This document shows positions 1-64,000 of a stretch of 64,000 nt of DNA, in pieces. Where the stretch lies: NCBI GenBank assembly GCA_002269645.1, contig NIVC01000180.1, positions 62,001 through 126,000 of the forward strand, given 5' to 3'. Under the pieces are notes generated by a model, which was given only the letters and a program-made list of their open reading frames with translations, was not told where the DNA came from and did no database searches. Both the position numbers and the translations under genes were made by a program. The DNA is from Macrostomum lignano (lineage: Eukaryota). Position 1 is the first letter of the stretch. Every line of letters starts with the position of its first letter.

Positions 1-428
1 CCGCAAAGTACTTTGTGCACACTCCGAAAGTATACGGTCAAAACAACATGAAGCATCAACCAGCAGCGGTACTGAGGAAATTGCTGAGTGATGTGGATGA
101 GTCACATCAAACTGCGTCTTGTGATGACAGCAAAATATTAGCAAGCTTTTTATACTTGTCATAGAGAATTAGATTAAATATTTCATAGTCAGGAGGTGAG
201 AGCTAACGAGATTTTTCCAACGCCAAAAAAGAAAAAAAGATGGCTTTAGTAGGTTATGCGACATCGACACCAAAAACTGTCTTCCAACGATCTGAGCCGC
301 AAGTCATGGGTGCCCAGCACTGCCTAAACCGATCGGGGTTGAGAAAGTAGAGGAGAAAGTAGACAGACATGAAAGCAGTTTCAGTTTCCGGAACAATGCA
401 TGCACCAATGCCCGGCTCTGCAGGAGAT

Positions 429-974
429 TCAGGCCATGCACACGGCGCAGCAGACCAGCCCGCAGCAGACGCACACCGCGACAACCAGAGTGGCGACGAT
501 GAGCGCCAGCCGGATGAACACCATCACCAGGGCGAACAGATACAGATTCGGGTTGCAGTACTGCGAACTAGAGGAGTCCGCGCTCACGTTGCCGCGCACA
601 TGCAGAACCCAGTACATGCCGATGATCATCCAGATGAAGGCGAACAGAGTCAGGAGGCTGCGGATGCCGGACCAGCACTTCTCACCGGCGCTCTGCTGGT
701 TCATCTCCTCCATGCCGCCCTGCAGCCGGTCGCTTTCGCCGCCTTCGTTTGCCGATGCGTCGCGCGACTTCTTGTGCGTCTTGTGCGCGTCCGAGCCGTT
801 GGTCAGCGCCAGGATCACCCCAACGCCGCCGCTGACAACCAGGTAAATGGGAATGTAGTGCTCTATAGGGCAGCGGTTGAAATACATCGCGCCCATGACG
901 ATCTCGGCTATGCTGAGGCAGAAGGACACGATGGCCAGAAAGGCCATGCAGACCACCATGCAGATGGCGCCCAT
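429..974 (-). CDS. TMEM272-like four-TM membrane protein (181 aa, single coding exon)
   Basis: ATG..TGA ORF with four hydrophobic segments. Motifs AEIVMGAMYFNRCPIEHYIPIYLVVSG and YCNPNLYLFA plus a Cys-rich C-terminus match my recollection of the TMEM272 family. Confidence 0.75.
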   Translation of the reverse strand: MGAICMVVCMAFLAIVSFCLSIAEIVMGAMYFNRCPIEHYIPIYLVVSGGVGVILALTNGSDAHKTHKKSRDASANEGGESDRLQGGMEEMNQQSAGEKCWSGIRSLLTLFAFIWMIIGMYWVLHVRGNVSADSSSSQYCNPNLYLFALVMVFIRLALIVATLVVAVCVCCGLVCCAVCMA

Positions 975-1634
975 TTTTCAGCGCTTGTGGCTTACTCGGA
1001 AAATATTCCAATCTGGTTTTCTCTTCCAGAGAAAAAGCAAAATAATTGTGTCTCTATTGCTTGCGAAGGTCACCTGCTTGCTCGCCTACAAGGTAGTTTA
1101 TAACGCGGTCTTATATCGAGCGAAGCAAATTCATTTAGCGCCAATGTACGCAACTTTGCGAGTGTACAAGTGAGTCCAGAGGGACAGAGAGGTTTATGGC
1201 GGAGTGTAAACAGTGAGTGTCCCACTCGGCGCTGCGGCTGTGCTGTTTTCCAGTGCAGCCAGGCACAATGCAGCCGCGACGGAGCTGCACGCGTTCGGTT
1301 CACGTGTTTCTCGGGGTTGGCGCTGGCAGTTTTGTATCTGAGTGGGGGTAGGGGGGGGGAGCAGCGCTGCGACAGTTGCTCTGGCAGAACTAAGTGAGAC
1401 ATGCATATCATATCTAATAAGGCGTCGAAAGAGAAGCGCTCATAGCAGAGCAACAAGCACACAGTACTTGGGTTGGCGAGATCTCTCTAACGTTTGGTTA
1501 AACAATACTAAACTAGAGCTTCTTTGCTCAGCGGGGCTGGGGATTTCTACAATTTGAAAAATTTCACAGGCATCAGAATACATTGTTTCCTTTTAATTTT
1601 TCTTGTCAAGCAGCTTTTAACTATGGTTTTACTG

Positions 1635-5412
<3,778 letters not shown>

Positions 5413-5413
5413 G

Positions 5414-5679
5414 CAGTTCGTCTACCCCAGCGGTCTTGTTCCCGGCGTCCACGAGGATTTGCTGCGTCGCCGTGGGCTTGCCTGAGCTGCTTTTTGTTCT
5501 GTGAGGGCATTCCGAGGCCTTACCTGACCGCCAAAGGCGCGGCGTTGCTCCAGGCGGTGACGGTGATCGAGACCGTCCTGCTGTACCACGCAGAGACCTG
5601 GACGCTGACGGAGTCGCTCGAGCAACAAGTTGACGCGGCGCACGCTGGCCTGCTGCGCGCCGCCTTCAAGATCGGCTAG
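5414..5679 (+). mobile_element. Degenerate RTE-like non-LTR retrotransposon RT C-terminal fragment
   Basis: Translates to FVYPSGLVPGVHEDLLRRRGLA...VIETVLLYHAETWTLTESLEQQVDAAHAGLLRAAF, resembling the LLYGxETWTLT region of RTE-type RTs. Contains stops and frameshifts. Confidence 0.65.
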
Positions 5680-7385
5680 TGGCTTTGAAATTTGTCGGAA
5701 TTGATTGGAAATTTCGCTGTATGAGCCATAGATAGGAGGACAGAAAAAGCCAATTCATAGCCAACTGTCGGAATTGATTGCAAAATTGTTTGAATTGATT
5801 GCAAAGTGTCGATTTCTCGTGGTAGGTTTGTTTGCTTTGTTTGAAAATTGTCGCTTTTGAAAGCACATTAGTCGGAATTGAATGCCGAGTGAAGACTCCA
5901 GTTTATGGAGTGAACTACCATAAACTGTCTGAATTGAATGAAAAGATTTTGACTTTGATTGCACGCTTGCCAAAATAGAATGGAAAAAGGTGTAGCTTTT
6001 CAAGACCGGACTACCTTAGACAGAGCTTAGCTGCATACGGCCCATAATCTTCTATGCTTGAATAAACTCTGTGCCACTCGAACATTAACGCTAAAGTGCC
6101 GACAGATTCGTTCAAACTACGACACTGGCCTTGAGGCGCGCCCCGTGACGCTAACTGCGTATTGTTGTTCTATTGTTGAGACAGCATTTTAAAGATGGCC
6201 ATTTTCTGGCCTCTGACTTGTTTGATAGCTCCACAGATAGCCTGATATCTATACTTTTTCATTTAGTATATGATTTCTTCCATAGACAATGCTCGAATTG
6301 CCTATGGTATATTGCTAATTGGCAATGACAATTCGAGCATTGTCCATATCAAAAATCATATATATAGACAACTAATCATTGCAAGAGCCGGTTCAGAGAG
6401 TCGCAAATCCCAGGGTTTAATTATTGTTTTAACTATAAAAATTTTTAAACAGTCAAAAGCAAGTACAGTTAGATTTTTTGAGATATTAAAAAGAATTTAC
6501 CAGAATGGTTTTTATTTTTAGAGTTCGTTATAAATCATATATTCTAGTTTTATAAGCCACGTGCTAGGTTTAACTTTCTAAGAAACTGCGACGTTCGTTG
6601 TTTGTCTTGTGAGGTCAGAGGTGATGCTGATAGTACTTTGCCTTTGTCATAATACTATTAGAAGCGGTTATAGAGTAGGCCATAGTATATCCTAGTGTCA
6701 CAGAAACACTGTCTCCGATGACTGATGCTTTAGCCTTCTTTAACTTTACATTCTTATTTACTTAGATTATAGGTAGGCCTAGCTGACTGACTGGATACCC
6801 CTGGCCTTACACACATACAACACAACACAACTGAGCACATCACAGGCCCACCTGCTTGATACAACCATACTATAGTCTAGAAAATTTGTGACATTAAATT
6901 TAAATACTGAATCACCTGATAAACATTTATTAGGCCCCTCAATTTCATAGCATAGGCTGTAGCCTGTAGCTATGGCTAGGTATTACTACTAGGCCTACTC
7001 TATCATAAGTGTAAGTTTAAGAAAGTCATGATAATAGATACAAATATTATTAAACTTTCCAAAAACTTTTTGTGCTTGATTTTTAGGCCCAATCATTGTT
7101 ACTGAGATACTGACAACATATTGGCTTAGGAAGTTAGGACCATTGCATTAGGCTATAGGCCTAGCCCTAAAGATTAGCAAAGTATTTTATTGTTACAAAT
7201 TAACATAATAGGCCTATCAGGCCTGGGCCTATTGCTATAATTAACTTTGGCCTAGCTCTAGCTAGGTTAGCCTTTAGGCTTTGCTTTATTAATAATAAGC
7301 CTACTCACTTAGATCTTTTACCTTTCTTGACTAGGCCCCTAAGTAAATAGACTTGAACTTTAAAGAACAATTAAACCTATAAAGA

Positions 7386-10300
7386 ATGCTCAAGCTTATT
7401 GGAAAGCTAGTAATTCTTCTTTGTTTTGGTTGTTTGGCTGGTTATTGTTTGTTATTATACCTTGATCTTAGGTCATATGCTGTTTTAAAGAATTTTGAGC
7501 TACAAAACAAAAATTCAATATTAGAGAAATATAAAGCATATGAATGGAATTCAAAGAATATTCTTGTATTTCTACAGGTAAGTCAATTTTAATTTTTTTA
7601 TATTAAATCATTTTTTTAAATTAAAAACATATAAAAAGGGATTGTAATTATTTTTTTTAATTATTTGAGTTGGCCTAAAGACAAAGATAGGTCTTAAGTG
7701 GTAGCTAGTGATTTTTTTCCTTAAATCATTTTAGCCACAGAAAATATTGCCTTTTACTAGCTTTAGTATTATGCTAATTTAGCTAGTATAATCTAAATGG
7801 CAAATAGTTAAGACCATCATATATCAAGACTGCCATAAATCTTATTGGCTATTAGAATTGAGAAGCATAAGGGCTCACAGGTACAATTCCTTTCCTCACA
7901 TTGGCAGCCTTGTTTTGCTAGTTCTCCCTACCTTCTTGCATTTTCCTAGGCCTAGTCTAGGTATTGACCAATTTGGCAACAAACAAATTTAGTAACAGAG
8001 ATTCCCTATGGACAAATTTGTCAAAAGCAAATTTGGCAACAATTTCCTAAAATTTGGCAATATAATAATTCTGTATAATCTTATTAACTATTTTGGTACA
8101 ATGGTATTAGATAATACATATTAGCTTTCTTTTTCAATTGAGTTTGTTTCACCCATTTTTTATCTTGAAATTTAATTCAAATGTGTTTTCTAAAAAATGT
8201 TCCTTTATTATTGAAGTCAATGAAGATGTGCAATGCCTTTGATACATTTTTTTATATCAAAGGTCATTTGTGTGGGAGTTAAGTGGCTAGAGTCTTGTAG
8301 CACTTGCCATAGAAGTCTAAGTTTTATATACAACATACATATACAGCAATTATATCAATTGACAGTACTTCTGTTCTTATATACATTTTTCTGCAATGCA
8401 CTTAGTTGACAATGCACACTTTGTATCATACTTAAGTTGAAGTCATGTGTTGTACTATTAACAAAAAGTGTGGGGAGGGTTGGTCTAACAGCAGACAGCT
8501 TATATCTGAAGCCTTAGTTGTAGTCAATAAATCAGACTTAAAAAATACTTGTTGCTAAGTTTGCCTAAATTGTTGCCAATTTGCTTTTGCCAAATTTGTC
8601 TATCTTTAATTTCAATTGCTGAGTTTGTTTATTGCCAAATTTGTATGCACCCCCCCCCCCAGTCCCAAACACTATCCAATAACACATTGAGTCTAATTTC
8701 TCCCATTAGCTCCCCTAAGTGTGGCAGTCTTGGTCCTACACAATCTAGATCATATAGGCCTAGTTTATTCAAGAAATTCCTAGCATAAAATATGAAACCC
8801 AAAATGACCTTGGCATAGTTAGGACCATTTTTACTATATTATTTACTTTTGCTAAGTTCTTATTTTTTCCTTTTAATTTTTTAAATAATAATTTAATCTA
8901 TTCAATGATCTTATTTTAGTTATACCAAATAGCCTTAGATAGTTCTTAGGCCTAAATACACTAGAAAACATACTCTCTCTTTTTTGCTGTAACAGTTTTC
9001 CAAATAAACTTTACCATCTTTAAAAACAGAAATGAAAATAAAAGTTAGGCCTATAAACAAAAAATGCAATAGGAACTTATCCTTATTTACAATAAGTCTA
9101 CAAGCTAATAGAAAGTAGCAAAATAATTTTGATTAAATATAGTTAGACTTCTTTGTTAGGCTTATGACAATGAGATATTTACAATAATAAAACTTAAAGA
9201 AACAAAACTTTTAAAGCATATGGGTCTGTTAATGTTAGTCATTAACTGTATCATTTTATACAATTACTGTAGCCTTTGCTTTAGTTAAAAAAGCAGCATT
9301 ACTATATCCCAATGTACTATAATGAAATTTTATTAGTAACAACAAGGTAGACAAAGTAGACATACTATATTGTCAGTTTTTAGTATATAACTAGCCATTT
9401 AGCCCCCTTCTGGGTGGCTTCTTAGCAGTTTAGCGCTTGTCTATAAGCAGTTTTGCATAGTCGTTAAGCATATCTCACTAATCTCCAAGCAGTTCTGCAG
9501 TAGCAAATCTCTAAGCAGTTGTACACCAATTTTACTGAGACTAAAAAGTTCTAAAAAGTTACATTTCCTTATGTTTGAAACTTTGCAATGTCAATTCATT
9601 TATAGTTCTTTTAATGACTATTCCTTATTTTCAAATTCTTACCAGATTAGCACTATTCTCTCATATTAGCCCTACACCCCCAGATTAGCCCCACTTCCCC
9701 CAGATTAGCATTACTCCCCCCATATTAACTGCACACCCCCATATTAGCCTCTTACCTCCATATTAGCAGCACACCCCCATATTAGCCGCACACCTCCATA
9801 TTAGCTGCACACCCCTATATTAGCCGCACACTCCCAGATTAGCCCCATTTCCCCCAGATTAGCACTGCACCCAGATTAGCACTCAGCCCAGATTAGCACT
9901 CAGCCCAGATTAGCACTCAGCCCAGATTAGCACTTAGTCCAGATTAGCACTCAGCACAGATTAGCCCTCAGCCCAGATTAGCACTCAGCCCAGATTAGCA
10001 CTCAGCACAGATTAGCCCTCAGCCCAGATTAGCACTCAGCACAGATTAGCACTCAGCCCAAATTAGCACTCAGCCCAGATTAGCACCGCTCCACAGATTA
10101 CCGCCGCTTCCCAGATTATTTCCACCTCCCAGAATTGTCCCCTCAGCAAGCTACAATTATTCACAGTTAGATATCCTCCTCAGAAGTCTGCCATTATTAT
10201 CCTAGCAGTCTGCAGCTATCCCCTAGGCAGTTTGCAGCATATGCTCATAAGTCTCGAGAAACTAACTGCCATTCCCCTCAGCAGTCTGCAGTCAATTCAT

Positions 10301-13300
10301 TTGCAGTCAATTCTCATTTATCCCCTCAGCAGTCTGCAGTTCTCTCAGCTGGCCCCTCAGTACTTTATTCTCAGCAAACTGCAATGATCTTTTCAATGAT
10401 TTAAAAATTTGCTCAGCATTTACGATGGCGCACTAATCAATTTTCGATACATATTGGCAGTCTTGCGCAACTCAGCATTTAGCAATACCTCAGCAGTTTA
10501 GCAGCATCGTCTACTGCAATGATCCTTTCAACAATGTAGAAATTAGCTCAGCATTTTATGGCTCACTGATCGATTTTCGATACATATCAGCAATCTTTTG
10601 CACCACTCAGCATTTAGCAATACAGTTTAGCAGCATCATCTGCAGTTTAGTAATTTAATCCCCTGCAGTTTAGTAATATCTACTTCTATAAACCTAGATA
10701 ATAACAATTAATGGGATCTTAGGATTTTACAAATCAAATCAAATTTGCTTAGTGGCTTGTGCAAGTAGCAAAATAAATTATTGTAATTAATAAAAAAATT
10801 TAATTACAATTAATCAAAAAATGTTCAAAATAGTCGAGGCAGAAGCTACTTATGAATGAATTTATTTAATTTTAATTATCCGCTGGGGAGGCGGACTCGA
10901 ACCTTGGACCTTATTGCCTAGCCTAAACCTAGTCCTAGTGCCTACACTGCGGCTATTCCGCCTACTGATCGGAGGGCACAAAGATCAGCAATATATGCTT
11001 CGGCACTGCAGTCAAATACATAGCAGTGATAGGCTGCTCAGTGTGCACAGGTTGTATGCAGGCAGAGCCTATGCACAGTTGAGTGAAATCTATAAATAGC
11101 AATTGTCTATGCAGTCCGCCAGTCAGCCAGGGTCAGAATGTACACACGCAGCCACTGAGCATTATTTTCCTCTCCCTTATTGCAGCCAGTATTAAGGCGT
11201 ACACGGTGAACAGAGAAAAGTTGTGGCGCAATCTTAATTGGAATTGAAATTCAGTTAGTGAGATTTTGACCTTTTGTAGCCTCCCATTGAAAGCATAGGG
11301 AAAACTCGTTTTTCGATTATTTAACCATCTTCCCATTCGAATTTTTTAAATGCAATTACACCCACACAATCTCACAAGAATTTGCAATTGAGTGAAGCAA
11401 GTTTGAAAAAAATCGGTTCAGGCATTCAGGCTATGGACTGGAATACCGGTCAGACAGATCTTAGAGATTTAGTATATTGTGATGATGATGATTGTGAATG
11501 ATGATGATGATTGTGATTGTGATGATGATGATGATGTGACTAGCAATCTAGTGCCCCTGTTAGGATGTCCAAAAAGCAAGGTATGCAAATTATTTATCTG
11601 AATCCTATTTGCCTTGCCATCTTAGAAATCCCCCTTAAGCTATGGACATTTGAGTCTTTGTACCTAACATGCCAAACATTTTTTATCGATACAAGACTAT
11701 TTTGTTTATAAAAAATATTCATTGGCTACAATAAGCTTCTTTATAAACAAATCATTAATCATTTATAACATATGATATAATCATACACTATTCTAATAAC
11801 AACATATAAGTAGCACCTTTATTGCAAGTGCTTAAAATCTTTGTAGTGTTAGAAGACAATCCTTTAATTTAATATATATAAGCATATAGGGTTCCTATAC
11901 ACTCTACCCATGCCCCAGTTTATATATAAGTAAATCAATTAAATAATTAAATAAATAATTTTCTTTTTTAGGCCTTACTATATCAGGAAACATGTTTTTA
12001 TAATAACTCATTTTTTAATTTTGACAAAACTATCAAGACCTCAAAACTCAGTTATGAGCAGACTAATTTGCTTTTCCTAATGCTTTGTATTGGTTAAAAA
12101 AGTTTAGCAGTTAATATACTGATGCAATACTTGCATGTTTGTTTTTATAGATGTTTGACTAGGCCACCAAAGTAATAGTAATATATATGTATAACTGCAA
12201 GATTTATGATTTAATACACATGAATAAAACTTTTAATGGATATGAACTCATACTAATAAGCATTTCGTTAATATCAAATAGAATATTTCATGTACCTTGT
12301 ATAAGATTAATTTATTTAAATAAGCTTTTATTTCATAACCTACATGTATGAATATTGGTACTAATATTAGAAGTGTTAGGAAAATGCATAAGTTACCATT
12401 CCAAATAAAATGTACTCAATAGCCTACTAGTAGTAAAAATACAAGTTTTTAACTAGGCAACACAGTGATCACAAATCAGAAATGCATTACTGCCAACACA
12501 GCTGAGCGACATTCATGTCAGCCTGTTCCGCGACCCGGCCCGCGTGCCCGACCTGCGCCAGTTTCTGGCCAATGAACTGCGGCTCATCCGGCCCGAGCTG
12601 GTGATGGTGTCCGGTGACCTCACCGACGCTAAGCTGCCGGATTTCAAGGCCTCCCGACAGTACGAGGAGGAGTGGAAAATCTACCACGGCCTGCTGCAGG
12701 AGTTCAAGGTCGACGAGGTCACGAAGTGGCTTGATCTGCGCGGCAACCATGGTGACTGCTTTTGACCTTCTTTGTTAGCTGCAGGGATCAAGTCGTGTTA
12801 GCGTTAGGGTTGGTTACAAACTGGTTTTATGTTAGGGTTAAGTTAGGGTTTAGGTTAGGTTAGTTATCGGGTTATGGTTGGGGTTTAGGAATTGGAGTTA
12901 GGCTAGGTTCTTGGGTGAGGTTTTAGGTTAGGTCATCTGGTTATGGTTTAGGTTGGGGTTTAGCTTAGGGTTAGGGTTTAGGTTTAGGTTAGGGTTAAGG
13001 TTTAGGTTAAGGTTTAGGTTAGGGTTAAGGTTTAGGTTAGATTATATGGTTAGGGTTTAGGTTATGATTAAGGTTTAGGTTATGGTTAGGGTTTAGGTTA
13101 GGTTAGGATCTTGATTTAGGTTAGATTTAGGTTCGGCAGTCAAATTGCGGCAGTCAGTAGTCGTAGACCTTTCCTGTTCAATTCAATTGGATAACTAAAA
13201 AGCAATGAATCAGTCACTGACTTCGAGAATGAATTTTTCTGAAAGTATGCACTTTTGACATTGCCTGACTGTTGCTTGTGGCAGGCAGTCCCTCTCCCTA

Positions 13301-16213
13301 ATACCAGGGCCCAACCCAGCCGCGTGCCAACTGGCCAACTAATCCTTAGCCTCCCGCCCGCACCGCAGACGCATTCAACATTTTCTCCCTGGACGCCAGG
13401 CAGAACTTCTTCGCCAAGTACTCGCGCCGCGGCAAGGACAGCCCCAGGTCCTACATGCACACGGTGCGCAAGCCGTTCGGTCAGTACAGCTTCGTGGCGC
13501 TTGACGTGGTGCCGATGCCGGGCCCGAAGCGGCCGTATAACTTTTTTGGATTCTTGGACACGGTGAGACCCCAGTTGCGGTTGGGGATAATTCTCCCTTT
13601 GCTTACCAAATTTGAGTCGAAATTCTAGGTAAGGTAAAAGTACAGCCCGGGGCACATGTGTACACGTAAATTTGTATGTATAATTTTGTTCTGCATATTT
13701 ATCAGCAAGTACTTGTACTGCAAGTCTCAAGCATTCAACACTGTCGAGATGTTCAACGATTCCTTCGGAACGGTCGGATTTTCCGAGTTGTCGAAATTGT
13801 AGGAGGGCTGCGGCCACTGTGGCGCACAGCCTTCGGCGACATCGAAAACCAGCGTCATTGCAATTCTGCTCATTCCGCAGACGCCTAAGTGTAGTAGGGC
13901 ATAGTTTAGGAATGCAAATAGTATTTGCTTTTACGCTACTGATAGTAGTTTTCAGTTGCGGAAGAATTGGTAATTAGGGTGGTTGGGGTTTTACAGGATT
14001 CTTTATAAATAAAGAGCAGTTGGGCTGCAGTCATCCTGTTTTAAGAAAATCTAGCCAAAAAGCATTAAGGTAAAGGGATAATAATTGACCAGCATAGACA
14101 AACATTGACAAGCATATCTGGGAGTCTTGCCCAAAACACAATAAAAAGGAAAAATACTAGGACAGTTTAATGTAAAAACCTTTTGTACACAGTTTAAAAC
14201 CTATCTCCGATGTCCTGTCTTACTTCTTTAATATCTAAGCCCCAGAAATTAGGGACTAACAGGCACCTGGGGGCAGCAAACTACCAAAGTCAAACAAGTT
14301 AAAATGATTGTCTCACCACTGCCGCAGACCGCCATCCTGGATGTGCAGCGCCTCGCTCGCAAAGCTCGGACGAGCAACCACTCGTTCTGGTTCGGCCACT
14401 ACCCGCTGTCGATCATTGTTAGCCAGGGCTTCGATTTGCACAGCTTTCTTGGGTGAGTACTTTTAGAGCTCAACGTATTGATTTTGATTGATGCTGAATT
14501 GGCCTGCTATGCGTGGTTTCTATGGTTGCTATGCGGAGTTTTACGAGCTCGTGTGGCCCGCAGCCGGCACGCCTATTCGTACATGTGCGGCCACCTGCAC
14601 ACCCTGGGCGGCTCCGTGCCCAACATGTACGGCCTGCACCCCGAGGGCTTCCTGGAGCTCGAGCTGGGCGACTGGATGGACAACCGGCTGTACCGCATTG
14701 TTGCCATTGACAACGACGTTGTCAGCTTCCGCGACCTCCGCCTGGGCACCTGGCCCGCTGTGCACGTGACCAGCCCGAAGGACGCCAGGTACCTGCTGCC
14801 GCACAAGGAGCCGGCGGCCTGGCTGAACCGCAGCCTGGAGATCCGCGTGTTGGCCTTCTCGCCCGACGCGATCGCCTTCGTCAAGGTGTGGCTCGACGGC
14901 GGTTACCTTGGCAACGCGACGCCTCAGCCAGGCGTGGGCGTGGCCGGGCTCTACTCGTTGCCATGGAAACCTGGGGCGCATGCCGGCGACCGGCACCGGC
15001 TAGAGGTTCGAGTCCGAGACGCCATCGGCCGTGAGGCCTACGTGGAGCAGGAGTTCTCCATGACAGGTGGGTCACGGAGAGGCAGGTGTGTCACTGAGAG
15101 GTCAGATGGGTCACTGAGAGGTCAGATGGGTCACTAAGAGGTCGGGTGGGTCACTGAGAGGTCAGGTGGGTCACTGAGAGGTCAGGTGGGTCACTGAGAG
15201 GTCAGGTGGGTCACTGAGAGGTCAGGTGGGTTACTGAGAGGTCAGGTGGGTCACTGAGAGGTCAGGTGGGTCACTGAGAGGTCAGGTGGGTCACTGAGAG
15301 GTCAGGTGGGTCACTAAGAGGTCAGGTGGGTCACTAAGAGGTCAGGTGGGTCACTGAGAGGTCAGGTGTGAGGTCAAGTGGGTCACTGAGAGGTCAGGTG
15401 GGTCACTAAGAGGTCAGGTGGGTCACTGAGAGGTCAGGTGGGTCACTGAGAGGTCAGGTGTGAGGTCAAGTGGGTCACTGAGAGGTCAGGTGGGTCACTA
15501 AGAGGTCAGGTGGGTCACTGAGAGTTCAGGTGGGTCACTGAGAGGTCAGGTGGGTCACTGAGAGGTCAGGTGGGTCACTGAGAGGTCAGGTGGGTCACTG
15601 AGAGTTCAGGTGGGTCACTGAGAGTTCAGGTGGGTCACTGAGAGGTCAGGTGGGTCACTGAGAGGTCAGGTGGGTCACTGAGAGGTCAGGTAAGCACCGG
15701 CAGTCTGTCAAGATCCCTCGCCTCCCCTCCCGCCTGAGACAGGCCAGCCGAATTGGCGATTCGGCCGCCTGCAGAACCTCATCCTGCTGGGCGACGTGAC
15801 CAAATTCGTTCGGCTGGTCTTCTACACCACCTGGCTGGCCCTGTTCGCGCCGCTGATCGGCATTCGCGTGGCCAGATATCGATTTGCGGGTAAGTAATTT
15901 GCGCCTGGCCTACCTGTCTGCTGTGAGCAAGATACCTTGATAAGGACAGTAAACCAGACATATTCTCAAACATTAAAACAGATGTGCATCAGATGTTCGT
16001 AGATGGCAGTCAGATTGAAGAAAAAAAGACATACAGACAGACAGACAGGGACAGACAGACAGACAGGGACAGACAGACAGACAGACAGGGACAGACAGAC
16101 AGGGACAGACAGACAGACAGACAGGGACAGACAGACAGACAGAAAGACAGACAGGGACAGACAGACAGACAGACAGACACTGATAGACAGACAGACAGAC
16201 AGACACTGATAGC

Positions 16214-16278
<65 letters not shown>

Positions 16279-16280
16279 CT

Positions 16281-16320
<40 letters not shown>

Positions 16321-16328
16321 CTGATAGC

Positions 16329-16365
<37 letters not shown>

Positions 16366-16373
16366 CTGATAGC

Positions 16374-16418
<45 letters not shown>

Positions 16419-16565
16419 CTGATAGCAGACAGACAGACACTGATAGCAGACAGACAGACAGACAGACAGACAGAAAGACAGACAGACAGACAGACAGACA
16501 CTGATAGACAGACAGTCAGACAGACAGACAGACAGACAGAGACAGAGAGGCAGACAGACAGGCAT

Positions 16566-16620
<55 letters not shown>

Positions 16621-16665
16621 CTGATAGCAGACAGACAGACAGACAGACAGACAGACACTGATAGC

Positions 16666-16706
<41 letters not shown>

Positions 16707-16714
16707 CTGATAGC

Positions 16715-16755
<41 letters not shown>

Positions 16756-16782
16756 CTGATAGCAGACAGACGGACAGACACT

Positions 16783-16842
<60 letters not shown>

Positions 16843-16844
16843 CT

Positions 16845-16896
<52 letters not shown>

Positions 16897-16937
16897 CTGA
16901 TAGCAGACAGACAGACAGACAGACAGACACTGATAGC

Positions 16938-16974
<37 letters not shown>

Positions 16975-17001
16975 CTGATAGCAGACAGACAGACAGACAC
17001 T

Positions 17002-17041
<40 letters not shown>

Positions 17042-17043
17042 CT

Positions 17044-17095
<52 letters not shown>

Positions 17096-17184
17096 TTGAT
17101 AGCAGACAGACAGACAGACACTGATAGCAGACAGACAGACAGACAGACAGACAGACACTGATAGCAGACAGACAGACAGACACT

Positions 17185-17220
<36 letters not shown>

Positions 17221-17233
17221 GTCAGACAGAGAG

Positions 17234-17266
<33 letters not shown>

Positions 17267-17268
17267 CT

Positions 17269-17312
<44 letters not shown>

Positions 17313-17320
17313 CTGATAGC

Positions 17321-17357
<37 letters not shown>

Positions 17358-17365
17358 CTGATAGC

Positions 17366-17398
<33 letters not shown>

Positions 17399-17499
17399 CT
17401 GATAGCAGACAGACAGACAGACAGACAGACAGACACTGATAGCAGACAGACAGACAGACAGACAGACAGACACTGATAGCAGACAGACAGACAGACACT

Positions 17500-17539
<40 letters not shown>

Positions 17540-17541
17540 CT

Positions 17542-17621
<80 letters not shown>

Positions 17622-17629
17622 CTGATAGC

Positions 17630-17666
<37 letters not shown>

Positions 17667-17767
17667 CTGATAGCAGACAGACAGACAGACAGACAGACAG
17701 ACACTGATAGCAGACAGACATACAGACAGACAGACAGACACTGATAGCAGACAGACAGACAGACACT

Positions 17768-17835
<68 letters not shown>

Positions 17836-17843
17836 CTGATAGC

Positions 17844-17880
<37 letters not shown>

Positions 17881-17888
17881 CTGATAGC

Positions 17889-17925
<37 letters not shown>

Positions 17926-17952
17926 CTGATAGCAGACAGACAGACAGACACT

Positions 17953-17996
<44 letters not shown>

Positions 17997-17998
17997 CT

Positions 17999-18050
<52 letters not shown>

Positions 18051-18083
18051 CTGATAGCAGACAGACAGACAGACACTGATAGC

Positions 18084-18120
<37 letters not shown>

Positions 18121-18147
18121 CTGATAGCAGACAGACAGACAGACACT

Positions 18148-18195
<48 letters not shown>

Positions 18196-18197
18196 CT

Positions 18198-18233
<36 letters not shown>

Positions 18234-18270
18234 CTGATAGCAGACAGACAGACAGACAGACACTGATAGC

Positions 18271-18303
<33 letters not shown>

Positions 18304-18330
18304 CTGATAGCAGACAGACAGACAGACACT

Positions 18331-18374
<44 letters not shown>

Positions 18375-18376
18375 CT

Positions 18377-18420
<44 letters not shown>

Positions 18421-18428
18421 CTGATAGC

Positions 18429-18469
<41 letters not shown>

Positions 18470-18508
18470 CTGATAGCAGACAGACAGACAGACAGACAGA
18501 CAGACACT

Positions 18509-18544
<36 letters not shown>

Positions 18545-19424
18545 CTGATAGCAGACAGACAGACAGACAGACAGCTGACTAGCTGGCATTTTCTAGTACA
18601 GATAGAAAATCTTTTCCGAAAACAGTATTTAAATGTCCCGTGACCAGCCGAACCCCGCGTGTTCGCCTCTCCAGACTCGCTGGTGCAGTCAATGTGCAGC
18701 TGGTTTCATCCGGAAATCACCCGAGGCCTGTACAGATTTGTGCTCAGCGACGGCCTGTTCTATCCGTGGATTGTCTATTTTCTCTACATGGGATGCGGTG
18801 AGTCTGCGGTGCCGGGGCACAGCGGATTAAAGAATCGGATAGCAATGCCTGAGACTTCATCCAGTAGAAATGCTGTCTTTAGGGCATTGCCTACTACTAA
18901 TAGTATGAGTGGAATGTCCAGTCCACACTGGTTCCCAGACCGGGAGTCTGGCTTGCCTTCATTTGCGCCCCGTTGCCAACCCGCCAGGCCCGCTGATGAT
19001 GGGCTACTTCGTGGACGACAGCTTCGGCGTGATGTTCCTCAGCGGGCTCTACATTGGCGGCACCTGGCTGCCGGAGAGCCTGATCTACGTCAGCGAGTTC
19101 ATCCAGATGTGCGCCTTTCACCTGCCGCTGCTGGCCCTGCTCTGCTACCGGCTTGGCAGGCAGGTTGACAGGACGCCCGCTGCCATGGCAACCCGTTGGC
19201 AGCGGTTGGCGTCCATCCTTCTTGATAGTCGCTCTTGGATTTACCCGCTGCTGGCCTGGCAGCTGTGGCTGTCCGTCAACTTCTTGCTGGCCACCTACGA
19301 CCTGACGGTGTTCCTGCTGAGCCCCTGCCGCCTGTGGCAGGTCGGCTTTGGCTGGTACCTGCACAGGACCGTCTGCCGCAACGAGGCTTCCATGCTGGCC
19401 CATCATAGCGGCTCGCAGCACTGA
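7386..19424 (+). CDS. TMEM62: Transmembrane protein 62 (calcineurin-like metallophosphoesterase plus C-terminal TM region), about 656 aa, 8 exons
   Basis: Exons 7386-7577, 12502-12751, 13369-13562, 14328-14452, 14564-15066, 15743-15889, 18675-18797, 18988-19424. All junctions GT-AG with consistent phases; total 1971 nt. Motifs [53 protein letters not shown] match TMEM62. Confidence 0.93.
9650..10130. repeat. 17-bp minisatellite (CCCAGATTAGCACTCAG) in TMEM62 intron 1
   Basis: Near-perfect copies at about 9870-10085 with degenerate flanking copies. Confidence 0.9.
11330..11480 (+). mobile_element. Possible non-autonomous Helitron-like 3' end fragment
   Basis: AAGTTTGAAAAAAATCGGTTCAGG...CAGACAGATCTTAGAGATTTAGTATAT followed by a (GAT)n tract. 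The AGAGATTTAGTATAT tail recurs twice at about 37025-37090. Confidence 0.3.
12800..13135 (+). repeat. Degenerate telomere-like (TTAGGG/TTTAGG)n tract in TMEM62 intron 2
   Basis: Runs such as TTAGGGTTAGGGTTTAGGTTTAGGTTAGGG read directly. Confidence 0.85.
15067..15689 (+). repeat. 20-bp minisatellite GTGGGTCACTGAGAGGTCAG (about 31 copies) starting at the TMEM62 exon 5 donor
   Basis: Array begins at CAG|GTGGGT (15067) and ends immediately before GTAAGC (15690). Confidence 0.95.
16031..18573. repeat. (GACA)n satellite with recurrent CTGATAG / CTGATAGCA interruptions, TMEM62 intron 6
   Basis: Read directly; about 2.5 kb. Confidence 0.98.
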
Positions 19425-19507
19425 GCGGCTCTGCTGCAAACTGCTGAGATTTTGTATGTAGATTATGGACTGGCCCCCATTTAGTTGATAGCCAGACCGG
19501 CCTCTTA

Positions 19508-19900
19508 AGCAGACACCTTTGACAGGCATTAAAACAGACACCTTGACAGACATTTAAAACAGACACCTTTGACAGGCATTAAAACAGACACCTTTGACAG
19601 GCATTAAAAAAGACAGCTTGACAGGCATTAAAACAGACACCTTTGACAGGCATTAAAACGGACACCTTTGACAGGCATTAAAACAGACACCTTTGACAGG
19701 CATTAAAACAGACACCTTTGACAGGCATTAAAACAGACACTTGACAGGCATTAAAACAGACAGCTTGACAGGCATTAAAACAGACACCTTTGACAGGCAT
19801 TAAAACGGACACCTTTGACAGGCATTAAAACGGACACCTTTGACAGGCATTAAAACAGACACTTGACAGGCATTAAAACAGACATCTTTACAGACTTTAA
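19508..19900. repeat. 24-25-bp minisatellite (ACAGACACCTTTGACAGGCATTAAA) just downstream of the TMEM62 stop
   Basis: About 15 tandem copies with small indels. Confidence 0.92.
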
Positions 19901-20906
19901 AACTCTTTAATGGGTGTACATGCTAAAATGGGCAGTAGCTGTCTGAAATTGTAGAGGCCTCTGTGCTATACTATATTATTCGTCCCAGCTTTACTCATGC
20001 TGCGTGTACTTTTAGCGCTTTAATTAATTTGTTATCGATAGCTGGCTATTTTGTAGCAGTTTATTCCAGGCTTCTTAATACAAACTGAATCAATATTAAT
20101 ATGTTCACTGTTGTGTACTGACCTGTTATCCAAAGCTTGAAATGCTAATTATTATCCCGATTATTTCAACCCATAATTCACTTTTTTTCGAGCAACGCTG
20201 CGCCTCATCGCAATCCATCGATTCTACGGCCGAGGCTTGAATTGATTTTTCCTTCCAGACTCTTGCCTGGCAATTAATTTATGTCTGCAATATTTTTAAA
20301 GTACATAGAATTGGGCAGGATGCCAATAAGTTTTCATCTGCACTTTTTCTATTAAAACTTCTGCATGTCTTTATGGCTTTGTTGTTTCTTTTTAAAATTA
20401 AGGGATCAAGACTGCCAAACCTGAATGCCAGTTCCGATACAATAAGCCTGTAACCCTGTCGCCATATTGCTGCCCATTTGCCAGCTTACAAAGTTGATGG
20501 TGTGAAATTTCGCTCATGAAGTTTCGCTTTAGTAAAAGTAACAAAAAATTTCCACGACTTGAAGCAATTGCTGTCTTCGCAGATGTGAAATTTCGAGCTT
20601 GTAAAGTGAATTTTGTGAAATCCACCGTTGGATTTTGTCGGTCTGGGCCATAGACTAAGCTGGTAGAAACCTGCCCCTCGGCCTCCGGAGTAAACTCCGT
20701 ATATAAAAAATTCGGTACATGTATATGTGGATTGATGTTACAAGTGCACTACGGGTATTTATAAAATTCCACAGGATAATGGCTCCAACAAAGCTTGATT
20801 TTGAATGAAATTTATTTGAGTTTACAAGGAAACCAGCTGCAAATAGATGAACACAGAAATACTCTAGCTAAATGCGCTCCAGCTGCACAACACAGCTAAC
20901 TGAAGG

Positions 20907-23315
20907 TCATTCCTTGGCTGCCTCCTCCGCACTGACCGAAGCCGCCTTCGCCTTCTGATGCTCGTCCTCGGCTTGCTCCTCGTCAGAGGGTGCCGCAGCG
21001 GCGTACAGATTCTTCAGGCACAGCAGCAGCTGGTGCATGAGCTCCCTGCCGGAGCCATCCAACCAGCTCAGCTGCATCTCGATGACGCCGCTGTCGTTAT
21101 AATCCAGCGCCAGATTCGCCACCAGCACCGGCGGCTCTTTCGGCTGAGTCGCCTGCTTGGACGGGCTGGATGAGGCCGTCAGCTTGCGCGGGCTGCGCTG
21201 ACGACGCGGCTGCGGGGGTCCTCGGCCGGCATTGGCGGCGGCGGCTTCCAGCCGGGGACGCTTCTCTGCAGGCGGCGAGCAGCCCTCTGTGTCTTTCTCG
21301 CTAAATTTGCTGTCACTTTCGCTCTTGATGACATCGTGACCTTTAACGTTGTCTTGACCTTTATTGTCACTATGACCTTCAGCGACGTTATGATCTTTTG
21401 AGTCACTTTGACCGTCAGCAGCGTCATCACCTTTATTGTCTTTTTGACCTTTAGCGACGTCGCAATCTTTAACACCCTGACCTCCGATGACGTCATCGGA
21501 AAGTCGGCTAACTCCCTGGCCCCTGATGCTGTCGCTTTCACTCAGCTCACTTTCCTGGCTTCGATTAGCGGCGTCGCCCTTGTCGGCGCCTGCTGCCGGA
21601 TGCCGGCGCCGATGCCGCTGGCGGGTCCAGGTGACCTCCTTGGCCGACAGGCGCAACCGGCGGCCCGTGGCGCCCTGCTTGTTCAGCTGGTCCCAGCAGT
21701 CGATGCGCAGTCGCCGCTTGAGAACCCGCTTGCACCAGGCGAACACGGAGTCCAGGCTGTAGTCCGGGCTGGGCTGGCCGGCCTCGCCAGCTGGCCGCTG
21801 CGGCAGCTGCATCGTCAGCGGCGGCCGGGACTGCAGCTTGCGCCGCTTGAACTCCGACATTGGAAAACTGACGCCAGACTGGAAAGTCCAGCCAATGCCC
21901 CAGCGCATGACGCGGCCCTGGCAGAACTCGTAGGTGCCGTAGCTGGCAACGCCGAGCCGCTCCAGCAGGCGCTTCAGCGGCTTCAGGGACGGCTTGCGGC
22001 CCAGCATGGAGGTGAAGACGCGGCAGCGGTCGCGGTGTCGGCTTGACTCCTGCGCGATGCGGCTCACGAACATCACCTCGCCGCCTGAGGAGAAACTCTC
22101 GACGCTGGCTGCCGTGCTGGCAGACATTGGAGGGTGCCGGCTGTCCGATCTGCAGAGGGGGGGATGTGCTCTCTGCTGGTGTTGAGCTATGAGAATCCAT
22201 CACTTGATTTGAGCAGGCTCTGAGCACCCCTCACCTGGTGTTAAGCAGGCCCTGAGCACCCCTCACCTGGTGTTAAGCAGGCCCTGAGCACCCCTCACCT
22301 GGTGTTAAGCAGGCCCTGAGCACCCCTCACCTGGTGTTAAGCAGGCCCTGAGCACCCCTCACCTGGTGTTAAGCAGGCCCTGAGCACCCCTCACCTGGTG
22401 TTAAGCAGGCCATGAGCACCCCTCACCTGGTGTTAAGCAGGCCCTGAGCACCCCTCACCTGGTGTTAAGCAGGCCCTGAGCACCCCTCACCTGGTGTTAA
22501 GCAGGCCCTGAGCACCCCTCACCTGGTGTTAAGCAGGCCCTGAGCACCCCTCACCTGGTGTTAAGCAGGCCCTGAGCACCCCTCACCTGGTGTTAAGCAG
22601 GCCCTGAGCCTCGGCCGCATCCGCAAAGAACGGTGGGTTGCACATGCAGAAGTCGAACTGCTCCTGCGGCTCCGCCAGACTCAATGGAAACTCGAGCGGC
22701 CCGGCGTCCGCCGGCGCCAACGCCACCCTGACGCGATCCTGCAGGCCGTTGCGGGCGACATTCTCCTCAGCATAGGCTGCGTTTCTCTTGTCCACTTCAG
22801 TGGCTACAAACCGCCAGCTGGGGTGGCAGCGGACCGCCAGAAGCGGGTAGATGCAGCAGCTGCCAGTGCCGATGTCGATGCCGCGAAGAGTGCTGCTGGA
22901 GGCTGCGTGTGTGAACAGGGAGACGCATTTTACTCGGGATTTCCGCTTCTCTTGACAACTAAAGCCTTCAATTTTTCATTTTGAGACTCATCTTAAACAA
23001 ACCTCGACTCACCCTCGGGAGCGGAGCAATCAACGCCCAGGATGTCCTCCAGCCAGTGCAGGTAGTTCAGCCGCAGCGGCAGCGTCGGGATCAGGCGGTC
23101 CAGCGGCAGCTCCACGCGCAGCTGGAAGTCGCGCTCTAGCAGGGCTCGGGTGAGAGCGGCCAGCTGGTGGGCAGCTTGAAGTTGACCACAACTCGGCCGC
23201 GATCGTCCAGCTGGCAGGCGGCCGCAAAGCTGGGGTTGTCGCGGGCCAGCTGGGCAAAGTCCGGCTTCTCCCGGCGGTAGCGATTGCGAGGGTGCATGAA
23301 GCGGTTCATGGACAT
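20907..23315 (-). CDS. METTL16: RNA N6-adenosine methyltransferase METTL16 (about 620 aa if the 1-nt frameshift is corrected), 3 exons
   Basis: Exons 23315-23013, 22902-22587, 22149-20907. Motifs MHPRNRY, LIPTLPLRLNYLHW, GIDIGTG, FCMCNPPFF, GGEVMFV, EFCQGRVMRWGIGWTF, and a VCR2-like ELMHQL. Exon 1 is one base short at GGG 23169-23171. AATAAA on the minus strand at 20811-20816. Confidence 0.9.
22213..22609 (-). repeat. 32-bp tandem repeat of the METTL16 exon 2/intron 2 junction (12 donor copies)
   Basis: Minus-strand unit GCTCAGGGCCTGCTTAACACCAG|GTGAGGGGT = 23 nt of exon end + 9 nt of intron start. Plus-strand CTCAC recurs at 32-bp spacing from 22230 to 22582. Confidence 0.95.
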
Positions 23316-23348
23316 GGCTGCGGGCTGGGCGGCTTGAGACTCTGGAGC

Positions 23349-24349
23349 TGGGTCTTATCCAGCCTGATTCTGGGTCTTTATCCCACCTAATTCTGTGTCT
23401 TTATCCAGCCTGATTCTGGGTCTTTATCCAACCTAATTCTGGGTCTTTATCCAACCTAATTCTGGGTCTTTATCCAGCCTGATTCTGGGTCTTTATCCAG
23501 CCTGATTCTGGGTCTTTATCCAGCCTGATTCTGGGTCTTTACCCAGCATGATTCTGGGTCTTTATCCAGCCTGATTCTGGGTCTTTATCCAACCTAATTC
23601 TGGGTCTTTATCCAGCCTGATTCTGGGTCTTTATCCAGCATGATTCTGGGTCTTTATCCAGCCTGATTCTGGGTCTTTATCCAGCCTGATTCTGGGTCTT
23701 TATCCAGCATGATTCTGGGTCTTTATCCAGCCTGATTCTGGGTCTTTATCCAACCTAATTCTGGGTCTTTATCCAATCTAATTCTGGGTCTTTATCCAGC
23801 CTGATTCTGGGTCTTTATCCAGCCTGATTCTGGGTCTTTATCCCAGCCTGATTCTGGGTCTTTATCCCAGCCTGATTTTGGGTCTTTATCCCAGCCTGAT
23901 TTTGGGTCTTTATCCCAGCCTGATTCTGGGTATTTATCCAGCCTGATTCTGGGTCTTTATCCAGCATGATTCTGGGTCTTTACCCAGCCTGATTCTGGGT
24001 CTTTACCCAGCCTGATTCTGGGTCTTTATCCAGCATGATTCTGGGTCTTTATCCAGCCTGATTCTGGGTCTTTATCCAGCATGATTCTGGGTCTTTATCC
24101 AGCCTGATTCTGGGTCTTTATCCAGCATGATTCTGGGTCTTTATCCAGCCTGATTCTGGGTCTTTATCCAACCTAATTCTGGGTCTTTATCCAATCTAAT
24201 TCTGGGTCTTTATCCAGCCTGATTCTGGGTCTTTATCCAGCCTGATTCTGGGTCTTTATCCCAGCCTGATTCTGGGTCTTTATCCCAGCCTGATTTTGGG
24301 TCTTTATCCCAGCCTGATTTTGGGTCTTTATCCCAGCCTGATTCTGGGT
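23349..24349. repeat. 23-bp minisatellite (ATCCAGCCTGATTCTGGGTCTTT), left arm
   Basis: About 43 copies; variant units recur with a period of about 418 bp. Confidence 0.95.
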
Positions 24350-27300
24350 CACAGTGTATTTCTTTGGTAAGATTTTTTGAAAAAAATGGCCACTCAAGAT
24401 TTTTACTATCATTAATAGATCACATTTTTCTAGAGAGGAAGCCACAATATTAAAAAAATCTGTCGAGCGGTTGCTGAGTAACTACTGTTTTTCTGTTTTT
24501 CATGCTGTTTCATGCTGTTTTCATTTTTTTGCTTTGATACAGGTTATAATAGGCAAATTGGTATCAAAAACGTTATTCAATGTTTTTCTTTCAACATTAA
24601 TAAATTATATTATTAGTATAAATTTAAAGAATGCTTGTACAATATAAAAACTTTCAGCTTGAAACGTAGTTGTACAATGTCAATATAAATTACACATTAG
24701 GAGTGAAAACAATGTCAAAGTCCACACTGACTACATGTCCTACACATGTCGGCTATTATAATGACGCACAGCCTGAAGCAAACGACTTCCAAAGCTGGGA
24801 TTTTCTACATCCTTGACCTTGAAGTTCGCCCATAGCTGCTGAAAGTCGTGGTGCACTGCTTCAGATGCCTGTTCACTCCAGGGACCAAGTCCTCGCTGTT
24901 GCATCAAACAGAACTGTGGCACATGATGCAGCACTGTGTGAACTTTCGGTGTCACTGAGATCCCGAGGTCCATGAACGTCACTTGAAAATCAGCGATCGT
25001 CTGCTGGAAATTGGAGGCCAGTTCATTGCCAAAGCAGCTGGACACAACAAGCCTGAAGCAGCGCAGTGCAGCAACGTACGGCAAGCACTGTAGCGGGCAC
25101 ATCGATGCCAGAGCATCAACATTCTGCAGGAGCACTTTGCAGCTGTTGCCGGTAAAACTGCCTCCGTGAATTGCCTCCCTGGCGACGTGGCAGTGATGCA
25201 GCCATCTGTCACACTCTGGCCACACTGACTGCATACTACAGTAAATGGTATTTACTACTCCAGTTAGCAGGTGCAGTTCGGGCGGTGGTACAATTTCTAG
25301 GACCATTGTTGAGGCTGGGAAATTTTCTAGAAGACAGGGACGTACCACATTTCCAAAATTCTTGGCAGCTGCAAGCTTGGAGCCAGAAGCCTGGAAGTTT
25401 GCATGGCTGTCTTCGAGAAGCTTCAGTGTGCGATCTGTGCCCTTCTGCAATAGCTTATTCTTGTGGGCATCGCACCAGCAGCAGGGATGAGCAGCACTGT
25501 GAGCCATAAGCCCAAGCAGCATGTTGCACAGCTTTAAGTCGCTAGCGATGGTAAATTTGCCTTGAAGACTGCTCAGTCCAGCTGCCCTCCACAGCAACTC
25601 CAGGTTCTGGTAATTTTCTTGAATGGCTGGTGCGATGGCTACAATAAGAATTCGTTTAACACCGGAGTGCTTTAGCCGACTGCTGCGAGAGTTGCTGCTA
25701 CAGGCTGCCTGTGAAGGCTCAGTGGAGTCAACACACCAACTGGAATCAAACACAGACAGGCAGATCTTGAAGAACCCACCACCTCCATCAATGCCAACCT
25801 TAATCATACAGGTCGATGGGTTCAGTTGTCTTTCTTGAATAATTCGCTTGAGAAGCTGCTGAATGCGCACACAAATAACAGCTGGACGTGATGTTACTTC
25901 TGTCACAACTCCTCGCTCCATGTTGACGAAGTCCAACTGTTGTAGTTCAAAAAAGCTGTCGAGCTGGTGGTGAATGTCAGACAGCTTTTGTTGGAGGTAC
26001 GACTCTACAGCTGTTTTTGAACCCGACGCTGCTCTAATATGGTGAGCCAGCTTCAGCATAGAGCGCGTGCTGAGGCCCATATCCTGCTGAATGCTCACCA
26101 TGCTGCTGACGCTCAGCTGCTGTGGTTGCTTCGGCGTACTCTGAGATGGTGGCTCCACTTCCATGTAAAAGCCTTCTGCATTATGTGCCCTTGTAGCAGG
26201 AGTACAGACATGTGACTTGCCTCGATTTAGCTGCGAGAGGCACTTCACACAGAGCTTCATGCTGACTGGGCGTCGAGTTTTTGACACAGTGCTGGCAGTG
26301 GGCTCGCAAACAATCCTACTTTGACTGTCAGCGCTTGGCCTTCCTCGTGGTCGCCGATTAACTGCTGCTGGATGTCCAAAGTTTGCGGAGCTTTCTCTGG
26401 CAGCCTGACACACAATACAGTTGCATCGAGTAGCTGCTCGGCTTCGTGTTCGAGGAGGCTGGGCTCCAATCTTAGAGTGGTCGAAGTCGGGCAGCGAGGA
26501 CGAAAAGTTTCCTTTCTCGTACTCTAGCAGCGTTATCCTGCATTTTGTGCACAGAGCACTTGGTAGCCGATTGTCCTGCGTATCGTAGCCATGCATCTTG
26601 AACTCTGAGATGAGTGACTGCATGTGCTCATTTATCCGGCGCATTTCCTTGCCCTTATGCATGCAGATGAGGCAGACGATGAGACGAGCATCTTCGTGCG
26701 TTCTGGCACTGCTGCTTTTACTCATAATGCCTAACACTGAGCGTGCTTGGTGTCGATTAAGAAAGGTGCTACACAACAAATCTGATATGTAATGAGACGC
26801 AGAGATTGTGCAATGAATATAAAAACTTCTCTAGTTAGATTAAAGTGAAATCAATCGATAAGAGCGACTTATATATATTCATTGATTGCTGAGCAGACAA
26901 GTTTTTAGCTCAGCAAACTTGTGTGCATTGCGCAATGTATAGCACACTATTTGATTGAGTAATAGATGAGTGACTGCGTTCTTCAACTCCAAATCATGCA
27001 CACACAGTCTCCCCTCAATAGAGAAGTAGTACAGCTAGTACAAAACCTATTTGTTACATTCAATCACACAATTGTACCCTGTATTTTTGGAACATTCATT
27101 TTGATTAGCATATGAAATGTGTGTAAAAAACAGCCTATTTGTTGGCTAAACAAATGGACCTTAAGCTTATAAGTGATTTTCTGTTTGAACTAGAAAAACA
27201 AAAACAAATAGCACGAAACAGCATAAAACAGCATTAAAAACAGAAAAACAGTAGTTTCTTAGCAACTGCTTGATGGATTTTTTAAAGTCTTGTAGCATTC

Positions 27301-27387
27301 TCTCTGGACATACATGATCTATTGATGATAGTAAAAATCTGGGGTGGCCATTTTTTTCAAAAAATGTCACCATAGAAATACACTGTG
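24350..27387 (-). mobile_element. Full-length Chapaev/RAG1-Transib-like DNA transposon (3038 bp)
   Basis: Termini CACAGTG (24350-24356) and CACTGTG (27381-27387). Imperfect TIRs of about 180 bp. 4-bp TSD GGGT (24346-24349 / 27388-27391). One uninterrupted transposase ORF. Confidence 0.9.
24740..26725 (-). CDS. Chapaev/RAG1-like DDE transposase (661 aa from the ATG at 26725)
   Basis: N-terminal Cys/His clusters: H..CLIC, CTKC, CNCIVC, CVKC..HVC. Core motifs KVGIDGGG (D), SDLKLCNMLLGL (D), HPCCWC, PPELHLLTG, TPKVHTVLHH, LGPWSEQASEAVH (E) parallel the RAG1 D600/D708/CxxC/HxxxxH/E962 arrangement. Confidence 0.85.
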   Translation of the reverse strand: MSKSSSARTHEDARLIVCLICMHKGKEMRRINEHMQSLISEFKMHGYDTQDNRLPSALCTKCRITLLEYEKGNFSSSLPDFDHSKIGAQPPRTRSRAATRCNCIVCQAARESSANFGHPAAVNRRPRGRPSADSQSRIVCEPTASTVSKTRRPVSMKLCVKCLSQLNRGKSHVCTPATRAHNAEGFYMEVEPPSQSTPKQPQQLSVSSMVSIQQDMGLSTRSMLKLAHHIRAASGSKTAVESYLQQKLSDIHHQLDSFFELQQLDFVNMERGVVTEVTSRPAVICVRIQQLLKRIIQERQLNPSTCMIKVGIDGGGGFFKICLSVFDSSWCVDSTEPSQAACSSNSRSSRLKHSGVKRILIVAIAPAIQENYQNLELLWRAAGLSSLQGKFTIASDLKLCNMLLGLMAHSAAHPCCWCDAHKNKLLQKGTDRTLKLLEDSHANFQASGSKLAAAKNFGNVVRPCLLENFPASTMVLEIVPPPELHLLTGVVNTIYCSMQSVWPECDRWLHHCHVAREAIHGGSFTGNSCKVLLQNVDALASMCPLQCLPYVAALRCFRLVVSSCFGNELASNFQQTIADFQVTFMDLGISVTPKVHTVLHHVPQFCLMQQRGLGPWSEQASEAVHHDFQQLWANFKVKDVENPSFGSRLLQAVRHYNSRHV

Positions 27388-27699
27388 GGGTATTTATCCA
27401 GCCTGATTCTGGGTCTTTATCCAGCATGATTCTGGGTCTTTACCCAGCCTGATTCTGGGTCTTTACCCAGCCTGATTCTGGGTCTTTATCCAGCATGATT
27501 CTGGGTCTTTATCCAGCCTGATTCTGGGTCTTTATCCAGCATGATTCTGGGTCTTTATCCAGCCTGATTCTGGGTCTTTATCCCAGCCTGATTCTGGGTC
27601 TTTATCCAGCCTGATTCTGGGTCTTTATCCAGCCTGATTCTGGGTCTTTATCCAGCCTGATTCTGGGTCTTTATCCCAGCCTGATTTTGGGTCTTTATC
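27388..27699. repeat. 23-bp minisatellite, right arm (continuation after the transposon)
   Basis: Resumes with GGGTATTTATCCAGCC, identical to the uninterrupted copy at 23928. Confidence 0.95.
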
Positions 27700-28048
27700 T
27701 AATCTGAAGCTTAATCTCTATCTAACAAGAAGCTCTCCAATTTGAATCTGGGCCTGGATCCTACCTAAAGATTAGTTTCTATTTTATTCCCAACATAAAG
27801 CTTAGCGCCTTTTTGTAACTGAAAATTAAAAAATGTGGACTCTCATCACAGAAATCTATAATCAGTTCACATGCACCATTTATTGAAAAATCAGTCTAGA
27901 CAAGAAAATCATCCCTAAAATCAAATAGAAATATTTACATAATTATAGTGAAAGTCATGGTCCGTAGGGAAACGCTACCAGAACCTCCTACAACTAGCAT
28001 TGCGCCCCTGATCCGCAATGCAAAACTAAAATCAGCCTCTCAGCCGCA

Positions 28049-31000
28049 TCAAGCGGAGCCACCAAGTCGAGCGGCCTGCAGCTTGGCCGCCCTCGCCAGC
28101 AGGCCCGGAAATCGATCGCGCATCGACTGGTAAGCCGGCGCCGCTTCCGGCCTGGGTTCGAACGTCCTGGACTCGACTCCGGCGCCGCTGTCGGGCGGCA
28201 GAGAGGCGAGAAAATCGGCGCTTGGGCCGGCGAGAGCGCTGGCGCCAAGTAGAGCGGCGCCGAGGGCAGCCGAGTTGCCCAGGCCGGGCTGGACAATCAC
28301 CGGAGTAGCCAGGGCGTCAGCCAGCACCTGCGGAGCGGCTGGAGCTGTTGCAGCTGCCGACTCAACTACTCATTCAGTCGCAGCATCTACTTTGAATTCA
28401 TCTTCCGAATATACTACCTATTTAGCTACCAGATCAACTACCGATTTATCTACCAGATCAACTACCTATTTAGCTACCAGATCAACTACCGATTTATCTA
28501 CCAGATCAACTACCTATCTAGCTACCAGATCAACTACCGATCTAGCTACCACATCAACTACCGATTTATCTAACAGATCAACTACCGATCTAGCTACCAC
28601 ATCAACTACCGATTTATCTACCAGATCAACTACCTATCTAGCTACCAGATCAACTACCGATTTATCTACCAGATCAACTACCGATCTAGCTACCAGATCA
28701 ACTACCGATTTATCTACCAGATCAACTACCGATCTAGCTACCAGATCAACTACCGATTTATCTACCAGATCAACTACCGATCTAGCTACCAGATCAACTA
28801 CCGATTTATCTACCAGATCAACTACCGATCTAGCTACCAGATCAACTACCGATTTATCTACCAGATCAACTACCGATCTAGCTACCTCTATTTAACTACT
28901 GATACATCAGCAGCAACAGTGTATATTAACTAAATCAGCTTAGCTACTAAGCGCCGTCCCAAAGCCTGACCAACAGCAGCTCACCTGAGCCACCCGCGGA
29001 TTGGCCGAGGCTCCCCCAGTGGCCAGCACCCTGGCGCCGGGCTCCCCGGGCCGGAAGCCGAGGCTCTCAGCGAACAGCCGCAGCGACATGGCGTGGCTCT
29101 CCAGACAGGCTCGAGCCTCGGCGGCCGGACCTTCGACAAAGTTAGCGCCGTCTGGCAGCGGCTCTCCGTCGGCGCCGAACCGATAGCGACCCAGCGCGCC
29201 CTCCGGCACAATCTCCGGCGAGTCGAAGTACAGCCCGACGAGCCCGCCATTGCCGGGAGGCCGCGAGTCCAGCAGCCGGTCAAACTCGGCCCAGGAGCCG
29301 CCCGCGAACCGGTCCCTGATGGCCTCGCGGGTCAGCGCGCCGTTCTTAAGGCTGGTTGGGTTGGGGATTCGGCACTGAGCAAGGTCCTGGGCTCGAGCTC
29401 CAGTCAGCTGCTCACTAAGCCAGAGGACTCACACTGCAGCCAGCTGCTCAGCTAGCGGACTCACACTGCAGCCAGCTGCTCAGCTAGCGGACTCACACTG
29501 CAGCCAGCTGCTCAGCTAGCGGACTCACACAACAATAGGCATGCAGGACTCGGTGTCCACAGCGCAGGCCATGACCACGCAGCCCAGGCTTGGCAGGGCG
29601 GCCCCGGCGGGCAGGCAGCGGCCGGGTGACCTCAGCAGGGCGCAGCTGGAGCTGCCCAGAGTGACGGCGAGGCAGCCCGGCTGCAGCCGCAGTCCAGCCA
29701 GCGTGGCCGGGTTGTCGCCGGTGAAGGCGGCCACGCGGCAGTCGAGCGAGAATCCCCACCGAGCAGAGAGGTAGGCCGACACCCGGCCGAGGATCGTGCG
29801 GCCAGGGACGATCGGGCCGAGGAGGCTCTGGGGCGGGGAGATGAGGGACTGAGGCTGGAGCCAGCTTAGGTACAGGTGGGGCCGGAGTCACTTGGAGTCA
29901 GACAGGCTCAGGAGTAGAATGTGGGGTCACTAGGGAGTAGACTGTGGGTCACTAGGGAGTAGAATGTGGGTCACTAGGGAGTAGACTGTGGGTCACTAGG
30001 GAGTAGACTGTGGGTCACTAGGGAGTAGACTATGGGGTCACTAGGGAGTAGACTGTGGGGTCACTAGGGAGTAGACTGTGGGTCACTAGGGAGTAGAATG
30101 TGGGTCACTAGGGAGTAGACTGTGGGTCACTAGGGAGTAGACTGTGGGTCACTAGGGAGTAGACTATGGGGTCACTAGGGAGTAGACTGTGGGGTCACTA
30201 GGGAGTAGACTGTGGGTCACTAGGGAGTAGACTGTGAGATCACTAGGGAGTAGAATGTGAGGTCACTAGGGAGTAGACTGTGGGTCACTAGGGAGTAGAC
30301 TGTGAGATCACTAGGGAGTAGAATGTGAGGTCACTAGGGAGTAGAATGTGGGTCACTAGGGAGTAGACTGTGAGGTCACTAGGGAGTAGACTGTGGGTCA
30401 CTAGGGAGTAGAATGTGGGTCACTAGGGAGTAGACTGTGAGGTCACTAGGGAGTAGAATGTGGGTCACTAGGGAGTAGACTGTGAGGTCACTAGGGAGTA
30501 GACTGTGGGTCACTAGGGAGTAGACTGTGGGGTCACTAGGGAGTAGACTGTGGGTCACTAGGGAGTAGACTGCAGAGTATATTACGATTTAGTAGAGTAA
30601 ATTTTCAAGTGGCGATAGATGAAAAGCGGGACTCAAAGCTTAACGGTCCGCACCTCCAGTCCGGGCTGCACGAAATCGCACAGGCGGGGCACCCAGGCTC
30701 TCTCGGCCAGCGACATCAGATTCATGCCGGACCCGTCGGCCTCGTCGATGCTGGCGTAGTCGCCGAGGAATAGCGAGGCAGCAAAACTGCTGACCAGGGA
30801 GACTCGCTCGGTGTCGGCCAGAGTGCCGGCGAGGCGCTGCTTCATCAACTGGGCAGCCGTGTAGCGGTGGAAGGCGCGGGCGCCGGTCAGGGCGGCCAGG
30901 GCCTGCGGGGTAAGGCGGGGCGGTCGGTGGCGAGTAGGGAGGAATCTGCTGGCGGCCCAGGCTGAGGGTCTGGGAGGCTGTCTCTGAGGGTTTGGGAGGC

Positions 31001-34000
31001 TGGCTGAGGGTTTGGGAGGCTGGCTGAGGGTCTGGGAGGCTGGTTGAGGGTCTGGGAGGCTGTCTCTGAGGGTCTGGGAGGCTGGCTGGGGTCTGAGAGG
31101 CTGGCTGAGGGTTTGGGAAGCTGGCTGAGGGTTTGGGAGGCTGGCTGAGTGTCTGGGAGGCTGGCTGAGGGTTTTGGAGGCTGGCTGAGGGTCTGGAAGG
31201 TTGTCTGAGGGTCTGGGAGGCTGGTTGGGGGTCTGGGAGGTTGTCTGAGGGTTTGGGAGGCTGGTTGAGGGTCTGGGAGGCTGACTGAGGGTTTGGGAGG
31301 CTGGTTGAGGGTCTGGGAGGCTGGCTGAGGGTTTTGGAGGCTGGCTGAGGGTCTGGGAGGCTGGTTGGGGGTCTGGGAGGTTGTCTGAGGGTTTGGGAGG
31401 CTGGTTGAGGGTCTGGGAGGCTGACTGAGGGTTTGGGAGGCTGGTTGAGGGTCTGGGAGGTTGTCTGAGGGTCTGAGAGGCTGTCTGAAGGTTTGGGAGG
31501 CTGGCTGAGTGTCTGGGAGGCTGGCTGAGGGTTTTGGAGGCTGGCTGAGGGTCTGAGAGGCTGGCTGGGGTCTGAGAGGCTGGCTGAGGGTTTTGGAGGC
31601 TGGCTGAGGGTCTGGAAGGTTGTCTGAGGGTTTGGGAGGCTGGTTGAGGGTCTGGGAGGTTGTCTGAAGGTCTGGGAGGCTGGCTGAGGGTCTGGGAGGT
31701 TGTCTGAGGGTCTGGGAGGCTGTCTGAAGGTTTGGGAGGCTGTCTGAGGGTCTGGGAGGTTGGCTGGGGTCTGAGAGGCCGGCTGAGGGTTTGGGAGGCT
31801 GGCTGAGGGTTTGGGAGGCCGTCTGAGGGTCTGGGAGGCTGGCTGAAGGTTTGGGAGGCTGTCTGAGGGTCTGGGAGGCTGGCTGAAGGTTTGGAAGGCT
31901 GGCAGCCCAGACTGAGGGTCTGGGAGGCTGGCTGAAGGTTTGGAAGGCTGGCAGCCCAGACTGAGGGTCTGGGAGGCTGGCGGCCCAGCAGCTAAGGATT
32001 CAATACCGCAGGTTCGCAGCAACCAAGAGTTCAATCAAAACGAACCTCCGGGCCGCCAGCGAAGGCCTCGAGCTGGGCGCACTGCTCGCCGGTGCTGGAG
32101 TCCATCCACACTGGCGAGTCGGTGGTGCTGAAGCAGGCGGCCAGCTGCTCGGCCATGGGCAGCTCCGGCTTCAGCTGGCGAAGCGTGTCGCGCGCTCCGG
32201 TGCGCCAGTAGACGCTGCCGTGCTGCTGCCCGGAGCCGCAGATGACGGCGGCCTGGCTGAATTCAACGCCGCGGGCCTTCAGCTGGGCGAGCAGGCGGTC
32301 CAGCGCCTCCACCCACATCAGCGTCGGGGAGGTGATGGTGGCACCATCTGGGTGGACGCGCACGCCGCCTTTGGTTCTGCGAGCAGTTTTTTGAGACGAT
32401 TCTGACTGCTTTTAGAAGAACAGTCTAGCAACCACACAGCAACCAGGTGCGAATCCTACTCACTTGTAATGCGGAAGAGCTTCATCGAATTTTAGGAATT
32501 CTTCAAAAAAGATTTCCCCAGTAGTCAGGCCAACTCCAATGGCTTTTACCTGTTAGTTTTTGAAATATGCTTTGAAGACATTTCTGATTGGGAAGATTCA
32601 AATACTTAAAGCTATGTCATATTATTTTTGACACAATGGCATTAGCATTTTAAACTAAAATCTAATAAGTATCTAGTCAAGTTATAACTGGAGCATACTA
32701 ATTAGGTTTTTAATTTGTCCCACTTGTATTTTGTTCCTATATTGTTTTATACACCAAAAACATTGGCATAAATTAGCATTCCAAAATGTGTCAACTTTGA
32801 AGGAAGACATTTCTAACATATATGCAACCTTCTGGCACCTAGATTGCTACTGGTCTTGTTAATTTATATTTATTATTAAAATATATTAAATGATCTTCAG
32901 TGTATGATCATTATCGTACAATACAATATGCCTAAAAGAGCTCAGACATACTCAGACTTATTCTTATTATTGTTGGTCTATTTAAAGCTTTAGAACCTAT
33001 TAAGCAAAAACCTATGATATTCTAAGTTCAACTGAATGGTATGATTTGCCATTGACAATATGCCAATGCCAATAATAGCTAGCTAACTAATACTGTAGCT
33101 TAGTTGTTAATACCTAAGACCAGAGCAAGATATACCAGCTCAATGTTAGACTCATTGACTATGATAGCAAGTCAACCTATCTAATAGAAAATCCTTAATT
33201 ATCTCCTATTTATCTTTAGATTACTATAACTTACTTATTGATTATTATCTTTGATAGGCCTATTTTAGGCCTATAGACCTAATTTCTGCTTTTTGCTAAG
33301 AAATTCTACTAATAATTTCTGCTTATTGCTTCCCTTTCCTTCTATAAAGACCAAATCATACTTTGCTTTATTTAATTACTGAGTATAATAAAAAAATAAT
33401 AGGCCTAGGTTGGGGTCCTAGATAGCTAAAAAGTCAAAGGAAATAACTTGTTTAGGAAAGGGCTTCATTTATGTATATTTATATTGATTCACCTACATGT
33501 ATTTTTATCATAGGGCCTATTACAATTAATTTATATATATATATATAAATTTTAGCCACAGCCCTAATTTTTTATATGTTTAGCAATACCTACCAACATA
33601 CATGCGCAACTGCTGGCCGAGCTGGCCGATCCGGCCACCATAAATCGTGGCTGACCAGGGGTAAGTCGCAAAATTGAGTTGACCAAAAACAGAAAAACAC
33701 AAGAACCAAGAAAGAAAGGCAACAGGAAAGCGAAAAAAGAGTGGTTCAAGGAAAAATGGTGAAGCAAAAGAAAAACAAGTCGCATAAGAAGCAAACTAAG
33801 TCGCAAAAAGGATCAGGTAAGTCGCAACAGGAGCAACTAAGTCGCAAAAAGGATCAGGTAAGTCGCAATAGGAGCAACTAAGTTGCAAAAAGGATCAGGT
33901 AAGTCGCAATAGGAGCAACTAAGTCGCAAAAAGGATCAGGTAAGTTGCAACAGGAGCAACTAAGTCGCAAAAAGGATCAGGTAAGTCGCAATAGGAGCAA

Positions 34001-36701
34001 CTAAGTCGCAAAAAGGATCAGGTAAGTCGCAATAGGAGCAACTAAGTCGCAAAAAGGATCAGGTAAGTCGCAAAAGGAGCAAACTAAGTCGCAAAAAGGA
34101 TCAGGTAAGTCGCATAAGAAGCAAACTAAGTCGCATTTTTGGTCAAAACTAAGTCGCACGGCCAGCGTAATTTCAGAGGTTGCGCATGTATGCCTACCAA
34201 TCCTATTTATTTAGAAAAATTGATTTGTTGGTTAAATAATTATTTGTCTTTTGAGGAAAAGTATCTAGCTTTGTTTTTTTGTTCAATTGTTGGCTAGGAG
34301 CCAAAAAAGAAAGTCTTTTATTGCATAAACCTTTAAAACAATTTTTAATAGCCTAAAAAAAGATTGCTTTTATTTAAAATGTCTTGGCTTTGGTATAAAT
34401 AGTTAGGGCTTATTTATGATAGAAAATATTTATATAGGCCTAATATACTTATTCATATAGAAAATATGCAAGTTTGATTGTAGGCTTTAAAAATAGAGGG
34501 GAGAGAGGCGAGAGACTAAACAACCTATGTATGTAGGCCTAGTATAGGCTTATACTTTTTATATTAGGGCCTTAATATTAAGGCCTTAAAATATAAAGTT
34601 TTATTAATATTATTTATAGAATATAGGTAGGCGCCTATAGGCCTATTTATAGTTATTCATTATTTATGTAATTTATATTCTCAATTTTAGGACAAAAAAA
34701 TTCTAAATAAATTCATTATATAGGTGTAGCAAAATATTTTAAGCAATTAGCAAATAGGCCAACTATTAATAGGGCCTATATTAATCTGGTTCCTGGACAC
34801 TTCGTCATCTTACAACTCTGTCATCTTGATGACGAAGTGACCACGGATTTTGGACGTTTTGTCATATCAAAAAATAGTTAGTAAATCTAGATGACAAAGT
34901 GACCAAATTCTGAGGACACTTTGTCATCCCAAGATTTTGCAAGGCTGTAAGTTGTTATTCGATTGTTATATTGTTAAAAATTGTTATATTTCAGTTTATA
35001 TATATTATTCAGTTTATATTGTTTAAATTGTTAAAACATAATCAACACTTCAAAAATGAAATGATGATAAGGCCTGGCCAACAGCATAGTATATGGTTGC
35101 TGCTTAATTTTAAGCTTTTTCGTAGACAAAAAGTAACTGAAAGTTTGATTCGAAAAAAATTCTGGAAACTTTTGGTTCACCCTAATAGGTTCAAACTTGC
35201 CAAGCTCTAATAATTATTTTTGCTTACCTTGTTAAAGCCCTAATATTGGCATTATCACTTCTACAACCAAAGGGGAGGCAACAAAAGTATGTGGCCATGC
35301 ATGTGTAGTTACGTAATGGATTTCTCTTTAAGGACTTAACCAACCCTTGAATCACAACCCCATACAGTCTGAGCTAGAGTGATGTTACGTAATGGATTTC
35401 TCCTTGCTCCACTTGCTGGCAGGGACTTAACCAACCTTTCACAGGCATCAGTCTGCAGAGCTATAGAGCGTTTTCACCCCCTAAATATGCTAAGCCGTAC
35501 CGCGTACATGTATTTATGTCTATGAGTGCAACGTGCCAATTCTCCAACCAACTAACCACAGTGGCGGATCTAAGCTGAGGGGTGCAAGTGCAGAGATGGT
35601 CAATTTACCCCTCAAGAAGTGGCCAGGCTGGCACCGGCAACTAAAGCAGCGGGCGGAGCACACCCAGCTGACTCTATATCCGCTGATGGAGTTGCTACTG
35701 GGCTAAATATTGAGCTGGCGAACTCTCCATTCGCAGCTTCCTGCTTAGCTGCTCTCGCCTGGGTCACATCCCTTGGTTCGGCGGTCAAGTGCAAGGCCAT
35801 CAGTGAGTATATATTTAATGTATGTAAGTTCTTCCTTGATTTTAAAAATCAGCTATGGAATTATTCTATTTGGACAAAATCACATTTGCATTTCATGTGT
35901 AACTTCAACATTTTACTTAGCTACATTTACCTAAGAAAAATTTAGCTACATTTAGCTACACTTAAAATACTAGCTAGTACTATTAATTCTGCAGTAATTT
36001 AAATGTGTAGGTCTTAATGCTATTCTCTTTGTGCTTTGTGAACTTTGTGATCTTTGTGCCTACATGTATAGCTACAAATTATGTTACTATATTACTCTTT
36101 GTGGGTCATAACTCCGCCATTGTCTGGTCTTAAGCCCAGAATGTGAAAGGAGGAGGGTGACTATATCTATATGTAGATCGATACATATACATGTATAATG
36201 TCTTGTCTTAATCTTTATACATGTAGTTGCATGTACGAGTATATGTATGTTACATATATAGCAAAGTTTTTCATACAAAAAGTGGATGACGAAGTGTCCC
36301 GGGAGTAGATGACAAAGTGTCCAGGGAATAGATGACAAAGTGTCCACATTAGTAATGTGGATGACGAAGTGGTAAGATGATGAAGTGTCCAAAAATATGA
36401 GTGGATGATGAAGTGGTAAGATGACGAAGTGTCCAGGAACCTATTAATCTATGCTTTGAATAGGGCCTAGGCTCTAGTCTAAGCCTGACATATTCTCAGG
36501 CTTAAACATATTTCATCACAATTAGGTAGCCAATGGGTTTGAATATTGTATTTGTTGATAAGTACCCTAGCTAACAATAACATCACCAATAAAACTGTCA
36601 AAACAAAACTGTCAAAAGGATCAGCAAAAAATATAAATCATTCAAAATATCCTGACCTGCTGAGTCGAAAAGTCCCAGCCTAAAGCAAATCTTTCATTCA
36701 T
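28049..36701 (-). CDS. XYLB: Xylulose kinase (FGGY family), about 551 aa, 7 exons
   Basis: Exons 36701-36657, 32549-32464, 32376-32046, 30902-30654, 29827-29529, 29351-28985, 28327-28049. GT-AG with consistent phases; total 1656 nt. Motifs LGWDFSTQQ, SGQQHGSVYW, PVWMDSST, RVSLVSSFAASLFLG, DGSGMNL, FTGDNPA, KNGALTRE, LATGGAS. Confidence 0.93.
28425..28890. repeat. 24-bp minisatellite (CTACCAGATCAACTACCGAT[TTAT/CTAG]) in XYLB intron 6
   Basis: About 19 tandem copies with alternating variants. Confidence 0.93.
29424..29530 (-). repeat. 32-bp repeat anchored on the XYLB exon 5 donor
   Basis: Minus-strand unit GT|GTGAGTCCGCTAGCTGAGCAGCTGGCTGCA, three copies plus a partial fourth. Confidence 0.88.
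29905..30572. repeat. 22-23-bp minisatellite (TGTGGGTCACTAGGGAGTAGAC) in XYLB intron 4
   Basis: About 29 copies read directly. Confidence 0.95.
30955..31990. repeat. Degenerate ~20-bp minisatellite (GGCTGGCTGAGGGTCTGGGA) filling XYLB intron 3
   Basis: About 50 variable copies. Confidence 0.93.
33597..34192. mobile_element. hAT-like MITE (596 bp) with an internal 41-bp tandem repeat
   Basis: 14-bp TIR CATACATGCGCAAC. 8-bp TSD CCTACCAA (33589-33596 / 34193-34200). Internal repeat AAGTCGCAAAAAGGATCAGGTAAGTCGCAATAGGAGCAACT at about 33780-34135. Confidence 0.88.
34788..36441. mobile_element. Non-autonomous Mutator-like element (1654 bp)
   Basis: TIR GGTTCCTGGACACTTCGTCATCTT. 9-bp TSD TATTAATCT (34779-34787 / 36442-36450). 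Subterminal GATGAC(A/G)AAGTG repeats at both ends. Confidence 0.85.
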
Positions 36702-39399
36702 TCAATCTGCCTAAAAGCACAAGCTTGCTTACTAACAACTTCGAATTTCGAATTTCGAATAAATCAGTCACTGAGTCAGTCAGTTTCTGTAAAAAGATTG
36801 GTATTACAAGACAAACTTTAAGCTTTATTACTTCATTCTTAAATTCAATTTTTTTACCAGCACTAGGCCTATAGACAGACAGAAAGTAGTGACAGTGAAG
36901 TACTTACTGGGCGTGGGAACAAAGTAGACTGCAAACCACACACCACGTAACACCAACACACAGCGTCACAACAACATCAACACAACACGTGATCGTGAAA
37001 CTTTGCATTTCAAACCTTTCTTAGAAAGAGATTTAGTATATGGATGGACAAGCAAGCAAGCATACAAATATTAGAGATTTAGTATATTTAGAAGGCAATT
37101 TTTAGTTAACGAAAAAGGCCTGGCTAGCTAGTGGTTTTGACAGACAGCTGTAGTCAAAAGGTTACAAGACTCATAATTTCCATCCAGCCCCAAAATCTAC
37201 AGTTTTTCACAATTTGTACAGACGAAAACAGTAGCACAACCTTTTTATTAAGGGTCTCCCTAAAACACGCCCCGCACCGCCCCAGCAGCGCTACACGTTA
37301 TAACAATTTGGTTTGTAAGACTTTGCAAAATAAGTTTTATGCTAAGATAAAAATTTTAATTAAATGCATTTATTTTATTAGAAGTAGAAAATCCTAAGTT
37401 TAAAGAATTTTTAGCAGAAAGCGCACTAGACTTGTCAACAGGTATTCAACTTTACCGTGTTACATTAGTTTGTTGAATCGTGAATAAAAAATAACACGTG
37501 CTTATATAATACGTTGAATCTAATACACTTATACACGGTCATTTTGTTAGGAGCTCCACTCATGATGAAGCTCTCTGAATATCTAAGCTAACGCCAACGG
37601 TAAAGTAATTACATTAAGACAATTCTAAACTAACCAACAAGCAATATACACGCTTCAAGTATCTAACCAAAGAACTAGAAAACCAACAAGTCCAGGTAAG
37701 CTACTTTAGTCATCTAGCGTAGCAAAGCGAAAGTAAAGCCGTAGGCCCCCACAACAGTGTCAATAACTTAATGTATCTTTGGTTCTCTTTCAACAAGAAA
37801 TACCGTCTGCCTGCTGAGTAAACGAAGTGGTTGTAACTACATTTCATCTGCTATTTAATAGCATAACTTGGTTAGCCTAGCCCTAGGTCTAGGTTATAGC
37901 CAAAATTTCACTCGAATGTTGTTACAAGCCTTTTTTTAATTTAGCGGCAGATTTTGCATCTTTAACGCCCCCAAAATTTCTGGAATTTTTTTCACCTACA
38001 CTTGCACTTTTTTACTCTGAATCTCTGATGTTATTTTTTATTATTTCTCCTGCATTTGATTTATATTTAATGTCTAATGCATTATTCGATTGTATATAGT
38101 ATTGATTATAGTTGGCTCATTTCATTTTTCAGACACTAAACATAAATAATTAATTCAACAATATGCCAGTAATAAAGTACATTTTTATGATAGTAACAAA
38201 TTAAAACAGCATATTTTTTCAAAGTCTATATTAACCAATATAATTAGATGGCTTAGAAAAAATACACAGTAAGCAAAATAGCACATATTCCAGATTGAAA
38301 AAAGGACAAGTTCTAATAACAGGGAACACAAAAATTAAAAAGTAACAGGGATATATTAGAATTTAACATTTCAAGAGAACAAAAAAGTGCTTTTCAAAAA
38401 TGTTATAACAGAAAAAGTTGTAACAGTGCCATTTACTTAAAAACAAGAAAAAACATTATTAAACTAAAAGACTATTTACACTTAATTAGATCTTACTCTT
38501 TTAAATTTGGAAAAAAAGGCAAAAATGTTCAAAGTTGCAAAAAATATTGTTTTTTTATTCTCAAATAGACAAGTAGGCAAAATAGGCAAAATAGGCAAAA
38601 TGGATTCTCAATAGACAAAATAGAAAAAAGTAACAAATAGTAACATCTGATGCATAAAGTGCCATTTTATATGAAATTTTTCTTGCTATATTGAAAGTAA
38701 AATAAATGTTGGCATTATAGCAATGAAGTAAGTTGAACACTTAATAATATAAATAACTTTAAGCATACAAACAGAAAAGGTTTAAACATAAAAAGTTTAA
38801 GTAAATACATAGCCATTTTCTTATCAGCAAACAATTTAATAATAATATGATGATTAGCTATAAATGAAAACCTCTAAACTATGATCTCATTGCCATTACC
38901 ATTATGACATGGTTGTGCATTGTGCACTCTTGGAATTCACTGTCCTTAACATTTTCATGCAAACAGACAGTTCAAAAGCACTCAGGTCCCAATACCTGAC
39001 TCAGCACCCCTATCTAGCCTATCTATTCTCCATACTCATGAACATTATCATGTACTCAATGTACCAAAATCTGTTTCATCAGTCAATAAATAGGCACTGC
39101 CACATGCTTTTTTCACCTTAGTGAAACAAACTTACCAAGAAACAGGCATACAAACACAAGCTCATTGCTATACTATATACTACAAGCTATTTTTCTTTTA
39201 ATCTATTTCACAGATTCACACAACTCTTTATTCAAAGTCCACTTCTTGCAGGGCTTTTTATGAAATGTAAATGCCCATTTGAAAATAATCATCAGTACTC
39301 TGCTATATATAATAAACGAGCTATGCTAGAAATTAGCTAAATTATTATTACCACAGGACGAAAATACAACAGTTTCGTAGCTTCAGAGTTGATAGAAAA

Positions 39400-42300
39400 T
39401 TAACCTTTCGGCTGACGTTTGTATATAACTAGTCGAGCATCTGACGAAATATTTTTCAGCAAAGACGTAGAAGTGCTTAGCTCTGTGGTCATTAGATCGT
39501 CCAGCAAGTAGCATATGTCACTTTTGATGGAAATACATAAGCGACGTAATGACCTTCGTCGACTCGTTCTCCCAGGTGCACAATCACACTTTGGAGGCAA
39601 TAGCGCGATTGTTATAGTCAATTTCTGGCGTTAAATCGAAGCCCACTCGGTTCTTGACAATAGTTGCCTGGCTTCTCAAGAGCCTGTTCACGACGAAGCA
39701 CAGGAGAGGTGGCGCATTTTGAGGAGTTCTGCTATGAACGCAGCTACTTGTCTGACAGGCTGTGCATGTGATGTCATCAGACTCGTCCGGTCGTAGTGCC
39801 GCATTCACAAGCTGAATCAGCTGCTGTCCTTCAACTGGTTGAACCACCACGAATGTTTCATGCAAACTTTCAGTAGTCGCGGCATTATTGCACCGGAGAC
39901 ATAGGGTGGACCCGCCGAGCTAAAATAATAAAGCCAAACAGCTGAGACGGAATTGAAAACATCGATTTAAAGTGCCTGTACTCTCTTACTGCCATCTATG
40001 CTGTACGTGTCCGATCCTGGATTCATATTTGTTTACATGTATTTGCCTCTTTTTACTACATTAGTTCCCTATGATATTGTCGTTTCGAATGGTTTCCGTT
40101 CAAAAAGTAAAGCAAGTTTCTGTACTCGTAAGTGCTTTTTGAAATTTAGAAACGAGAAGTATTACCTGAATTCTAAACTGGCGACGAATAGTCTGCAGCT
40201 TTTGAGAAATGATCACGAAAAATTCAAAGCAGTCGTTATATTCGTTGGTATTTATTTGACCAGCCGTACAGCATTCTTCCAATGCAGTGTTGTACAAATA
40301 TTCGCTGAATCCAGATCCGCTCGAAATGTTGGCCAAGAGTCGTATAAGAAAGGACGAATTCACGGCTGTTTCAGAAAAATTTCTCCCTGACAATGCCGCA
40401 CCAACTGCGTGAAGACTGGCGTTGAACCAACAGAGTTTTCCATTACGATTGGGTAGGCCGAATGGACGATAGCCTGATGTCGATAGCGCCGAAGCTTCGA
40501 CAGTAACAAAACTGGCGACATGATCAGAACAATCAACAAAAGCATGAGCGGCTGGCTCGTTTATCACTGTTGGCAGTGGCGGATCTAGGATTTTATTTAA
40601 GGTGGGCGGTCCAAGTTTGTGGCGCAACATGAGTATGAGGGGCGCCAATTTTTAAGCTAGGGGCGCAAAAAATGCGTGTAGGGGGCGAAAAATCAAGTTT
40701 AAAGGGCACAAACTTAGGTTTTTTTGGGGGGGGGGGCAATATGTTTCATCCAGTTGTTTCGGGGGGGGGCAGTCGCTCCCCCGCTCCCCCCCCCCTAAAT
40801 CCGCCCCTGACTGTTGGTATTCGTGGAAACTCACCATTGCTACGGTTAGCAGACTCACAAGTTATAGATTCATGTGCACGTTCATGACGCCAAAGCTTAT
40901 TTTGTTCGATGCGTTCCTCTCGAGAAAATCCTTTGCGTCGACGTCCCTTATTCGATCGAGAAGCTTTTAAGATTTTGCTGATTCCTACAGGCTTCTCGGC
41001 AACTCGGGGCAATCCAATTTTTCGTCTAACCGCTGCGATATGCGAACACGATTGAGCAGAGACACAAGAACACGAAGCAACGCCGTTGCTAAATGTCACA
41101 ACATTATTTCGTCCGGCAACGTTAGTCACTATGAAGTTACCAAGAGTAGGGTTGAATGAAACTTTATGTTGCTCACTAAGCAAGCTGATCCGTGTCGACT
41201 GTTCGTTGTCGTCTAGATCGACATTAACTCGCACAGATTTGTGGCTAGATTCTCCAACGGGCTGGTGAACAGGAGTACCAGTAGCATCATTGGACAATGA
41301 AGGCCCCGTGCCACCTGACTCATTGCTGTTGCTATCATAGAAACTCATGTTGGGACGTATGACAGTCACTTTAATCGCACCAATTTCTCGAATTTCTCGA
41401 GTCGCTGAAGTCTGAGAGTGCCGGCGTTGAATGTTCGCAGCTATTTGTTCTAACGACAACGATGGAGAGAGTGTTACAGTTTCGGGCGACTGTTGTAGAT
41501 GTTGGAACTCCGGCTTTAGTGTGTAGTTTCCTTGGCCACACAAACCACGAAGAATTTCGTTCCTGTAGTATCGAGAAGTTTGGTAAAGTCCGACAATGCA
41601 GTCATCGATCGTTGCATCCTTGAAGTTAAGCACACGCTTGAGCATTGCGTTTATTGATTCTGATTGGTTCTGAGTTACACCGGTAACTGGGCAGTAGTGC
41701 GATTGTAGAATCCACTTTGCAAAAAATTTAGGGATTAATGGGTGAATTTGATTGTCAAAATAAGCGGCAAAACTTGGATTCCAGTTTTTTTGCAGCTTGC
41801 ATACTGGGCATTGTACTGCTCGATGCTGTCTGTTTCTAGCAGGGAGAGTAGATCTGCTGAAATCATGTCTTCATCAGCCGATGTTCCACCGTTCTTGCGA
41901 ATCCAGAACCGGACGTCCCGCTTCAGATGGTTCCAGCATCCCAAAAATCGGATATTGGGGAAGACAGAAGCCATCGAATTTCTCAGCCCAATTTCTCCAT
42001 TCATAACGCATGCCACATTAGTAGTTGCCAATGCAGGAAGTGAGGATTTCACTTCTTGCCACAAAAGTTTGTGGCGAGCCTCGAGCTTTCGATGGTGAAT
42101 GAGAAAAAAGGCTGGGCAAACCGGATTGTTAATGAAAATTGGTAATCGAATTACAAGAGGTGAGACTAGTGCTCTTGTCATCTCAAATCCAGTATCATAC
42201 GACAATAGCTGATTCCTATCGTCCAACAATAAAATGCGATTTAGCAAGTCCAGAAGCTCAGGACAGCCAGCTGGAATAGCTAAGTCAGGAAACGTCTGGA

Positions 42301-44329
42301 TTGTACGAATGAATCCTGGTAGTTCATTGGCAAGAATGTGAATGTTCATAATTTCGTCTTTTGAAAGCATATTTGGCATAGAGCTCTTAAGGTTCTCGAC
42401 TTGCTTTAGATTCCGAGGATTACGCACTGGGTTGCTGCTCTGACCTAGATAAAGTCGATATGCTTGCGAAGGAGCAAGGGTTGAAAGTTCGGCTCGAAGA
42501 TTGCCGAGCACCGATGGGCTAGTCCGCATAAAAGTTCCACAGTGCTTGCGGTTTCCGTGATACACCATGTTAGCAGGTGGTTGCACTGATGGATTTCCGA
42601 TATAGTGGATCAGTGTCTTGCTGAAATAAGAACATTAGAAGCAGTTAGTATATTAAACTGTCAAAAACAGGATGCTACACCCGATTTTATTCAACATTTT
42701 ATAATTTATATTTACCTTGAATCTTTAGAGCCATTAGAATTAATTAATTGATACGCTTGTCTGATGAACAAGCGGGACATTTGTCCAGAGGTGTCTCTGG
42801 ACAAATAGCGGTACTTATATAGAGTTGGACGTATTCTAAAAAGTTATTATTAATTTTGTCAAAAATTATAATTTGCTAGATTAAATTCGAAAGCGCAAGG
42901 TTTTATATTGTATATATGTAGCTGTAGCATTTTATAAAAAAAAAACATAATATTGTTCTTAAAGAACATACCAGAAACAACTTGTTTGGTCTTATAAGCA
43001 TATCTTATGGCTATGTCAATGTGTTAATGGATTTATGCATATTTCAATAAGTTGATTCTAAAAATAATTTTTATATATTATTTTTGGAGACAAAATGCCA
43101 ATTATTTTAACAAAACTTTTATACTTTTGGATGGAAAAAACGTTTTGTATGAATTTATATGAGGAATTTGTTTATAAATTATATTCTTATTTTATTTAAA
43201 TTAGTTCATGTACTACACTAAAGCCTATAACCTATATTATCTAAAATAATTTTGACTTTGCTAATAATCTAGCCCCACTCAAATACAAGCTTATTTGCAT
43301 AAAAACATTCAGAACAGTCAAAATCAATAGCTTTAATTGTGGCAGCAAGAATGTACACAACTGGCAACACCAATGCAGCCACACTGGAAACCATCAACCT
43401 TATCTAGCTGGGGTGGGGTGGTGCATACCAAGCTAGTCGGCTTGCTAAGTCGGGGCAGGAGGGGGTTGGCAAAGCCTATCATGCCACACCACCTTTTTGC
43501 ACCTCCCTAGGCCCCTCAATCTTGTGCTTTTAGTAATTTTACAAATATACATACAGAGAAGCACAAACTCTTCACTGCCATTTTATCTATTGAAATAAAA
43601 AGACCTTTTGTCTCCAGCTATTGTATACCAACATCATGCACAGGCCTTAACAATTAATCTTATTATCATTTACAAGAGACTATTTTGTAGGAGCTAAAAT
43701 TAGTTTTATAACTTATCAAAGCCTATATTAACACAATCAATTTTAAGACTTTTAATGAAGTATTTATGGGTTAACCAATATTAATATTAAAAAGAAAGAT
43801 TGTGTCAATAATTAAAATATTTATTCAAAAAAGAAAATATAATGCAATGCTAGTAATAAGACATTTACTAATAAAAAATCTGAAAATATCCAGTTTTATT
43901 GACATTAAGCAGCAAGAAATAATGTTTCTATGATCTATCTAGATCATTGGAAGCAGAACCTTGTCACAGGTATACAGAATTTACCTATTTACTAAAATTC
44001 TACATTTAATTTTACATTACATTTTATATTTAATATATAAGATACAGCAAACAAATGCTGTATAACCTAATAGAAACTGTTTCAGTACCATTTGAAATAG
44101 TGCTTTTAGACCAATTGTGTCTGGATGATCAGAATTTTTACCTCGGCAGTCGGTCTCGTCCTCCGTCTTTCCATAAATAGCCATCCGCCTTCCAGTCATC
44201 TGACTCGGACGTCGATTTAGGTTTATACAGATAAAGGGACTCTGTGGGTCTATATACAGGTGAGTCGATAACACAGGCTTGGGAGGAGTGCTCTTTTAAT
44301 AGCTTTAAAGCAATAGCTGTCGATAGCAT
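39400..44329 (-). pseudogene. MULE transposase (possible CG-1-like N-terminus, DDE, SWIM) fused to a USP/C19 peptidase-like domain; frameshifted and MITE-interrupted
   Basis: Putative exon 44329-44142 (DDWKADGYLW) spliced in phase to 42620. MULE motifs LSYDTGF, VMNGE (second D replaced by N), CWNH, TQNQSESIN. SWIM CSC-x4-CSH. USP boxes GLPNRNGKLCWFNASLHAV, NDCFEFF, YCLQSVIVHLG..EGHYVAY, LLDD. Frameshifts near 41785-41791, about 39605 and about 39500. Confidence 0.8.
40574..40809. mobile_element. hAT-like MITE (236 bp) inserted in the MULE ORF
   Basis: TIR CAGTGGCGGATCTAGG / CCTAAATCCGCCCCTG. 8-bp TSD ACTGTTGG (40566-40573 / 40810-40817). Removing it restores the frame RIPTVINEP. Confidence 0.9.
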
Positions 44330-44819
44330 TTAAAACTTTATTAAGAATAATTCATTTCTTGCAATAAAATAAAAATTAAGCTGCTTGACACGCAAGTTGC
44401 TGGCATGCACGTGCAGCCCCCATACGATAAATTTAAATGATGGTAAGTATCAATGTTCGCTCTGATTAAAAAATGTATATATATATATAAAATTATTAAA
44501 ATAGTTATTATTTTACACTAACATCAATCAGTTTTCTCAGCAATCAAACACTGCATTGACAAAAAAGTTATAATGTGTAGCGCTGCTGGGGCGGTGCGGG
44601 GCGTGTTTTAGGGAGACCCTTTTATTAATACTTAATGTGTTACCTCAGCACATTTAAACAAAGCTCAGGGGGTGGTGATTCAATATATACAGTTGCACAC
44701 TTGCCCCAGCCGCTAACTACATGTAGTCTTCGGCGATTTGCTGTGTGGGTGCATTACGAAGGCGATGACACGACAAACAGAACGTCCCGTGGTCTTTTCG
44801 TATTGCCCTTGTTTTGCAT

Positions 44820-46778
44820 CAGGGACTACTCAATTCTCGGGACGGGAAACGGCCAAATCATGCAGAAAAAAGATGGAGGCCGATTTTCTCTGTTCTCTGC
44901 TGATCTTATGTTTTATCGCAAGATCTTCAGCTTTTCACTATGTACACAAAATTTATCCCTCTTCAACTTCCTGTAGCCTGTTTCTACTCAAATAATTTCG
45001 GATAAATGCTAGGAGACATTTTATACAGTACCCCTTTAATACACAAACTCGATGCTTGATAAGCCAAGTGCATCTGTTGTAGAAGTCTATGGGAAACATT
45101 GAAGCAAGAAGTGAAAGCTTGTATTATGTGATGGCCTATAAGGTAAGGACTGATACCATTTTAGCATTAGCGAGAAAACCAAAAGTCCGTCGCGTTTTGT
45201 CTGCCGAAAGAAATTTTAAACCGGACGAGTTGGAAGAATTTCGTAAAATCGACAGTTTGCCAGGCTGGAGCGAGCTCGTTTCTGCACTCAAATCATCAGA
45301 TATCGTTGCTCAACATTCGCTGTTTGTATCGTTATGCAATGAAGAAGTTTATTTGTTTGGTTTGGATTCGAGCGGAGAACTAAAGATCAAGATTTTTATT
45401 TCGTCCAACTTTGCAACTCGTGCTTTTCACTATCATTCGCCGGTTCCGCTGAGAGATCTGCTAGGATTCCAGCCTACATTGAAGTATTTTTCACAACTCG
45501 ATGCCATTATCGTTCGATGCATGAATTTTCAACTGTCTGTTCAGCATGAGTTGAAAGCGATGTCGTCGTCATTTCTTCAAGTGTTGGAATTAGAAAATAC
45601 TGTCATCACGAATCCATCGATACAGTTTTTAATTTCACAACTACAGCTAATTTCTACAAGTCCAGTGAGTCGTCGGTACGACATTGCCACACTAAGGCAG
45701 TCGGCTCTTATCTATTTAATCAGCAGTTCGGCTTACTCTCAACTTCGCACTCTGTTGCCACTGCCACATCAAAGAACTCTCCGTATAAATTTGGCCGGTC
45801 TTGGAGAGATTGGAACTGCAGCCGATTCTGATGAAACTATTCGAACAGTTTTTTCTGCACTTCGCGGCACCCAGCTGAACTGCGTTTTACTATTTGACGA
45901 GATGTACGTGCAGCCATCTGTCAGATTTAGATGTAAACATCTGTTTGGACAAGCGGAGGACGACTCGGCGAAAATTGCTCGGACAATTCTGGCGATAATG
46001 TTGAAGCCGCTAATGGGTGGAAAACCATTCATATTGCGCCTTATACAAATTTTTCTACTCACAGCCGAATTTCTCAAACAGCAACAGCAAAGGAAGGAAT
46101 TCCCGCTGACGCAGAAGCAGCACGAAATGAACCATGCGAATTTACGGAGCTTGTTTCCCGTGGAAAGCTAGCGCATCCACCAGAATGGCTTTTCCAATTC
46201 TCGCGCCTTTGTTATGCTAGCTTCACATCATATTCACCAAGCTGTGCAACCCGTGTGCAACAGATATTCAATGCTATCGCCGAATATTTCTTTCCAGACA
46301 AGGACATTCATACAACTTCGGTGACTCGTCGCCTATCAAACTGCTTTTTCAAAGGACTTGTGCGAAACTGCAAAACTGCAGAACAAACACCAGACGCAAG
46401 TGATCGTAAAATCACAAAGCTACGCAGTTCATCTCGTTTATAAGCGCGATTGATACCGACTTACCATCACATAATACAAGCTTTCACTTCTTGCTTCAAT
46501 GTTTCCCATAGACTTCTACAACAGATGCACTTGGCTTATCAAGCATCGAGTTTGTGTATTAAAGGGGTACTGTATAAAATGTCTCCTAGCATTTATCCGA
46601 AATTATTTGAGTAGAAACAGGCTACAGGAAGTTGAAGAGGGATAAATTCTGTGTACATAGTGAAAAGCTGATGCTCTTGCGATAAAACATAAGATCAGCA
46701 GAGAACAGAGAAAATCGGCCTCCATCTTTTTTCTGCATGATTTGGCCGTTTCCCGTCCCGAGAATTGAGTAGTCCCTG
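44820..46778 (+). mobile_element. Internally deleted P-element/THAP9-like DNA transposon (1959 bp)
   Basis: Near-perfect TIRs of about 315 bp starting CAGGGACTACT. 8-bp TSD TTTTGCAT (44812-44819 / 46779-46786). ORF 45089-46171 has AYSQLRTLLPLPHQRTL and CVLLFDEMYVQPSVRF, typical of P transposases, and is truncated. Confidence 0.82.
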
Positions 46779-47437
46779 TTTTGCATGCCATTTTATGCAG
46801 TTGCAGAGATATGCATGCAAAAGATATGCATACAGAGATAAAGATATGCATATAAAAGAGATATGTATACATGTACATGTATACACAGGGGTGTCGCCAC
46901 CGGGGGACATGTCCCTCTCAATAAAAGCATGGGCCGGGGACCATGCCAATTCTTTGTCCCGCCCCCCCCCCCACCTAACCAATTGTGACCGGTTATAGAA
47001 ATCTATAATTTTGCAAATCGAACGACAAAATATATACATGTATGTAGCGCCTGAGTACCAAAATGATCGTGCCTGCAACGATGGCGACGGCCCCGTATAC
47101 ATACTGTTACGTGCTACACATGTACGTGTCGCCTCAGGAAGAAGGCTTTCGAAAATAAAGATAAATCTAGCTACTCGTGCGCTTCTTCCATGCAGATGAG
47201 CAGTAAAGTAGCATGCTTTTGATGGGTTCGGCCTTTTTAAGCCTATAGCTTCGGGCCTCAGAACTCAGAAATGATCGAATCACTTAGAACTCTGGCCTTC
47301 TCACTTCTGTCAGATGGTCAGCCCCATGGTAGCATGATTGTGGGCGAGCAGCAAGGTCCTATAGCTAGGAGAAGACAGCGAGAGACAAGCAGGGAGAATT
47401 TGAAAGGTAGAGATTAGCTAATCCGCAGATTAACTAA

Positions 47438-48745
47438 CCCGCTGCCACCAGTCCGTGCGCCCCGGCTCACCAAACCGGAGCTATCGAAATCGGACTTCCG
47501 ACTAGAGGGGCACTGCACTTACCTGCCCCTAGTGTCTTTTAGCTGTCTATCTCGAAGTCATAGCCGAATAAAAGGGACGCTGCTGGGACTAAGATCTCAT
47601 TGGCCATGCAGGGACAGAGAGGACTTTTGCAGGGGGTTCTTGCGCTGGCGAGCCTTCATACACTACTAAATGTACTATTTCATTACCAAATTCCCAGAAG
47701 TACATGTATAAGTACACGTAACTGCACGCTTTTGGCGCTAAATGTGTTAACACGTCGACAAATAGCGATGATGTAGATGTATTGTTACTTTTGGAGACCT
47801 TCAGACTAATATTTATCTCGTTTTAGCCGCTTAGCTGCCTGAGACCGCGCGAAGCGCCAGTCTGGCACTTATAATTCGCATGCTTATCATGATTTCTTAG
47901 ATCGACTGATTGACTGGGAACTGTGCCGCTTCCGGTCCACCGTGACCTCTGCCTCTAGATTTAGCCGCTCATCTCAGCTGGCATTGCGAAAAAGAAAGAA
48001 AACGCTAAGTCTTTAACTTCCAGATTTAACTTTCTCACTTAATCCGCAATCCTAAACACTTTAGATTGAGTTAGAGCGAATGGCTACTTTTAATATTAAC
48101 TGACACTTCTGCCTCGAGATTGGCACACAAAAGCAAGTAAGCAAAAGTGCAAATCCTATCAGACTACCTAGGAAGTGGTCAGTCAGACAAAGGGTGCACC
48201 CAGTTAAGCAGGTCAAGAGAGCCTCTCACCAAACCAATCGGAGGATCTATCTGCCGGTAGCCAAGGAATCCACAGAGACCGAAGCGCTCAGATGGGATGC
48301 TGATGCTGATCTTGACTGACGATCGCCGCCGCTACTCTTCACTTGCCGATGGTCGGTGCTGCTTTTGGTTCGCGGCCGGGAAAGACTGGTGACGTCTCCC
48401 GAGGGAAAACTTAGCTGCTGAAGCCGAAGCTGCCGGGGGAAGGGGGACCAGATGCCGAAGGGGCAGCCGGAACAAGACACTAGCAAGTCCGGAAACACCC
48501 GAAGGGTCGGGAACGCAAAATGTTACTCGAGCGCGGGTCGAGTTGCCGTCTTTTATAGCTCTCACGCGGCCGATTTGTTATAACGCACGCCGAATTTTCC
48601 GATTGGCTGAGAGCTTTTGTTAAAATAGGCGCCGAATTTTTTGATTGGTCGAGCCGGGGGCAGTCAGGTCGACTCTGATTGGCTGAGCTCAAGACCCCAA
48701 AACCCACCCCATCAGGTGGCCTTCAGACCCCAGGGAAGTTGACAG
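47438..48745 (-). mobile_element. Putative LTR with adjacent tRNA-Leu-type primer-binding site (boundaries uncertain)
   Basis: Minus strand TGGTGGCAGCGG at 47450-47439. Three CCAAT boxes (about 48600-48685) lie upstream of TATAAAAG (about 48552-48559) on the minus strand. No second LTR or TSD found. Confidence 0.35.
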
Positions 48746-50195
48746 GTGCGGTCATAAATCATAAGCAAAACATAATAAAAGTCACTTGTCTAGACATCCT
48801 GGCGCCAAAAGTGACATCAAAACGCCCATAAATCAAAGGAGAAAGCAACAGAGCGAGTGGGGAGAAAGCTGGAAAGACCTCTTTGACCCAGACAGGCTGG
48901 AGCCAAAAGTGACAGCTAGACGGCCATAAATCACTGAAAACAGTAAAAAATTCACAAATCTGGGGGTCAGAACGAGGTTGAAAACGTTCCTCCCAGACTT
49001 AGTGTCGCCTGTCTAGACTGTTGGAGGTCAATCCATCTCAAACCCAGACAGTCTGACCTTCAAAGGTGCATAAACAATCCAAAATTAGAATCCTACGAGA
49101 AGTACATTGAGTTTCTAACATAACTAATAGTACTGGCATAAATTAGCATAGAACTTAGCCTAGATGAGAGAATGGAGAGAAATTCCTAAGCTAGCCTACT
49201 GACAGTAGGGGAAAAGCGCATCGAAGCAAAATGTGCGGTTCTAAGATTGAAAAAGTTGCGTCCTCATCACTTTGATTCGGAATCTGGATTGCAAAGCCAA
49301 GTCAATTTATAGCTACTGAACATTGTACATGTACATATATAGGCCTACCTTGAAGTGTATAGCCCAGTCCTTCTTTGACTTAGCCATTAATTGGAGTTAG
49401 GCGTTTATAATCTCGAAATTTCACATCTTCGAAATACAGAATCTTCTACAAGCTCTAAAATTCACATGCCCTGTAATTTCAAAAGCTTAAAGTGAATTGA
49501 AGTTGGTAAATAATCAATAAACTTTTCTACGATTATACATGCATGCATGTACATGTTTATGAGGCTTCAAGCTTGTGAAATCGACCAAAAATTTTAGTTT
49601 TCTATGATGTGATGAATTTTTGTTTTGAGCTAATTGGAGTTTACTAGCGGTCTTCGATCAACGTTTTGAAATTTCGAGCTTGTAAAATTAAGCGACCCAT
49701 CAATCATCCACGTACAGTACTACTCGTATGCCAACTGGCTATCAATGATCAAGTCGAATGGTTCATGCAACGCTTGCTGATTCCCAGATCCCAGGTCCCA
49801 GATCCCTCACACTGAGTGAGGCGCAGGTGGCTGTCAAATCCGCTCATAAACAATGATTTATGACCCCAAAAGTAGCGAAGACCGCGCCTATGTTATTATG
49901 ACTACAGGTATGGAGAAATCATATAGCTACAAAGATCCTACTGGTATGAATTCTAGGAAAATTACATAGAAATGAGAAAAATGCCCATAGCCTGCTGTTA
50001 GTAGGCTAACAAATTTGGAACCCATTTGCGAGCGTGAAATTTGAAAAAAATGCGTCCTCATCAATTCGTAGAAGTATTTGCTACTTTTTATATCTTATGG
50101 GAGTGGAGACTTATAAAATACGGATCGGGTCAGATTCAGGATCCGAGATCCGTATAAGATAAGCAATTAATTGATTATAACAAATCAGCAATGAT

Positions 50196-50282
50196 TAGGC
50201 GTCAGAACGGGGGGTGGGGGCGAGCCATGGCTCATGGGGGTACCAGCCCCCCGCCCCCAATTTTGAAAAGTTCCGACGCCTA
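50196..50282. mobile_element. Small MITE-like inverted repeat (87 bp)
   Basis: TAGGCGTCAGAAC ... GTTCCGACGCCTA; no clear TSD. Confidence 0.45.
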
Positions 50283-50972
50283 TGCCCAGTGCCAATCCTT
50301 CAAAAAGGTGCTCGAGTGACTCTGCGTCACTGTACCTCTGCAGCTTATACATACATGTGTACGGTGCTGCAAGATTGCAACTGCTGTTTTCATGAGGTTG
50401 CCTCCAAGGACTGCTGTATACATGTAGCAAATGCATACATGTAGCTGCTGATGTCTGAGGCAATGTGTGGCAGCAGCAAATATGCAAAATTGCTCTCTAT
50501 TGTCAGTCTTTCACAGCATAGCAGTGTCAACTGGAGTTGAAGCTTTACAAGTATTTACTACTTAACTGTTAAGTTTTGAACTTATCCGGTGCGAGGGAGT
50601 GTCACAAATTGCATTTATTATAGTCTCTTCTTATTGAGACACGTACCCTACATGTTTCATTTTTTCAGATAAAAGAATTCAAAAGTTGAAGAAATTGCCT
50701 TATTACATTGTGCTTTACATGTACATGTACATTTACAGCAGTACATGCACATATGTAACGGGACTTAAGCTACAATTGTCCCATAATATGGTATACACGC
50801 ACTTTACACGGTACATTGTATCAGATGCTTTTTTCGATAGTTCCTGCATATAAATTTATCAACTAAAATGTACGCGTGTATGGCTAGCTATTCATTTTCT
50901 TGGGGTGTTTTTTGCTGTCCATCATTTTCAGTATGTTCCTATCGACAAGAGCTCGAGTAGTCAGTTGAGTAA

Positions 50973-53900
50973 TTATTTTCCGTCGCGAAGAACCTCAGGC
51001 GAGCACGAGGTCACCAGCCGCCGCTTGCCGAGCGGGATCAGGTGGCGATAGTTGTCCACCATCTGCTGCTCCCGGTCGCCGGTCGGCGAAGCGTGGCCGC
51101 AGGACAGACTGCGAAGTTGGGCGAACTGCGGAGGAATTCGGAGTTGAGTGTCGGTTTGTTTGCGTTATCTAATTACATATCTTACTACGAAGTAAAGTAA
51201 AATCAGGGACTACTTAAACTAGGGACTGGAAACTGGCCAAATCATGCAAAAAATTGTTGGAGGCTGGTTTTTTCTAGCCCTCTCTAGAACTTATTATTGA
51301 ACGTAGAAAGCTGGTTTTTCGCCATCCTGTACAGAATTTATCCCTCTACAAGATACACAACTTACTTTTTATCAAGCTTCATTTTGAGAGTAGCAGTGAG
51401 CTCTTTTGTACAGGACCCCTCTTTTCACAGTGTTTTATAGAGAGAATGCCTTATAAAAATCTGCAGTCAGACGGCTTGTTGTCTATGCTATAAAACGCAT
51501 CACTATACATGTAGCACTTGTTTATCAATTGAGCATGCAACGAAGGCTTGGCTTTAGTCTGTCTGATGACTGATAGAGCCTGATGCATGTATAAGAATGA
51601 AGAGCTTAGCTAAAGGCGAAAGAAACTCTAGCAAGCCAACTTTTTTCAAGCCAAGTTCACGAGACCCCCGTCAGGTGGAACATCAACGCTGAGCTACCCG
51701 GACCGGATGTAGCGAGGCTGCGGCAGCTGCTAGAGTACAAAGAGAACTTGTTCGCCAAGCACGAGTTCGACCTGGGCACGACGGAGCTGCTGCAGCACCA
51801 GGTCGAACTGGAAACGGGAACGCGGCCGCACCGGCAAATCCAAGCAGCGCCGTCTGCCTCGGTCTGTGTGAGACCAGGTGGATAATAAGATCGTACAGAT
51901 GCTGGACAGCAGCATCATCGAGCCGTCGTCGTCGCCATGGGCAAGCAACCTGCTGGTGGTCCGTAAGAAGAACGGCAAAATGCACGGACTGTCGGCAGCT
52001 GAATACCTGTACGGTCAAGGACGCGTACCCGCTGCCGCAGGGGGGGGGCGTAGCCCAGCGGTAGCTCAGCTGCTCTGGTGTGCCAGCGACCCAGGCTCGA
52101 TTCCAAGTGCAGTCACATTAATTTGGGGCTGAATTGGAATCTCGGCTTAGATCTGCTCGTGCAATTAACGGCCTTGAGAGCCAACCCCCCAAGGCGCAGT
52201 GAAGTGTACATGCCTAACGATAAAATATAGTTAGGGCCACTGTACACTCCTGTGTGAGTGTGTGCCTGCGTACGTATCCGCGCGCTTGTATGCCTTGCTC
52301 AGGGGAGTCGGCGGAATGGGCAGTAATGCCTCTCGCCGGTTGTGTGCCTATGTCGCTTAAAGTGCGCCAGGGTGCACACAACCCCCCTGCCTCTAATAAA
52401 AAAAATACAAACCCGCTGCCGCACATTCAGCAAGCATGAATGCTCTGGTCGGGTGCTTCTGGTTCTCCACCATCGACCCATGGCTACCACCAGGTGGAGG
52501 TGGCGGAAGAGGACCTGCCTTCTATTCAACCCGCGGCTTGATGCAGTTCCGTAAGACGGGCTTTGGAATTTGCAATGCCCCAGCGACGTTGCAGCGGCTG
52601 ATGGAGCTGGTGATGTCCGGTCTGTCCTGGGACCCTTGCTGACTTACATCGACGACATCATCGTCTTCAGCAGGACCTTCGACGAGCATCTAGTGAGGCT
52701 TGAGCTTGAGCGCGTTTTTCAACGGCTGCGAGATGCGGGTCTCAAACTGCACAAGGCGAAGAGCGTGTTCGGCCATCGCCAGGTGCTGTACCTGGGACAC
52801 CTGATCAGCGACCAGGGTTGCACCGGACCCCAGCAAGTTTGAGGTCATTCGCAGCATCCCTAGTCGAAAGTTGGTCGAAGAGGTGAAGTGGTTCCTCGGC
52901 ATGCTGCTACCGCCGATTCATTGAAGGGTTCAGCCAGACGGCGAGAGTCCTGCACGATGCGTGAAATCGAGAGACTTCGCATATGGACCGGCGACTGAGA
53001 GCAAGCTCACAGTAAAGGAAAATTGACCGCAATAAGCAGGCGCAGGGAGTTCTGATTCCTCCGAATTCCTGGAGTTGGTTTCCAGGGAAAGCTGGCATAC
53101 CGGCCTGAGTACATATTTGTGAAATTTTAAATGCCTATATGTCCACAAAATATATCTAGCAATACGTACGTACAGTCACCGACTAAATGAACCGAGTGTG
53201 GCTCGGTTTCAGAGTAATTGCAGAGCAACTGTAATGACAAGGAAGATTTTATTTTTTATTCAGTTATTCAAGGCTACAAGCTTAACTGAATAGCGATGAT
53301 GCTTGTGCAGAAACCCTAGACATTTCAATAAGACGTTTGCTATGTTAAATTCCCTAGAGAAAAGGGAGATCCTGTGCAAGAAAGCTCACCGCTCCTCTCA
53401 AAATGAAGCTTGACAAAAAGTAAGTTATGCATCTTGTAGAGGGATAAATTCTGTACAGTATGGCGAAAAAACAGCTTTCTACGTTTAATAATAAGTTCTA
53501 GGGAGCGCTAGAAAAAAACAGCCTCCAACTATTTTCTGCATGATTTGGCCAGTTTCCCATCCCTAGTTTAAGTAGTCCCTGTGTAAAATATGAAGTACAT
53601 CACACACCGTATTTTCTATGCGTGCGCCTTTTGCATTTTGTACATGTATCACAGCAATATCAGCGTTTTGCGTGACCTCTCTCTTGTATGACCTCCAACT
53701 GCTTTTATGACCTCCATCTTTCTTTACCATTGACCTCTCTGTATTTTGCATATCTTCCTGCTTTTGTGCCTTCTGCCTTTTTCGGAGTCGTTCCGCGTCT
53801 ACATGTATCTTTGCATAAACCTGCTTTTGTAATTTGCATACAATTTTATAATCTTTTGTGCGTATTTCGCAAACATACGAATACGAATACCTTAACGTTC

Positions 53901-56900
53901 CTCAAGTATATCACATTTGTCCACCGACAAGCGAGTTGATGTGTGTCGAGATTAAGATGACAAGCGGTGCAAAGTTATGATCGTTTGTATTTGACGGTAG
54001 AATCAGGAATCTTGAGCGCATGGCTCTAGGCGGGGTCTTGAGGGGAAGAAGGGCTGAAACCGAGAAGGGAGCTCTGCGAAAGAAAGAGTGTACTGCCATA
54101 GACTAACTAAACAATAACAGAACGAAAGTTGAGCGAAGCTTAAGTCACATAATATACAACATAGACAGAAAAACAATAATGCACTGAAGCTATAGTATTT
54201 GTCATGCTATCTCAGCCTAGAGACATCCAAACTCAGCCAGCCCATCTCAACAGTGCGATTTTTTACGTAAGCCAGTCAAGTTTTACCATAGACATGCTTC
54301 TTAAGGCCATGCTATCTCAGCCTGGGACATGCAATCTCAGCCACTTTTCAGATTCTTACTGACTTTTCTTGCTGCGTTCATTCATTGCTGTTTGTTGCCA
54401 TTTCATGTCACGTTACAGAAATGATAGCATTGAGATCTGTTTGCAATTGAAATCTATATTGGCTGAGATTGCATGTCCCAGGCTGAGATAGCATGGCCTT
54501 AAGAAGCATGTCTATGGTAAAACTCGACTAGCTCGAGCCAAAAAACGCATTGCGGAATGGGGCTGGCTGAGTTTGGATGTCCCTAGGCTGAGATAGCATG
54601 ACAAAAGCTATATTAGGCTGAGCTCTAATGCACAACACGAGTCATCGAGGACAACTGAATAAGAAATGGCCTAGCCAATGCTGGACCAGTCGGCGTGATC
54701 GTAGCTACGCTCGTAATTAGACTCAACGCAAACACAGTTCGTGATGCTAAGCGGTTTTCAAGTACATGTAAGAAGTTTAAAGTAGACATCGTTGTGCGGC
54801 TGGGTCAACTTACAAGACCATACAATGGTCCGATGGTCGAAGTGGATGCAGATCATTCAATGTTAGACTGAGACGCTAAAATCTACATGATATCCTCAAA
54901 TTGTTACTTGAGAACGACAAAACTCTGAGAGATCCTGTGTGATCCTGTCAGTTTCTACGCGAACTATGGGTTCAATTCTAGAGTTTTGAGTTGAGAAGAG
55001 ATCCTTATTTGGATGGACCATTGGATCTGAACGCTGTTGCAATGTTTCGGCGTTTCTAGTCGACTGCATGGTCAGGCAAGTTATCGATTGGTCCGGATCT
55101 TTACCTCAGGCGATCGAGCTACAATCTCTTCATGTTTTCGAGCTGCGAAACAGCTACATGTAATTAAGTTTGCTCACCTGTTCGGCACTCATGGAGATTG
55201 GCTCCCGAAACACGGTCCACTGCACGGACTCAAAGCACGGCGGCGTGGTCAGCGAGCCCTCGTACGAAAAAATCTCGGTCAGATTGGCCGGCAGGAAGTT
55301 CGCCAGGTTGATTGGCTCAGCGAGCGGTACTTTCGAGCCAGGAGCCCGGATCTTGTCGAAGTGCTGCAGCACCCGAGCCATGGCCGGGTGCTCCGCTCCT
55401 ATCTGTGGCCGCAGAGATTTGAGTTTAGTGTGAGTTGGCTACTATAGTATCAATCAAATGCTGGATTTGACGCCACCATAAATAGAAATGGGTTTCCAAT
55501 GCAAGCAGCTAGTCATTGCAGTTAAACAGTAAAATACACGTGTACTGCGTATAGACGAAGACAAACGATTCCTTACTTTTGGGACAGGCACTATACGTTT
55601 AAGCTAAACAGGCTTGACGCAACATGCCAACCCAAAACTATCAAGCGTATGCTAACAGAGGCGTACATAGGGGCGTAATTTTGGTGTCAGACGTACATAT
55701 TTAGCGCCCGAGGCGAGGTCTTCTAATACCTATTTTTTAACCGATAGACCAGCGTGAAGTACGCGGCCCGCAATGCCTACGGTATATCTGCAATCTGCTC
55801 TTACATCTACGAAAACTCCCAAAACGGCGAGTCCATCCTTGATGGCGGCAGCCTCCTGGAAGCTGGAAAACTTGCCAGCGTTCCAGTGCACCAGGTGCAG
55901 CTCCGCTGGGAACAACCGACCGTTGAGCGCGTGCTCGCTGCCCCAGGAGTCTCCGGAGCCCCAGTGCATGTGGAACTGGGCAAACTGGTAGCGGCACAGA
56001 AGAGGTCCGCCTTCCACGGCTGAGTGCGGGTTTGAGCGGAAGGATTCATGGTTGATTCAGTTATTTGGATACTGCTATTCTCCGATCACAGTGGTGTCTC
56101 CCCCGGACTCCCCCGAGTGTTTGCAGCTCGGCTCCTTAGTTCGTATTACAAGCGCAAACATGTTATGCAATGCAGACAGAAAGACTTGAGAGTTCTTATT
56201 AAGCTCTCGATTAAAAGACTCTGTAAACTATATTTAAAGTATATAGCACAGTACCACTGACTCAGAGCCTTCTGAAGCTGAAGCTCATTCATCAAACCTG
56301 CTCAAAGATTCAATACTCACTGGCCAAATCGCCGCTCCCGCTGGCCACCTGGAAGCTGTGGCCGGTGTTGCTCAGCTGACAGTCGGGCAGGTCCTGGTAG
56401 GCGCACCTCAGCGGCGGATTGTTGAGCTTAGCCGAGAACACCGCCTGCCCGAAATCCAGGTTCACTGGCGACTGAAACGCCCCCGCGGCCTTTGGAAAGA
56501 ACCGGGACCAGGTGTGCGGTCCTGCGTTGCGCAAGTGCAAATTCAAAGGATTTGAAATTCAACCAAGGACTTAGAATTTTTTAAAGTCGTTTGCGGCACC
56601 GAAAATTTCAAATAAAACGGAATTAATTTTTATAGATTCAACATGTGGGTTTTTTTGCGGGGCACCATTTTTAACAGGGGTGCACCATGAGTCATTCTTT
56701 CCAGCTGTCTGCAGTGGTAGTAATGAAAATGAGACGTAGGATATGCATGAACATGTTAGATCGACGCAAAATGAGTTTGTGTTCTTGTAATCGGAACAAT
56801 TTCTGTTTTGTTCTGTTGAACACCAAAACATCTGTTCTCCAAAATTACTGGAGAATGTCCGTTTCAAAACTCGATATTGACTGAGATTCCTACTGAAAAC

Positions 56901-57147
56901 CCATCCGACCTTACATGTACGTCGTCGAAACGTGCTAATAACTTTCTATCAGAGTCTTGTCGTCCGAGCGATCAGAAGTGCAACTCATTTAGTCTTCTTT
57001 CACATACAGGTACTATATCTATATGTACATTATACTCTCGCACGTCTCAGGCAGCCATGGGACACCCCGGTGCGCATAGCCCAACTTTAGCTTCTCACCA
57101 TTTTCATTGTCGTATCCCCAGCTCGGTTGCTTCTTGCCGCGCTGCAT
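50973..57147 (-). CDS. Alpha-carbonic anhydrase, cytosolic type (280 aa, 5 exons)
   Basis: Exons 57147-57099, 56521-56321, 56019-55805, 55402-55178, 51125-50973; total 843 nt. Motifs WGY, QSPVNL, NTGHSF, QFHMHWG, SEH, ELHLVHWN (three Zn-ligand His), YEGSLTTPPC, DNYR. No signal peptide apparent. Confidence 0.93.
51660..52960 (+). pseudogene. Degenerate Ty3/Gypsy reverse transcriptase fragment
   Basis: IIEPSSSPWASNLLVVRKKNG, KDAYPLP, GYHQV, FGICNAPATLQRLM, TYIDDIIVFS, YLGHLIS. Multiple frameshifts. Confidence 0.85.
52040..52410 (+). mobile_element. tRNA-derived SINE (371 bp) inserted in the Gypsy RT fragment
   Basis: A-box TAGCCCAGCGG (52051-52061), B-box-like GGCTCGATTCC (52094-52104), AATAAA/A-rich tail, 13-bp TSD ACCCGCTGCCGCA (52027-52039 / 52411-52423). 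Confidence 0.85.
54198..54605. mobile_element. Foldback/Mutator-like MITE (408 bp) with long TIRs
   Basis: Inverted arms of about 150 bp starting TTTGTCATGCTATCTCAGCCT. Flanks AGCTATAGTA / AGCTATATTA (9/10 TSD match). Confidence 0.75.
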
Positions 57148-59249
57148 GTTTTAAAAATTATCCTCGGCCGACTTGATCGACTTATAGCTCTCCGGATCTC
57201 TGCTGCTGCCAAGAGTTTTTTTATGAAATTTGATATTTGGAGGAGCAGTTTTTTCTTTTTAACTGAAAAACCTGCCTAATTCAAAAGATCAAGAAGATTT
57301 TACGCAGTTGCAAAGAGGCCAATGAAACTGAAAGCTGGTGATAAGCAGGTGTGTTGAGATTGACAATCTCTTAGCAATAGCTATTCGTATACTCGTACAG
57401 CTCAACTGAGTAGCGCGTCTCTCTCGAGTAGCTTGCTAAGATCTACATGGTGGACGACTTATGGCAGCGGAATCAATTGATAACGCGCTCCTGCAGTGCA
57501 GTCGACTAAAGGTATCTGCAGACCCCGCGTGACAGTTTTGGCAAAGATAACGACCACCCGAATATTGTGCAGAATCATTTCACATTTGCGCATGCATGCA
57601 CACTGTTTTCATACAGTATAAGTGACTTTTTAGCATCGCTGCATGATTGCTTTTGTTTCAAAGACACAATTTTTTAACTGAAACAAACGGTAGGCCATCT
57701 AGATCGTACTGTGTACCAAAGCTGTCCCAAAACAGAGGCAGTAATCGATGTAATTTAATGTAATTTGAATCAACTGAATGAGTAAATAAAAATGTTACAG
57801 TTCTATCACTTTTTTACTTGTTTCAAAATGTTAATCTCTTCAAAAGTTATGGCTAAAATATAACAGGAGGTGGGGAGAGTTATAATAAATAAAGTCTGTT
57901 ACAGCACCGCCATCGCCATCTACTGATGGCGATTCATCACTACACCTGTAATTCCTTCACTTTATCATCAGCCATTGTTACTGGAGAGGTTGGATGATCA
58001 TCACGGTTGGGCTGTGTCATGCAGTATCATCTGTACGTCCAATGATGAAGCGCACCTCAAGCCGGCGATATATGCATACAAGACAGTCATAGAAGAGATC
58101 AGAGATTTCATACAGCTACATGGCTACCGTAACAACATTTATTAATTGCTTCCTCGCTTCCCCAGTTCTACTGCAGTAGAGAATATAACTGACGTTGAAT
58201 ATTTGGAAGAAACACCACCAAGTATATTTTGAGCAACTGAAAAAGAAAATGAAAACATTCCCCAGTAGATTTGCCTCTATTAGAGTCGATTTGCTCAGCG
58301 CGATTTCTTTCGGCAACTGCGATCGGTTTTTATTAGTTGTTCCTGTCTGGACCATATCGGTGCTTACGTTTTCATTCTCTCTTCTTTTTTTCTTTTCTTT
58401 TATACATGCTTCTGTTTTTCCATAGCTCCTTCTGCTCATTTTGCATTCCTCGTTGCAAAAGATCAAGTCTATAGTCAAACTCGCGGGTTTGAAAAACTAT
58501 ATAACCCCTTAACCCCCAGATGTTATATTTTTAATTTTTATAGTCGATCATAACTTTCGAATATAAATAAACATCATATTTTAAACGGTGCGATGATCGA
58601 AGTAAGTTACATTAAATTCTGATTCCAGAGTTCTGAGTCGATACATTGATTTTCCCGCTATAAAATGCAAGGCCACATATGGAAGAGACAACAAGCCGTC
58701 TCGGATGTACATGCATGTAATGAATATTCAGGAACGATAGCGATGGGCTTTCCAAGCTTGGTAGAATAAGTCTAAGACAAACATTAAAATTTTCAGTACA
58801 GATGATACAATAAAAAGATATAGCATATCTCTTAGCAAATGTCAGAGGCCCGTGGGTCTGAATCAGCTGAATAAAAGGACAAGGCCGGGGACTAGCAAAA
58901 ATTATTTAGTCTTCTTAACTCGTCCTTTTCCGGAATATTAACAAATTGGCAGCTTCAGTAGCTATGGCTCCGATTGCGAGGACGAATCCAGTAATGATCT
59001 ACTTACGAAGAAGTCATTGAATTTGCAGTCAGGCCTTATATATAAAGCTTTTTCTACAATGCCGCAGTCGCAGCGCCGGATTGGACAACATATGCATTGA
59101 TATTTATGTCTAGGTTTTACTTACATTTTTTATAGAAATAAAACTTTAATTTATATATAAAGAAAGTTCACCATACATTTTATAACTTCCTAAAAAGTAC
59201 TAACTACTTGTTAACACCGATGCAGTCTTTAACGTTGACTGTTACCTTA

Positions 59250-59633
59250 GGGTCTCCCTAAAACACGCCCCGCGCCGCCCCGAACCGTTACACATTATAA
59301 CAAATTTGGCTATAACTGAAAACATTTAAAAGTTAGTTAGTTCTCTGTTAAGCTTCAAGTTTGTATCGAATTTAGTTTTTTCACTATGAAATATACAATT
59401 CGGTAAAAAATAAGCGATATTAATAGTAATATTAGTAAAATAATAATTATAAAATTTTTTAAAATAGAAACGAGAAAATGAAAAATAATGCTATTATTTA
59501 GAATAATGATTGAATTTATTTATTCCATTACTCTTACAACAAATACTTTTCTCTGCAATCAAATACTGCATTGACAAAAAATGTTATAATGTGTAGCGGT
59601 CGGGGCGGCGCGGGGCGCGTTTTAGAGAGACCC
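59250..59633. mobile_element. MITE derivative (384 bp) of the 37252-44619 MULE family
   Basis: TIR GGGTCTCCCTAAAACACGCCCCGCGCCGCCCC, a shared subterminal CTGCATTGACAAAAAA segment, and 9-bp TSD GTTACCTTA (59241-59249 / 59634-59642). Confidence 0.9.
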
Positions 59634-60412
59634 GTTACCTTACTTTTAAACGTCATAGCAAGGCATGACGGTATTGTGACGAGTTTATTTAGTTCGAGAA
59701 CATGGGACTGATGCGCGTGCGCGTGCTGAGTCTGAGTGTTGATCTTGTCCTAGGCCAATATACGTATTATTAATTTAACAACTCAATTGCTAGTCTGAAT
59801 AATGGTGAGTAGGTCAGAAGCAGTATGGCAATGCCAACTATTACCAAAGGGTAACCTGAGACGATAATATAATGTTAATGCCACCCAGCCTACGGGAACT
59901 AAGACCAACACACAGAGCGCAGGACTCTACACAAAAACTATCAAGAAGCAAAATTTGAATAACTGCACTAATTGAAAATAGAAAAACAAAATTAAACCAA
60001 ATGAGGAAAGTAACTAAAAAATAAGTTACAAACATTAGACCAAAATAGATATAGTTTTAAATATTAATTGCAAAAAACCATAAATACGAAATTGAACATT
60101 TTCAATACAGAAGCGACGACGTTACATCCGCCCCTTTCCGCAAAAATTAGGGAACGGCCTGGCGATCTTATGAATTCGAAAATAACAGGGCTTAAAATGT
60201 AATAAAATGTCAACGAAGTTGTTATTTGAGCGCACTCGAACTCCACAAATATTGGTTGGGAATAAAAGCAGTAGACGATCGATTAAGCAATAAGTAACGA
60301 TATAAAATTCAGTAATATAACTATTGTATATTCGCGAAAAATTAATTGAGAGACAAACGGTCAGAAGGAATCAAAAGTGGATTAAGACATACGAGCGAAC
60401 GAAACGCCAAAG

Positions 60413-61290
60413 GAGGCCGATGGTAGCCGGCATTAGGCCGATGGTAGCCGGCAGGAGCAGGCCGATGGTAGCCGGCGTGAGCAGGCCGATGGTAGCCGGC
60501 AGGAGCAGGCCGATGGTAGCCGGCAGGAGCAGGCCGATGGTGGCCGGCAGGAGGCCGATGGTAGCCGGCAGGAGGCCGATGGTAGCCGGCAGGAGGCCGA
60601 TGGTAGCCAGCAGGAGGCCGATGGTAGCCGGCAGGAGCAGGCCGATGGTAGCCGGCAGGAGCAGGCCGATGGTAGCCGGCAGGAGGCCGATGGTGGCCGG
60701 CAGGAGGCCGATGGTAGCCGGCAGGAGGCCGATGGTAGCCGGCAGGAGGCCGATGGTAGCCGGCAGGAGGCCGATGGTAGCCGGCAGGAGCAGGCCGATG
60801 GTAGCCGGCGTGAGCAGGCCGATGGTAGCCGGCAGGAGCAGGCCGATGGTAGCCGGCAGGAGCAGGCCGATGGTGGCCGGCAGGAGGCCGATGGTAGCCG
60901 GCAGGAGGCCGATGGTAGCCGGCAGGAGGCCGATGGTAGCCAGCAGGAGGCCGATGGTAGCCGGCAGGAGGCCGATGGTAGCCAGCAGGAGGCCGATGGT
61001 AGCCGGCAGGAGCAGGCCGATGGTAGCCGGCAGGAGCAGGCCGATGGTAGCCGGCAGGAGGCCGATGGTGGCCGGCAGGAGGCCGATGGTAGCCGGCAGG
61101 AGGCCGATGGTAGCCGGCAGGAGGCCGATGGTAGCCGGCAGGAGGCCGATGGTAGCCGGCAGGAGGCCGATGGTAGCCAGCAGGAGGCCGATGGTAGCCA
61201 GCAGGAGGCCGATGGTAGCCAGCAGGAGGCCGATGGTAGCCAGCAGGAGGCCGATGGTAGCCGGCAGGAGGCCGATGGTGGCTGGCAGGA
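60413..61290. repeat. 18/21-bp minisatellite GGCCGATGGTAGCCGGCAGGA(GCA) downstream of the Gypsy integrase
   Basis: About 45 copies read directly. Confidence 0.95.
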
Positions 61291-61654
61291 GACCGATCCC
61301 CCCCCCCCTAATAACTACAACTGCAGAACCCCCCCCCCAAAGACGAAAGAAAAGAACCTAAGGTGGAAAGGCACAAGAAAGCTAGGAAAGTTTCACACCA
61401 GGCTTAGAGCGTTGCAGCAACGATAGCCCGCAACACAGCCAAGGCAAACGATATGTGTGAAAACCAAAGCAGACCACCAGCACTGAAAACTGAAAACTCA
61501 AATTTACCTTTTCATGGTTACTTTAACGACTGCTGCAATGTCGTATTCGAATATTTCCATTTCAATATTTTTGGATTTTTTAAAAGTTTTTTTGTCAGTT
61601 ACAAATCATTAGTAGTGAGCAATGACCCCAAGTAAGCCCCATTAAGGTTAAACG

Positions 61655-64000
61655 CTAGGCGCTGTTGCTTAAATGTCCGTTCCTCGAACACAGACGCACT
61701 ATAGTGTTCAAGAAACGCTGAGGCTTACGCACCAGACGGCCGGAACGGGTCGTCGTAATCGGCGTAGTGACTGGACCAGCTGGAAATGCTTCCACTTTAT
61801 CACTATCCACGGTATCTTGCGCTGGTGGTGTCTCTTGAATACAATGGCTGCCACTCGTTGGACTTTCTGGACGCAAGCCGTCCATTGCAGGCATGGTAGT
61901 GCTGCTTTCATGGACTCGAGATTCTGGCAGCTGTTCTTCTGTGTTGTTCTGCGGTACTTCCACTTCTGCACCAATTTCAGGTACCTGGTAATCCTGTTGC
62001 AGATTCCCCGAGTCTGCCACTTCTATGAAAGCGCTAGGCAAGCTTGGCGACTGGTTTCGTGCTAAACGATCAGGCGACGATGTGTGCGGTGGATCAGGCG
62101 CTGATGTGTGCGGTGGATCAGGCGCTGGTGGATGCGGTGGATCAGGCGCTGATGTGCGCGGTGGATCAGGCGCTGATGTGTTCGGTGGATCAGGCGCTGA
62201 TGTGTGTGGTGGATCAGGCGCTGATGTGTGCGGTGGATCAGGCGCTAATGTGCGCGGTGGATCAGGCGCTGGTGTGTGTGGTGGATCAGGTGCTGATGTG
62301 TGCGGTGGATCAGGCGCTTCGTCATCCTGTGTGTTGGGAACTTCAGCTTCTGGTTCCGGCTCACTGCAGGTAGTGGCCGATGAACCCCAGGAGTCACTGC
62401 GAGACTCGGATTGATCATCCAGTTGGCCTAATCTCGAAGGTGGAATCAGAGCTGGGACCCTGAGTTCGAACCGGTCGGCGATATCTTGGTACGTTTGCTT
62501 GCGGATACACCGCTTCATTCGGTCTACGTTGTAGATGTTATGACTCGGATTTGGTGTTTGGCAGATTGGATTGATGCGAGCGAATTCGGGAATGAGGCGG
62601 TAGTTTCGCTCAGAAACCTTTTGAACTACTTTGTATGGCCCTAACCAGACGGCTGAGTCTAATCCCCGATGGTCGGGGTTGAGTACCCACACCAGTTCTC
62701 CGATTTCGAAGTTGGAGTGAATGGTATTACGATCATAATTCCGCTTTTGCCTCTGTTGGGCCTTACCTCGCTCCATGCGGGCGATCGCCGATACCTCCAC
62801 CAATAGTTTGTGCAGCTTGTGTGCATAACAGTCTGGATCATACCTGTCGTGCCTTGGCGGGTTGAACAGCAGGTCTAGAGGCAGCACAAGTTCCCGACCG
62901 AAAAAGAGCCTGGCTGGGGTCCAGCCTGTGGATTCGGCCACAGTCGTCCGGATTGAAAGACCGGCCAAACGAGCTGCATAGACCCAATTGACTCTTTTTT
63001 CAAGGCAAATTGCACGAATCTGCGCTTTGATTGATTGTATGGTCCTTTCCGCTTTACCGTTTGATTGCGGCCTGTGTGCGGTGATACGTGCCATGTCTAT
63101 TTCAAGTAGTCTGGTGAGCTCCGCTACCGTTTTATTTATGAAGGCCGTGCCATTATCCGAAACAAGTTTCTCCATAGTGCCATATCGAACTATCCACTCG
63201 GTTAGTATAACTGTGGCGGTAGTTGCGGCCGAGACGTCTGGGACAGGCACGATCTCTACATACCCAGAAAAGTTATCTACTAGCACCAGCAAGTAACGGT
63301 TGCCCTCCTGCTCTGGGAAAGGCCCTGCGTGGTCAACGTGCACAATTTGATTTGGATAGCCTGATAAAATTGGTTCTAATGGTTCTTTATTCTTCCGTTT
63401 GTTCTTCTTAGTGCGGCAGCATACCTCGCATTCAGCAATGATTCCCTTCACGAATACTTCGAGGTTTGTGATTTGGAACCTTTGTTTTAAGGCCCGGACT
63501 GTTTTGTTGATTCCGCAGTGATTAATGTCTCTGTGATAGCAGGAAACTAGCTCATCAACATCTGCTGTCTCTGGTATGATTATGAGTCGCTGACTGACTT
63601 GGCCCTGCTTAGCGGGTTTGACGCGAGTCAGAAGGCCATTTACAACTTCGAGTTCGTCAAACATGGCCCAAAGCGTTCGAATTTCACGACTGCAGTCCTG
63701 GACTTCAACCTTAGTTAGTCTTGGAGATTTCCCTTCAACGGCCTCAATCAATCTCACGAGATCTGTGCTAGATTCTTGAGCTTCTCTAGCCCATAGATTC
63801 TCGGAGTTTTCTGACATCTCATCCTCAGATGTTTCTCCCTCCGGGTCCGGATCCTGGGCTGTCGAAGGCAAGCTAAGCGACCGATGGCTTCTGACCTCAT
63901 CCGACCCTTCATGGCTGGTCAAAATCTCGGAAGGATACTTCGGCTCTTGGTTTGATTGGTGGGGCTCCGTCTGGCAGCAAGCGTCTATTTGTGCTGTTCT
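61655..64000 (-). mobile_element. Ty3/Gypsy LTR retrotransposon pol 3' part (integrase); runs off the window edge
   Basis: ORF 63922-61655 has an HHCC zinc finger (YH..INHCG..CEVC), DDE core (HVDHAGP, VSDNG, SNGKAERT), GPY/F motif WLGPYKV and C-terminal TRSGRLVRKPQRF. G-run PPT candidates at about 61298-61338. Confidence 0.9.
62083..62318 (-). repeat. 24-bp in-frame coding repeat (APDPPHTS)n in the integrase C-terminal tail
   Basis: About 10 copies of GGATCAGGCGCTGATGTGTGCGGT. Confidence 0.9.

What the first reader, a model, noticed from the sequence alone, without database searches (positions are those of the whole stretch)
24350..27387. Intact RAG1-like/Chapaev transposon with 23-RSS-like ends (CACAGTG-N23-AAAAAAATG at both termini)
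Seen: both ends start with the exact V(D)J heptamer CACAGTG, followed after exactly 23 nt by AAAAAAATG (6/9 match to nonamer ACAAAAACC). TSD is 4 bp and TIRs are about 180 bp. The single uninterrupted 661-aa ORF keeps all putative D/D/E and CxxC/HxxxxH residues plus a Cys-rich N-terminus resembling the Chapaev/RAG1 N-terminal zinc region. No RING and no RAG2-like ORF are visible. Known: Transib and ProtoRAG make 5-bp TSDs and have RSS-like TIRs, Chapaev makes 4-bp TSDs, and RAG1 shares its core with Transib and N-terminal motifs with Chapaev. Inference: a recently inserted, possibly active element combining Chapaev features with symmetric 23/23 RSS geometry. It could inform RAG origins and serve as a transposition tool. 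The nonamer similarity could be chance in A-rich TIRs.
Basis: partly seen in the sequence, partly recalled or inferred. Interest (0 to 1): 0.85.

Follow-up and report, generated by a model that had tools for sequence, protein, structure and literature searches.

The report
Intact Chapaev transposon with RSS-like ends
This is a complete 3-kb cut-and-paste DNA transposon of the known Chapaev group, a distant cousin of the RAG1 immune recombinase, and its ends share a two-part "CACAG, about 22 bases, A-rich block" layout with its relatives, much like Transib ends and V(D)J signal sequences.

Summary
Window 24350-27387 is a 3,038-bp element. It has about 185-bp imperfect terminal inverted repeats (TIRs), exact CACAGTG termini, AAAAAAATG exactly 23 nt inside both ends, and a perfect 4-bp target-site duplication (GGGT) within a 23-bp satellite. 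It carries one intact 661-aa ORF.

The protein is a Chapaev-superfamily (CMC) transposase:
- It is homologous to the Chapaev3 transposase Garfield_BM (hhalign 98.4%).
- Its N-terminus is a CHAPA zinc domain like Repbase Chapaev-1/2/5_HM and Chapaev-1_AA (99%).
- It has the D, D, C(2)C, LH, H(4)H and E motifs.
- The only significant structural matches of its AlphaFold model in the PDB are RAG1, amphioxus RAG1-like and Transib.
- It has no RING finger and no RAG2-like gene.

The end geometry is not chance. Of 12 independent relatives with readable ends (30-48% protein identity), 11 have CACRG, a 21-23 nt spacer (27 in one), then A5-8 mostly followed by T(T/G)G(C/T)CC. Six of the eight elements with both ends readable have perfect 4-bp duplications.

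So this is a new member of a known and very large family (about 11,000 protein clusters). Recent activity could not be tested. The one modestly new point is that the Transib/RSS-23-like bipartite end is conserved in a Chapaev clade.

The parts
24346..24349 (.). Left copy of the 4-bp target-site duplication (GGGT)
   Evidence: It is identical to 27388-27391. A 5-bp duplication does not fit.
24350..24535 (+). Left TIR. It lies at the 3' side of the transposase gene.
   Evidence: 172-186 bp, about 85% identical to the right arm.
24350..24356 (+). Terminal heptamer CACAGTG, the predicted cleavage site
   Evidence: CACRG is invariant in 10 aligned ends of relatives.
24380..24393 (+). Second conserved block AAAAAAATGGCCAC, 23 nt after the heptamer. 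It is the predicted transposase-binding site.
   Evidence: The same block occurs at about positions 29-44 in 11 of 12 related elements. It is identical in both arms, while the spacer has 3 mismatches.
24740..26725 (-). Transposase ORF, 661 aa, single exon, intact (stop codon at 24740-24742)
   Evidence: It keeps 101 of the 104 columns that are at least 80% conserved among 46 relatives.
26228..26698 (-). CHAPA-type N-terminal zinc domain, aa 10-166: H10, C18xxC21, C59xxC62, C101xCxxC106, C159xxC162, H172xC174
   Evidence: hhalign 99.0%, E 4e-18, against Chapaev-1/2/5_HM and Chapaev-1_AA CHAPA sequences. 85% against the RAG1/RAG1L/RING-Chapaev CHAPA profile.
26336..26344 (-). Conserved GRP (AT-hook-like) motif, aa 128-130, in a disordered linker
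   Evidence: GRP is nearly invariant in the family. The region has low pLDDT. A role in binding the A-tract is an inference.
24743..25951 (-). RAG1/Transib-like catalytic core, aa 259-661: D313, D396, C415xxC418, E483-L-H485, H596x4H601, E618 (E622 as an alternative)
   Evidence: for the motifs. for the fold: RAG1 E 5e-12, BbRAGL 3.6e-7, HzTransib 4.5e-7, nothing else below 0.1. for homology to Chapaev3 Garfield_BM.
27201..27387 (-). Right TIR. It lies at the 5' side of the gene.
27344..27357 (-). Second conserved block AAAAAAATGGCCAC of the right end
27381..27387 (-). Terminal heptamer CACAGTG of the right end
27388..27391 (.). Right copy of the 4-bp target-site duplication (GGGT)
23348..24349 (.). 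Host 23-bp satellite array, left part. This is the insertion target and serves as a paralogous empty site.
   Evidence: period 23, 43 copies, 94% matches.
27388..27699 (.). Host 23-bp satellite array, right part, in phase with the left part once the element and one TSD copy are removed

Best explanation
An autonomous cut-and-paste DNA transposon of the Chapaev superfamily (CMC / 'CMCT' clade), from the subgroup without a RING finger.

Its single gene encodes a DDE transposase with two parts. The catalytic core has the RAG1/Transib architecture: an RNase-H fold carrying D313, D396 and E618, with an inserted C(2)C...H(4)H zinc module. The N-terminus is a CHAPA multi-zinc-finger domain followed by a GRP AT-hook-like linker.

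Proposed mechanism:
1. A transposase dimer pairs the two ends. Each end is bipartite. The terminal CACAGTG is the cleavage site read by the catalytic core. The A7-TGGCCAC block, about two helical turns inside, is the anchoring site, probably for the N-terminal DNA-binding region.
2. Both ends have the same 23-nt spacing, so pairing is symmetric (23/23) and there is no 12/23 rule.
3. The element is excised, probably by a nick followed by a hairpin on the flanking DNA, as in RAG and Transib.
4. It is inserted with a 4-bp stagger, which gives the 4-bp duplication.

Shown here: element anatomy, family membership, fold, conservation of both end blocks, and the 4-bp duplication.
Inferred: which domain binds the second block, the hairpin chemistry, and present-day activity.
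For: - Anatomy.
- Chapaev membership: BLASTP E 2e-11 and hhalign 98.4% (E 4e-15, 354 columns) to Chapaev3 Garfield_BM, whose sequence came from the PMC4079192 supplement.
- N-terminus: aa 10-166 matches the CHAPA domains of Chapaev-1/2/5_HM and Chapaev-1_AA at 99.0%, E 4e-18. Those sequences came from PMC4411706 Additional file 5.
- Hallmarks: the motifs C(2)C, LH and H(4)H, CAC...GTG termini and a 3-4 bp TSD are the published Chapaev hallmarks (PMC4079192). All are present.
- Fold: model pLDDT 87.7. All 40 PDB hits with E <= 0.001 are RAG1, BbRAG1L or HzTransib, aligned over about 520-635 columns.
- Ends: CACRG plus an A-rich block recurs at the termini of 11 of 12 independent relatives. There were 13 motif hits against about 0.7 expected in shuffles.
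- TSD: perfect 4-bp duplications in 6 of the 8 elements with both ends readable.
- Constraint on the blocks: within this element the heptamer and the second block are identical in the two arms, while the spacer between them has 3 mismatches.
- Integrity: 101 of 104 conserved columns are retained.
Against: - HMM searches find no sequence-level match to RAG1, Transib or any Pfam transposase family, so the RAG1 link rests on predicted structure and motifs.
- No nonamer-binding-domain-like fold was found when aa 95-305 were modelled and searched alone; the best hit had E = 0.7. The binder of the second block is therefore unknown.
- The spacer varies from 21 to 23 nt, and is 27 in one relative. One relative, from Brassicogethes, has lost the A-run.
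- The TIR arms are only about 85% identical.
- No AATAAA or ATTAAA signal lies downstream of the stop codon inside the element.
- Copy number and age are unknown.
- The Chapaev reference sequences were machine-read from PDFs and contain OCR errors.
Confidence: 0.85

Rival explanations
1. The RSS-like geometry is a compositional accident. The TIRs are A/T-rich, so an A-run about 23 nt from a CAC terminus means nothing functionally.
For: - The TIR is 69% A+T.
- A second AAAAAAATC lies at TIR position 103.
- The spacer is not fixed among relatives, and L003 lacks the A-run.
- The match to the RSS nonamer is only 6/9.
Against: - Shuffle P is 0.013 for the RSS nonamer and 0.0006 for the Transib nonamer.
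- The block extends beyond the A-run, as T(T/G)G(C/T)CC, mostly followed by AT.
- It recurs at the same distance in 11 of 12 elements whose transposases are only 30-48% identical to this one.
- It is perfectly conserved between the two arms here, while the spacer is not.
Confidence: 0.1
2. It is a Transib or RAG-like (ProtoRAG/RAGL) element rather than a Chapaev.
For: - The best structural matches are RAG1, BbRAGL and HzTransib.
- The end CACAGTG-N23-AAAAAAATG matches the published Transib TIR consensus CACAATG-N23-AAAAAAATC at 6/7 and 8/9 positions (PMC1131882).
Against: - The TSD is 4 bp, not 5, here and in 5 relatives.
- There is no RAG2-like ORF and no room for one in 3 kb.
- There is no RING finger.
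- No sequence-level hit to RAG1 or Transib chains was found, even with a family profile.
- Chapaev3 and Chapaev CHAPA sequences do match by sequence.
Confidence: 0.04
3. It is an old, immobile relic or a host-retained gene, not a recently inserted active element.
For: - The TIR arms differ by about 15%, whereas some relatives have 97-99% identical arms.
- Only one copy lies in the window.
- No canonical poly(A) signal lies inside the element.
Against: - The 4-bp TSD is perfect.
- The 1,983-nt ORF is open and keeps 101 of 104 conserved columns.
- If the arm differences were neutral decay after insertion, the ORF should by my estimate have collected several stop codons. The arm asymmetry is therefore more likely inherited from the source copy.
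- The arm mismatches avoid the heptamer and the second block.
Confidence: 0.35

Closest known systems
Chapaev superfamily, RING-less subgroup (Repbase Chapaev-1_HM, -2_HM, -5_HM from Hydra; Chapaev-1_AA from Aedes)
   Same: - The N-terminal CHAPA zinc domain has the same Cys/His pattern: HEx.R..VC..C ... LP..IC..C ... RS...C.C..C ... GRP ... K.C. hhalign gives 99%, E 4e-18, 29% identity.
- No RING finger.
- CAC...GTG termini and a 4-bp TSD.
   Different: - Only about 29% identity over the CHAPA domain.
- The catalytic parts of those Repbase proteins were not available for comparison.
- Their TIR structure could not be checked.
- This is a different family within the group.
Chapaev3 (e.g. Garfield_BM of Bombyx mori)
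   Same: The catalytic region is homologous over about 350 residues with the same C(2)C, LH and H(4)H motifs.
   Different: - Chapaev3 makes 3-bp TWA duplications (PMC4079192); this element makes 4 bp.
- hhalign does not align the Chapaev3 N-terminus to this family.
Transib transposons (e.g. HzTransib)
   Same: - Predicted fold.
- D, D, C(2)C, H(4)H, E layout.
- Bipartite TIR: heptamer, about 23 nt, then AAAAAAAT(C/G) (PMC1131882).
   Different: - Transib makes 5-bp TSDs.
- Per PMC4411706, the canonical Transib transposase has no identifiable domain beyond its core.
- No sequence-level similarity is detectable by HMMER.
RAG1 / V(D)J recombination signal sequences
   Same: - RAG1 is the best structural match (E 5e-12, about 595 columns).
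- The spacing from D396 to C415 is 19 residues, and H(4)H precedes E by about 17-21 residues. From memory, mouse RAG1 is similar: D708 to C727, and H937/H942 to E962.
- The heptamer CACAGTG is exact.
- The nonamer positions 5 and 6 that matter most are A, A.
- The first CHAPA zinc module aligns to the RAG1 N-terminal profile at 85%.
   Different: - No RAG2 partner.
- No RING finger.
- No detectable nonamer-binding domain.
- Symmetric 23/23 ends instead of 12/23.
- The nonamer matches at only 6/9.
- It is a mobile element, not a host recombinase.

Membership tests
Chapaev superfamily (CMC) | 3-4 bp target-site duplication | tested here: met
   GGGT on both sides. Satellite periodicity confirms 4 bp. 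Five relatives also have perfect 4-bp TSDs.
Chapaev superfamily (CMC) | Invariable 5'-CAC ... GTG-3' termini | tested here: met
   CACAGTG ... CACTGTG.
Chapaev superfamily (CMC) | [quoted passage not shown] | tested here: met
   D313, D396, C415xxC418, L484-H485, H596x4H601, E618. All are invariant or nearly invariant in 47 sequences.
Chapaev superfamily (CMC) | Sequence homology to described Chapaev transposases | tested here: met
   Garfield_BM: BLASTP 2e-11, hhalign 98.4%. CHAPA domain of Chapaev-1/2/5_HM and -1_AA: 99.0%.
Chapaev superfamily (CMC) | Phylogenetic placement inside Chapaev relative to EnSpm, Mirage and Transib | not testable with these tools
   No Repbase, Dfam or RepeatPeps library was available.
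Chapaev3 subgroup | 3-bp TWA target-site duplication between A and T | tested here: not met
   The TSD is 4 bp (GGGT) with no TWA.
Transib | 5-bp target-site duplication | tested here: not met
   A 5-bp match fails in all 8 elements tested.
Transib | TIR of heptamer CACAATG, about 23 nt spacer, then AAAAAAATC | tested here: met
   6/7 and 8/9 identical at the same spacing (consensus from PMC1131882).
Transib | Sequence similarity of the transposase to Transib or the RAG1 core | tested here: not met
   No hit to HzTransib, RAG1 or BbRAGL chains with a family profile at E <= 10. The similarity is structural only.
RAG-like transposon (ProtoRAG/RAGL) | Adjacent RAG2-like gene | tested here: not met
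   The 3,038-bp element has a single ORF. The only other ORFs of at least 80 aa overlap the transposase gene on the opposite strand or run out of the TIR into the flank.
RAG-like transposon (ProtoRAG/RAGL) | RING finger after the CHAPA domain | tested here: not met
   No RING pattern and no Pfam RING hit.
V(D)J RSS | Heptamer CACAGTG plus nonamer ACAAAAACC at 12 or 23 (+/-1) bp, used as a 12/23 pair | tested here: inconclusive
   The heptamer is exact, the spacer is 23, and the nonamer matches at 6/9 with the key A5 and A6 present. Both ends are of the 23 type, so there is no 12/23 asymmetry. Cleavage by RAG was not tested.
RAG1 nonamer-binding domain | NBD-like fold upstream of the catalytic core | tested here: not met
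   A model of aa 95-305 (pLDDT 78) gave no PDB hit below E = 0.7.

The most novel reading that the evidence does not exclude
The bipartite end (CACRG heptamer, a spacer of about 22 nt or two helical turns, then an A-rich block) may be an ancestral trait of the whole Chapaev-Transib-RAG lineage rather than a Transib/RAG invention. In that case the RSS-23 architecture predates the Chapaev/Transib split. This clade of small, single-gene, intact elements would give a simple experimental system for testing how spacer length is measured without RAG2.
Probability: 0.3. Interest if true: 0.6.

Novelty: new member of a known kind. Interest (0 to 1): 0.4.

Why it matters
As a transposon it is ordinary. 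It is one more family in a superfamily described in 2007, and that superfamily turns out to be very large and nearly unannotated in Pfam.

Two points have some value:
- It is an apparently intact, compact, single-ORF element with a confidently modelled RAG1-like transposase, so it is a reasonable candidate for a transposition assay.
- The heptamer, spacer and A-rich block layout is conserved among distant members of this Chapaev clade and closely matches the Transib TIR consensus. I found no paper in the searchable library that describes this for Chapaev. If it holds in curated Repbase families, it bears on when the RSS architecture arose.

Tried and rejected
- Pfam scan of the protein and of 47 homologues: no transposase, RAG1 or RAG1_imp_bd hit. 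The only recurrent family was DUF1280, in 9 of 47.
- PDB sequence searches with the single protein and with the family profile: only tropomyosin-like noise.
- hhalign of the family against the human RAG1 N-terminus alone: nothing, 0.3%. A signal (85%) appears only against a 13-sequence CHAPA profile.
- Separate model and fold search of aa 95-305, looking for a RAG1 nonamer-binding domain: no significant hit.
- Identifying the source organism through a TMEM62-like exon: the best hits were only 37% identical and unnamed. The window's own transposase is not in the protein collection; the best hit is 44% identical.
- Many metagenome contigs break inside the TIRs, so only 12 relatives gave readable termini. 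L062 carries sequencing adapters and was discarded.
- L001's right flank is only 3 nt long, and L003 has a 3/4 TSD match, so neither was counted as a perfect TSD. In L067 the flanks do not match (read).
- Reading the element as a Transib or RAGL was rejected on TSD length, gene content and sequence evidence.
Full report
**What is in the window.** The element occupies 24350-27387, 3,038 bp. The left end begins with CACAGTG and the right end finishes with its reverse complement. The arms form inverted repeats of 172-186 bp at about 85% identity. Directly outside both ends lies GGGT. A 5-bp duplication does not fit.

The element sits inside a 23-bp satellite, 43 units to the left and 13.5 to the right. 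Removing the element and one GGGT restores the repeat phase with a single mismatch. The array therefore acts as a set of paralogous empty sites and fixes the duplication at 4 bp.

Exactly 23 nt after each heptamer comes AAAAAAATG, continuing as GCCAC. Between the arms, the first 14 nt and positions 23-44 are identical. The mismatches in the first 47 nt fall at positions 15, 20, 22, 45 and 47. They lie in the spacer or just after the second block.

The only substantial ORF is 24740-26725 on the minus strand, 661 aa from its ATG. There is no second gene.

**What the protein is.** Sequence searches against Pfam and all PDB chains gave no transposase, RAG1 or Transib match, either for the protein or for a 47-sequence family profile. 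The large protein collection returned 84 homologues at no more than 44% identity. Almost all were unnamed and came from short metagenome contigs. Named examples came from the beetle Brassicogethes aeneus and the flatworm Macrostomum lignano. An exhaustive profile search found 10,938 representative clusters at E <= 0.001 and 1,730 at E <= 1e-30. The family is therefore very large.

The alignment shows these invariant or nearly invariant residues:
- D313, in the motif GIDGGGG
- D396
- C415xxC418
- E483-L-H485
- H596x4H601
- S617-E618-Q619, E622 and H625

This is the D, D, C(2)C, LH, H(4)H, E pattern that the literature gives as diagnostic for Chapaev and CMC transposases (PMC4079192; PMC12730594). 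E618 is the likelier catalytic glutamate. It is conserved in the Chapaev3 protein Garfield_BM, whereas E622 is Q there.

**Direct tests of Chapaev membership.** I took the Garfield_BM (Chapaev3) protein from the supplement of PMC4079192. BLASTP gave E = 2e-11, and profile comparison gave 98.4% probability, E 4e-15, over 354 columns covering aa 197-637.

I then took the CHAPA-domain alignment from Additional file 5 of PMC4411706 (machine-read, with OCR errors). Residues 10-166 of the family match the CHAPA domains of Chapaev-1_HM, -2_HM, -5_HM and Chapaev-1_AA at 99.0%, E 4e-18. According to that paper's alignment, these are the Chapaev sequences without a RING finger, and this protein lacks one too.

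Against a 13-sequence profile of RAG1, RAG1-like and RING-bearing Chapaev CHAPA domains, the first zinc module aligns at 85%, E 6.5e-6. Against the human RAG1 N-terminus alone there is nothing. The similarity to the RAG1 N-terminus is therefore real but weak, and it is mediated through the Chapaev family.

**Structure.** An AlphaFold2 model built on the 47-sequence alignment has mean pLDDT 87.7. Foldseek against the PDB gave 40 hits at E <= 0.001, all of them RAG1, amphioxus BbRAG1L or HzTransib:
- RAG1: best E 5e-12, about 595 aligned columns
- BbRAG1L: E 3.6e-7
- HzTransib: E 4.5e-7
- Next best hit of any other kind: E = 0.16

The catalytic core therefore has the RAG1/Transib architecture, as expected for the CMC-Transib clade.

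I tested whether the region upstream of the core resembles the RAG1 nonamer-binding domain by modelling aa 95-305 separately (pLDDT 78). No significant match was found.

**Are the ends more than chance?** The published Transib TIR consensus is CACAATG, a 23-bp spacer, then AAAAAAATC (PMC1131882). This element has CACAGTG, 23 nt, then AAAAAAATG. Shuffles that preserve the TIR composition give P = 0.0006 for such a match to the Transib nonamer and P = 0.013 for at least 6/9 to the RSS nonamer.

The stronger evidence is comparative. I fetched DNA for relatives and located their ends. Twelve independent elements have at least one readable terminus. Their transposases are 30-48% identical to this one. 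All twelve start with CACRG (one decayed arm reads CATGG).

Eleven have an A5-8 run starting at positions 29-32, or 35 in one. In ten of them it is followed by T(T/G)G(C/T)CC or TTCTCC; L001 reads AAAAAATAT instead. That corresponds to a spacer of 21-23 nt, with one case of 27 (L061 and L067). The Brassicogethes element lacks the A-run but keeps TGCACAT at the same place.

The composite pattern gave 13 hits at element ends, against about 0.7 per shuffle of all loci. Two elements, L044 and L061, carry an extra inner copy of the block. Of the eight elements with both ends readable, six have perfect 4-bp duplications: GGGT, GTAT, ACGA, TTAT, GACT and CACC.

The bipartite end and the 4-bp duplication are therefore traits of the clade. 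The spacer is about two helical turns but is not strictly 23.

**How it most likely works.**

Shown here: an intact transposase gene of the Chapaev type between two bipartite ends, flanked by a 4-bp duplication.

Inferred from the family and from RAG/Transib biochemistry:
- A transposase dimer synapses two like ends (23/23, with no 12/23 asymmetry).
- The catalytic core cuts at the CAC boundary, probably by a nick followed by a hairpin on the flank.
- The excised element is joined to a new target with a 4-bp stagger.

The second block is most simply a transposase anchoring site. It is needed at both ends, it is conserved across divergent elements, and within this element it is conserved where the spacer is not. 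My candidate reader is the N-terminal region: the CHAPA zinc fingers plus the nearly invariant GRP AT-hook-like motif at aa 128-130, which lies in a disordered linker. An AT-hook would suit an A7 tract. This step is a hypothesis and was not tested.

**Age and activity.** The ORF is open and keeps 101 of 104 columns that are at least 80% conserved among relatives. The TSD is perfect. The 15% difference between the arms is unlikely to be decay since insertion. By my estimate, that much neutral change would have put several stop codons into a 2-kb ORF. The asymmetry was probably inherited from the source copy.

Against activity, there is only one copy in the window. No AATAAA or ATTAAA lies downstream of the stop codon within the element. 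I could not identify the source genome. Activity therefore remains open.

**Comparison and novelty.** The element meets every Chapaev criterion I could test. It fails the Chapaev3 criterion (TWA 3-bp TSD), the Transib criterion (5-bp TSD) and the RAGL criteria (RAG2L gene, RING finger). It is a new family-level member of a known superfamily.

What is overstated is the claim that the combination is special to this element, the claim of 'exactly 23', and the assumption of recency.

Within the searchable literature I found no description of an RSS/Transib-like bipartite TIR in Chapaev.

Noticed in passing
Homologues P0007 aa 209-345 and P0075 aa 238-364; 9 of 47 family members: Pfam DUF1280 (PF06918), a family with no assigned function, matches the region just before and including the first catalytic Asp of these transposases. 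The match is above the gathering score: 29.6 bits against a cut-off of 25. From memory, the family is built on Caenorhabditis proteins. DUF1280 is probably derived from Chapaev transposases.
   Followed up: partly
window 23348-24350 and 27388-27699: A 23-bp satellite (CTGGGTCTTTATCCAGCCTGATT, about 57 units, 94-95% matches) hosts the insertion. It also provides the empty-site control.
   Followed up: yes
window 22212-22609, 28413-28886, 29418-29530, 29911-30572, 30960-31988: Five further unrelated tandem arrays (periods 32, 24, 32, 22 and 20 bp; 84-99% matches) are packed around the element. This is a satellite-rich region of about 10 kb with 57-60% GC.
   Followed up: no
window ~1524-5504: A pure (ATCT)n microsatellite runs for several kilobases (GC 0.25, GC skew -1.0). 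The long 'ORFs' listed there are artefacts of the repeat.
   Followed up: partly
window ~16000-18600: A long (ACAG)n-type microsatellite is interrupted regularly by CACTGATAG (AT skew 0.82). It again produces spurious long ORFs on both strands.
   Followed up: partly
window 61655-63922 (-): An ORF with a retroviral-type integrase zinc-binding domain and core domain (Integrase_H2C2 and rve). It is probably part of an LTR retrotransposon that runs to the window edge.
   Followed up: no
window 14478-15137 (+) and 20907-22127 (-): Probable host exons: a TMEM62 Ig-like domain (E 6e-8) and the C-terminal part of an RNA methyltransferase of the Methyltransf_10 family (E 9e-17). The nearest database relatives of the TMEM62 piece are only 37% identical, so the source organism is poorly represented in public protein sets.
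   Followed up: partly
L044 ~4450 (-) and L061 ~483 (+): Two related elements carry an additional inner copy of the A-rich/TTGCCC-like block at about 6-12 nt from the heptamer, besides the one at 21-27 nt. This recalls the 12- and 23-type ends reported for some Transib families.
   Followed up: no
L062 40-58 and 3360-3378: A public metagenome contig encoding homologue P0012 has Nextera adapter sequence (AGATGTGTATAAGAGACAG) next to its inverted repeats. Its ends are assembly artefacts.
   Followed up: no
L001 and L003 left flanks: Two relatives of the CACGGTGTGCC end type both have GGTC immediately outside the left terminus. The right flanks do not match (3/4 in L003; only 3 nt available in L001). 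This could be a target preference or a coincidence.
   Followed up: no
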